Shown piece by piece: positions 1-64,000 of a DNA stretch of 64,000 nt. The notes under the pieces were generated by a model, which made no database searches, was not told the DNA's origin, and was given only the letters and a program-made list of their open reading frames with translations. The stretch's first letter is position 1. Each line of letters begins with the position of its first letter. The position numbers were made by a program, and so were the translations under genes. This DNA is from Takakia lepidozioides (taxonomy: Eukaryota > Plantae > Bryophyta): the NCBI GenBank assembly GCA_030704615.1, contig CM060732.1:76198001-76262000 (forward strand), read 5' to 3'.

Positions 1-403
1 CACGACGGATGACCCAAAAACCACGTTGTACATTTTCGAGAGCAGAGACAAGATGATAAAGACTCTCGCACATAGATGGTGGATTGCACCTGAAATTGCA
101 ATTGTTCATAATGTAGCCAACAACCAGTCAGATGGCACACCTCGTAGGCCCCCTCTAACCGTGCCATCAGAGACCTTTTCAATTGGGAAGATAGCCCAGG
201 CAATAAATGGGGATAACACGTTCGATGCAAGCATGTTCAACGATATGTCTACTGGAACCTGTTTTGCTTCGGCTCTGGAAAACTTGTGTGTAGACATAGT
301 AGAGTTGCAGTACAAACTAGAAAATGTTGTGAAGCGTTTCATGACGGGGCTATTCAATTGGCCTGAGCCCAAAAATTGCTGGAGGATGGATAGAAACTTG
401 TAG
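1..403 (+). CDS. 3' end (C-lobe) of the TE-borne protein kinase, copy 1 (5'-partial)
   Basis: WWIAPE motif; near-identical to 9185-9569 except for a 70-bp segment; stop at 401-403. Confidence 0.85.
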   Translation, partial: TTDDPKTTLYIFESRDKMIKTLAHRWWIAPEIAIVHNVANNQSDGTPRRPPLTVPSETFSIGKIAQAINGDNTFDASMFNDMSTGTCFASALENLCVDIVELQYKLENVVKRFMTGLFNWPEPKNCWRMDRNL

Positions 404-559
404 ACCTTTGACTGTACATCATGTTTGAATAAAGTTGTTTTCAATTATGTTTGTCTCGTACCATAATGTTTTAATGGTTTGTTACTTGGCCATGGCACCT
501 GGGTCCATCATATGGGATAATCAAGCACCACACCCACGAATCTTGAAGAGTGACAGTGT

Positions 560-3500
560 ACACCGGGTCAATGGATGAACCAATCGTTCCCATGCCAAAT
601 GATTTTAGATTGATTTGAAACTTTGGGAGTATCTTGTACATGCCCTCTTTAAGTTACCAGACAAGTATGAGGTCAATCTAAAATGGTTCTAAAGGTGAAC
701 CAATAGTTCCCCTATTAAATGATTCATGATTGAAAATTGGTTGAAAGGTTTAACGAGTCGTTTGGGGGGCAAATGATTATTCCTTCGCTTGCAACTTTGT
801 GTACGTGATTTGTACATACTTAAGCACATATGGACCAAAGTTGAACTTCAACAAAGGATGAACGTTTTTTTCCAAACATTTTTCTTTGGTAAATTTTTTG
901 GCAAGGATGTGGTGGTGTGGGGGTTCAACTCACAGAACAAAATCAAGCCAAAAACAAAATCATTGCGCCCCACAATCCTATGCCCTCTAAATCATTTTAT
1001 TTAGTAAAAATCCAGTTCAATTCAAAATTGGATGAAAGGGTGAACAGAAACTTCCCCGATGAAATGATATTTTATTGCTCCGAAACTTTGCAAGTGTCTT
1101 CTACATGCCCTCTTACACGTCTTTGAGAAGTATGACATCAATCTAAAATGGTTTAAAGGGTGAACCAATCGTCCCCCTACCAAATTTGCAAATGTCTTGT
1201 ACATGCCCTCTTACAGGTTTTTCACAAGTTTCAACTCAATCTAAAATGGTTGAAAAGGTGAATCAATCATGAACATATCAAATGATTTTGGAGTGCTTTA
1301 AAGCTTTGCAAGTGTCTTTCACATGTCATTTTAAAGGTACCGGACAAGTATGAGGTCAGTAAAATATGGGTGAAAGGGTGAACCAATTGTTCCCCTATCA
1401 AATGATTTTACATTGCTTTGATGCTTTGCAAGTGTCAGCCACATGCCCTCCTACAAGTACCGGACAAGTATGACGTGAATAAAAAATGGTTGAAAGGGTG
1501 AACCAATCATTCCGCTATCAAATGATTTTATATTGCTTTGGATGTCATTGCTTTGCTAATTCTAGCCCCCCAATGGCCCATTTGTAACCCTTGAATTGCG
1601 AGTGTCTTGTACATGCCCTCTTAAAGTTATTCGACAAGTATGATGTCAATATTAAATGGTTCAAAAGGTGAACCAACAGTTCCCCTATTGGATGATTCAT
1701 GATTAATCATTAACGATTGATCTCATATTACACTGGGACCTATCAGATGGTACATTGAACACACTGGCCAAGTTTCAAAGCGAACGAAAATAATTTGGAT
1801 GGGCAACCATCCATCGGCCCATTGAACGAATTTCGGTTGATCTCATATTACTTTGGGGCCTCTTCCATAGTACATTGAACTTACTGGCTAAGTCTCAAAG
1901 CGAACCAAAATCATTTCGATGGCCAACCATCCGTTGAGCCATCGAATGAATTTCGATTGATCTGATATTAGTCCAGGACTTGTGAGAGGGAGTCTCGAAC
2001 GTACTGGCAAAGTTTGGAAGCAAACAAAACTGATTTGAATGGTCAACCATCTGTTCACCCATTTAATGTATTCTGTTGGATCTGCTATTACTTTGGGACT
2101 TGTTGGACTGCGTTTCGCGTGCTCATCATTTTTTTTTTCATTCCATTTTTGAATGGGGCGTGTAATGACTTAATATGCAACGTGCGTGCCAAATTTGGGA
2201 GCGAGCAAAATTCATTTGGACCCAAAACCACAGTTTCTTGCCGTTTTGCACTCCAAACTTGATTTGTGCTCTACTTCATGCACTTTTCATAGAGAGTTCT
2301 GCAATAGTGAGCGAATAGAACATTTTTTTTGGGCATTACCAATTTTAAGGGCTTGAATTGCATTTTGAATGAATCCAAAATCATTTGGCAGGGGAATAAT
2401 TGGTTCACCCATAGCCAATTTCAGGGGCTGAAATTGCAATTTATGGGGCTCGAATTGCCAATTTCAGGGGCTGGACTTGCAATTTGAGGGGCTTTAATTG
2501 CTAATTTCAGGGGCTGCACTAGCAATCGTCATTTCACAGGCTACAGTTGCAATTTGAGGGGCGGGAATTACCATTTCAGGGGCTAGAAGTGCAATTTGAG
2601 GGGTTGAAATTGACAATTTCAAGGGCTCAAATTACAATTTGAGGGGCGGCCGGGGTTGGTCATTTTAGGGACTGCATTTTTTATTGGTCCAAATTTTTGT
2701 GGGGGAGTAGCAGTGGGATGGTTGAAGCCGCAAAACAAAATTGAGCCAAAATCAAAATCGATACGTGCCAGAAACCCCCAATGAAATGCAGTGCAAACCT
2801 ATTTATTAGCTTAAAATTAATTTAAATTCAATTACATTATGGAATGGCTTGGTGTCGATGGGGAGGCAAATGATTTATTCGTCTGTTGTGTCTCCGCACA
2901 TGTGTCGCACACATGTTCAAGCACATGCGGGCAAAAGAGGGGCTTCAACCACATCCATTCAATGGGTGTAATAGCCGTGCACGCATTGCAGGATTTCTTT
3001 TTCGCAATGAACAAAAATCAAATGACAACTGAACGCATCGAACGAATTTCGATTGATCTCATATTACAGTGGGACCTATCAGAGGGTACATTGAACACAC
3101 TGGCCAAAGTGAACGAAAATCATTTGGATGGGCAACCATCCGTTGGCCCATTGAACGAATTTCGATTGATCTTATATTACTCTAGGGCCTCTTCCATGGT
3201 ACATTGAATATACTGGCCAAGTCTCAAAGCGAACCAAAATCATTTGGAGGCAAATGATTATTCGTCTCTTCATTTATTTGTGATTAATCGTTAATGGTGA
3301 AAAGAATAAACCAAAGGTTCCTTGATAAAAAAAAAATTGAATGATTTGAAATTTTGCCAGTATGTTCTACATGCCTCTTACATGGACCGGACAAGTATGA
3401 GATCAATAAAAAATGGTTCACATGAGGAACCAATGGTTACTTGATGTGCCGATTTCTGAACGCTTTCAAACTTTGCCATTGCATTGTACATGCCCTCTTA

Positions 3501-3660
3501 AAGCTACCGGACAAGTATGAGTTCGATTTTAAATATTGCAATGGATGAACCAATGGTATCTTCATGTAGCAATTTTTGATTGTTTTGAAACTTTGCCAGT
3601 ATATTGTACATGTTGTCAAACAGGTACCGAACAAGTATGAGGTCATTCAAAAATGGTTCA
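560..3660. repeat. ~120-bp satellite in alternating direct/inverted blocks (copy 1)
   Basis: Unit ...gtgtcttgtacatgccctcttaaagttaccggacaagtatgaggtcaatctaaaatggtt...gggtgaaccaat recurs (e.g. 1308, 1428). Inverted, diverged units ttgatctcatatta occur at ~1717, 1837, 1957, 2077. Confidence 0.85.
2335..2675 (+). repeat. ~21-bp minisatellite (aatttgaggggctgaaattgc-like)
   Basis: More than 10 degenerate tandem units; the reverse complement occurs at ~10520-10850. Confidence 0.85.
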
Positions 3661-4345
3661 AAGGAATTTTTCAATTAAATCCAATATGTTTGGAAGTGGC
3701 AAGAACACCCCTGGAATAGGAGCAACTTGGTCACGCCATGTGTTCTGCCAATACTTTACAACACTCGTAATGACAACCTTGAAATTGTCCAACACCTCCT
3801 GCTGCTGGGGGTATCTGGGCAACTCTGGAAGAAATGGCCCTTTATCCCGACGAGGCACCCAATACCTCTCATTCATATCCTCCCAACGGATGCTAGCGGC
3901 CTCCAACTCCCTCAGAAATAGGTCTCTCCCAATCGGTTCGCGATTGTATGGGTCGTTTTCCGCTGGCACCCACGGATCCTTAGGCAGTCGGAAGAATCTT
4001 TGTCTGGTACAGCTCCAATGCTCTCCCAAGTTCCGGCAAAAAAACTTCATTTGGACTGGGTCCCGTATGCCTCTAGCACGCACGGTTATTTCCCAGTTGG
4101 ATATCAACCAAAAAGTCACCGGATCTTTAACCCTAGATAACGTCATAGCATCCAAGGCGTGCACCTCTCTTGGAGCATCCCATATCATTGTCTCCCACCA
4201 GTGCTAACAATTTAAAAACTCGTAAGGCGATACATCCAATGGCATGTTGTACCGGTTGTACTCGTATCCCGTGGGCATATTGTTTTGCAACCCAAACAAC
4301 TTTAGAAACGTCGATGGATTGGTCCACGGCAGTCAAGGCATTGGC
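3658..4345 (-). pseudogene. Fragment of cargo gene B (end of RING-H2 plus C-terminal domain), copy 1
   Basis: The 176-aa ORF 3658-4188 matches the frameshifted 12969-13460 region. The minus strand at ~4320-4345 reads SQCLDCRGPIHRRF, the last Cys pair of the RING. Confidence 0.75.
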
Positions 4346-4354
4346 TTTAATGGG

Positions 4355-5250
4355 TGCGACCACCAGCAGGGGGGTGGTCGCAATTTTTTTTTTTTTTTTT
4401 TATGGGTGCGACGGAGGTTGTCGTAGATTTTTTTTTTTTTTTTAATAGGTGCGCCCACCAGCAAGGAGGTGGTCGCATTATATATATATAGGCGCGACCA
4501 CCAATAGGGGGGTGGTCGCAGAAATTTTGTTTAAAACAAATAGTGCACTGAGTGCAACTCGGACGATTCTGGGGTCAAATCTTGCTACTTGATGGGTGTG
4601 GTATGGTTCGTGTGTGGTGCCCCATTCGTACGCCTCTTGGCGTATAAATGAAAGAGGTTATTTTCTCCTGTCACTACTAAGGGGCCTGATTTATGAGCTG
4701 TCGCTCCCAGATGTTTCCTAGGAAAAAAAAAATTAAAAAAAAAAACTGCAACCACTTGCAGGGAGGTGGTCGCACCATTTTTTTTTAGGGGCGACCACCA
4801 GCAAGGCGGTGGTCGCAGAATTTTCTATTTTTAAATAGCTGCGACCACCAGCAGGGGGATGGTCGGACCATTTTTTTTTTTGTTAAATAGGTGCGAATAA
4901 TATGTGGAGCAGTTTCATTCGGGCTCTAATCCTAGAGTGGTCCAGGAATTACTGTGGCCCAAGAATTAGAGTGGGGCGCCTATGTAGGAAGGCCACGTGT
5001 ATTAAGGAATGAGATGAGGGGGTCCAAAAAAAGAATGGAGGAATTGGCTAAATTTAGAATATGAAGTCATATAGGGTTGACATGTATTCAGAGCCTTCGT
5101 ACTAACTTACTATCTATTAAATCAGTAAATAGGTGCGACCACCACTGACCAGCAGGGGGGTGGTCGCAACATTTTTCTTTTATTTTAACAGTTGTGACGA
5201 CTGCTACTGGTGGTCGCACAATTGTCTTTTTTTAAACAGGTGCGACCACC
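4355..5250. repeat. TGCGACC...GGTCGCA palindrome units with T-rich spacers (copy 1 internal array, interrupted by a SINE)
   Basis: Repeated gcgaccaccagcagggggtggtcgca units at 4357-4520, 4750-4895 and 5135-5250. Confidence 0.85.
4543..4745 (+). mobile_element. 5'-truncated copy of the tRNA-derived SINE-like sequence
   Basis: Matches 16195-16390; ends in an A-rich tail. Confidence 0.55.
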
Positions 5251-6252
5251 AGGAGGTTGGTCCCCTTGCACCTGTATGTATGTTTGGAGAGGCAGATGAA
5301 AAGCACATGTATCGATTCCCCATGGATTTGTGAAGGGGAAGATAAATGTTGGGAGCTGAACCTAGCCTTTGTGGCTTTCGAAACCATAATAGGAAATCAA
5401 CAATGTAAAGGTAATGACGAAACACAAACACACGCATAACCACCAAACCCTTTCTTGGGTACACATATTCCACCATTTTTATTTCCGTACACGTATGCAT
5501 GTACCCAAACTGAAACAATGATATCCATGGAAACATACTACACATCATGTGACAGAAGTTATAGCTGTACCTAGTTCCGTCTGGCACGACGACGATGGTA
5601 TGATCTCACGCCTAGTACAAAATCTTCATCCCCACTCACTTCACCCACGTTCCCATGATCAGTGCTAGAATCATGATCTCCATCTGTTCGTTCGTTTCCA
5701 GAGGCAACTGGCCGTTGGACATGTAGTCGTCCTCGGAGTACGTTCAGTTGTCTCTCTGGTCGATTTCCACTCCTATCATGAATATCATATAGGGTATCAG
5801 GCCTGTTCACAGGTTAGTCACCAACAAAAGGTTGCACAATTCACTGTCGTTTCTGGGCTTGTCCCGGATTTCGTGTTGGCCTTGGAGCAGGTATCGTATG
5901 AGGAAGGCTACTCGCACGTACATCAGAGGGGCCAACATGAGAGGAAGGGGTATGAGATGGACCAGCGAGGGTCGAGGGAGCACGGTTCACATGCGGACGT
6001 CGTCGGGCCAGATGAAACGACAATGGCCGGTCGTCGTCATCCGATGGTTCGACTTGCAGAAGTCCCGCAGCAGAAGATACATCTCCAAGGATCGAAGTAG
6101 CGATGGAAGGAATTACATGAGGGGGAGAGAGATTAGATGGACCAACATGGGATGGACCGACTTGAGAAAGAGAAACATGAGATGAAGCGACATGAGATGA
6201 AACACGGTTCACAGGGGCACGATGTCGGTGAAAGAATGACAATAGCCGGCTT

Positions 6253-6998
6253 AAATCACAGTAAATTGTAACACACCACAAGGGCGGGCCAAATCCAAAA
6301 TACACAAAGATCTATTTAGTCCCCACCTAATGAATTGAGAAAATGGGTTTGGAAGCCAAAGATGGGATGCGGGGGTAGGAAAAAGCCCACAATTTTATAA
6401 AAATCGGAGACAAAACCTCCCCCTCCGTGTCAATGGCTTCCCTTTTCTTCTAACTCCGCTCGGCAGAATGCAAAGCATCCCATTCCCACAGAGCTAAAGG
6501 GGAAGAGTGAAAGTGAGAGCCAAGAATGGCCTACTTCCCCTTATATGGGCGACCACTCAAAGGCGCCCAAGCGCCTTCCGGAAGATGTCCGTCACGTGGC
6601 GGCCACCAGCACAATGCGGCGACCGCCACAGCGACGGTCGCCTGGGCCGGCGGCCCATCCCGCCAGGTGACCGCTGACATGGCGATCGCCCGTGCCGGTG
6701 ACCCATCCGCCCGGGGACTGCCGATGTGGCGACCGCTGACGTGGCAGACGCTCGGGCCGGCGCCCCATCCCGCCCAGCGCCCGGCGCCTGCATGGTCGCC
6801 TCGGCAAGCCGTCACTTGGCCGGTCACCTTCGTCATCGCTGTCGCCAGCGTTGCAAAAGAAGGTTAAAAATTTATTAAAAAAATAAAAATTACCGCGACA
6901 AATGTCTTCTTATGGACGCGACGTGACGACCGTCACATCTTGACGTGACGCCGACGTTGACGTGTTACTGCGGCGTCACGTCCATACTTGCAACCGGG
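6253..6998 (-). mobile_element. Inverted left end of a related hAT subfamily member
   Basis: The minus strand starts cccggttgcaagtatggacgtgacg, matching cctagttgcaaatttggacgtgacg at 7041. It is followed by a TGACGT cluster, GC-rich GGCGACC/GGTCGCC motifs (6575-6850) and a TATA-like site at ~6541. Confidence 0.6.
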
Positions 6999-7334
6999 GC
7001 CGTGGCGTCGAAACCCCCCCCCCCCCCCCCCCCTTTTTCCCCTAGTTGCAAATTTGGACGTGACGTGGCGTTGACGCGTCAGCATCACATCCGACGTCAG
7101 TGACAGATGTGCGTCAGTGACAGATGTGCATTAGCATCACGTCCGACGTCAATGACGGATGTGCGTCACGTCACGTCCTAAACCGACGTTACTGTACATA
7201 AATATGTTTATTTTTTTACTTTACTATTGACTGTTTACTATGAGAACATACGCGGCAACCGATGTGGCCTCATTACGTGGACTTCATTATTTATCTGTAA
7301 AATTCATATATTATGATTTATATTGTCAATCATG

Positions 7335-7795
7335 CGACCGTCAGCAACGGTTGGTCGGACAATTTTCTTTAAAAAAAATTAAGTTGCGACCACCAGAAGT
7401 GGGTGGTCGCACATTTTTTCTTATTTTTTAAATGGGTGCGACCACCAGCAATAGGTGCGACCACAAGCAGAGGGTGGTCGAACATTTTTTCTTTTTTTTT
7501 AAATTGGGTGTGACCACCAGCAGGTGGTGGTCACAACTTTTTCATTTTTTTTAAATAGGTGCGACCACCAGCAGGGGATGGTCGCACATTTTAAATTATT
7601 TTTTAAATGGGTGCGACCACCAGCCGATGGTGGTCGCAGACTTTTTCTTTTTTGTTATTAGGTGCGACCGCTTATGGGGGGTCGCACATTTTCGTTTTGT
7701 TTTTAAAAAGATGCGACCACCAGTAAGGGGGGGGAGGGGTCGCAGCACTTTTTTTGTTTTGTTATTAGCTGCGACCACCCATAGGTGCGACCGCT
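7335..7795 (+). repeat. Left subterminal array of ~9 TGCGACC palindromic units (~50-bp period)
   Basis: tgcgaccaccagcaggggatggtcgca-type units separated by T-rich spacers. Confidence 0.9.
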
Positions 7796-8082
7796 CCCTG
7801 GACATGTGGCGAGCCATGAATAGGCAGCAGAGGCGGTCGCGCGCCAGGCCTCTCCAGGCAGTATATGAAGGCCTACCCCTCATTCCTAACCCATTTTTTT
7901 TCCCTCTCTGTGAGTGCAGTTCTGGGGCTTCTTGGAGTTTGAACTTCGGTGGCCAGAACTGAGCGTGGGGGGGGGGGGGGGGATTTGTGTGGAGGAGGAG
8001 TTTTTGCCTTTTTTCCCTGGGACTGCGGGAGAGTTTGCTTTGGGTACTATACCAATAGAGGGTGAGGAAATTGGTCTGCTAG

Positions 8083-8090
8083 TATATAAA
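8083..8090 (+). promoter_or_regulatory. Candidate TATA box of the kinase gene
   Basis: tatataaa about 70 bp upstream of ATG 8157. Confidence 0.5.
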
Positions 8091-8156
8091 GTTATCAATA
8101 GTCTGGGTTTAGTTTTCCGTTACGAAACCGCGTCTATTCCACATAGTACTTTCATT

Positions 8157-9569
8157 ATGTCCGGAAACGTTGTTTCGAATGTAGTGTCAGGGTATCCAAG
8201 CACAGAGGCCGCGAAGGTGGTGAAGCAAGTAGTGCTGGATTATTTGAAGGACAATGACATAATGCGTTTGAATCTTTTGTATGTCCGACATGGGACTGAG
8301 GGGTTCCTTAGATTCCATCACAATATAGAGATGAGAATGAGGGAGGCTTTGGCCGGGGATGAATGGGAGGAGGACAGGGCGAAGTTCCAGTTCACGAAAT
8401 GGATGGAAGACCGGGCCCATGATGCCACATGGAATCTGAGGCAAACCTTGGAAAGGTTTGTTACGAGAACACCTGTAGCTGAAGGTCGCATGCCAACTTC
8501 GGATGAGGAGTTGTTTATGCTTGTGGATTGGTGGTCTGACATGACAAAGGCCCACGCCAAACGACGTACAAAACCACTCCCATGGAATGCAGGGTCCTCG
8601 TCCGCGGATGCGGCATTGAACGTGAGATACATATCCACAAACGCAAAGGTACAACAACTCGACGCGCCCAAACATGGAGGGTATGGTACAATTCGGAGGG
8701 TTAGAATTGTTGGGGATCAATTCATTCCTCCATCATGGGAGCTAGCAGGGAAAACGCCCAGGGAAACAAATGCTGAGCTTGCCAAAGTCCAACATAACAA
8801 TGAGGCGTTGGCTGTAAAGTTCCATCATTTCGGCATTATAAAGTATTTTGCGTTGCATCCACGTCGAAATGAAGGTTACATACATTGGTGGAATGGGGGG
8901 ACAATACGATCATGGTTGAGTATTGATAGGAAATGGGGGAATGATCGGGATAACAGGGAGTTAATGGAACGATGGGGGATGGAGCAGGAAATGCAGGAGA
9001 TCAACCGACTGGTTCGATTCCGACAGAATCGCACCCAATTGGCATGGGCGCTTTTGCACATCATGCTCAACGTCCATAATCACCACCTCTTACACAACGA
9101 CATGTCCCCCGACAACATCTTGTTGCATTTTCCACAAGGGTCTGAAGATGTGTACATTGGGATATGCGATTGGGGGATGGCCTCCACGACGGATGACCCA
9201 AAAACCACGTTATACATTTTCGAGAGCAGAGACAAGATGATAAAGACTCTCGCACATAGATGGTGGATTGCACCTGAAATTGCAATTGTTCATAATGTAG
9301 CCAACAACCAGTCAGATGGCACACCTCGTAGGCCCCCTCTAACCGTGCCATCAGAGACCTTTGCAATTAGGAAGATAGCCCAGGCAATAAATGCACAAGT
9401 TTTCCAGAGCCGAAGCAAAACAGGTTCCAATAGACATATCGTTGAACATGTTTGCATCGAACGAGTAGAGTTGCGATACAAACTAGAAAATATTGTGAAG
9501 CGTTTCATGACGGGGCTATTCAATTGGCCTGAGCCTAAAAATTGCTGGAGGATGGATAAAAACTTGTAG
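8157..9569 (+). CDS. Intronless non-RD protein kinase with an N-terminal helical region (~470 aa from ATG 8157)
   Basis: Gly loop KHGGYGTI, Lys in ELAGKTP, alphaC Glu in NNEALA, catalytic loop HNDMSPDNILL, DWG in place of DFG, WWIAPE. The frame is open from 7914, but the first ATG after the TATA box is 8157. Confidence 0.9.
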   Translation: MSGNVVSNVVSGYPSTEAAKVVKQVVLDYLKDNDIMRLNLLYVRHGTEGFLRFHHNIEMRMREALAGDEWEEDRAKFQFTKWMEDRAHDATWNLRQTLERFVTRTPVAEGRMPTSDEELFMLVDWWSDMTKAHAKRRTKPLPWNAGSSSADAALNVRYISTNAKVQQLDAPKHGGYGTIRRVRIVGDQFIPPSWELAGKTPRETNAELAKVQHNNEALAVKFHHFGIIKYFALHPRRNEGYIHWWNGGTIRSWLSIDRKWGNDRDNRELMERWGMEQEMQEINRLVRFRQNRTQLAWALLHIMLNVHNHHLLHNDMSPDNILLHFPQGSEDVYIGICDWGMASTTDDPKTTLYIFESRDKMIKTLAHRWWIAPEIAIVHNVANNQSDGTPRRPPLTVPSETFAIRKIAQAINAQVFQSRSKTGSNRHIVEHVCIERVELRYKLENIVKRFMTGLFNWPEPKNCWRMDKNL

Positions 9570-9724
9570 ACCTCTGACTGTACATCATGTTTGAATAAAT
9601 GTTGTTTTCTATTGTGTTTGTCTCGTACCATAATGTTTTAATGGTTTGTTACTTGGCCATGGCACCTGGGTCCATCATATGGGATAATCAAGCACCACAC
9701 CCACGAATCTTGAAGAGTGACAGT

Positions 9725-12620
9725 GTACATCGGGTCAATGGGTGAACCAATCGTTCCCATGCCAAATGATTTTAGATTGATTTGAAACTTTGGAAGTGTC
9801 TTGTACATGCCCTCTTTAAGTTACCGGACAAGTATGAGATCAATCTAAAATGGTTCTAAGGGTGAACCAATAGTTCCCCTATTAAATGATTCATGATTGA
9901 AAATTGGTTGAAAGGTTTAACGAGTCATTCGGGGGGCAAATGATTATTCCTTCGCTTGCAACTTTATGTACGTGATTTGTACGTACTTAAGCACATATGG
10001 ACCAAAGTTGAACTTCAACAAAGTTGTTTGAATGGGTTATTCAAATTCAAAGCAGAGGTATGTGTCGTATAGACGAGAAATAACCTTTCGCCTGCACATG
10101 AATTGTTTTTAATTCCATTCTGAAGCCATATGCTTGATAACAACATGAAGAGTTGCATGCAAAATATCACCATGACAGACATCGTCTGCATCCAAAACAC
10201 ATTTTATTCCTCATTTGCACTCCAAGGTGAAGTTATCTTCAACTTCATGCAATCTTTATAGAGAGTTCTGCAATAGTGAGCATAGAGCAAAGGATGAACA
10301 TTTTTTTTCAAACATTTTTCTTTGGTACATTTTTTGGCAAGGATGTGGTGGTGTGAGGGTTTCCCTATCAAATGATTTTACATTGCTTTGAAGCTTTGCA
10401 AGTGTCAGCCACATGCCCTCTTATAAGTACTCGACAAGTATGATGTGAATAAAAAATGGTTGAAAGTGTGAACCAATCATTCCGCTATCAAATGATTTTA
10501 TATTATTTTGGATGTCATTGCTTTGGTAATTCTAGCCCCCCAATGGCCCATTCTAACCCTTGAATTACAATTCAAATGCAATTCAAGCCCTTAAAATTGG
10601 TAATGCCAGTCCCTAAAATGACCAACCCCGGCCGCCCCTCAAATTGTAATTTGAGCCCTTGAAATTGTCAATTCCAACCCCTCAATTTGCAATTGAAGCC
10701 CCTGAAATTTAATTCCAACCCCTCAAATTGCACTTCTAGCCCCTAAAATGGCAATTCCCGCCCCTCAAATTGCAACTATAGCCTGTGAAATGACAATTGC
10801 TAGTGCAGCCCCTGAAATGGCAATTTCAGCCCCTGAAATTGGCTATGGGTGAACCAATCATTCCCCTGCCAAATGATTTTGGATTCATTTGAAACTTTGC
10901 GAGTGTCTTGTACATGCCCTCTTAAAGTTACTCGACAAGAATGATGTCAATGTTAAATGGTTCAAGGGTTGAACCAACAGTTCCCCTGTTGGATGATTCA
11001 TGATTAATCGTTAACGATTGATCTCATATTACACTGGGACCTATCAGAGGGTACATTGAACACACTGGCCAAGTTTCAAAACGAACGAAAATCATTTGGA
11101 TGGGCAACCATCCGTTGGCCCATTGAACGAATTTCGATTGATCTCATATTACTCTGGGGCCTCTTCCATGGTACATTGAAGATATTGGCCAAGTCTCAAA
11201 GCGAACCAAAATCATTTCGATGGCCAACCATCCGTTGAGCCATTGAATGAATTTCGATTGATCTGATATTAGTCCGGGACCTGTGAGAGGGTATCTCAAA
11301 CGTACTGGCAAAGTTTGGAAGCAAACAAAAACTGATTTGGATGGCAACCATCCGTTCACCCATTTAATGTATTATGTTCGATCTGCTATTATTTTGGGAC
11401 GGGTTGGGCTGCGTTTCACGTGCTCATGTTTTTTTTTTCATTCCGTTTTTGAATGGGGCGTGTAATGACTCCATATGCAACGTACGTGCCAATTTTGGGA
11501 GCGATCAAAATTCATTTGGACCCAAAACCACAGTTTCTTGCCCATTTTGCACTCCAAACTTGATTTGTGCTTTATTTCATGCACTCTTCATAGAGAGTTC
11601 TGCAACAGTGAACGAAGAGAACACTTTTTTTGGGGGAATTTTTTATTGGCCAAAATTTTGGCGGGAGTAGCAGTGGGATTGCTTGAAGCCGCCAGAACAA
11701 AATTGAGCCAAAATCAAAATCGATACGTGCCAGAAACCCCAATGAAAGGCAGTGCAAACCTATTTATTGGCTTAAAATTAATTTAAATTCAATTACATTC
11801 TGGAATGGCTTGGTGTCGATGGGGAGGCAAACAATTTATTCGTCTGTTGTGTCTCCGCACATGTGTCGCACATATGTTCAAGCACATGCGGGCAAAAAAG
11901 GGGCTTCAACCACATCCAATCAATGGGTGCAATAGCCGTGCATGCATTGCAGAATTACTTTTTCGCAATGAACAAAAACCAGATGACAACTAAACGCCTC
12001 ATTGGCCCATCGAACGAATTTCGATTGATCTCATATTACACTGGGACCTATCAGAGGATACATTGAACACAGGGCCAAGTCTCAAAGCGAACGAAAATCA
12101 TTTGGATGGGCATCCATCCATTGGCCCATTGAACGAATTTCGATTGATCTTATATTACTTTAGGGCCTTTTCCATGCTACATTGAATATACTGACCAAGT
12201 CTAGTTTATCCTTTTCACCATTAACGATTAATCACGAATAAATCATTTGCCTCCAAATGATTTTGGTAACCTTGATAAAAAAAAATTGAATGATTTTGAA
12301 ATTTTGCCAGTATGTTCTACATGCTTCTCACATCGACCGGACAAGTATGAGATCAATCAAAAATGGTTCACAGGAGGAACCAATGGTTACTTGATGTGCC
12401 AATTTCTGAATGCTTTCAAACTTTGCCATAGCATTGTACATGCCCTCTTAAAGGTACCGGACAAGTATGAGTCGATTTAAAATATTGCAATGGGTGAACC
12501 AATGGTATCTTCATTCAGCAATTTTTGATTGTTTTGAAACTTTGCGAGTACATTGTACATGTCGTCAAACAGAGATAACGAAACAAGTATGAGGTCATTT
12601 AAAATGGCTCAAAGGATGAA
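9725..12620. repeat. ~120-bp satellite in alternating-orientation blocks between the convergent cargo genes (copy 2); includes the 21-bp minisatellite at ~10520-10850
   Basis: Forward units at ~9730-10990 and ~12290-12620; inverted units at ~11010-11400 and ~12000-12200. Confidence 0.85.
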
Positions 12621-12719
12621 CCTCGTATTTCCAAATATTACGTAGACTATATAGTGGGTTGCACATTTAAGTTTTCACAACCTGAGACCTTTAGCCTACT
12701 TCCTACGTTTCTAGTCTTT

Positions 12720-15236
12720 TTAGTCATCTTCATCTAGATTTGTTACTTCGTTATCGTCATCTCCAGATGTTGATGAAGATGCTCCGGGTGTAGAGGACGT
12801 GCCTCCACCAGTTCGGAGAGCTCGAGCCTGGGCTCGAGTGGTCAAAGAGGGACCCAGTGTTGTGTGGTCCACCCTTGCCATCATGCGTAGCGTTCTAGGC
12901 GAGTGCTGACTCTCTTCCACATTTGCCAGAGCCGGGTTTGTCGCTCTTGCTACGGCTTCATGCAAATTTCAATTTAAATCCGATATGTTTGGAAGTGGCA
13001 AGAACATCCCTGGAATAGAGGCAACTTGGTCACGCCATGTGTTCTGCCAATACTTTACAACACTCGTGATGGCAGCCTTGAAATTATCCAACACCCTCTG
13101 CTGCTGGGGGTCTTTGCGCAACTCTAGAGGAAATGGCCCTTCATTCTGACGAGGCACCCATTCATATCATCCCAACGGATGCTAGCGGCCTCCAACTCAC
13201 TCAAAAATAGGTCTCTCCCAATCGGTTCGCGATTGTATGGGTCGTTTTCTGCTGGCACCCACGGATCCTCATGCAGTCGGAAGAATCTTTGTCTGGTACA
13301 GCTCCAATGCCCTCCCAAGTTCTGGCAAAAAAGCTCTCTTTGGACTGGGTCCCGTATGCCTCTAGCACGCACGGTTATTTCCCAGTTGGATGTCAACCAA
13401 AGGTCACCGGATCTTTAACCTAGATAAACGTCATAGCATCCAAGGCGTGCACCTCTCTTGGAGCATCCAATGTCATTGTCTCCCCCCAGTGCTGACAATT
13501 TAAAAAATCGTAAGGCGATACATCCAATGGCATGTTGTACCGTTTGTACTCGTATCCCGTGGGCATATTGTTTTGCAACCTAAACAACTCTAGAAACGTC
13601 GATGGATTGGTCCACGGCTGTCAGGGCATTGGCTGGCTCACATGGCTGCCGATATGAGACATGCGGGGTGGAACAAATGGCCACATGAACCAAACATATA
13701 GCCTCCCTCCGGTCCGTAAGGGTTTAAACACATTGTGCACACCGTACCATCTGTTACCTATGACGCTGGATTGCTACGTGGTATCCACGTCCGTTTATCC
13801 TCATGAATGTCGGATGACATCCTCGGCTGCTGTCTCCCAATCCTCCTTACTTCCAAATCCCAGTTTATGTTCATATTGGTATCAGAAATTGTATGCACAC
13901 AGTGCTCAAACATGACATCCACATCACCCCATGTGGTGACTCAGTGTACTTCGACGTGAATACATCACGCACAGTGTCGTGCCTTTGCAAATTAGCAGAG
14001 ATGTTATCTACGCTTCGATTCAACAAACGTGCTGCACGTTGGAGAGAGGACATCGCTTCTTCTATCCGTGTTTCCCATAATGCTAGACGGCCCGCCCATG
14101 TCACCCAATTCCGCCAATTCCCCTTCAACCATGGCCACAATCGGATTTGCATGACATTTGAGTACCGATATGCAACAACCCTAGCTTGCTCACGTTCCCC
14201 CACAAGCTGCTCTAATTCTTGTTCCTAGGCCGATGTAATTTGCACGGCTGAACATTCCTCAGTTTCCACTATGGGGTCCTTCCTTTTCTTTGCCTCTCCG
14301 CCGCAAGTCTTCTCCTCAACCCTCGCCGGGTCCCAGTTCAGGGGTTTGCACTTCATTCCCATACCCGATTGAGTCAACCCCGTCGATGACGCTGTCAATG
14401 TCCATTGGTGGCATATCCAAATGCGCCAATATGTCTTGCTCGTTGGTGATTGGCCTCGGGTCCTGAAGTACACCGCGTATGCTGTCGAGAGTCCCCAACC
14501 CCATTCTTTCCTTCAACTTCGCTATTTGCCACCGTTGCAAATGAACAATATCCTGCAGGGCCTTGATGTGCTGTTCATGTGCGGCCAACTGTTCCTCCAA
14601 CGGAGAGCGTACCTCGCCCCCCTCCACCTCAAACATTGAAGGCCCGGCTGCGGAGACCTGTTGCGGTGTATAATCTGGAGGTTGGTCTGCCTTTCCTTCT
14701 TCTTCCACCTCGTCGTTTCCATCCAACCGTATGATGTCATGCCCCTGATGTATATACAAGTCTAGGATATCAAAGAACATATATAGTCTAGTACGCCGTC
14801 TCGCAGTGGCAGTTTGCCAATCCACTTGTCGCAATAAAATCAACTCTGTGTACAACATGGCCGCAAATAAATACGGAACCTTGTTGTTGACAAGCGGTTG
14901 ACCCCCCAATGTTGTATGTACCTCCTCTGCCGTGTGGCGGAAATGCGGGTTGGCGCAGCAATGCAAGCTAGCTTGATTTTGTTTGGTTGTGGATCATGCC
15001 TATTTCTGGGCCACAAACGATTTATGTGACACCAGTCCATAAATTTCCTGTAGTCACCAAGCGACCACCGCTGCCCCAAACCTCCAAACTTCCCAACCTG
15101 GTTCCGCAAGAATGTTGGGGTCATTGTATATGTCCCAACGAAGTTCGCGCCTGACCCCTTTCGGTTTTTTTTTGGGAGGTCCAGGTTCATTATCGTCATC
15201 CCTGGGATGACCTCCTCTGTCTTCCTCCTCCGCCAT
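12720..15236 (-). pseudogene. Cargo gene B: NLS-like N-terminus, uncharacterised domain, coiled coil, RING-H2 finger and C-terminal domain (disrupted)
   Basis: Serial minus-strand ORF pieces at 15054-15236 (PPKKKPK), 14316-14966, 13871-14203, 13124-13396, 12969-13157 and 12720-12965. Hand translation of 13739-13617 gives CTMCLNPYGPEGGYMFGSCGHLFHPACLISAAM*ASQCPDS. This could be two genes. Confidence 0.7.
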
Positions 15237-15664
15237 TTATGGCTCTGGCTTACCCCTACTCGACATGTGTTTGCTAAGAAAAATACTCTCACAACCCTCC
15301 TAAATCGTATCTAATCCTACTCCCTAATGAATCCTCCCCAAGTACTAGAGGCATTTGTCACTCCCTCCGCAGTTCTAAGTGATATGACACAATGTGCAAT
15401 GAAAAAAACGTGGGTGCCAGAGAAGGGCTTCGAGGGAGGTACTCACAATCGATTTCGTAGAAATCAACGGCCCAAAATACCCCCCACCCAACCAATAGCA
15501 CCCCTCTCCATTTGGACTCAATGACAAGGAATGCAACTACCCATCGCCCACCAAGTCCTGGTGTAGAGAAAAGTGAGGGAGATAATGGCCTCGAAGGCCT
15601 TATAAGCCCCCCCTCCACACTCGGGGCGCGCGCTGTCATCATGACTGCGCAAGCTAGTAATAGC

Positions 15665-16142
15665 TGCAACCGCCAACAGAGGGGTGGTCGCATCATTTTT
15701 TCTTTTTTTTTATTATGTGCGACCACCAGTAGGGGGTGGTCGCAGATTTTTTTTTTTTTAATAGATGCGACCACCAGCAGGGGGTGGTCGCAGATTTTTT
15801 TTATTTTTTTTAATGGGTGCGACCACCAGGAGGGGGATGGTCGCAGATTTTTTTTATTTTTTTTAATGGGTGTGACCACCAGGAGGGGGATGGTCGCAGA
15901 TTTTTTTATTTTTTTTAATGGGTGTGACGGGGGTGGTCGCAATTATTATTTTTTTAATAGGTGCGACCACCAGCAGGGAGATGGTCGCATAATTTTTCTT
16001 TTTTTTAATAGGCGCGACCACCAGTAGAAGGGTGGTCGCAGAAATTTTGTTTAAAACAAATAGGTACGACCACCACTTGCTGGTGGTCGCACTATTTTCC
16101 TTTTCTTTAATAGATGCGACCACCAGCAAGGGGGTGGTCGCA
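15665..16142 (+). repeat. Internal array of ~10 TGCGACC palindromic units
   Basis: Units about every 50 bp (15719, 15767, 15819, 15872...); two or three further units at 16448-16560. Confidence 0.9.
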
Positions 16143-16171
16143 TAATTTTTCGATTTTTTAATATCTACCAA

Positions 16172-16392
16172 CAGTCAATAGCTCAGTTGGTTAAGTGCAC
16201 TGAGTGCGACCCGGACGATTTTGGGGTCAAATCTTGCTACTTGATGGGTGCGGTATGGTTCGTGTGTGGTGCTTCATTCATACGCCTCATGGCGCATAAA
16301 TGAAAGAGGTTATTTTCTCCTCTCACTACTAAGGGGCCTGATTTGTGAACTGTCACTCCCAAGTGTTTCCCAAAAAATTAAAAATTAAAAAA
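16172..16392 (+). mobile_element. tRNA-derived SINE-like insertion
   Basis: A-box-like tagctcagttggttaag, B-box-like gggtcaaatc, an unrelated body and an A-rich tail. No clean cloverleaf or TSD seen. Confidence 0.55.
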
Positions 16393-16877
16393 TGAACCCC
16401 CTCTCTTGCTACGTACTAACTTACTACCTATTAAATCAGTAAATAGGTGCGACTACCAGCAGGGGGGTGGTCGCAACATTTTTCTTTTATTTTAACAGTT
16501 GCGATGACCGCTACTGGTGGTCGCACAATTGTTTTTTTATAAATAGGTGCGACCACCAGGAGGTTGGTCCCCTTGCACCTGTATGTATGTTTGGAGAGGC
16601 AGATAAAATGCACATGTATCGACTCCCCATGTATTGGTGATGTGGAAGATGAATGTTAGGAGCTGCACTTGGCTTTTGTGGCTTTCGAAACCATAATAGG
16701 AAATCAACAATGTAAAGGTAATGACGAAACACAAACACACGCACAACCACCAAATCCTTTCTTGGGTACACATATTCCACCATTTTTATTTCCGTACACG
16801 TATGCATGTACCCAAACTAAAACATGGATATCCATGGAAACATACTACACATCATGTGACAAAAGTTATAGCTGTAC

Positions 16878-19810
16878 CTAGTTCCGTCTAGCACGACGAT
16901 GATGGTATGATCTCACGCCTAGTATAAAATCTTTGTCCCCACTCACTTCACCCCCGTTCCCATGATCAGTGCTAGAATCATGATCTCCATCAGTTCTTTC
17001 ATTTCCAGAGGCAACTGGCCGTTGGACCTGTAGTCGTCCTCGGAGTACGTTCAGTTGTCGATTTCCACTCCTATCATGAATACCATCTAGGGTATCAGGC
17101 CTGTTCACAGGTCGGTTATCAACAAAAGGTTGCACAATTCTCTGCCGTTTCTGGGCTTGTCCCGGATTTTGTGGTGGCCTTGGAGCAGGTCTCGTATGAG
17201 GAAGGCTACTCGCACGTACATCAGAGGACATGAGAGGAAGGGACATGAGATGTACCAGCGAGGGTCGAGGGAGCACGGTTCACATGCGGACATCGTCAGG
17301 CCAGATGAAACGACAATGGCCGGTCGTCGTCATCTGATGGTTCGACTTGCAGAAGTCCCGCAGCAGAAGAAACATCTCCCAGGATCGGAGTAGCGATGGA
17401 AGGAATTACATAAGGGGGAGTGAGACTAGATGGACCAGCATGGGATGGACCGGCTTGAGAAAGAGAAACATGAGATGGAGCGGCGTGAGATGAAGCACGG
17501 TTCACAGGGGCACGATGTCGGTGAAAGAATGACAACGGCCGGTTGTCATCATCCGACAATTCGACCTGCACATCTCCCGCAGTCCGTGGAACTCGTGGTG
17601 GGGGAGAGTTGACCTCAACTTCATTGTTGAGAGTGTGCTCCACTGGGGGAAGGGGGTCCGCAATTGGGACTCGCAGTTCATCAACAACAAGATCATCGAA
17701 TGATGGATGCATTGCAGCATCATCGTCATAAAATTCATATGGGTCATGCGGCGGATTGCCCACATCATCGGACCCATCCCAACCGTTGGAGTCGGAGTCC
17801 CTCGCGGCGTCGGTGTCATCATTGCTGCTAGATCGGGCCTCTGAGGCAGATTCTTCTCGTACCATGCAGATGCGTCACTTGCTGTCCTCTCTTGCAGTAG
17901 CCTACAATTCGTGTAGACATAAACCAATTTGTCAGCCCTGACATGATTCAACTTGTTGCGAATCTTGTTGTGAACAAACGAGTAACTGCTCCAGTTCCGC
18001 TCATATGACGAGGCAGAGCACACTTGAGCAAGAATACGCTTTGCAATGGGAGCTCACGTTCGTGCTCCAGCTCCAATCAGATCCCATCATTCATGTGACA
18101 ACATGTTCATTGCTTTTGGATCCGGCATGTCATGGAAAAGATTCTAGCGTTCCGAGAAGCACTGGTACTCGGACAAAGCTCGCTCTGCCATGTTCAAGGG
18201 CGCGAGTTGTATGATGACCCGTATAAGCCCGACTTTGGCATCCACATCGTTTCTCAAATCCGTATTGTCCAGCAAGAATAGATTCAACAAGGCCCCCACA
18301 TAATGCAAGTCTGTGCGAACCATCCGTTTGCGGTCGTAAAATGCATCATCGGTCATTGCTGCCAAATCATCATCCATAGAAAATGGAGGACGCCTCAAGG
18401 ATTGCACGTGCTTCTCAAGGTTTTCCAATATCAACCATGCTTCACCCATTATTGATTGTTTTCTATTAAACTCCCGCAAAGCAATCAACACCGGCTCCAC
18501 TATGTACACAAAATTTGTACATTTCGCCTAGAAATCGTCGGAGCGAATGATTGCGCGGACCCTCCGACTTTTGCTCAAAGACTTGGACTTACGAGGGTTG
18601 CGTAAGGTGCCCACATACGCATCTCATTGAGGGTCAATGATCACATGCTCCAGACCTGCCCTCACAGTCACCAGTCGATCCACCATCAAAAAGTTTGTGG
18701 CAAAGCGGATTTCACCCCGGCTCCTAAGGTTGTATTTGGGTTTATGCTTTCTAAACAATGTCAGAGGGATATGCTGTGTACGAATGAACGTCACAATCGA
18801 CTTTGCCCTTTTTACTAGTTGTTTCATCCATGATTATTTTCCTCAATCTTCCAAAATGAGATCAAAGATATGAGCAGCACACCCTTGGTAATATAGATGG
18901 AGATATCGTACCATCAAAATATCGGCCATATTAACCATGTTAGATGCATTGTCCGTGCACACTTGGACAATTTTATCAGCTCCAATTTTATCGATGAAAC
19001 TTGTCAACAACCCTGCTTGATAACGTGCATCTTTTCTCTCCCCGCTTGTGTCAACGGATCCCAAAAATTGTTCCCCCGCATGACAGACCAGCATGACATT
19101 GAACAGTTGTCGATTAGTAACAGAACTCCAACCGTCCGCACATATAGTGCTTCCATATTTCCAGAGAGAATCATATGTCTTTTCATTCACCTTTTGGGTG
19201 AGGTCAGACATAGCCCTCTTCTAGCAATCCTGTGCGGAGATCGCGATAACTTGGAGGTGTGTATGTGGACTTGGAATCGGACATGGCTTTGACAGTTGCC
19301 ACAAACGAAGGAAGCCTCGAGACATTGAACGGAATATTGGCCTCGTAGAAAAATTGGGCCCACTTCTTATCCAGAGTCATCCTATGCGACAAATTTAAGT
19401 CTTCTTGCATTGATTGTTGCCTCAATGGTCTGGTCCGTACAAGTGCTGGCGTACAATCGGGTGTTGTTCTTGACCCACCGGCTTCTCCACGAACAGCAGA
19501 CGCCTCGCAAGAATCCCCATGGGTATAACTCTGAGGGACATTTTGATTCGAACCTGGAGTGTTTGGCTCAGAAGCCGCAGCCACATCAAGAGACGGTGGG
19601 ATATTGTCTCCACATTGGGCAAAGTGGGCTTTCACTTCGCAGGGAGGCTTTTGGGCACAAACTAACCCTTGCATTCTTCCCATCTCTGTAGCCAAGGTGA
19701 TATAACATGCGATCTTTGCGACCCGCCAGCTTCAATGCACAAAGATTGCATTGAACACCGTCCTTTTTGTGCGGGTCTACGGTGAACCAAGGGATCCACT
19801 CCTCCATCAT
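16878..19810 (-). pseudogene. hAT transposase (BED zinc finger, DUF659-type core, hATC dimerisation domain, low-complexity tail), disrupted
   Basis: CNLC...YHL...C; FFYEANIPFN; PPSYRDLR; ICADGWS; CTDNASNM; CAAHIFDLILED; IRFAT; CSASSYERNWSSYSFVHNKIRNKL...KLVYVYTN. Several stops and frameshifts. Confidence 0.92.
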
Positions 19811-20184
19811 CCTCACACCCAAAACCCTAACCACAGACTTAAGGTTGAACGAAGAACACTAGTGTACTTGGTAGATTTGTCAAGAGCAATAGAAGTTAGA
19901 ACAGAATGCGATGGCCCAACACTACGGCATCAATCCAAGTAGAATTGAAGTACTATGCACCATGTAGTATTGTGCTTTTTGACAATTTGCTGCAGTGGCT
20001 CTGGTGGAAGTCATAACAGCAAACGGCCCACACCCTATTCTTGGGCTTACACTCTTGCTCAAGGAATAGAGAACATTCACTCGCCACAAAAGTGTTTACC
20101 ACAAAAGAAGTGAGGGACATTGGGACCACCTTATATAGCCTCCAGCCTCCAAGCCTTACACGCTTGACGAATCAGAATCCAATG

Positions 20185-20750
20185 TTGTGACCGCCCCAGG
20201 TCGCACAAGGAAGTCGCATGTTATTTTTTTAAAAAAAAACTGTTGTGACCACCCTCATGCTGGTGGTCGCAGATATTAAAAAACAGAAAATTGCTGCGAC
20301 CACCCCCCTGCTGGTGGGCGCATCTATTAAAAAAAATAAAAATGCTGCGACCACCCCATGCTCGTGGTCACAGAGATTATTAAAAAAAAAACGAAAAAAA
20401 AGAAGAAGAAAATTGCTGCGACCATCCCCCTGCTGGTGGTCGCACCTATTAAAAAAACAGAAAAATGCTGCGACCACCCCATGCTGGTGGTCGCAGATAT
20501 TAAAAAATAGAAAAATATTGCGACCACCCCAGTGATGGTGGTCGCACCTATTACAAATAAAATAAAAATTGTGCGACCACCAGTAGCAGTGGTTGCAACT
20601 GTTTAAGAAAAGAAAAAAATACGACCACCCCTGCTGGTGGTCGCATCTATTTTAAAAAAACAAAAAATGTTGTGACAACCCCTCTGCTGGTGGTCGCAAC
20701 TATTAAAAAATAAGATAAATTCTGCGACCACCACCATTTGGAGGTCGCAC
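20185..20750 (-). repeat. Right subterminal array of ~10 TGCGACC palindromic units (A-rich spacers; mirror of 7335-7795)
   Basis: tgcgaccacccccctgctggtggtcgca units at a ~50-bp period. Confidence 0.9.
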
Positions 20751-21733
20751 CAATTTAACAATAATGACTTAAAAATGACCTCAAATATTGGCGGATGGAG
20801 TAATTTATAAAACAATTCATTCACTTGCCAAGGTGTCGCTTCGAATACAACGTGTCCACCTACGTGGCATATTTTTCACCTAACTCATGTTTTATTGTTT
20901 TTTCGGCAAAACTGACGTGACGTTGGTTGCGTCAGCGTCAGGTCCGACGTGACGTGACGTGATGTGACGTCACTGACGTGTGCAACCCTGCCTTTTCCTG
21001 TAGTGGAAGCATTTTACAAGCATGCGTCTGGAACCTTGCCCTCTTATGTAGACCCAATACACGTGTGGTCCAAGCACATGTGCAGATGAGAGTGGGAGGA
21101 AGTGAATGCATGGTTAAGGGTGCAGCCAGGCCGATAGCAACAAACCAGAAATAAAATGATTTATCTTTTGAGAAAGCCACAAGTCTACTAGCTGAACTTA
21201 GTTGTTTACAACTAGTAGAAGGAGTCTAGCAGGAGTCGGAGTTCGAACATCTATTCCTGGTATTCGAGTTCGAGATCGAATTTCTCTGTTTATGTCTAGA
21301 TGCTTTTGAAGCTTACAAATATGAGGAAAACTGAGTGGCCCATCGGCCTTGGCTCCGGGAATTGACATATGTCGAGCATATGTCATCTCCAGGATACAAG
21401 TTGGTGCCCAATCTTGACCATTTCAATTGAAGCAGGCTTCACACATACATGTAAGTACCTAATCAACTGTTCAATATCTTTTTTTGTCTCAAAAGTTTCA
21501 TTTGTGGAAACGGACACCACTAAACTAATACTGAACATCGAGTTTACCATCTGGAGCACAAATGATGGGGAGCAACCCTTGAGACCAGTTGAGAAACAAC
21601 CAAAGCAGCTCGCCTAAGTACCCACAATTGAGAATATGCAACAAAAGAAGTTCGGACAACAAACATGGTAGAACTCGTGGAGATATTGCTTCCAAGTGCC
21701 CAAGTTACGAATATTAAAAGGAAAATAAGTTAT

Positions 21734-24700
21734 TGTTAGAATTAGGATGGATGAACTTTTGGGTTCAACTCATCATCCGTTAGATATTCTAGATGCCTAG
21801 AATAGATGCGGCTTATAATAGCTATTAGATAAGTCTTGAGGTTATAGACATCTCTCGGAAAGAGACATATCTCGGTAGGAGACATCTAGTAGATATATAT
21901 ATTGACCTCAGGGGAGAGGCAATCAATCTTTGTATCTTTGTTCAGACCTCTATGGTTGGGAGGAGAGCACATATCTCGGTAGGAGACGTCTAGTAGATAT
22001 ATATATTGACCTCGGGGGATAGGCAATCAATCTTTGTATCTTTGTTCAGACCTCTATGGTTGGGAGGAGAGCTCCTATGTAATAGAGTCATATTGTTTCA
22101 TTCCTGCATCTTCGGAAGTATGTGTGTGTTTTCTTGACATGGTATCAGAGCGGGTTTCTTTGTGGAATTCTTTACAGGATTGTGAGATTTAGTTTCATTC
22201 ATATTTCTAGAAGTGGGATTGATTAGCAAGAGAAAGTACTTGCTAGAGCAAAGATCTGTGTTGTGTAGTTTCCTTGGTGGTGGTGTAAAGTTCTTATTTC
22301 TGTACACCTGTATCCATATCTCTTTGAGTCTGAGAGAAGTAGGACATCACTATACTTGATTAGTTTGGTCTGTGTAGATTTGAAATGTCTCAACATTTTA
22401 GTTATCATGCGATTGCAAATTCGATGGAAACATGTTTCATATATGGAAGGACAAGATGCGAATGGTTCTTGTTAGAGAGGGCACATGGAAGGTTGTGTCT
22501 GGCAAACGTAAGAAACCATCAGAACTAGATGTTGATGCACTACAACAGTGGGAGGATCTTGATCAGAAAGCTCTTGCAACTATTTCTTTGCATGTGAGTG
22601 ATTCCTTGTTTGGGCAAGTGAGTAAGCATGAGACATCTTGTGAAGCTTGGGAATTCCTAGTCAAGATGTATAAGCCTAAGAATGGAAATGCGTTGTTGCA
22701 GTTGCAACAATAATTTTTCACTCTTAAAATGAGTGAGGGAGATTCCATTGCTTCTCACATAGCCAAGATGCAAACTTTACTGGATCAGATTGCAGCGACA
22801 GACTCAGAGATTTCAGAGTTAGACACATGCATGACATTGATGGGGAGTTTGACTCCAGCATTTGAGTTTGTTGCGGTATCTCTTGGAACTCGTCCTATTA
22901 CTGATCTGTCTATGGAGTTAGTTGTTGGAGTGTTCCTTTAGGAGGAATCGTGTTAGAAGCGTCTTGTTGTTGCTACCCTATCAGATATTACGCTCAACAC
23001 AGGGCACAAGTGCAAGCACTTTGTCTCTACCTCTGGTATATCTACCCAGGAGAAGGGGAAGAAGAAGAAGAGGAAGTGTTTCTATTGTGGGAAATCGAAT
23101 ACCATGCTAGTGAATGTCAAAAGAAGGAAGCTGATAGGAAGGCTGACAAACTCAAGAGATCTGCACCTGAAGTCATTACGTGGAGGGTGCTAGTAATAAC
23201 AATGAGTTGTTTATAACTGCCTTGTCTACAGCTCCTAGTGACGACACTTGGTACATCGACTCTGGTGCTTCTCAGCATATGACATCGCATAGAGAATGGT
23301 TTTCTACCTACGAAGACCTTTCAGGTGACAGAAAGGTGTATCTTGGTGATGACAACGCTCTTCAGATCAAGGGTAAGGGTATTATTCCTTTCAAGCTGCC
23401 AAGTGGAGTCTGCAAGAACATCATGGAGGTTCTACATGTTGAGGGACTCCAGAAGAATCTACTATCAGTCAGCAAGATGGAGAATCAAGGTTATCAAGTT
23501 AATTTCAGATCCGGGAGCTGTTTGATGGAGACTCATGAGGGCAATGTGGTTGTGATGGGTGTTCGGACATGACGACTCTACAAGTTGTCAGGATCTCCAC
23601 AGAGAGCAGTTCATGCAAAGGTGTCACGATGCGTCGACACTAATGGTGCTATGGGGAAGGCTGATTTGTGGCATCAACGTCTCGGTCATCTTGGCATTGC
23701 AAGCTTGAAGAGCTTGAAGACAAGGGGCATGGTCGAAGGTATGGACTTGGAGGTTACATCTAACCTAGTGTTCTGTCAAGGTTGTGTATAAGGAAAGTAT
23801 CACCGCAATCCATTTCCAGCTACAGGTGGTACATGGGCATCGGAGTTGCTTGAGTTGGTACATAGATGTGTGTGGGCTGATGGAGAACATTTCTTATGGT
23901 GATGCTAGATACTTTGTCACTTTCATTGATGATTTGTCGCAGAAAACCTTTGTTTATTTCATGAAGGTTTTGGATAAGTTCAAGGTATTCAAAGCTCTTG
24001 CAGAGAAGCAAACAGGGAAGGTGATCAAGAAGTTGCGGTGCGACAATGGTGGTAAGTACATCTTAAAAGCATTCCATCAGTTTTGTGAACAACATGGGAT
24101 TGAGTGACAGATGACTACACCTTACATCCTACAGCAGAATGGAGTTGTAGAACGAAAGAACCGAACTTTGGTTGAGAGTGCAAGGTGCATGTTGGAGCAC
24201 CAAGGTCTTGGCAAAGTATTTTGGGCTGAGGCTATTTCTACTGCTGTGTATGTTAACAATCCAGTTTCTACCATTGCAGTCTTGACACATGTGGAGGCAT
24301 AGAGTGGCAGAAGCCAAGTGTTGCACACCTGAGAGTTTTTGGTTGTGATGCATATGCTCATGTTCCGAAAGATCAAAAGCGCTCAAAGCTGGATTCCAAA
24401 AGCATTAGTGCATGTTTTTGGGATATTGTGAGGGGTCTAAATGCTATCGTATGTTTGACTCAGAACGCCATGTTTTGGTTAGGAGTCATGACGTCCACTT
24501 TGTTTAGTCTTCTAGGCTTACAAAGAAGGTGGGAGTTGGTGAGATTTATATCACAATTGCTGATGTTCTGCATGTTTTACCGCAACCTCATTCCATTGAT
24601 CCAGTTCCACTTATACTAGCTGATACTGTTCCAGTTGCAGTGCTCGAGGTACCAAGTGAACATGCTGATCTTAGATCTGAAGGGAGTCATGGTGATGTCA

Positions 24701-24880
24701 ATGAGACTCATGAGGAAGCTGGTGAAGAGGTGGATGAACCATTTGTACCTCGACGCTCACAATTTACGTAGTTGGAAGCCCTCCAACAGATTTGTAGAGT
24801 CTCTAAACATGACTTTTGCATTTCATTGTACTAGCAATGATGAACCACAGTCCTTGAGATATCATTGGAGAGTGTTGATC
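21734..24880 (+). mobile_element. 3'-truncated Ty1/Copia LTR retrotransposon
   Basis: LTR TG...CA at 21734-22139 with an internal 104-bp tandem duplication; PBS tggtatcagagc at 22140-22151; gag, Zn knuckle, protease WYIDSGAS, WHQRLGH, integrase LRCDNGG and QQNGVVERKNRTL. Stops and frameshifts present; no RT or 3' LTR. Confidence 0.93.
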
Positions 24881-25848
24881 CCTGTGTAGTTACAGGATAA
24901 AGTGGACCAAAAACGACATATTATATTGCATTCCAAGGAAGTCCATGACCAAATTTAAAATTGATGTTATTTCCCAAATAATTTAAAAATGATGATAGAC
25001 AATGGTATATTTAATATTTTTAGTAAATGGTCTTACCCCAAACATCAAAGATAATTTTTACTATTAATCTTTAATTTGATACATCAAAAATTAGAATTTA
25101 CATCGATTTGTCCATAGACAACTAAGCCATTGTAGATTATATATTTTTATCATTTGCAGTAAAATGGGTAAGTGCAAACTACACTGGCTCAAAAGCGGCA
25201 GATGTGTCCTCCACTGAAAGTCCATGAGTAAAAATTAATGCACATTTTAATTAAGGATATTTGTTCAAATATATTTTTATCTGGTAATGGTATACTAATC
25301 ATATTTAGTAAATGGTCTCAATATTTGAGATATTTTTTATTATATATTTTTAAATTATTTTCCCTTATTTAGAAATAATAGCTATTTATTATTATCTTGT
25401 AGTTTATGAAATTTGTCCATATAACAATAAGCTCCTAGAGATAATAACAATATATATATATTCTTAGCAAAGATCTCCACCCAAATATAAATTTTTCAAA
25501 ATGCTATAGACAAATCGTCATTTTGGGGGTTTTTTTGGTACAAAAAAATCCATAGTGTCTTGATGGATGGATGGAATTGTTCACAAATTTATATTTGTGT
25601 CTATTCAAACATTGTGTATCTAGTTGTAAAGTCCATATATGAATTGGTTTTGCACAAATAGGTTTTTCAGATGGCATTTGGGACATCTAATGGACTCTGG
25701 CAGTCCATTGGAATTCCTTACAAAAGTCCATAATTTCATGAGATTTCATCCAAATTCCAAAATAATTGTACCGACATGTACATATGGTAAGTGGCTAACC
25801 CATTCTAAGTCCATTTGCTATGAATATATATTTACGTGTATATAGGGT
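24880..25848. repeat. AT-rich insertion with recurrent GTCCAT motifs and a diverged ~290-bp internal duplication
   Basis: Abrupt composition shift at the Copia break; atggtata...agtaaatggtct and tttgtccata...aagc each occur twice about 290-300 bp apart. Confidence 0.45.
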
Positions 25849-26728
25849 GAAGAATAATATGACAGGCAGTCAATCAAAAACTGCAAATTGCAATTCCAAT
25901 CTGAGCCACTCTAGTATGCATCTACCCTAGAAACAAGAAAGCAAGTGCATGCCCACATTATCAAAAATGAATATTTCCAAATATCTGTCTACTCAACACC
26001 CCGTCTCACAAAAAAAGAAAGAAAGAAAAAGAATGGAGGCTGGAGCAGGCACACAAAACAAAGAGGGAGAGCCTACGTAAGCTTAGAGGTTTAAGGCTTG
26101 AAACACAAAGAAGGGCAGCTGGCAGTCAGCGTTTTTCTTATAGGAGAATTTTTGCCAGATTTCGACCTCAAAAAAATAAAAATAGAATAAATAAATAAAT
26201 AAATAAATTCTGTCGAAAGTCCCATGTTTTTCATGGCAGAAGTGGATGATTTCAGTGGATGACTGCTATTTTCTGCAAAACTCTGTAGCCACTCGTGCTG
26301 TTTTCCAAATTTCCTAAGAAAAACACTGCTGGCAGTGCTCGGTGAGGCTCCCCTAGGTGGACTTATTAGTAAGATTAACAAAAACTACTAACAATTTGTA
26401 CCTTTTTTAGCCTCTCCTAGCCTCAAGGTGGACTTACTAATAAAATTGCTAATAACTATCAGTAATCTCTGCAGATTTTCTATTCATTTGTAGCTTTCAG
26501 GCTTTGTGAGCCTCTCCTAGGTGGACTTAGTAATCAAATTACCCCTAATTATCAGAAATTTCTGCCTTTCTTTTGACAGGCTATTTTTTAATTTTGACTT
26601 TCACTGTGACAGGCATTTTTTTCTCATTGCCTTTTTTTTGACAGGCTCATTTTTTTTGTTGCCTTTTTTTGCCTGTCAAATGCCTTGTGACACGTGCAAA
26701 AATCAGCCATGCTCCTGTGTGAACATGA

Positions 26729-27278
26729 AGGTACCATAAATTCATTCCAAATGTCATGCGCAAAATCGTAGGAGACCAATTTCCTGGTAAGCGGCATTCC
26801 AAAAATGGACACTTCCATTACAGTGGACACCGGAAGCTTCAGAACCTTCAAACGCTCTGGAGATCGAGGATGATCTGAGCCAGGAATCTGTGGGCGAGTC
26901 AATATGTGTGGCATCGTCGTCCGATGTGGCAAGAACTTTCAATTCTTGATATTTTTGCAGAACATCGTTACCTGGAGGAAGAAGTGCGCACATCCACATA
27001 ATTTAAGAAGAGGCAACTGCCGCCATGACCTTGTGACGGATTCACCACCATGACAATAGAGTCCAGCTCAGACTGCATACAGTTTACTTGGCGTACATGT
27101 TGCATCAGGCAAACCAATCCTCCTGCTGCTGCCACCATATGAATCTCGGCAGGCCAAAGTATCAGTGTGTTCCACCTCTTGACAGGCAACGCATCCGCAG
27201 CAGGTCTAACAGCGGCAACACGGACATTACTCGAAGCAGCAGCACCTCCGGTAGCATCTTCCACAGTCTCGGATCCAT
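26729..27278 (-). pseudogene. F-box protein pseudogene, paralog of 48276-49396
   Basis: MDPRLWKMLPEVLL F-box start; MVAAAGGLVCL; SGVHCNG; LVSYDFAHDIWNEF. Deletions and frameshifts. Confidence 0.85.
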
Positions 27279-29199
27279 TGCACGCTAACCCACAGTCTCA
27301 AGGAACTAAGAAAACAAAACACCACCCCCCGAGAGAATGCAGTAGTTAAGGAAATGCTTGCTCAGTCTCTGAGCGTTGTGACCTGAAACACTCCAAAGGA
27401 ACAGTCTGGTGCGAAGGAAGCCTCTCGTGCTTTGACGGCGCAGCACCGAGCTTTGCCGTCGTGTCAGTCCGTGTCGGCGACGGGGCCAGATAGAGAATGG
27501 AAGGCGAACAGAAACCGGAAGGTGAGCGAGAGAGAGAGAAAGAGAGATCCTTGAAGCTGGATTATCTTTACTCATACACATGACGAGATTTGATGGTGCA
27601 ATCGTTTGTTGCGTGGGTTCAAAGTGCAGGGGCCAAAAGAGATGTTCGGCTTCGCTCCCACTCATTGGACTGTCTGGGGGTGAAGGCAGAGCGTGTTCAA
27701 TAGCCAAGGCCCCGTCTTCTAGTTTGGTTCATGCGAGAGCTCCTACATCATGCAGCAGATTAAGGGGCCGTCGAGCTGACAGTGGCATCCCCCTGAGTTC
27801 CTGAGTTCCTTTGGGACCATAAGTAAGACAGACTAGAGATGCAGCCACGTACACCTAAAGCATGCAAGGTCAGTACATATAACGGCGCCGTCGAGATACC
27901 CAAGGCATTGAATGCCTGACAGCCCGACAGAGGGATGAGTTAGACGACAAAGGGTGACAGGAGAGCATGGGGCATCACAGGCAAGAGACTCAGTAATGGC
28001 TGCTAGAACGTACTACATACTTGAATCCACCACCCATATTTTCGCACAGCAAACTTTCTCATAGCTCTTCGGAGCCTCCACATTTAAGTTATATAACTTT
28101 TCTCTGCTCCGGGTCATCCAAAGACGTTGCTCCGAGTCTGACTGGAAGCAAGATACCAGCAAATGTCAACTGCTCATTCTGAGGCGATTTCCACCACAGA
28201 AGTCAATTGCAAAGGGGACTCCCCTTTGTTCTGATAATAGGCATGTGTTGGATCACATTGAAATGGATAGAGTACATATGAATTCATGATATAAAGCGTT
28301 TGAGGTGTGCAGTGCACTGTCTTGAGCTTTTGATCATACTACAGGGGACAATATGCATGCAATCAAACTCAAGGTTGACAAGCAAAGCGAGTAGTCAGTA
28401 TGTATCTCATCACATTTGGGCGATCAAAAACACAATTCGCTAATATAGTTGCGAAAGAGGGGCAAGAGGGATCCAAGATCCACGCTTTTATATTTGTACC
28501 AGATCTGTTCAACTACTCTTTACCTCTGGGCACATGAAGTACTGCGTTATGGCTCATTACTTCCATTAATTTTAGGTTGAGGGGATGCGTTGCTAGCCAT
28601 TTCTTCCACTGCCATAGGTAGGAAGTGGGCAGCAGTGGATGGTCGTAAGGACTCAGGAGATGGACGCAAAATGCATCAATTCAAAGCATGATACTTTCGC
28701 CATAGTCACATGATATGAAGGTGCCTGGAAAGAGAGATTGAAAAGAAAGCTAGGGTAGAGCCATCGATCGGGGATCTGCACAAACAACACTTTGCAAGTC
28801 GGAGGACCTCGATGCTCACGAGGCATAAGCATAAGCACATGGGTTATCAATGATCATTTCCTCCATCATAGTCTGAAGTGCCCCCCTTCACTCCATGATA
28901 ACTCCAGGTTTGTTGAAACCAAAAGGATCTTCTTGCTGGAGGGTTTTCGTGAGCATCTGGAGCACTTTCTCTGATGATTTGAAGTCTATGTCGAAAGAAT
29001 CGGAAGGGCCTTGTGCTCGTCAGATTGCCGCAAGTGGTCGTCAGAAAGTGCCCACATCAATAACCTATGGGTGAGCTTCTGTGTCGGGCTTCAGCTCATC
29101 CCTAAGCTTTTGTCTTGTATAGCCCATCCATTATTGCGTTTCAAGACATTGTGCGGCCTGATGGGGTGATGTCATGCCTGGGTTCTGGACTCCTGTCCC

Positions 29200-30460
29200 A
29201 TACACATTTTATTTGTGGGGCGCCATATAGTATTCTCAACCTCACAAGCAATCACTTGTGTGTAGGCCTGGTCCCACTCTGATTGCTAGCTGCATCATGG
29301 CAGTGAATGGAAGGGATAGCCATGGTGAATCATCGGAGGCCTTACACAGGCAAATTCTGCTTTTGGGGACTGCCCCTCCATTGTGGTTCCTACGTTCCTA
29401 CTTCCTACCTTCACTTTTGATATGAGCAAGTGTTTTTTGCACTTGCTTTACTAAGTTGGATTGAGAGATGGAGGTTATCAGTCTTTCGGGCTAGTCATCC
29501 ATCTCCTTGATGACAATGATGATTAGAGGGATGACCAGACTAGGTGCATTGATGCTCATAGTGATGCAAGTATGTACAAGTGGAGCATTACGGCACGGCT
29601 GTAAAGTAGAGTACCAGTGCAGCCACTACCTACATACTCTGTCGTCTACACATCCGGACACCCTGATCCTATGGCCCTTGCCAATTCTCGTCACTGCCTC
29701 CTATTACCAGGACACATTTACAATTGACACCTCTACAGCATACTCTTCCAAGCTCTGGACAAAGAAACATGGGGATGGTATTGGATCGTGCAGTAGGTAT
29801 ACTGGTGCGGTAGGTATGTACTGATGAGTAGGAGTAGGTATCTTGGTGGGCGATGTTGTTGGAGAGTGCTAAAAAGCCTTTGACCAATTCCACTCCAAAC
29901 ATGTCCATCATCCATGCTAGAATTCTCACTCATGAATCCATGATCAGGTTCACCAGTAAGGTCCTTTACTGTGAAAGCATCAAGTTTGCGACCCATACTT
30001 TGTCAGTGCAAAATCATTGAACTGTTGGAGCATCACGACGGCGACCCAAAACCAATCAGCAATTCCATGCCCAGTTTTTTCCTCGCTTTTAATTTGAGCC
30101 GGTCGGAAAGTGTAAATGAATGTTAGGTCGGAAAGTCTTACTCCCCGTTAGTTTACACTGGCAATTCTTTCATAATCCCGGATGGTAACTAACATTTACA
30201 TATCCAAGGTGGACAGTAGCTTTGGCCAGTCAACGAACTCAGGGAGATTATAATGTGTGAGGGTCGTTGCACAACTCACGATGTGGCAGTGTCTACTGCA
30301 CACTGACAAGGACTTCACTTTGAAGTTTTGCTGACTATGCACACAATAGGGTCTCTGCACTCCCGAGGCTTGCGCTCTTTGATTCCCTCACAAAAATGGA
30401 TATTTTTGTTTGTATTCCGTCTTTGGTGGTTGCACATGAGCTAAAGCAAATCCCCATGGC
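29200..30460 (-). pseudogene. Possible heavily decayed receptor-like cytoplasmic kinase
   Basis: Ordered weak motifs only: MGICFS, LDAFTVKDL..GFMSEN..VWSG, TYLHH, YYMAP. No intact catalytic motif. Confidence 0.3.
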
Positions 30461-33026
30461 TGAGAATAAGTTATCATCTCTGGATTTTATCATTGTCTCT
30501 GCTATGGAGATTATGTCCACGTCTGTTGTCGTAGTGAGAGAGTGTTCACTCTTGTACTGGCTGGCCCACCGCCCAACTCAATCTTGAGTGGGCCCGGATG
30601 TCTCTTTTATAGGAGGTGGACCCAATGCATTATTTGCAATCACTTCCCAATGAATGAGCTGCTAGCTACGAGAGTCCACATATCATATGCTACAGCGTTC
30701 TGAAGGGTCCCATATCCCTTGCTGTCTGGATATTGCACTTCGTAGTACAAACTACAAACGACTATTAGTAAGGATCTAAAGAAGATTGAATCTCATAAAC
30801 TTCCACATTGAGTTGACAATTCAGTGGCAAATGAAATACAGCGAATGTTAATATGCGTGAAATGGCCCGGATATAAAACATCAAGAACGAGACGATCCCA
30901 AATACTTCAATGTTTCCATCGAGGGAAAACTCCTTGTGGCAGGCCTTCCGCCCCATGCCTTGCCCTGGGTTCCAAGAGGAGAGGAGGTTTAATGAACTTT
31001 TCCCTTGGTCAGTCCATACTTTCTGAGCTCGAAATCGAGGGGATGACAGCTTGGAAGAGATGTTCGAGAATGTGCCTCGACTTTTGGGTACTTGCACAGT
31101 TGTGGATCTGGGGCCCCTCTTGGCCGTCCCTGCAGGGCCCCGGGAAACCTTTCATGATTTCGACTTAAACTTTGCCATTTGTAGACTTAACAGTCTAGCG
31201 CTAGCCTCCCTTTGTCTGTGCTTTGAGGAAACAGGGAGGGGTACGAATTGCGGTCTCACACTGGAATCAAGCTGCCTGCTGAGCGCAATCTGCCTGCAAC
31301 TGATCATCAAGGTGGGTGCAAGCACCTTCCGACGTTCAGCTTCCTCCAGGCTTTCACTCAACAATGTGTGTGAAGGATTTTTAGTATGAAGTTGATTTAA
31401 TTTTTTTTATGCTTCAGTGCAATCTGAGAACCGATCTCTGAAGACTGGGTGAAGACGGGATATAATTGTATGTTCGTATACCTACCCTCGGCACTGTTAC
31501 TGGGACGTCTCTGCGCCTACATGATGATGATGATGTACACCCACAGTTCCCTCAACCGCCTTCTTTTTTCGCTCTCCCTCCATACAGACGTTCGTTTAAC
31601 AACAGTGAAAAAGCATTGCTTTTAATGAGCTTCATTTCCCTGTGAGAGTTGTGTATGGGTCCAATAAGTGGAAGTGCAGTCTTTTGAACCCATTTGCCAG
31701 CGACCGCAAGATCAATTGAGTTCAGCTAGCCATGTCAAGAACACTCGGCAATACAACCCTTCTCGGAGGTTTAGAGGAAGCCAGTTCTCCCGAGAGGAAC
31801 GTGAGAGGACGAGAAAAAGGACAAGGCGAGGAAGGGAGAGAGAGAGTGCCAGCAGTAGTTAGAAGTCGAGAAGGCTGTGCTGTGCGAGCAGCACTTGCAG
31901 TAAGGCGCCATTTTATAGTGTTAAAGTGCGCAGGCTGCCGCTTTCACTGCTTTCTTAATTGGCCAGCTGGAGTCTAAGTGATCTCAACTAATCTCTTCAT
32001 AACTGTAGGATTCCATGAACAATGTGAGGGCCTTGGGCAGCGGGCTTCCCTCAGTCAGCCTGCGTGATTTGTGGAACACTTATCGTGTGAACTTTATCAT
32101 AGCACATACTGGGCCCTAGGATGGGTTTCCTATGATTTGAGTTTCATCACTCACTTGCTCATGTTTAGTTGATGGGTTGTTGGTTGTAATTAGCAAATGG
32201 GTTCAAAGAAGTCCTCCCGCTGGCCGTCTGCCTAAATCAAACTCAAAGACAACGACTGAGGAATTTCAAGAGCTAGCCTCGTGGGGGCCCGAGGCCCATT
32301 CGATGGTCTAATCTTTGATGCTGAATGTGATATGGTTTTGCTAACCCGTAGTGCGTGTCAATACGAGTCCAGGAAGTTTTATGGAGTTCTTCACACCTAA
32401 TACATTTATGTGCTTTGCGTCTTTCGCCTGGAAGACCAGCTTTTGAGTTCCTTGATAGCTGCTGTTCTGAGAGGAGGGACCCGCGCATGCGTGGATCTTT
32501 GAGTTGAAATGTGTACTTGGACGTGTTCTCGGTGTGGGTCGTTGCTCTTGAGACTCGCATCACTGCGGGCTACGCAAACTTGTTGCGAGATGACGACATC
32601 GGAGCCCAACATTGGTCGCGAGTGTGGGTGCTAAATCTCAATGGAATTAGGCATAGAAGGCGTTTACGCATTGTCTTTTCTTGACCGTACACGCATGCTT
32701 TATTTTAGAAGTTCAGTGACAATGTGAAGAAGAGCAATGGTGAGGTCTAATCAACTTGAAGCTCAATGAGGGAGAAGCAGTGTCACAATCCCAGCGGTCT
32801 AGTCGCACTGAACCCAGAGTTCCAATTGCTGGTCCTGGTGGAGATGCACGGTGGTTCTCTCTGTTGAGCCGAGGCATTGTTCTTCTGTAGTCCATATCAC
32901 TTGCCTCAAGGGTCGTAGGACTACCTCTCATGTTAATATCGGATGAAAATACTCTTTCAGTTTCGGCTCCGCATTGCCAAAATTGAGAATCAGTCTTTGA
33001 CGAATGGAATGACAAGCTAAGGTCAC

Positions 33027-36000
33027 ATGGGGAGGGAGACTGATGTAAGCCCTCCGGAGGTGGTCAAGTACATTAGTAATGACAAGTTGGGTGACAGCCC
33101 AAGACGTCCAGGACTGGGGCTAAGCTCAGGGGGATCCTTGACCAAATCATCCGGGAACGTGTGGGGGTCTTACGTCAGTCCAAGCAGTGTGAAAGATGAA
33201 AGTCCACTAGGAACAAATCATATCAGCGCCAGAGTGTCGAGAAGGCTCGAGTTCAGCTCGTCACGAAGTGTCTCTTCGAAAGTTGGGTCTCAGATTAGTT
33301 GCAAGACCTGGACGCCCCAGCATCAAGGTAGCAACGGAACGGGTGTGCCCAACGGCGATCGGCTTGCAGACAATGCAGAACCTGAATCAGAGTACAACAA
33401 TGCATCTATTACCAGTGATGAGTTGCGGCAAATTGAACAAGTCCTTCAGTCCTCTGGGAGCCGTTTGGAGGAGCTCTACAAGAAGGTAAGTTGGGATGGA
33501 CCTGGACAGATCACGCGTCCTCCTTTCCGCATTGCCCTCTTTCAATATTGAACCTTGTTCTGATCCCTCTGACCCGTCAATAGTCTTCGGAAAGAGAAAG
33601 GGAATGAAATAAAATGGTACTTTATAACGCACTTAAAAATATTTCACAAGAGAATACTTGTGAAATATTCATCTTGGTCGCATTCCAGGACTGATGATAA
33701 TGTCAAGCATGCTTATAGCTTGTCATGACAACATCTATGATTTTGCAGCTGCACTCAGGCAAGGTAGATTCTTATTGAGGAAAATATGGGCATGCATTGA
33801 CTTGTTGGTCTTCTTGATTATGCAGGTGTCTGAATCTACCTTCAAGGACCTTGTGTCAATTTTTGAAAGATTGCAATGGGATATATTGAAAGAGACTGGC
33901 TACATGAACTGGTTTGGCCTGGGCTTCACGCTAGCAGGCTATCTCAGCTACCACTGCGAAGAAGTAGGCACCATTGCAGGAGAGAAGTGGGTCGCCTTGA
34001 AGGCCCACTCTAATTTTATCACTGACCAACTTGATGAACTGAAACTTTGCCTTGAGTCAGACAGCGACATCTTCAAGCTGGCAGCTGGTACACTTCTATA
34101 TTGCTGCTCAGTGGTTCGACATCTTGAGCACAGACATGAGAAGTGAGTGCTCCCATTGTCCCATTTGCAACACTATTGTGCATTATTTTCTGCACATATA
34201 GATTTTTTCTTTTGTTAGTGGTACTTAGTTATTTCACGAATTCTGGAGCATATCACACTGGACCCAGCTCAACCTCAAACTGCCATACAACATCAAGCAT
34301 GGGTGTATACAGGGAAATCCCAGACAATGTATAGTGCAATGGTCAAGGTGAACATTAACACAGTATCCTGGAAATTGAATGTTATTAACTTTCCAGCAGC
34401 CTCACTGCTCCTTCATATCCATGAGTATACTCCGAGATTCTCAACAAAAGTTTGAATCAGGGCTGGGAATACGTCGTGGATATTAGAGCTCCCTCAACTG
34501 ATTCGGTAGGTGTGAACAGGAGACAGCCTGTATTGACCTTCTAAGTAGGTCTCGGAATGTCCAGCTTGCAGATGATGATACCAGCTAAGTCCCAACTGTA
34601 ATAAATCCCTTTCTCACTTTTTGCAGCTTGTGTCCTAGCTTGTGTGAGGGTATCCTAAATTGCTGACCATAATGTCCTTGAACTCACTGCACAATTCAGC
34701 AATGTTAGGATATTCTTGCCTAATATCTTTTCTTTCACTAGGGACCCTTTGCATTTATCAGATGCCAGATTCTGTGGTATAGAACTGCAAAATCCTTATC
34801 CTCCAACAGAGAGGAGTAAAATTTGGCTGCAGTGTTACTCACTGACATACTGAACAACCCTTGGGTCTGGTGGACTTTGAGTGTATGTCACACATCTTGT
34901 GTTATAATTTTCTTCTGTTGGTTGAAGCTTTAGTATGCATACAAAGGGATTCGTGTGCAAAGGATGGTAAGTTTTCAAATATTTTTATACTTGTTTGTAA
35001 TTTTCATTAGTGTTGGATTGACCCTACCCATTTTCTGGAAATTTTTTACAGAGTGTGCTGCATTTTGTAGGTGTTCATGTTTTGGATCGCGGTCATCTCA
35101 CGACCGATTGCAGCAACAAGTAGAGAACACAGTAGGGGAGCTCAAGAGTTTGCAGGACAATCTCACATTTGCAACTCTGGCTTCTGTGGGCAACCGCGTC
35201 TCACAACCGATCACTTCTCCAGGAGCTCTTTTCAAGAGGCTAGGACCTGACCAATTGACTTTGAGTGTGGGCCTTGAACAGCACGTTGTTCTCATCATGG
35301 ATTTCATGAAGAACAATGGTGTCTGTTTGGTGGGAATTCATGGGCAGGCTGGCCTTGGTAAAACTACATTGTTGAATGGAATCGTTTCCAAGGTTGAGAA
35401 GACTGAGAAGCGTCTGTTTGCGTACATTGAGGTGAGTGATGATCTTCGGAGGCTGCAGTCTTCTTTGTTACAGCAACTCGGGGGCGGCAAAAAGGAGTTT
35501 AACAGCACTGCTCAGGGCCGAAATGCTCTTCTTTATCAGCTGCGAAAGCTGAAACAGAACAACAAGGTGGTCCGCATAGCTATTGACAATTTGTTTGATG
35601 TCCGTTTGGTTGGGGAGCTCTTTCCCCATAGCCTGGGCAAAGTTCTTTCAGCCAAAAGCTCTGTTATTATCACATGTCCCTCCCTTGCCATTCTAACTAA
35701 AGTTGATCAACTTTGTCGATCTGCTATGCCTGGGTATCATTACCTACCGTACAAATTGCCTTGCCTGAACCCGCAACAAGCTAAAACCCTCTTCATTTCT
35801 CATGTTGCCTCAGAGCCCGTAAACACTCCGTTTTCAATCAATGGTGTACTGTCCAAGTATGGAGACCTGGCTGACCACTTTCTGCCGCTGTGCGAGGGGC
35901 TTCCCATGGCCTTGAAGGTTGTTGGTTCCTATTTTTCTAATCCTGCCAACTGCAATGAGGAAAACTGGATTGCCCTAGCCAAACGAATGAAGCAGGTTGC

Positions 36001-39000
36001 AGAGGAGATGGAATCGACTGAAGATCAGATGTTTGCCAAACTTCAGGTAAGAACAGCGATACCAGAAACCCCCTGAGTGTATAACCTAGGATGAACACAC
36101 TCTACAGCTGGCTTAGGATATATTGGTGATGCCATTTGACCTTTGGTGGCTTGTCACTACCAAACACGCCGTTAATCTTTTTGGTATCCTTGTTATTTTG
36201 TTCTTGCTTCTTTTTCTTTCTATCTTCTTTTTTCTGCTGTTTGTGTCTGGTTTTCTCTACTGAAAACCCCTGTATAACTGTATTTCAGATCTTCTCAGTA
36301 CTTCTTTTTTGGTTACCTTTAATTGTAAGTATGGAGACATCTCAATACTTCTTAAGGATATATTGGTGACATTCTTAGCAGGTTGGTCGTCTGCTACCTG
36401 AATGTTGAAATGACAATTTTATATCCTCAGCAGGAGAGAATTGTAATACAATGAAAGAAGAAAGCATGGTAAAGGGATACCCACATTGTAAAAAAGGGGT
36501 GACCCTTTGGAGAACTCTTATTTCTGCTGACCAGGACAGGGTCATCCATCCCTGTCCATTCTTTCTTTCTCTGGTAAAGAAGATATAGTCAAATATCATG
36601 TAGGATATTTCAAACAGATTGCAAGATCCTTGCTTTAGGTTGTTGAAGCTTTCAAACTGTGATAAAGTCTAAATTGCTGGCACAACCAGGTAATCCAAGC
36701 TGTAAGTTACTGTTTGGCATGGATGCAGGTCTTGTTTGAGAAGTTAGGCCCTGCTCAAAGGGAGGCTTTTCTGGACATAGCCGTTTTCTTCCAAGATTGG
36801 GACTGGAGGATGGTGGAGCGAATAGTTGGGAAGCCACAGCTGGACACATTGGTTGACCAGGCCCTTGTCAATTCCAAACTGCGAGACACAGACAGCGTCT
36901 CAGGCATTGCCCAGCTGACACGTTATTCTGAGCAACCATGGAAGACAGACATGGTGATGATGCATGATCTGCTGAACGCAATTGCCTGTAGGCGTGCCCA
37001 AGGAAACCGTGTGCTGTCTGAGGATCAAGCCCATTTGCCAGATCGGCTCTTAATGGACACCCCTGGCAATGTAAGCAGTTCAATACTTGACAAGGAGTTC
37101 TGAAGTATTGTATTAGTAAACCTAGTGGTCCTCTCGTGTCACACAATGTCATCAATTTCATCATTCTAGTGCTCATTGTACATAGCAGGCCAGAAATTAC
37201 TTTGAACTGCAAGATAAATCCCAACGGTCAGTTCTACACACGATTTAAAAAAAAGAGTTTTGGCATCCATTGTAAGCATTACCAAGTATACAGATTATTG
37301 ATGATTATTGCATTGTTATACTTACGGACAATCAAAAGGTCAAAAGCTCACAAAGTCTCAAGGAACACATTACTGATTGTTTGGAATATGCAAAGTCTTG
37401 CTTCTGTATGTTGTGTGTACACTCGATTTGGAGATGGAGTCCTCCAGATGGGAGCGGTCCGTGTATGCCACTTCCAAGTTCAGGCTATGTCCTTTATAAG
37501 AGATTGGAAAGTTCTTGGCTTGCTACAGGAACTAAGCCTTATCCAGGGGCTATCCCTGATAAGCTGCAAAGAAGCCTTGCACGGCACAATGCTCGAGAAA
37601 ATGCAAGGCGTACGAGTTCTCATCCTCCATGACACACACATGCGTGGCTCCTGCACAAAGCCCTTGAACCAGCTCCAGTTCCTTTACTGGGGGCGGAGCC
37701 AGGTTGCCCAAGATGTGCGCTTGCCCTTTCAATTGGGAAGACTGCGGAATCTGGAGATGTTGATCCTTCGCGCCAATGAGATGGACCTTTCTATTAAGGT
37801 ACTCCTGTTTTTTAATCCTAACACATGTTCCACAACCGTAAAAATTTATAGACTGTAGTGAGTCTCTGGGACAACGCACCTTTTTTGAACGTGATGCTCT
37901 TTGTGGAAATTTGGGTTAAGAGTCACAAAGTGGTTCCAAAGTTGTTTCTTATGTTGACCACAGGAAGCAATGCTACTTGAGTCAGGATGATGCATTTTGA
38001 TGTTCCTTGATATATAAATACATGCTCAGTTTTCATTGCGATAAGATTCTTGATATGTTCCTTCTGAAGTATAAGTGAATTGGTCATGCAGTTTCCACCG
38101 CAGCTTAAGGATCTGACCCTGATAGGGTGTAACAACATGGAGGAGTTGCCAGAGACTGTGCTCCTGCTGACAGGCTTGCTGGAACTGCACCTCAATAGCT
38201 GCAGCAGGCTGCAAGACTTAACACACTTACTTGGCAACTTGAAGATGCTCCAGCGGCTTCGCCTGGAGAACTGTCTTAGCATTCGACAACTGCCAAAGTC
38301 AATAGGGCAGCTTGTTAGTGTGCGTGAGATGGACCTCTCAGGTTGCACAAACATCACCACTCTTCCTTCAGAGATGGGAAGTCTTCAAGCCATGCGGAAG
38401 CTCAACCTCACTCGGTGCAAATGCCTGGTGCGGTTGCCCCCAGAGATTGGTTCACTGCGAAACATGACCCACCTCTGCCTTGCACAATGTGGCATCACCA
38501 CGTTGCCAGCAGAAATTGGGCAACTTTGTGCCCTTCAGGATTTCTCATTGTCGGGCTGTATTAGGGTGGAGAAACTACCGAAAGAAATTGGACTCCTATG
38601 TACTTTGCTCCGGCTGAACCTGAGCTCTTGCACAAACCTCAAAGAGTTGCCCCGGGAGATTGGCAATTTGGGCTCACTGCAGAAGCTTTCTCTCAACTCA
38701 TGCTGTTCTTTGTCCCGGCTGCCCAATGAACTTTTTGAGCTGGACACACTGCAAGCCCTTGACCTCGACTACTGCAAGCTGCTGGCACACCTGCCGGCAG
38801 AGATTGGGAATCTGCGTTGCTTGCAGCGATTGTCCCTGAATTGCTGCACCAGGCTGAACCGACTCCCACTCGAAGTCCGGAGCCTGCCCTCTTTGCAGGT
38901 ACTCAACCTTGTGGGTTGCACAGGGCTGAAGCCAGACCAGGCAAAACTGATTCAGAACATGACCAAGGAGCACTCTGTGTATGTATATAGGGAGGATGAT

Positions 39001-39060
39001 GCAGTCATTCTGGAGGGACCCAAGAACCCAAGCTTCAAGCTGTACAGCATGACTTACTGA
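33027..39060 (+). CDS. NLR immune receptor (helical N-terminal domain, NB-ARC, LRR), 6 exons, ~1110 aa
   Basis: Exons 33027-33485, 33826-34142, 35071-36046, 36729-37070, 37529-37798 and 38092-39060; GT-AG introns keep the frame. P-loop GQAGLGKTT, Walker B IAIDNL, GLPMAL, FLDIAVFF, MHD, and regular 24-aa LRRs. Confidence 0.92.
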
Positions 39061-40439
39061 TTCTACTCATTCAAGGGAAAGTCGGTATGAGAGGCACATC
39101 CCTTGCTCACTTGGTGCTGAGACATCTGCAAGTGACATCTTCAGAGACCCGCAAAGCTGTGACATACGCGAGTTTCTAAATACAAGAAGCATTCAAGCTT
39201 GCCCAGTTTCTTTGGAGTTTACCTAAGCTAGTTGGAAACCAGTTCTTGAAATCTGAGAGGACCTGTCTTTGACATTACATTTTGAGGTCATTGTTGTAAT
39301 GATGTAAAAGTGGCTGCACCCCCACAAGACTAGGAAGACCTTGTGAATTCCTGCAGACAGTCACATCACTGCGGATTTGGCAGATAAAATGGTTGTTACA
39401 TCGATGTCATCGTTTCCTAAGATTGGGGCACATTTTGGAGCCTTCATTGGTTCGATCAATGCGCAAGACCATGACGTGCTTGATCTCTAGAGTGTGGATA
39501 ATGATTAATAGCTTTCGAAGCTCAAAGATAGGGGGGTCCCATGCATTGTTGTGATGAAGCCTTGCGGCAAGCATTCCCCCCTCTTAAAGTTATTTATTTA
39601 TTTATAAGCTTGCTACTCTTGACAACTCCTTTATTTAAGTTGTCAAGTAAATTTTACTATAGTCTGAATTTAACTGAATATATTTGATTATTTAATTTTA
39701 ACACCTGAAATTAACTAAGTATTGTTAAGATTTAAACTTGACACCTGGAACATCTTCTCCTCACCCTAGTCAATAGTGTAGCTCCTCTCTCTAAACGACA
39801 TCTAAAATCTTTCTAAATCGTAGAGTGGGTCCTCAAGTTTCACCAAAGTAGGTGAGCGTTGCTGAGCTCAAGTAGAGCCATGATCTTGCATTGGTCAGCT
39901 TGGTCTTGGTCTTGGTGAAGCAGCCTGCACCCAATTAGCACTGTAATCCGGAGACTGCCTGGCTTGAAATTCACAATCATCCACATTTGAATAGATTGTT
40001 AGTCTAAATATTAGTTCTAATCTCCCGACTCTGTCATTCCAACTCCTTTATGCTGGGATGGCCGGCAGCTCCTTTCTGCTGCGATACTTGAAGTGTCTTC
40101 ATAAATTGTAAGCATTTCAAGGTTCAGATTGTCAACGCAAATCTAGTTCTAAATTCAGTTGAGATTAAGATTAAGCTTGCTTATAATTCGGGGTTGAGGG
40201 AAGGGAAGGAACGCAGTTCAACGTCCAATAAGTACATGAAAATGTGGACATCGACAAAGTTTGGGAACGTCGTTAGATAGAAATGCTTGTGCACACCCGA
40301 ATATTGAATTTCTCTGTTTATGTCTAGATGCATTTCAAGCTTACAGATATGAGTTGAAACTGTTGAGAGCTCTAGACAAGTTGCCCATCGGCCCCAGGGG
40401 CTCCTGTCCAGAATTGACATATACACGTTAGGATTGTGT

Positions 40440-40872
40440 GGCTGCTCAGGTCAATCACACCTGGAACAGCGCCGGCATGAGTTCTTTAAAGATCCTTCGT
40501 TATTATGGTGGGACAAAATTGCTCAGGTCCTACTTTCTTCATGTTTCTCTGTTATGCAAAAGTGGCTGTTCCTATCAGAATCATAATCTACCTAACCAGG
40601 CAAATGCATTACAAGGGTTTTTCACAACTTGGTCTTTGGAGGCCTGCTGTGTAGTTTGAACGTATGGAGCTGCATACAACTGCAATATGGTGGTGCTTAC
40701 AGATTAATCCAAGATCACTGTCCAGACTACAGACATAAGCATCGCACACAAGAGGTCATTAGGATAGAGGGTTGGTTGAACCCTCCTAGGCTTGTTTAGT
40801 TCTTCATGGTGGTGCCGAGTGATTTAAACATGCTAACCACTAGAAGGGACAACAGGCCAATTACAACAGAGA
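40440..40872 (+). repeat. Dispersed duplicate, inverted relative to ~47560-47900
   Basis: ggaacagcgccggcatgagttct...cagacataagcatcg and gggacaacaggccaattaca are reverse complements of ~47560-47900. Confidence 0.8.
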
Positions 40873-42258
40873 TGTTGAAAATGAAAATGCTGATTACAAT
40901 ACTCACTCCAAATTTGCAGAGTTACAGTAAGCTATCAAGAATCTCTCAAGTAGTACACATGCTAGCTTTCAGACAATTCACGATGCTCACATTCCTTTAG
41001 AGAGAGCGATCTCCACACTCTGGACTCAACTACAACTAGCATACGTGAAAAACAAAACGCACTCAGAATTAGTGCTCAAGAAGCTAAGTCACTACAAGCG
41101 GGAAATATAAGGTTCAAACTGCAGTCGTGGAACGTGATGCCAGCAAGGATTGATAGATGTCACTGTAACATCCTAGTTGGCATAGAAAGCTAAACTACAA
41201 TAACCGGCAATGGTCCATCTAATGACGGACTGGATCTTCAAATTCAACACTCCCACTCAGTCCGACATTGTCTGCTTGCCTGCTTCAATGGTTGTGCTTT
41301 GCATAGAGAGATTGCTGAAGGATGCAATCCAAGCATGGAGCGAAAACGAAAGACCCGTCTGGGCCAAGAGTCTTCGTAAAAATATCAGCGATCAGGTTGT
41401 TGGTTTGCACATACTGAATTTCAATTTCTCCCTTTGCTTGGTTCTCGCGAATGACATGGTATTGGACGTGGATGTGCTTCGTTCGACGATGGTACTCCGG
41501 ATTGTGAACCAATCTGATGCAGCTCTGATTATCACTGTGAAGTGGGGTGGGTGTCTTTTGTGGGTGACCAATGGACTCCATGAGCCTACGTGACCAAATA
41601 ATTTCTCTGATGTGAGCGGCAACATATTCCGATTCAGTTGTCGATCTAGCTGTGCATGCTTGCTTTCGACTGCTCCAAAATGATAGCTCCATGATTCAAC
41701 ATAATGACACATCCCGATCTGGATTTTCTATCGTCTACATCACCAGCATAATCTGCATCGCAGAATCCTCTGAGCACATTTGTGTCTTCTTTTCCATCGT
41801 AGGTCAAAACAAAAGCAGATGTTCCCTTCAAGTACTTCATGATCCGTTTCACCGCATTGCAATGCACAGGTCTGTGTCTTGATGCGTATTTTGCCACTGC
41901 ATATGATATGTCAGGACGACTACCGATGCTTGCAAACATTAGACTTCCAACCATTTCCTGATATGGAAATTGGTGATCCGTTAGGCTCTCTTTTGCCTCG
42001 CTCTCTGTGTCACCCGAAAGAGAGTAAAAATTCATCGGGTCAGCAGGGGTGGTCACAACCACTACGTTTTCAAAACCATACTTCATTATCATCTTCTCAA
42101 TATAGACTTGCTGATCGATCCATATGGTCCTGATTTGCCGATCTCTTTTAATCTTCAAACCAACATAACAGGTTGCTTCTCCCACTTTGGTTTCAAATTC
42201 CTTGGTCATGTATTCAAACATGTTGTCAAGCCGTGCTTGCTTGACACAATAGGCTAGG
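40873..42258 (-). mobile_element. Ty1/Copia 3' fragment: end of RT, RNase H, PPT and 3' LTR
   Basis: GFCDADYAGDVDDRKSRSG; ARSTTESEY; DNQSCI...RTKHI; ADIFTK. PPT reverse complement ctcccact at 41250; LTR tgttgaa...ttcaaca at 40873-41249. Confidence 0.92.
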
Positions 42259-43570
42259 TGTTAGGTGCCTATGGAGCCCGGATTGGAACAGCAGACCAAC
42301 CCATCAGAAAAGAACGTAACCGCTGAACCTGACGGGGCTGATCTTTACGGACACCTGCAGGTGACAAGAACTGGGCAAGCTGGTGGTTTCAAGAATCTAG
42401 GGATTTGTGAAGAAGAGGAGGCAGTGCACGACAAGAAAAAGTATGGTTGCAGCGCGGGCTTTTGGAGCATGCCTGAATTGAGATGAAGGACAGATGATTT
42501 GAAGAGAGGGCCTGAGATCTGAAAAGGATGTGTGATTGTGCATAGAGGAGATGAGAGTATAGCATGGTGTGGCGGTTGGGTGGACCGGAGGAGTAATCCG
42601 GTACTTTGCTGTCAGGAATAGATAAGGTAGAGAGGAGTTGTAGGGTTTCGTGCTGACTGAAATCAGAAGTAATACCTTCTCTACCTAGAGTGTACAGGTT
42701 GTGAATAGAGTTCTGGTCGGGTTTACACTGAGCTTGAACTGACTGGAAACCCTATGGAAGTGAGCAGAGGAGTGCGTTGATTTTCCCTGTTGAAATAATC
42801 AAGTGGACAGCTCCTTCCTTTGAGCTTTTGGAATGAGATCAATTGTACGTGGCTTCAAGGTATAGAAATTGAGAACTGGTTGGACAGAACTGGTGCTTTG
42901 GTTGAAATAAAGATAGAGCAGTGATAAGTGGTATCAGAGCCAGATTCAGCGATCGGGGAGAGCAGATCGTGGAATTTTGGAATTTCCAAAAGTAAGGAAA
43001 ACGAGTGAATGAGCCAAATCTCGTTCGGCTCTGTGAGCACACACCCTTGTGACTACGAGCAGGATAGTGAAATGGCATGAGAGCGTGAGCGCTCCGATGC
43101 AGCCAGCCTACACCGAACTTCAGATCGTGAGCGCGGGAGTCAATTATTTTCACAGCAGCAGATGGAGGCCCTAGGCACTTTAATTCGATCTGAGATGCAA
43201 AAATTGGCCCCTGCACAAACTCAGACTGAAAAGCGATCGGGGGAGGTAGCTGTGAGTGAGCCACTTAATGAGGGTGAATCCAAGGCCGACTCCCATGAGG
43301 CCAAGATGAAACGAATCAAGGACGTCACTAGGGAAATAAGATGATTGGTGAAATTGCCAGAATTTTATGGTAAGCCATCTGTCAAGCCTGAGGAAATATT
43401 GTTTTTCCTGGATACATTAGAAGAGTTCTTTGAGGACAATTATTCAGAGGAAGCCAAGATACAGACAGCTGCTTTGCAGCTCAAGCTATGGTGGTCGCGC
43501 CAGAAGCCGGAACGCCGTGAACACAAGAAACCACCACTTGGGCTATGTTTAAGACACTGCTCTTAGCCCA
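42259..43570 (+). mobile_element. Ty3/Gypsy 5' fragment (LTR, PBS, partial gag) inserted at the Copia break
   Basis: Starts tgttagg at 42259; PBS tggtatcagagc at 42929-42940; gag-like VKLPEFYGK...EEAKIQTAALQL..WW with a stop. Confidence 0.75.
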
Positions 43571-44790
43571 GAAAGAGAGAGAAGACTCCGGCCGAAGCCG
43601 GCGTAACTAAGAGCCACTTCGCCTTGCGGCTACTGCCTCCTTTCGGGGGTGGGCCCTATAAAAGGAAATGTGTCATATGGGACACCAATTGACAGTAGAA
43701 AGTAGGGGAGTCTGTGTACCCCTAGGTACCCAAGGGATACCCTGGGGGACCTATGGTGCATTTGAAGTGCCGGATTCCAATTGGCGTTTGTTGGTGATAA
43801 TAGCTGTGAGTGAATGGAGTGCCGTGAGGTGAATTGCTTTGAAACATTTGTGGATGGGAAGAGTGGGAATATTGAAGTTATCATGTATGTCATTGATACT
43901 CGTGATATGAATGTCGCCTCGAGTACCGGCGGTGATGACGGTTAATGGGCCAGTTTTCCAGCCATACTGTCGGATTGCAAAGATAAGCAGGGCATACTTT
44001 TGACGTTTTTCTAAAATCGAATCATTGGGCTAGCGATCGTGACAAAATGTGAATTCAATGAAATGGATGGTGAATTGTGGGGATGATGAGGTGGGGGATA
44101 GGGTGTTAATAGGTATGCCTTTACAATGAGTATGTCCGGGCAAAGCCTGGCAGGGCATGAGCATGGTGATCGGGTACATATGCATGGTAGCAGCTAGGGT
44201 GGCACGGCGTGGTCGGGTGGCCGACCTTGGTAGGTGCCAGCGTTTATAAGCGAGAACCATCTGGTTTCAGCATGGTTTAGAAAGAGCTTATGGTTGCCTT
44301 GTAGATTGATAAGGCGCGTACTTCTCAGTGTTTCAATAGTGTTGGATAGCTTCTTCATAACTTATTGGCTACTCTGTAAGCTATGAGCAAGCAGTGAAAT
44401 CAGTATTTCCAAGAGTCATGAGCTTCTGATTGATCCAGGCCGTCTGTTGATTGGTCCGGGAGGTTGCTGCTCAGACATTACCTCTAGCTTCTTTAATCTC
44501 CTTCTCCTGAATCTTTTGTGCTCCTTTTCCAAATCTTTAATTATTGCATTCAGGTTGATTGTCTCCACAAATATGTAGTAAAGACTTAGAAATACGCATT
44601 CATATTTATAGAGGACTCATGACCTTAGTACATGGGTTTCCTTGTAAAAGTATAATTGTGTCGTCATGTCAATCATTGTTTCTTTTATATGCTCAAGAAG
44701 TTATCATCTTCTTCAAACCTCAACTTGTATGGATCTTGTTTCATGACTGAAATGACTATCAAGGGTGGTGGAAACTTGTGCAGTGCTACA

Positions 44791-45424
44791 ATGGAATCTG
44801 TCATCAAAATGATCGTGATGGTGGCCGCAGCAATGCTACTGCTGCTGCCTGCAGGGGCTACTGCAGCAACGTGGATAGTGGGTGGTCGCGTAGGTTGGAC
44901 CAACCCACCCGGTAGTGACTACAGTGATTTCTACTCAATTTGGTCCAACAGCATCCACTTCAAAGTGGGAGACACTCTCGGTAAGCCCTCATCTGCACAT
45001 GCTTTACATGCATGGACGCCCATGGTAAATTGATGACCAGCTATAATAAAAGAACTTATAGTTGAAGGACCATCAACTTTTAGTATCATTTGTTCATGTA
45101 GTATGTCTACAGGTGCGCAACAGTGCTTATATTACGTTGCTTCTAGAATATTCCTAAACTGAGATTTACTTGGGCTGTTTGGTGGATATGTGTTTGTGGT
45201 TAGTCTTCAATTATGCCACCGGGGCCCACAATGTTCTCGAGGTCATCGGGGCAGACTACTCGGGGTGCAATGCTGCTTTTCCCTTGGCTACCTACACCAG
45301 GTCTCCAACCACTGTGACTCTTTCTAAAGCAGGCACATTCTATTTCATCAGTGGAGCACCCGGCGATTGTGAAAGTGGGGCCATGAAACTGGAGGTGAAT
45401 GCATATAACATCCCTGGAGTTTGA
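44791..45424 (+). CDS. Secreted phytocyanin / early nodulin-like (ENODL-type) protein, 2 exons, ~136 aa
   Basis: Signal peptide; WIVGGRVGW; FKVGDTL-intron-VFNY; HNVLEV; FYFISGAPGDCESGAMKL. Exons 44791-44980 and 45204-45424. Confidence 0.9.
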
Positions 45425-48275
45425 ACATGTTATATGTTTGGATAGAACATGAAGAGCACTTGTTCTATGCAAACATGCAGGAAAATGGAGCAGGAGGCCG
45501 CGTGAGGAGATGCGAGCTGGCTAATTGGAGACGGAGTACTATATCATTGTTCAGTCTTAATTAATCATGGGACGTGTGAGTTCTATCGAGACCTCCGTTA
45601 AAAATGCAGGCAAATAAGTTCCTATCGAATGACATGTGCTAGGGTATTGAATTTTGTGATGTATACCACTTGTCATAAGTATTTGAATAAATTGTACTGC
45701 ATTCTTTAGTGTGATCTTCGGGTATATTCAGTGAGTACTACAGATCTAGATCAACTGGTATGTATGCATAACATTTTTGCAGCCTTTGAATTTAAACATC
45801 TTCAAACTAATAGCCTCAACATGCAGGAATTTTTATATCCCCTTCGAACAGACATTGAATGCAGTCTCATGGTCTGGTTATGCCCTTTCGCATGTTGATT
45901 CTTGGTAGGTACGCAGGTGATAGATCATAGCTACGTATGTGATACATGTAACTTTCAACATTCTGTCCACCCGCCCAGTAGTACTGATTGCCAAGGGGTT
46001 ACCGGCCAATGGGAGGAATTGTTGGAAGAAATTATGAAACCGGAGGACATTTTCCATCTGAGCAGTGGATAGCACCGTATAATTCAGCTCCGCCTACAAC
46101 CCTGGACAGCCTGCGCCTACAACCTTGGACAGTCTGCGCCTATAGCAGATATGATGGCCGTGAGAATGATTAGAAATGCAGATCTCCTCGATCAGTCTCG
46201 TACGAGGGAAGACTAGCGAGCCTTTAATTTGTTGAATCTCATGAAGAACTACTTAAGGACTCTGCTCATCAGCACCCTGCACATGATCTAGATAATTTAA
46301 CTTCAACTGAAGTACTTGTACAACTTATAAAGTAGGCTTAAATTTTTTTTTAAACTGTATTCGTGGAGCCATTGTTCACTTTTAACGAATACAATGTTTA
46401 GTGTTAAAAATTTAATTTGAAGTTCTTTGTTTGTTTGAACAAGTACTCCATCTTGTGGAACATCTCTTGTGAATTCTAGAGTCCAAGATTCTTTCTTGCC
46501 AGCGATAGTACATCCTTCTGAAAGGAATTTCTTGGAAGGAGATAAGGACGCAGGCCTCCAATTTAATTCATGTACATATATCTTCTTCTTTAATCATACC
46601 TTGGGCCGCACTTGGAAGCATCTGTCCAGATGTCCGAGTGCGAACTTCTTCAGTTGCAGATGCTCAATTGCACGGGTACTTGGGCGAGTTGCTTTGGCAG
46701 TAGATTCAGCCCATTTGGTTTCGTCTAGCTCGAGATCAGGGCTGCTCCCCCTCATTTGTACTCTGGTAAATTGGATGTCCAGTAGTAATTTAATAGTGGT
46801 GTCTCTTTCCGCTAATTAATTAACATTTAAAACAAAACAAGATTCCCCGTTGAATATGTACGTGTATGTATGAAGCTTCAATTGAAACAAGATTGGGCAC
46901 TCACTTGTTCCCGGAATGAAATTATGAATGCTGGAATAGTGCAAATTTTGCACTTCTGTGTGTGCCAAAATGGATATTGGAAGATGTGTTGCTCTAGATA
47001 AGACTCAACCTAACATATCAAGATTGAAGCATGTAGTAAAATCATGTATGTGGACCTTCTGGACGCAAAGACTTATGTACACAGAAGCTCCAGACATGAG
47101 TTCGCAACATTTGATATAAGTAAACATTTTTCCATAGAGCAGGCCAGAAGATTAAATTAATATGCTAGCTAGATTGGGAGATAAAGAATTATAACTCACA
47201 TGTGAAGATCTTGCACCTGACTTCAAAGTACTCCTGCCCAAGCCAGTGTAAATAAGCTGCGCCACTTCGTTTGCGACTGCCCCCTGTCATGGGGCGGCCT
47301 ACATATAGCTCTATGTATCTGACATACTTCGCACTAGATTTGGCATTAGGTGGGAGGAACAAAGCTCTTTTTGTTATGACTGCAGGAAGAGACAATATGG
47401 CCAGACGTCACCCAGCTTAGCCTCTTCCATATCCAGATTTATCCAGCTAACCCCCTTACCTACTTACCACAGGATTAGATTCATTCACATCCACCTTTCC
47501 GCCTCGATTGTCCCACCTTTGACTGTGTTTGAAACATATTCCTTCCAAAGCTTCTCCTTCTCTCTGGTGTAATTGGCCTGTTGTCCCATCCAGTGCTTAG
47601 CCGATGCTTATGTCTGTAGTCTGGACAGTGATATTGAATATTAATCTGTAAGCACCACCATGCAGTTGTGCAGCTCCATACGTTCAAACGCAGCCTCCAA
47701 AGACCAAGTTGTAGACACTCGGAAAAACCCTTGTAATGCATTTGCCTGCTTAGGTAGATTATGATTTCGACAGGAACAGCCACTCAGAACAGGGAAACAT
47801 GAAGAAAGCAGGACCTGAGCAATTGTCCCACCATAACGGAGGATCTTTAGAGAACTCATGCCGGCGCTGTTCCATGTTCCATGAGTGACCTGAGCAGTTA
47901 CACAGTTGATCTAACCAAGCCACAGCCATCAACCCTCCGAAGTACCTTGCAAACTCCACGGAAATGTTCCTATTTCTGCCTGCGTAGGAATAATAACCGA
48001 GACATGACACTGAGACATGGCGGTATGAGTCTGAGGTCGAGGACTGGCCACGTCACCGACATGGACGGCCACATATGACGTGGGATTGGGCAAGGCTCAG
48101 TGTTGCGCCGTCAAGTCATTATAGCCTTTCTTCCAGCCAGTCTGTTCCTCCCAGCTGGGTCCTGTGGAACGCTTAGAGATTGAGCAAGCATTTCCTTACT
48201 GCATTCTCTCGGAGGGCTGTGAATTTCGTCTCCAATTTAGATTAGTAATTTGTTGAGATTGTGGGTTAGCGTGCA

Positions 48276-49396
48276 ATGGATCCGAGACTGTGGAAGATGC
48301 TACCGGAGGAGCTGCTGCCTCGTGTAATATCTAAGTTGCCGCTATTAGATCTGCTGCGGATGCATTGCCTGTCCAAGAAATGGAACACACTCATACTTTC
48401 GCAGAGCTGGGGACCAAAGTCCCCACAAGCGCCGCCTTCATCGGACAAGGCTTTTCTGGTTTGGTTTTCCTGCTTGAATGACCGAAAAGTTCTTGTGGCG
48501 TACAATCCCAAACAGCAAGCATGGCACAAGTTCGATCTCATTTTTCGTATCCTGGGATGCCGAATATCGTATGGTGGCTGCAGCAGGAGGATTGGTTTGC
48601 CTGATGCAAGAGAGAAAGCTCCAGCAGTCTGAGCCGCACCGTGTAACTCACGGTGCTTAATCCGTTCAGAAGGTCATGGCGGAAGTTGCCTCCTTTGAAA
48701 TGTGGGTGGCCCCTCCTCCAGGTAGCGATGTGCTATGATAGAAAACTCAACATCTTTAAAGTTCTTGCCACATCGGGCGAATCTAAGACGATGGATGTGC
48801 TTGAGCATGCCACGCAGATCTTTGACTCGTTCTTAGATTCCTGGAGATCGACCTCGATCTCTAGAGTAATTCCCGATTTGTTCGCTTCTGGCGTCCACTG
48901 TAATGGAGGTATGTATTTCCTGAACGAGGTTACCTGGAACATATTGGTTTCCTACGATTTTTCTCAAGACATTTGGAATGAGTTCTTCGTACCTGTATAT
49001 TCTGATGATGCTCACATCAATGCGACTCTTATTGTACGGAAATGGCGGTTTTTTCAGGTCAGTGCAGATCGTCTGGGGTTGCCGGGTTATGTTGACTTCT
49101 GTCGTCTCTGGACAAAGAAACAGAAGTGGGTGCACGTGAAAAGAACAATGCTCGAAGGATTTATTGAGATCCTTCTGAACTGTTCTTTTGGTTATCAAAG
49201 CTTCAATCGTGCATGTGTGGGGCAAGGAGATAATGTCTATTTGGTAGGCTTCCAAGACGGTGTTGTTTCTGGGTTGGTATATGACTTCGACAAGAACTCT
49301 TGGTAGGAGCTCCGCAATCTTACCATACTTGGATTGGAGTAAATTTTTTGTGTTTGAGCCCTCGTTCAGTGACTCAGTCTGGCCAGGAAAGCCTAG
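48276..49396 (+). pseudogene. F-box (kelch/FBA-type) gene with two frameshifts and a probable premature stop
   Basis: F-box LPEELLPRVISKLP...SKKWN; VAAAGGLVC; LNPFRRSWRKLPP; VYDFDKNSW*EL. The pieces lie in three ORFs. Confidence 0.85.
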
Positions 49397-50827
49397 TGAC
49401 TAGAAGGCTAACACGAATGGACGCCCAAATGTGTTGGAGGGAAGGAGGCCTTGACCAGCAACACTGACGCTGCTGATCTAAGTTCTATTTGCTCATGACT
49501 GTCTATATCTGAGTTTTGTTTTTGACAGCTAAATTAGCAAATTGTGTGTCGATCGCCCAAATGTGACACTAGAAGAGAAACCGGCTTTTTCCACGGCTCT
49601 ACCATCTCACACCTGACACATTCCACGGCTTTTATCACGGGTCTATACACTGAGCCAAGGTGTGGGTCTAAGTATGCCCTAACTGTGGGGTGTCTCACAT
49701 GTGGTCCACACCCCAGGCAAGAACGGTGTGAAAACAGCCATGAGCGTGGCAGGGGTTGGCTTAGTTTACATGGCATGTTACACACTTGTGTGAAATGGGA
49801 ACATACAATTATTTCCACTGATTGTGGTGTATGGGGAGTTTGAGAATGATGCCCTTGGAAAATGATTATGAACTTCATGTTCATGTTTAGAAATCTGCAC
49901 GATGGGCTACTAACAAGTGAAGAATACACCCCATTTTCAATCTCTCCATTATGAAGTCTAGAATGCCCTTGGTAAAATGAGCATGGGGATCGCATTCAAA
50001 GGTGGCCCCGTTCCATTACAACCTATGACACAACTAGGACAAATAGGCATAAGCATGATTTACACTTTTTGCCACAAATCACTTGCATCATCCTTACGTT
50101 GAACTCCTTGTTTATGTGACATGTTTGGACTTTGTCATCTCACACATCAAAGGAAAAACCAGAATATTTCGAAAAAATCCTAACATAAAAATCCTAACCT
50201 AAATTTACTAACAAGTGTTCAAACCAGCCCAATAGTAATATATTTTATTACCATTATCAAATGTTTGTCTACGTGGTGTTTTGGTTTTCTAGACAAATCT
50301 GGTAGCAGGACTTTAGCCTCTGACCTAGAATGAATCAAAGTGCAAAAGGTTAAAAAGTCAAAAAGTTGCTAATAAGGTTGCCCATTAGGGTAATCGTGAA
50401 CACAAAGGAGGGCTGGGACTTGGCATTTTTTTTTGTCTCCCTGCGCCACACCATGTAGCTGAGGGATGGAACGCGATGATCACAGGATATGCAGGGGCGT
50501 GGGATGGAGGCGTTGAGCAAATGATGCAAGAAGGAGGAGAGGAGGAGGAGATGAGACGAGGAGAAGCTTGCAACATTCTTGCGAGCTTGCCGTTCTTGGG
50601 AGAGTTAGCTTGGTCATAGCAGGCCGTGTTTCAATCTCTGCCTACTCAGCTACACCGTGGTGGTTCGATCTCACAGACCAATCCGACATTACCTCACTAC
50701 AGACACAAGCAGCACACACAAGAGGTCATTTTGGGTTGATGGTCGGTCAAGTCATGACACAACCTCAAGGACAATGTGGTGAGGGCATCTTCTTCTTTGA
50801 CCAATTTCAGCCTGTTTTGCCCTCTCA

Positions 50828-53800
50828 CATCATGTTTGTGTGCATTGCAATGCTTGTGCAAGCCTGGCAACCCTTGAGAAGGGCAAAGAGGTGCATGGGG
50901 ATATCATCAAAGCTGGAATTGTACCTAATGTCATTCTAAACACTTCCCTGGCAGCTCTGGAAAAGGGGAAGGAGGTCCGTGGTGACATCTTTAGAGCTGG
51001 AATTGTACCAAATGTCATTTTGAACAATACCCTAGTGGACATGTATGCAAAATGTGGGTGCATCGAGGATGCAAAGGGAGTGTTCAACACTATGGCTGAA
51101 CGAGATGTGGTGTCGTGGAGTGCGATGCTTGCAGGGTATGCACAGCAGGGACGTGGGATGGAGGCTTTGGAAACCTATGAGCAAATGATGGGGGAAGGGG
51201 TCCAGCCCGGCCACATTATGTTTGTATGCATTGCAGGCCTGACAACCCTGGAGAAGGGCAAAAAGGTGCATGGGGATATCATCAAAGCTGGAATTGTACC
51301 TAATGACATTCTAAACACTGCCCTGGCAGCTCCATGTTGACACCTTCAGAGCTGGAATTGTACCAAATGTCATTTTGAACAATACCCTAGTGGACATGTA
51401 TGCAAAATGTGGGTGCATCGAGGATGCAAAGGGAGTGTTCAACACTATCGCTGAATAAGATGTGGTGTCGTGGAGTGCGATGCTTGCAGGGTATGCACAG
51501 CAGACATGGGATGGAGGCTTTGGAGACCTATGAGCAACTGATGGGGGAAGGGGTCCAGCCCGACCACATCATGTTTGTATGCATTGCAGGCCTAGCAGCC
51601 CTGGAGAAGAGCAAAGAGGTGCATTGGGATATCATCAAAGCTGGAATTGTACCTAATGTCATTCGAAACACTGCCCTGGCAGCTCTGGAAAAAGGGAAGG
51701 AGGTCCATGGTGACACCTTCAGAGCTAGAATTGTACCAAATGTCATTTTGAACAATACCCTAGAGGACATGTATGCAAAATGTGGGTGCATCGGGGATAC
51801 AAAGGGAGTGTTCAACACTATCGCTGAACGAGATGTGGAGTCGTGGAATGCGATGCTTGTAGGGTATGCAGAGCAGGGACGTGGAATGGAGGCTTTGGAG
51901 ACCTATGAGCAAATGATGGGGAAAGGGGTCCAGCCCCGCCACATCATGTTTGTATGCATTGTAGGCCTGGCAGCCCTGGAGAAGGGTAAAGAGGTGCATG
52001 GGGATATCATCAAAGCTGGAATTGTACCTTATGTCATTCCATACACTGCCTTGGCAGCTTTGGAAAAGGGGAAGGAGGTCCGTGGTGACATCTTCAGAGC
52101 TGGAATTGTACCAAATGTCATTTTGAACAATACCCTAGTGGATATGTACACGAAATGTGGGTGCATCGCGGATGCAAATGGAGTGTTCAACACTATGGCT
52201 GAACGAGATGTGGTGTCGTGGAGTGCGATGCTTGCAGGGTATGCACAGCAGGGACGTGGGATGGAGGCTTTGGAGACCTATGAGCAAATGATGGGGGAAG
52301 GGGTCCAGCCCGGCCACATTATGTTTGTATGCATTGGAGGCCTGGCAGCCCTGGAGAAGGGTAAAGAGGTGCATGGGGATATCATCAAAGCTGGAATTGT
52401 ACCTTATGTCATTCCATACACTGCCTTGGCAGCTTTGGAAAAGGGGAAGGAGGTCCGTGGTGACATCTTCAGAGCTGGAATTGTACCAAATGTCATTTTG
52501 AACAATACCCTAGTGGATATGTACACGAAATGTGGGTGCATCGCGGATGCAAATGGAGTGTTCAACACTATGGCTGAACGAGATGTGGTGTCGTGGAGTG
52601 CGATGCTTGCAGGGTATGCACAGCAGGGACGTGGGATGGAGGCTTTGGAGACCTATGAGCAAATGATGGGGAAGGGGTCCAGCCCGGCCACATTATGTTT
52701 GTATGCATTGGAGGCCTGGCAGCCCTGGAGAAGGGTAAAGAGGTGCATGGGGATATCATCAAAGCTGGAATTGTACCTTATGTCATTCCATACACTGCCC
52801 TGGCAGCTTTGGAAAAGGGGAAGGAGGTCCGTGGTGACATCTTCAGAGCTGGAATTGTACCAAATGTCATTTTGAACAATACCCTAGTGGATACGCAAAA
52901 TGTGGGTGCATCGGGGATGCAAATGGAGTGCTCAACACTATGGCTGAACGAGATGTGGTGTCGTGGATTGCGATGCTTGCAGGGTATGCACAGCAGGGAC
53001 GTGGGATGGAGGCTTTGGAGACCTATGAGCAAATGATGGGGGAAGGGGTCCAGCCCGGCGACATTATGTTTGTATGCATTGCATGCCTGGCAGCCTTGCA
53101 GAAGGGTAAAGAGGTGCATGGGGATATCATCAAAGCTGGAATTGTACCTTATGTCATTCCATACACTACCCTGGCAGCTCCATGGTAAAACCTCCAGAGC
53201 TGGAATTGTACCAAATGTGCACAATACCCTGGTGGACATGTATGCAAAATGTGGGTGCATCGAGGATGCAAAGGGAGTGTTCAACACTATGGCTGAACGA
53301 GATGTGGTGTCGTGGAGTGCGATGCTTGCAGGGTATGCACAACATGGACGTGAGATGGAGGCTTTGGAGACCTATGAGCAACTGATGGGGGAAGAGGTCC
53401 AACCCGGCCACATCATGTTTGTATGCATTGCAGGCCTTGCAGCCCTGGAGAAGAGCAAAGAGGTGCATGGGGATATCATCAAAGCTGAAATTGTACCTAA
53501 TGTCATTCAAAACACTACCCTGGCAGCTCTGGAAAAAGGGAAGGAGGTCCATGGTGACACCTTCAGAGCTGGAATTGTACCAAATGTCATTTTGAACAAT
53601 ACCCTAGAGGACATGTATGCAAAATGTGGGTGCATCGGGGATACAAAGGGAGTGTTCAACACTATCGCTGAACGAGATGTGGTGTCGTGGAGATGCTTGT
53701 AGGGTATGCACAGCAGGGACGTGGGATGGAGGCTTTGGAGACCTATGAGCAAATGATGGAGGAAGGGGTCCAGCCCAGCCACATTATGATTGTATGCATT

Positions 53801-56097
53801 GGAGGCCTGGCAGCCCTGGAGAAGGGTAAAGAGGTGCATGGGGATATCATCAAAGCTGAAATTGTACCTAATGTCATTCAAAACACTGCCCTGTCAGCTC
53901 TGGAAAAGGGGAAGGAGGTCCGTGGTGACATCTTCAGAGCTGGAATTGTACCAAATGTCATTTTGAACAATACCTTAGTGGATATGTACGCAAAATGTGG
54001 GTGCATCGGGGATGCAAATGGAGTGTTCAACACTATGGCTGAACGAGATGTGGTGTCGTGGAGTGCGATGCTTGTAGGGAATGCACAGCAGGGACGTGGG
54101 ATGGAGGCTTTGGAGACCTATGAGCAAATGATGGGGGAAGGGGTCCAGCCCGGCCAAATTATGTTTGTATGCATTGCAGGCCTGGCAGCCCTGGAGAAGG
54201 GTAAAGAGGTGCATGGGGATATCATCAAAGCTGGAATTGTACCTTATGTCATTCCATACACTGCCCTGGCAGCTTTGGAAAAGGGGAAGGAGGTCCGTGG
54301 TGACATCTTCAGAGCTGGAATTGTACCAAATGTCATTTTGAACAATACTCTAGTGGATATGTACGCAAAATGTGGGTGCATCGGGGATGCAAATGGAGTG
54401 TTCAACACTATGGCTGAACGAGATGTGGTGTCGTGGAGTGCGATGCTTGCAGGGTATGCACAGCAGGGACGTGGGATGGAGGCTTTGGAGACCTATGAGC
54501 AAATGATGGGGGAAGGGGTCCAGCCCGGCCACATTATGTTTGTATGCATTGGAGGCCTGGCAGCCCTGGAGAAGGGTAAAGAGGTGCATGGGGATATCAT
54601 CAAAGCTGTAATTGTACCTTATGTCATTCCATACACTGCCCTGGCAGCTCCATGGTAAAACCTCTAGAGCTGGAATTGTACCAAATGTCATTTTGCACAA
54701 TACCCTGGTGGACATGTATGCAAAATGTGGGTGCATCGAGGATGCAAAGGGAGTGTTCAACACTATGGCTGAATGAGATGTGGTGTCGTGGAGTGCGATG
54801 CTTGCAGGGTATGCACAACATGGACGTGGGATGGATGCTTTGGAAACCTATGAGCAAATGATGGGGGAAGGGGTCCAGCCCGGCCACATTATGTTTGTAT
54901 GCATTGCAGGCCTGGCAACCCTGGAGAAGGGCAAAAAGGTGCATGGGGATATCATCAAAGCTGGAATTGTACCTAATGACATTCTAAACACTGCCCTGGC
55001 AGCTCCATGTTGACACCTTCAGAGCTGGAATTGTACCAAATGTCATTTTGAACAATACCCTAGTGGACATGTATGCAAAATGTGGGTGCATCGAGGATGC
55101 AAAGGGAGTGTTCAACACTATGGCTGAACGAGATGTGGTGTCGTGGAGTGCGATGCTTGCAGGGTATGCACAACATGGACGTGGGACGGAGGCTTTGGAG
55201 ACCTATGAGCAACTGATGGGGGAAGAGGTCCAACCCGGCCACATCATGTTTGTATGCATTGCAGGGCTGGCAGCCCTGGAGAAGGGCAAAGAGGTGCATG
55301 GGGATATTATCAAAGCTGAAATTGTACCTAATGTCATTCAAAACACTACTCTGGCAGCTCTGGAAAAAGGGAAGGAGGTCCATGGTGACTTCTTCAGAGC
55401 TAGAATTGTACCAAATGTCATTTTGAACAATACCCTAGAGGACATGTATGCAAAATGTGGGTGCATCGGGGATACAAAGGGAGTGTTCAACACTATCGCT
55501 GAACGAGATGTGGTGTCGTGGAGTGTGATGCTTGTAGAGTATGCACAGCAGGGACGTAGGATGGAGGCTTTGTAGACCTATGAGCAAATGATGGGGGAAG
55601 GGGTTCAGCCCAGCCACATTATGTTTGTATGCATTGGAGGCCTGGCAGCCCTGGAGAAGGGTAAAGAGGTGCATGGGGATATCATCAAAGCTGAAATTGT
55701 ACCTAATGTCATTCGAAACACTGCCCTCGCAGCTCTGGAAAAGGGGAAGGAGGTCCGTGGTGACATCTTCAGAGCTGGAATTGTACCAAATGTCATTTTG
55801 AACAATACCCTTGTGGACATGTACGCAAAATGTGGGTACATCGGAATGGAGTGTTCAACACTATGGCTAAACGGGATGTGATGTCGTTGAGTGCGATGCT
55901 TGTAGGGTATGCACAGCATGGACGTGGGATGGAGGCTTTGGAAACCTATGAGCAAATGATGGGGGAAGGGGTCCAGCCCGGCCACATCATGTTTGTATGC
56001 ATTGTAGGCCTGGCAGCCTTGGAGAAAGGCAAAGAGGTGCATGGGGATATCATCAATGCTGGAATTGTACCTAATGTCATTCGAAACACTGCCCTCA
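50828..56097 (+). repeat. Tandem array (~14-15 units, ~350-385 bp, canonical 375 bp) of a rearranged PLS-class PPR triplet; pseudogene-like
   Basis: The unit encodes S (NTLVDMYAKCG), P (VVSWSAMLAGYAQQG) and a shortened L plus a partial second L. Frameshifts and stops are scattered through it; no E/DYW domain follows. Confidence 0.92.
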
Positions 56098-58755
56098 GAT
56101 CTCTTCTTGATGGTTTTTGTTTTCGATACGACCAGTGATGCGTCTTGGTTTTATGCTTTGTTGATGTTTACTGGATTCTGTCTCCTTGGCCTCTTACAGA
56201 TGTCGACGACGGTCTCAGAACCATCTTTGGCCACCGTGTGCACTCCTACGCCCTTTTTTTTTTATACTGACAGAACAAAAAATCAACGCAAGGGAGACAC
56301 CGACATAAGTCTATCTCAAAACATCCTTATGTTGTGCCTTGGCATAATAACACGCAGGAACCTCCACTGGGCAGGCGAGGTTCGGGTGGTTTGTCCTGCC
56401 GGAGTTTATGGAGGTCTACTAGAGGTCTAGTGGTCTATGGAGACTAGTCTACTAGAGTAGCCTAGGCCCGAAGAAAAACCCGTTTTCAAATATCGGAAAT
56501 TCGAAAAAAACAATCGCAAAAAACCTTGATCCTAACTCGCCATAACCCTAATCCATAACCCCAATAATCCAGCAGCACCAGTAAACCAGGACCACAAACC
56601 ACCCATACCAACCACCCTTACAAACCACCATACAGACCACCAGCAGTGAAGCAGCAATGCATTGAAACAACTAAATTTTAATCAATTCAAACAAATTGAA
56701 ACAGCTTTGGAACCAATGAATTGAAATGAGATGCTCCGCATCAGACACTACATCACACTCATGAAACGTGACATGCAAGTAAAAAATGGTGCTCTATAAC
56801 CTCTGGAACGAAAGCGAGTGAGGAAGAGAAGCAAACCAACAGCGACGTGGGCGATGCTGACCAACAAAAGCAACAGCAAAACAAAAAGAAAAGCAAATCA
56901 ACAAACAGAACAAAGAGAGAATGAGAGAATGACATCAAAGCGAGCAAGAGAGAATGACATCAAACCAGAAAGAAACTGTAAACGAGAACATTACCTGCTG
57001 GATGCCTGAGCCATTTCGGTGCCCCTGTTGTTGACCTGAAACGCCTGACCCTTAAGCTTCCACCGCTCCGCTCCGCTCTCCCTTACGCTCTGCTTCCCTC
57101 CCGTCTCCTGTCTGCACTTGAATCCGCTGTCTGCTTCCTTTCTTCCACTGCACTCTCACGCTGCATTGAACTACACGCTCTCTTCTCTCAGCTCTCACGA
57201 CACCCTGCACAACACGCTCTCTGCTCTTCACGCTCTCCCCTCTTCAAAACTCTCTGTTTTCTAGGGCTAGTCGGTCTTACCACTTCCGCAGCGCTTCCGC
57301 GTACACAATGGAGTGGCGAAAGGGTGGGCTGAACGACCACACCCCTTATATGGTGCCGTCGCAAAGGATCTGAACCATCGCGTCATTTCGAAATCGAACG
57401 GTCGCGCGTGTTCTATCCAACATCCATGCAAATATCATCCAATTCATCCTTTCCATTCTGTCCATCCATTTTACGAATGATTAGATGAAATGAAAAAACA
57501 GATAAATGAACGACAAAATGTTACGTTAATGATCCCTTGCACATGATCATCAATTATAACCCCGCGGGATATTTCCCACACCCCAAACGTAACGATAAAT
57601 GAAATGTACAAGTCAGATCCTCCTACGACGTTTTGCCGCTGGGACTTATTGCTCCTGACCATGTCTACATTCGGCGGATTAAGGCTTGGAATATTTCCTC
57701 TGTCACTCATTTACGCCCGCCGCATTCTCGGCCGAGTGTCATAGTTGCACAATTTCATGAAACGCTTATCATCGGCGTCAGGCCTTGATCCACTTGGACA
57801 GCATTGAAAGCGAAATTACTACTTTATAAGCACGAGTGCGAAACCATTGAACCACCGTTATCGGCCGTTATCGTTCTGGCATCATAATTGTTACGTAGGG
57901 ATCTACCAGTAAAGGACACTCTTTTCCGAAATCGGTCAAAGAGTGCACTCCTGCACCATCCATAACCGTTCGATTGTGGCCATATCGGATATCAACGGCA
58001 ACGGAAATCGATCCGCAAGACAATGTATCGCACTATCCCATTGGAGGAGTTCCAGCGGGCAACCTGGTTTCCACCTCTATATAAGGTCTGAGTGCAAACT
58101 GTTCAGACTTCTATCTCCATACCTCTCACTTGAAGATTGTGTTTCCCGCACCTCTGGTCATCTCCCACCTCACTTCCCATAGTGCACCTCTCTGAGCATC
58201 CTGTACCTCTGTGGCCATCGCAAGTGTACCTCTCTGAATTTCCATAATCTCTCGTGTGAACTGCATTTTCTCCCGTAGAAAATGTTATGACATCTGTGTG
58301 TTTTCGATACTCTACAGGAAAATCTACTTATTTGTCATCTGCATGTTTAGAAATTACAGTCCAATACTCTCCAATTTCTGTATTTCGTCATACCTCAAGT
58401 CGTGGACCTCCACTGGACAGTCGCATCAATGCTCACATCCATCTGTCATTACAATTATTCATCCACGTAACCAAATTCATCCACTAATATTCATCCGTCC
58501 GATTTTTTCATCTGTATCTCATCTAACCTCCACTGTACAGTGGAGGTTATATAATTAGACACAATCTTCACATGACGTGTTCCAGACCAAACAGTAATTC
58601 CATTTCTATTCTATTTTTCTGAAATGGTCATACGCGAGTGTATTTCCTTTTATTGTATTGATTCATCTCTGAATATAGTCTTAACTCATACTGCTTATTA
58701 CTGTGAATAAGGTCCTCACGGAGGGGTTTTCAGTTTCCTGAACCTCGCGTGTGCA

Positions 58756-61700
58756 GTGGAGGTTCCGGTGATCATGAGCTTAGAGACGGGTCAAAGAGTG
58801 TTTCTTACTCTTCCCGGATCTTCATCTCCAGTAGCAACGGGGGACTGCCTTAATGTCTCCGGGGATGGGACCTGTCATGGACACCAATTATCTTCCTCAA
58901 CCATTTCAGTTGTTCTCATCTCCTGTGATGAAGCACACTCATGTCATCTTCCTTATGGACATATGGATGGTGACACCTTGAAGGAGGCCATTGGGACCCC
59001 GGTGATGTGGAATGTTCGCGAAGTTCATGCGGAGAATAATGAGTATCAAGGAGGGCTAGACATGAATCCTGATTTTATGCTGGAGATAAGGGATTCTGCC
59101 GAGAATTCTGATGTCGACGAGGATGAATCAAACCACAGACCATCGAAGAGTTCTGGGAATCCGAGCGGAGGACTCGGAAGAAACAACTGGAGAAACTTGC
59201 AGTGCGTACTGTTGGGTGATGATGGGGGTGCACTATTCGAGGGGAGGATTCAAGCCTGCATTCCGAACGAGGTGATCCTCAATGATAAACTGGGAGAGGA
59301 CGATATTGGAGTTCTTGTCACCAGAATACTTTCTGGAGGATCTGGATCTTTGATGTCTCTTGTAAAATGACCTTTCACTACAACAGATCGCGGTAGTTAT
59401 GACTGCCAAACCGTGGTAGTCATGGTTTTCTTGATTTTGACCATGACTGCACCATGTTTTTATATGAAATTGACCTCCCGCAGTCGTTCATACGACTGTA
59501 GTCATATGAATGACTATCTAAGTAGTCATCTGTATGACTACATGGCTCCGGAATGGGCGGAAGGCTGGTCAACGGCAATTGACCAGATTTAGCTCACCAT
59601 TCATAGTCATTTCCATGACTACATTGTACATGGATGAGATTACATAGTCATGATGACTACTGGGGATTTTGTAATTTGGTGTGTATAATACAATTAAAAC
59701 ACCATGTGATTACATGAATGACTAATGGGTGTATTGGTTAGTAGGTAGTGAACTATAACTCTTATAGTAAAGAGGTTGCAGGTTCAAACTCCTCTAAGTA
59801 CAATCAAATGGATAAGATGGCCCTAGGGTTAGTAGGCAAGCTAGAAATAACACGTGGTAGCCTAGATGAGCTGCCACGTGGTTTTTATTATTATTATAAA
59901 ATACATTATGCCACGTGGCACAATGCGGTGCGACGCGGTGTCCGACATATATATATATATTTAGTTTTTTAAATTAAATTATTTTTTTAATCAATTGCGC
60001 CTCGCCACGTGGCGTGGCAGCGGCGACTACAGTATGATGGTATATATGACTGCAGTGAGAGATATCACTTGGTTCATCTGACTGTAGTCATCCGGACCGT
60101 ACCATCTTGTACTCATTGTATTCACTTGGTTTGCACGACTTACAGTCATAGAAGTCATATGTACCGTTTATGATTGCAGCATAGTCATATATACAGTCAT
60201 AAATACCGCGATCTGTTGTAGTGCTTTAATAAAAACACGACTTTTGGAAAGTGAGAGACTATTCTCAAATGATCTGGAGAATTTTATTAGATCCTCTGAC
60301 ACTATCTTGTACGAAGATCACGAGGCAGATGTGAAGAAAGCGGCGTATCGGCATTTTACGAGGAAGAAGAGGGATCGAGATTTGGAACACTCCAAAAAAA
60401 GAATGAAGAATCTTACTCTGAGTCCAGTCAATGAACAGCAAACCTTGCTGCAGACTTCACTGCTGTCAATATTTCGATTGGCGAAAAACCTTGGCTATCC
60501 GTACTTCGTTTTGGGGATCTACTTTCGACGAGAGGAGAGAACACGGTCTAAATGTTTCAAAACGACTTCACATGCTGGAAGGGACCTCTCGCAGGGCATA
60601 CGTTACGATTGAGGGTGTAGATATTTGTGAGACTGCTTGGTGGATAATTCATGGAATTGACAGGTCCACATACATGGAGTACAAAAAGTTGAGTAAACAG
60701 GGTTGGTTGTCAAGTCTCCATGGGAACCGTGGAGTGAAGAGGCCACGCCCAAGGACGCTTCAGACAAAGGGTAACATTATGTCCATTATCAACGGAAATA
60801 CTGACCTCATGCCCCATAAAACAAGTGCATTGGGGAGGGAAGGATGGATACTTTGAGAGTCTTACTATTTGAAATGAACTGGAAGCGAATACGAGACGAG
60901 TCCAACGAGGTATGAAATCTCCATTCTTCAATTTCTTTCCTGGAAGTTTTTTCTGATTCAATGTGGATGATCCTCCCTGCGATTTTGTGTCTTTTCGACT
61001 GTGGTTCTAGTTTCATGAACCTCCACTGTCCAGTGGACGTTCCTTTCCTGACCCTACCTTATTGTAACAGACCAACAAACTTTTTGGGTTGGAAGGAGTC
61101 TCGCAGTCGGCTGTTAGCCGCATCCGGAGTCGGATATTTCCTAACGCGGAGGTTCGTAAAACTGGGAGCACATTTGCGAAGTGCACGGAGTGTGAGATGT
61201 TAAAGGACCTGATCAGAAAGTCTGTCAAGAGAAGTACGAAGCAGGTGACACACAAACGAGAGCTTGATAAACATTTGAGGCACCAAGAGTCGTGCAGAAG
61301 ACTGTACCATAGCTGGAGGAATGAGTCTGTTATGATTCCGGAGGAGTCTCTATGTATTATTCACGACAAAATGGATCATATGAAAACAGCTGTTCCAAGA
61401 CTACAGACTCCAAACAAGATGATTTCTGGATTGGGTCAGCTTCCAGTTTCACTAACGAGAATGTTCACGCACGGACATGGTGATAGAGCTTACGGATAGT
61501 ATTTTCTTGAGTTCTGGAAAGGAAATTCAAACTTTACAATTGGTTCTTTGGCACGTTGCCTGCGCCAGCTGGAGAAGCCAACCTGTCGCGAGTCCAGGAA
61601 CATTTTCGATTGCCGACTTCAAAACGAGTTTTTTGAATCATTTTTAAGAGGTAAATCGAGATGTTTGGATGCTCTTAAACCTTGCAGGCCGGAAGACAAA

Positions 61701-63014
61701 CGTGGTGCTTGCCCACTTCCGAGAAGACTGTACTTGCAAATGGACAACTCCGCGAAAGACAATAAAAACAGATGGATGCTTGCTTTTCTATCCCTCCTGA
61801 CCGCCAAAGATGTTTTTGAAGAAATCCAGCTAGGGTTCCTAATGGTCGGACACACCCATGAGGACATCGACGGGTTCTTCAGCTATCTATTGAAGAAGCT
61901 GAAGGAATGAAGCACCTACATTCTTTCAGATTTGATGAGGTCTTTTATGACCTCGCAAGATCTACAGTTCATTCCACAGATTATTCAGGAGGTTCCCGAC
62001 TTCAAGAATTTTGTCAAGGGCTGTATTCTGGATGGAAAAGAGTCGTTTGTCGGGATTTCGGAGATGCACGTCTTCCGCTTTTTTAAGGATGCCGAGGGCT
62101 GGCCCGTCATGAAGTACAAGAAGTCCACTACTGATTCGGATTGGCTTCCAACAAACAATAGCATGAAGATGTGGAAGTCCAATCCGGACAGGACTCCCAA
62201 GCTCCCTGAAGGAGACCCAAACGCCGTTCCAAGGAGACCTATTTGGGGAGTCGGGGACGATTCCTCCGAAAAACAGTCATTCATTAAGAATGGAATAAAA
62301 AAATACAGGGATTTTTGGACGAAATGAATGATGCTTGACGATCATTACAGAGGTCGAATGGAACAATACGACCAGTACTGGGGAAACATTCTCGCCGAGC
62401 TGGATAAGCCAATTCCAGAAACTCCCAAGCGTATTCAGCTTCTTGAGGGATTCTGGCCGAAAACAAATTGGTCCAAGAATCATCACAGAGATGGAATCCA
62501 TCCACATATAGTGCCAGATGTGGAAGAAGAGGATGAAATCCTGGAACCTTACTATGGCCCGAGGTATGAGCGACCAAGAATATCCTTGAATCTGTTCAAG
62601 GATATTGAGAAAGGGTTTTTTGTGCTTGTTCGCCCTCATGACCCAAGTACGTGCCTGGTCTGGACGGGGGTGACAATATCTGATGGGATCCGCGAAAGGG
62701 AGGATCCTAATTTTAAGAAGGTGAAGGTGGAGTGGTGGAGACCGAGAAAAGGTGGTAACCCAATAGACTTGGAAAGGTACATGGACTGTTGGTCAAAACT
62801 TTGGGAGTATAACTCGTCAGATCCTCCTCAATGTGTGGACAATGCCTCCACGAAAAATACGACAAGGAATAGCACTAAGAGAATTACTACAGCCGAAGTA
62901 ATGAAGGCGCGCGCTAATTTGGAGGAGGCTAATCGTCAGTCAGAAAGCGAGTCGTGCGAGCGAGTTCCAGACCAAGGACATATTGTTGAGGTCAACTCCA
63001 ATATTTCGATTTAA
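58756..63014 (+). pseudogene. Sola/DUF7869-like DDD transposase with accessory N- and C-terminal domains, disrupted
   Basis: HGNRG; AKCTEC; IIHDKMD; LQMDNSAKDNKN; FLMVGHTHEDIDGFFS. Probable intron at 60910-61070; stops, frameshifts and a MITE insertion; TATA-like tatataag at ~58078. Confidence 0.75.
59376..60223. mobile_element. 848-bp non-autonomous CACTA-ended element (MITE-like)
   Basis: TIR cactacaacagatcgcggta / taccgcgatctgttgtagtg; cttt on both flanks; many internal atgact/agtcat motifs. Confidence 0.92.
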
Positions 63015-63548
63015 TAAATATTTTTTCTTCTTCTCTATATGGCCTTTCTTGTTTGCGTTGGGGGATCCTTTTGTTATCTTCTTATGTCGCAATGAACCTC
63101 GAATGTCTAGTGGACGTTCTCGTCCTTTGTTTCTGGTTTGCTGGATTCTAGCCTGCTGTACGTCCTGGTCAACAAAGAAAACCCTGTGGGGGAGTTTCGC
63201 CTACATAACATATAGATCACAAGAACAAAATGGGCGGGCACGACCACTGGAGTCTTCAAATTCGGTCAAAGAGGTTTTTAACAACGGAAGAAAATAGCCC
63301 ATTTCCAGTCCTTCTCTGAAACATTGGATTTGCTTTTCGCATAACCAATTCTCCCACTGAAGTCTCCCACTAGGAGGAGCCTTACTCAATCGTTATTGAC
63401 ATACTTTTTAATTTGCCAGTCCTGAAGTTTTTTCTCTTAGGTTTTCCTCCATTTTCCCTCTAAGCTCTACGATTTTTCTGCACCAAATTTTCATTTCATT
63501 TCATTTCATTTTCATATTGGCAGGAGGGAAGTCTAGCATATTCTACAG

Positions 63549-64000
63549 TAGATGGCAGGATGGATGGCTTGGACAAACTGGTGGAATCACAAGGACGTGA
63601 CATGGCAGAATTAAAATTACAGATGCAGAGTATGATTGAGTACCAAAAAGCCATTGTGACGAGATTGGGGATTAATCTACCAGGCGCAGGACCAATGACA
63701 TCTACGATGGATACGTCTACTGTGACAGTATCAAAATGTTTGGAATCCCAATTTCAGACGGTAACTGGTGCTCACTCTAAGCCCTTATGTCTTCCTGTCA
63801 CTGATGATCTTTTGAATTTGACCGAGCAGCAGCAGGATACAGGGAAGGCCAGCTGTGAGGTACACGTGGAAATTCAGCCCTTGCCACGTACAAAGGCAGT
63901 AGCAGTCCAGGGGGGCAATGGTGACAGAGCGGCCGGGCACACCGGATTCTGGTATGCAGGTATGTGGGAGTTTAGATGGGGAGGAAGATGCAGACGGGGA
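63549..64000 (+). CDS. Open exon with a short coiled coil running off the window end; probably a further gene of the Sola-like element
   Basis: Acceptor-like ttctacag at 63548, then ~150 stop-free codons (MDGLDKLVESQGRDMAELKLQMQSMIEYQK...). Confidence 0.4.

Follow-up and report, generated by a model that had tools for sequence, protein, structure and literature searches.

A decayed hAT element in the moss Takakia lepidozioides, probably from a lineage of large transposons with kinase and RING-H2 genes of their own

Introduction

hAT transposons generate 8-bp target-site duplications (TSDs), and the autonomous ones are typically a few kb long with one transposase gene. A 64,000-nucleotide stretch of the Takakia lepidozioides genome (contig CM060732.1 of assembly GCA_030704615.1, positions 76,198,001 to 76,262,000; hereafter the window) contains a unit of about 14 kb in which the initial annotation recognised, besides a hAT transposase, a protein kinase gene and a RING-H2 gene, and the question is whether these two genes belong to the transposon. 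We conclude with high confidence that 7041-20990 is a decayed member of a family of large hAT elements of seed-free land plants, a high-copy lineage that carries its own kinase and RING genes.

Results

The element (7041-20990; 13.95 kb) is bounded by a CAGGG-type right end and a degenerate left end, both with end-specific GACGT repeats. The reverse complement (CAGGGTTGCA) of its right terminus, tgcaaccctg (TGCAACCCTG; 20981-20990, plus strand), is the canonical end of the family and agrees in the terminus alignment with the termini of the metagenome contig L010 and of Ceratodon. At the left terminus (7041-7051, plus strand), CCTAG replaces CAGGG. The imperfect inverted repeats proposed earlier, cctagttgca and tgcaaccctg, do stand at 7041-7050 and 20981-20990, with the correction that the left one (CCTAGTTGCAA, against CAGGGTTGCAA in the family) deviates at three of the first five bases. 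The left subterminal region (plus strand, from the terminus to 7240) is rich in GACGT/CGTCA motifs, and the right one (20791-20990, plus strand), which ends in the right terminus, holds repeats of GACGTGACG. The 9-mer and its complement occur nine times in the 64-kb window, and every occurrence falls no more than 200 bp from one of the three element ends there, bearing out the subterminal motifs that had been noticed.

The TSD copies at 7033-7040 (CTTTTTCC) and 20991-20998 (CCTTTTCC) match on direct reading at seven of eight positions, as had been claimed, and a single extra T in the left T-run would make CCTTTTCC a full 8/8 duplication, which is the simpler reading. The left flank falls within a C20-T5 tract, and since pyrimidine-only flanks give 7/8 by chance in a few percent of cases, the TSD alone is moderate evidence; with a degenerate left terminus and a TSD in a low-complexity tract, the boundaries of this copy lean partly on comparison with the family. 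In the DNA run X1, summed contig depth climbs from 592 through 2,883 to 18,292 across 6796-7167, and depth inside the element is 30 to 100 times that to its left.

The kinase gene (8157-9569, plus strand) is an open reading frame of 470 codons (Pfam Pkinase, 3.7e-8), encoding an N-terminal helical domain followed by a divergent eukaryotic protein kinase domain. An alignment of 19 family members, the window protein included, shows G174, K199, E216, H313-N314-D315, N320 and D338-W339 to be invariant; HND thus stands in place of HRD and DWG in place of DFG, and the Gly-rich loop, the beta3 Lys, the alphaC Glu, the catalytic-loop Asp and Asn and the metal-binding Asp of the DFG equivalent are all present. 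The AlphaFold model (pLDDT 75) has a bilobal kinase fold, for which Foldseek returned ULK1, FGFR2, LIMK1, JAK and IRAK4 (E 6e-10 to 1e-8, 11-15% identity), with target TM scores of 0.53-0.68 over kinase-domain chains (0.6-0.68 at E of about 1e-9 for ULK1, FGFR2 and LIMK1). The reading frame is open, yet the gene is rearranged: within the region encoding the C-terminal tail, 70 bp (9394-9463) are inverted and about 18 bp are lost, so that about 30 residues are exchanged for 24 unrelated ones with the frame kept. The reverse complement of the inverted segment equals positions 218-288, in the upstream copy described below, at 68 of 70 bases, and the opposite-strand joints at 9393 and 9463 are present in contigs from runs X1, X2 and X8.

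The RING-H2 gene, convergent with the kinase gene as first described, survives as a remnant on the minus strand (12720-15236), delimited by a frame map and by tblastn with intact relatives of 1039 and 1077 amino acids. Its layout comprises an N-terminal family-specific domain, a variable coiled-coil middle, the RING-H2 motif (13739-13575, minus strand, from the translation), whose finger is mapped to 13739-13593, and a conserved C-terminal domain. At least five frame changes and one in-frame stop, the latter inside the RING, disrupt the gene, and the last (eighth) zinc-binding Cys has become Ser. We read the breaks as frameshifts and not as introns, because the upstream copy encodes the C-terminal domain in a single frame. 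Across 15 family proteins the ligands C697, C700, C715, H717, H720, C723, C734 and C737 are invariant in a C3H2C3 arrangement, and Pfam zf-RING_2 is detected in the family (1.4e-8). Local Foldseek matches to the RINGs of RNF165, gp78, RNF4 and RNF12 (rmsd 1.5-2.6 Å over about 50 residues, probability 0.96-0.99) come from a model whose confidence in the finger region is only 55-70. The family protein is predicted from its sequence to be RING-H2 ubiquitin-ligase-like; fold comparison gave no convincing structural match for its N- and C-terminal domains. Of 1.84 billion cluster representatives only 253 contain the N-terminal domain, which in the 150 matches listed begins no further than 80 residues from the protein N-terminus; of ten long matches scanned six carry a RING domain and none another known functional domain, so by these searches the domain family appears small and self-contained.

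The transposase remnant (17296-19810, minus strand) retains a zinc-finger region, a DUF659 core, a dimerisation region and an acidic tail, and the hAT assignment made at the outset is upheld by the DUF659 piece at 19211-18843 (minus strand; Pfam 9.5e-29). It carries seven in-frame stops in 19220-17847 and two frameshifts, near 19650 and 19210, and tblastn with the intact protein P0072, for which DUF659 and Dimer_Tnp_hAT are listed without positions, aligned it as three segments in three frames (54% identity over residues 208-663). Pfam did not detect the dimerisation domain in the broken window pieces; in the L010 transposase Dimer_Tnp_hAT scores 6.8e-10.

Each of the three genes has an array of a 52-bp unit upstream, located with Tandem Repeats Finder: 7385-7731 for the kinase gene, 15658-16163 for the RING gene and 20231-20749 for the transposase gene. 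The unit contains the palindrome GCGACCACC..GGTGGTCGC, and in L010, too, an array precedes each of the three genes. Further tandem arrays, of 120-bp and 42-bp units, occupy the intergenic stretch 9730-12622, with the kinase 3' end on one side and the RING 3' end on the other.

Adjoining the element, 1-6998 (plus strand, cut by the window start) is a derivative of the same family that has suffered internal deletion and is non-autonomous. It includes the kinase 3' end (1-403), an open reading frame for the RING C-terminal domain (4188-3658, minus strand), the transposase tail region (5095-6249), 120-bp arrays and, by terminus alignment, a right terminus near 6988-6998. Self-BLAST placed it collinear with 9185-17542 at 94.35% identity over 4,599 aligned bases (180 transitions, 80 transversions), in keeping with the claim of a second collinear copy in which both cargo genes are represented.

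The window copy is dead, a non-autonomous and decayed member of its family; it cannot act alone, since two of its genes, for the transposase and the RING protein, have become pseudogenes and the third, for the kinase, is rearranged. The earlier statement that the cargo consists of whole genes is to be corrected accordingly for this copy, whose open kinase frame carries the 70-bp inversion. Other copies in run X1 read G for A at 35 places (A>G) and C for T at 20 (T>C), and the A/T excess of this copy is consistent with a silenced element whose methylated cytosines were deaminated. For transcription the evidence is weak: contigs of about 96% identity from two runs guessed to be RNA.

In intact relatives, CAGGG...CCCTG termini enclose three distinct genes without introns, which encode a transposase of about 1000 amino acids, a kinase of about 480 with a complete catalytic core and a RING protein of 800-1150. 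On L010 the three genes are intact, for a kinase of 494 aa, a RING protein of 1039 aa and a transposase of 966 aa, and lie between the termini CAGGGTTACCA at 445 and CAACCCTG at 16201, and the left terminus of this type abuts three unrelated flanks in three samples. A second, independent metagenome contig, L011, has the three genes intact (495, 1140 and 1080 aa, respectively); termini were not found on this contig. In Ceratodon purpureus, homologues of the kinase and RING genes occur within one element, copies share 95-98% identity, end sharply and sit in differing flanks, and a deletion derivative (L008, 3626-11407) that retains the RING gene and part of the kinase gene is flanked by a perfect 8-bp TSD (AGTTGAAG). 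Ten contigs of more than 1 Mb each carry an identical 53-aa kinase peptide, and the three of these that were shown represent two Ceratodon assemblies. Related elements thus insert at many sites with 8-bp TSDs. The family of large DNA transposons that had been proposed from the window is supported, and the linkage of both homologues to a DUF659 hAT transposase is borne out by L010 and L011.

That the 14-kb unit could instead be a composite, in which a small hAT inserted into or beside an unrelated element bearing the kinase and RING genes so that the trio never formed one mobile unit, is suggested by the transposon-rich region and by the annotated Ceratodon kinase P0007, which lies outside the adjacent hAT copy and beside a different DDE-type open reading frame. 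We consider this very unlikely, since the L010 trio is enclosed by one matching pair of termini, as are the RING gene and kinase fragment of L008 with their perfect TSD, a common palindromic array heads all three genes, and a single set of two hAT-type ends, with their GACGT repeats, delimits the unit here.

Between L010 and L011 pS is 0.80, i.e., saturated, and pN is 0.31 for the kinase, 0.44 for the RING protein and 0.35 for the transposase, values that indicate long-term purifying selection on the three genes within the element lineage. Among recent kinase copies dN/dS is 0.76, i.e., neutral decay. Plant DNA transposons do capture pieces of host genes, and if the kinase and RING genes had been acquired by such transduplication (Pack-type) and had no role in the element, the near-neutral recent kinase copies and the breakage of two of the three genes in the window would be accounted for. 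This explanation is already largely refuted and we regard it as extremely improbable: the transposase is accompanied by the same two full-length intronless genes across lineages with protein identities of only 27-55%, the reading frames of both are intact with pN far below pS, the RING N-terminal domain family is as small as described above, and no host-type paralogue was seen. Given the linkage to the transposase in intact relatives and the low pN, the two genes are long-kept accessory genes and not, as the initial annotation had also argued, Pack-type scraps. Gene orientations vary between lineages while the trio stays together; in a more distant lineage (L014) the transposase and RING genes were found with no kinase within 20 kb, and with such variation the kinase may be a later or dispensable addition.

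Discussion

The transposase would bind the GACGT-rich subterminal repeats and then cut and paste the element, and the palindromic arrays shared by the three genes might serve as a platform for common control or self-recognition. The kinase and RING protein might act as accessory factors that phosphorylate and ubiquitinate proteins of the host or the element to the benefit of the latter, the two likeliest routes being the blunting of host silencing and the steering of break repair where the element excises and inserts. We tentatively suggest, as a possibility with the balance against it, that the pair forms a transposon-encoded module for phosphorylation and ubiquitination that recognises the element's own DNA through the palindromic arrays, with the Cys/His-rich N-terminal domain of the RING protein or the zinc finger of the transposase as binder. 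At these sites it would modify proteins of chromatin, silencing or repair, and the element would thereby escape silencing or control its own repair. If true, this would be a self-directed accessory system new to the hAT superfamily and older than the divergence of the moss lineages.

The pair might, however, serve transposition itself rather than anti-silencing, either through a phosphorylation-dependent ubiquitin signal controlling the stability or activity of the transposase, or through one that calls in double-strand-break repair where a very long element has left its donor gap and where it inserts. The predicted long coiled coil and RING-H2 of the RING protein would be a common build of break-response ligases, the kinase is constrained like the transposase (pN/pS, L010 against L011), and the trio has been kept together despite altered gene orientation. 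Beyond generic domains, however, neither sequence nor fold matched a repair ligase or checkpoint kinase, and ordinary hATs do without genes of this kind; we therefore think this role rather unlikely.

With canonical plant hATs (Ac/Ds, Tam3, Tip100 and the angiosperm DUF659 type) the family shares the 8-bp TSD, CAGGG-type inverted termini, short subterminal repeats, the DUF659 core with the hAT C-terminal dimerisation domain, and deleted non-autonomous derivatives. It differs in size (14-17 kb against a few kb), in having three genes instead of one, in its long internal tandem arrays, and in a transposase of about 1000 aa that is only about 30% identical to the angiosperm DUF659 proteins of 640-790 aa. 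VANDAL elements with VANC also combine an accessory gene beside the transposase with short repeated non-coding motifs. They are, however, of another superfamily (Mutator-like), the accessories described here are enzyme-like (kinase and RING-H2), and VANC showed no sequence or fold similarity to them; an anti-silencing role drawn from VANDAL would be pure conjecture by analogy.

We found no published description of a hAT element with a kinase and RING set. The giant Plavaka transposons of red algae, of the CACTA/EnSpm lineage, carry the accessory genes PAG1-3 (bioRxiv 10.1101/2025.02.11.637652), and they share with the present family a long-kept accessory set, tandem inverted-repeat arrays beside the accessory genes and mostly degenerate copies. 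They belong to another superfamily, and their accessories are a DNA methylase-SET and a ParB-like-oxygenase; the word kinase is absent from that paper, and its sole 'Ring' is a host transcription-factor domain. ToxhAT, a 14-kb fungal hAT carrying ToxA (bioRxiv 10.1101/2024.03.04.583430), is similar in its size of about 14 kb and its non-transposase genes, whereas its cargo is an effector of host interaction that has passed from one fungal pathogen to another and not a conserved enzyme-like pair co-evolving with the transposase.

A hAT family with three conserved genes

The element at window 7041-20990 (hereafter the main copy) is a dead copy from a hAT family; intact members of this family transpose with 8-bp duplications and have three conserved genes, encoding a kinase, a RING-H2 protein and a transposase. 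Full-length homologues of its kinase, ~35% identical, were found in the moss Ceratodon purpureus and on metagenome contigs. One such contig (L010; 17.1 kb) has an open kinase gene (494 aa), a RING-H2 gene (1039 aa) and a DUF659 plus Dimer_Tnp_hAT transposase gene (966 aa), all intronless, and the trio is bounded by CAGGGTTACCA at 445 and CAACCCTG at 16201; the subterminal repeats are of the GGACGTCC type. A matching 8-bp duplication was not found in the L010 flanks, which we attribute to a multi-copy element having been assembled from different insertions, because an identical L010-type left terminus occurs on three unrelated flanks (contigs from three samples). On a second metagenome contig (L011) the kinase, RING and transposase proteins have 495, 1140 and 1080 aa; between elements bearing the trio, the proteins are only about 30-55% identical.

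Four loci of C. purpureus are 95-98% identical, with different flanks at each, and the stretch they have in common runs precisely from CAGGGTTGTC to CAACCCTG. They contain an open 792-aa RING gene, a 210-bp array, a kinase and a transposase that reaches 932 aa; an identical 53-aa kinase peptide lies on ten contigs, each >1 Mb, the three shown belonging to two Ceratodon assemblies. A 7.8-kb deletion derivative in the same species (L008) has kept the RING gene and a kinase fragment and is flanked by a perfect 8-bp duplication, AGTTGAAG. The initial annotation had proposed a transposon family in which these genes travel together, and they do co-occur between hAT termini elsewhere, as the complete trio in L010 and as the RING gene with the kinase fragment in L008.

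Gene order is constant (kinase, RING, transposase) and orientations vary, which fits three independent transcription units. In a more distant transposase lineage (~40% identical; L014) the RING gene adjoins the transposase, and no kinase was found within 20 kb; at another locus (L015) the transposase is likewise paired with the RING gene, and a DUF7869 ORF adjoins the hAT element there. The intact elements have a fourth ORF of 343-392 aa (L010 4701-5732, minus strand; L011 3987-5165, minus strand), a shorter paralogue of the N-domain of the RING protein that lacks the RING; the main copy showed no equivalent of it. NCBI lists one transposase relative (P0108; 44% identical) in a genome bin labelled 'Bacilli bacterium', and a RING homologue at the end of a contig with otherwise bacterial-type genes (L012) was set aside as probably chimeric; the two are probably mis-binned plant DNA or chimeric assembly.

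Termini of the main copy and its upstream neighbour

Both ends of the main copy were read directly, and they confirm the extent proposed for the element in the initial annotation. The left terminus (7041-7050) reads CCTAGTTGCAA, with three of its first five bases altered; the right terminus (20981-20990) has the reverse complement CAGGGTTGCA, identical to the terminus of relatives from other sources (alignment A1). The flanking 8-mers, CTTTTTCC and CCTTTTCC, match at 7 of 8 positions, and they are more simply read as a perfect duplication of CCTTTTCC in which the left T-run is one T longer; since the left flank lies within a C20-T5 tract, this match by itself gives only moderate support. The 9-mer GACGTGACG or its complement occurs nine times in the 64-kb window, always 200 bp or less from one of the three element ends that the window contains. 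Across 6796-7167, the summed depth of contigs from a DNA run of this organism climbs from 592 to 2,883 to 18,292, showing that the family is high-copy and that the left terminus coincides with a repeat boundary.

The second, collinear copy suspected immediately upstream is real: it occupies 1-6998, is cut by the window start, and is collinear with 9185-17542 at 94.4% identity. Without the N-terminal half of the RING gene and the transposase core, it is a deletion derivative that is not autonomous. Between its right terminus and the duplication of the main copy there are 34 bp, so that the two copies stand nearly end to end (6999-7040), the 34-bp spacer including a run of 20 C. The facing termini of both copies are the degenerate ones, with CCCGG and CCTAG in place of CAGGG. 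This arrangement might stem from local hopping, or from an aberrant event of transposition or repair. Just right of the main copy there is a copia-type gag-like ORF (22432-22713, plus strand), and further on (34955-39060 and 51400-54658, both plus strand) the window contains pieces of an NB-ARC plus LRR resistance-type gene and several PPR genes, which identify the source as a land plant.

A 52-bp unit with the palindrome GCGACCACC..GGTGGTCGC builds three arrays in the main copy, one upstream of each gene (7385-7731; 15658-16163; 20231-20749), and the kinase and RING genes, which converge, are separated by arrays of 120-bp and 42-bp units.

Decay of the main copy

The initial annotation regarded the cargo as whole genes, which holds for the kinase ORF in so far as it is open, but the RING and transposase genes are broken by stops and frameshifts and part of the kinase tail is inverted. 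The kinase ORF (8157-9569, plus strand; 470 aa, with a weak but significant Pkinase match in Pfam) is the only open gene of the three and is itself altered: compared with the upstream copy and with contigs of three sequencing runs, 9394-9463 in the C-terminal tail is inverted, with ~18 bp lost, which replaces ~30 residues and keeps the frame. Contigs covering 8665-9574 at ~96% identity were found in two runs that are only guessed to be RNA, and an exact-sequence look-up found no record of the window kinase.

The RING gene remnant (15236 to 12720, minus strand) is homologous end to end to the 1039-aa RING-H2 protein of the intact element and has at least five frame changes, an in-frame stop inside the RING finger, and Ser as the eighth zinc ligand. 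We read the breaks as frameshifts and not as introns, because the C-terminal domain of the upstream copy is in a single frame and the relatives are intronless. The DUF659-type hAT transposase remnant (19810 to 17296, minus strand; start near 19810 read from the translation and a tblastn segment) aligns in three frames to an intact relative (P0072); across 458 codons it has seven stops in frame. Together the two genes (12720-19810) have at least 15 disabling lesions; searches with them used the separate pieces. Where the window differs from other copies, the commonest differences are A in the window for G (35 places) and T for C (20 places), and this A/T excess is the pattern expected from deamination where an element is methylated and silenced.

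The decay is uneven. Over 7914-9569 the kinase has no stops or frameshifts in 551 codons, and the kinase region is ~96-99% identical to the neighbouring copy versus ~92% for the rest of the element; the divergence is about 3% versus about 8%. Selection on the main copy was considered as the reason for the open kinase ORF and rejected as unproven, because the kinase region is merely far less diverged. Gene conversion, a chimeric origin, or a progenitor with an already dead transposase are possible explanations for this pattern.

Constraint on the kinase and RING proteins

Between L010 and L011, in which all six ORFs are open, pS is saturated (0.80), with pN values of 0.31 (kinase), 0.44 (RING protein) and 0.35 (transposase), so that constraint on the accessory genes is about as strong as on the transposase. 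Among 19 kinases the Gly loop, beta3 Lys, alphaC Glu, HND..N and DWG are invariant, and 15 RING proteins share every one of the eight zinc ligands along with many positions in the domains on either side. Between the window and L006 kinases dN/dS is 0.76, from only 23 changes; near-neutral evolution among such recent copies is as expected for dead copies. For the Ceratodon RING gene, dN/dS is 0.18, from only 5 changes.

In the predicted kinase structure (pLDDT 75) a helical domain at the N-terminus is followed by a bilobal kinase domain, which in Foldseek matches ULK1, FGFR2, LIMK1, JAK and IRAK4 (E 6e-10 to 1e-8; target TM 0.53-0.68 against kinase-domain chains; 11-15% identity). The element kinase is a eukaryotic protein kinase, complete although divergent. 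The model of the RING protein is confident in two domains, one N-terminal (31-180) and one C-terminal (820-975), with a ~100-residue helix between them. The RING alone matches known structures (RNF165, gp78, RNF4 and RNF12, at 1.5-2.6 A). For the N- and C-terminal domains, searches against PDB (by Foldseek and VIA-wide) and against Atlas returned only coiled-coil and RING matches; these searches used the full-length model, so that a missing match to either domain is weak evidence. An Atlas feature search also gave no usable match for the N-domain. Its profile matched 253 cluster representatives among 1.84 billion proteins; in the 150 matches listed the match begins at most 80 residues from the N-terminus, and 6 of the 10 long matches scanned have a RING domain and none of them another known functional domain.

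Possible roles and comparison with known elements

That this hAT lineage has retained, under purifying selection, both a RING-H2 protein and a kinase with a complete catalytic core implies that its life cycle involves phosphorylation and probably ubiquitination. We propose that the transposase would recognise the subterminal GACGT repeats, that the shared palindromic arrays might co-regulate the three genes or mark the element, and that the kinase and RING-H2 protein could modify host or element proteins to the benefit of the element. An anti-silencing function of the accessory pair is a tentative suggestion, and control of the transposase or of break repair is only slightly less likely.

hAT elements are textbook one-gene cut-and-paste transposons, and conserved accessory genes are rare in DNA transposons generally. 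Among the known cases are VANC of VANDAL elements, second ORFs in CACTA, MuDR and Harbinger, and, as recently reported, the accessory genes of algal Plavaka. The present element has the defining features of a canonical hAT and differs from it in size, gene number and transposase length. VANDAL elements have the conserved accessory gene VANC but belong to another superfamily. The red-algal Plavaka elements, also of another superfamily, have the accessory genes PAG1-3 and share inverted-repeat arrays with the present element (bioRxiv 10.1101/2025.02.11.637652). ToxhAT, a fungal hAT, is similar in size and carries cargo (bioRxiv 10.1101/2024.03.04.583430). The literature searched did not mention any hAT element that carries both a kinase and a RING gene; the Ceratodon genome paper describes hAT enrichment on the sex chromosomes, and the word 'kinase' is absent from its main text.

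The family makes two questions directly testable, namely how a transposon manipulates host silencing or repair, and why elements of this family can be so large. In bryophyte genomes the kinase and RING ORFs of such elements will be mis-annotated as host genes, and one Ceratodon kinase homologue (P0007; L001 10001-11491, plus strand, in C. purpureus CM026436.1), 62% identical to the L010 kinase, is annotated as a hypothetical protein. P0007 lies outside the adjacent hAT copy, beyond its left end at 12242, and close to it is an intact 653-aa ORF (L001 5384-7345, minus strand) with a DDE-like core unlike that of hAT; elements of another kind may also carry this kinase.
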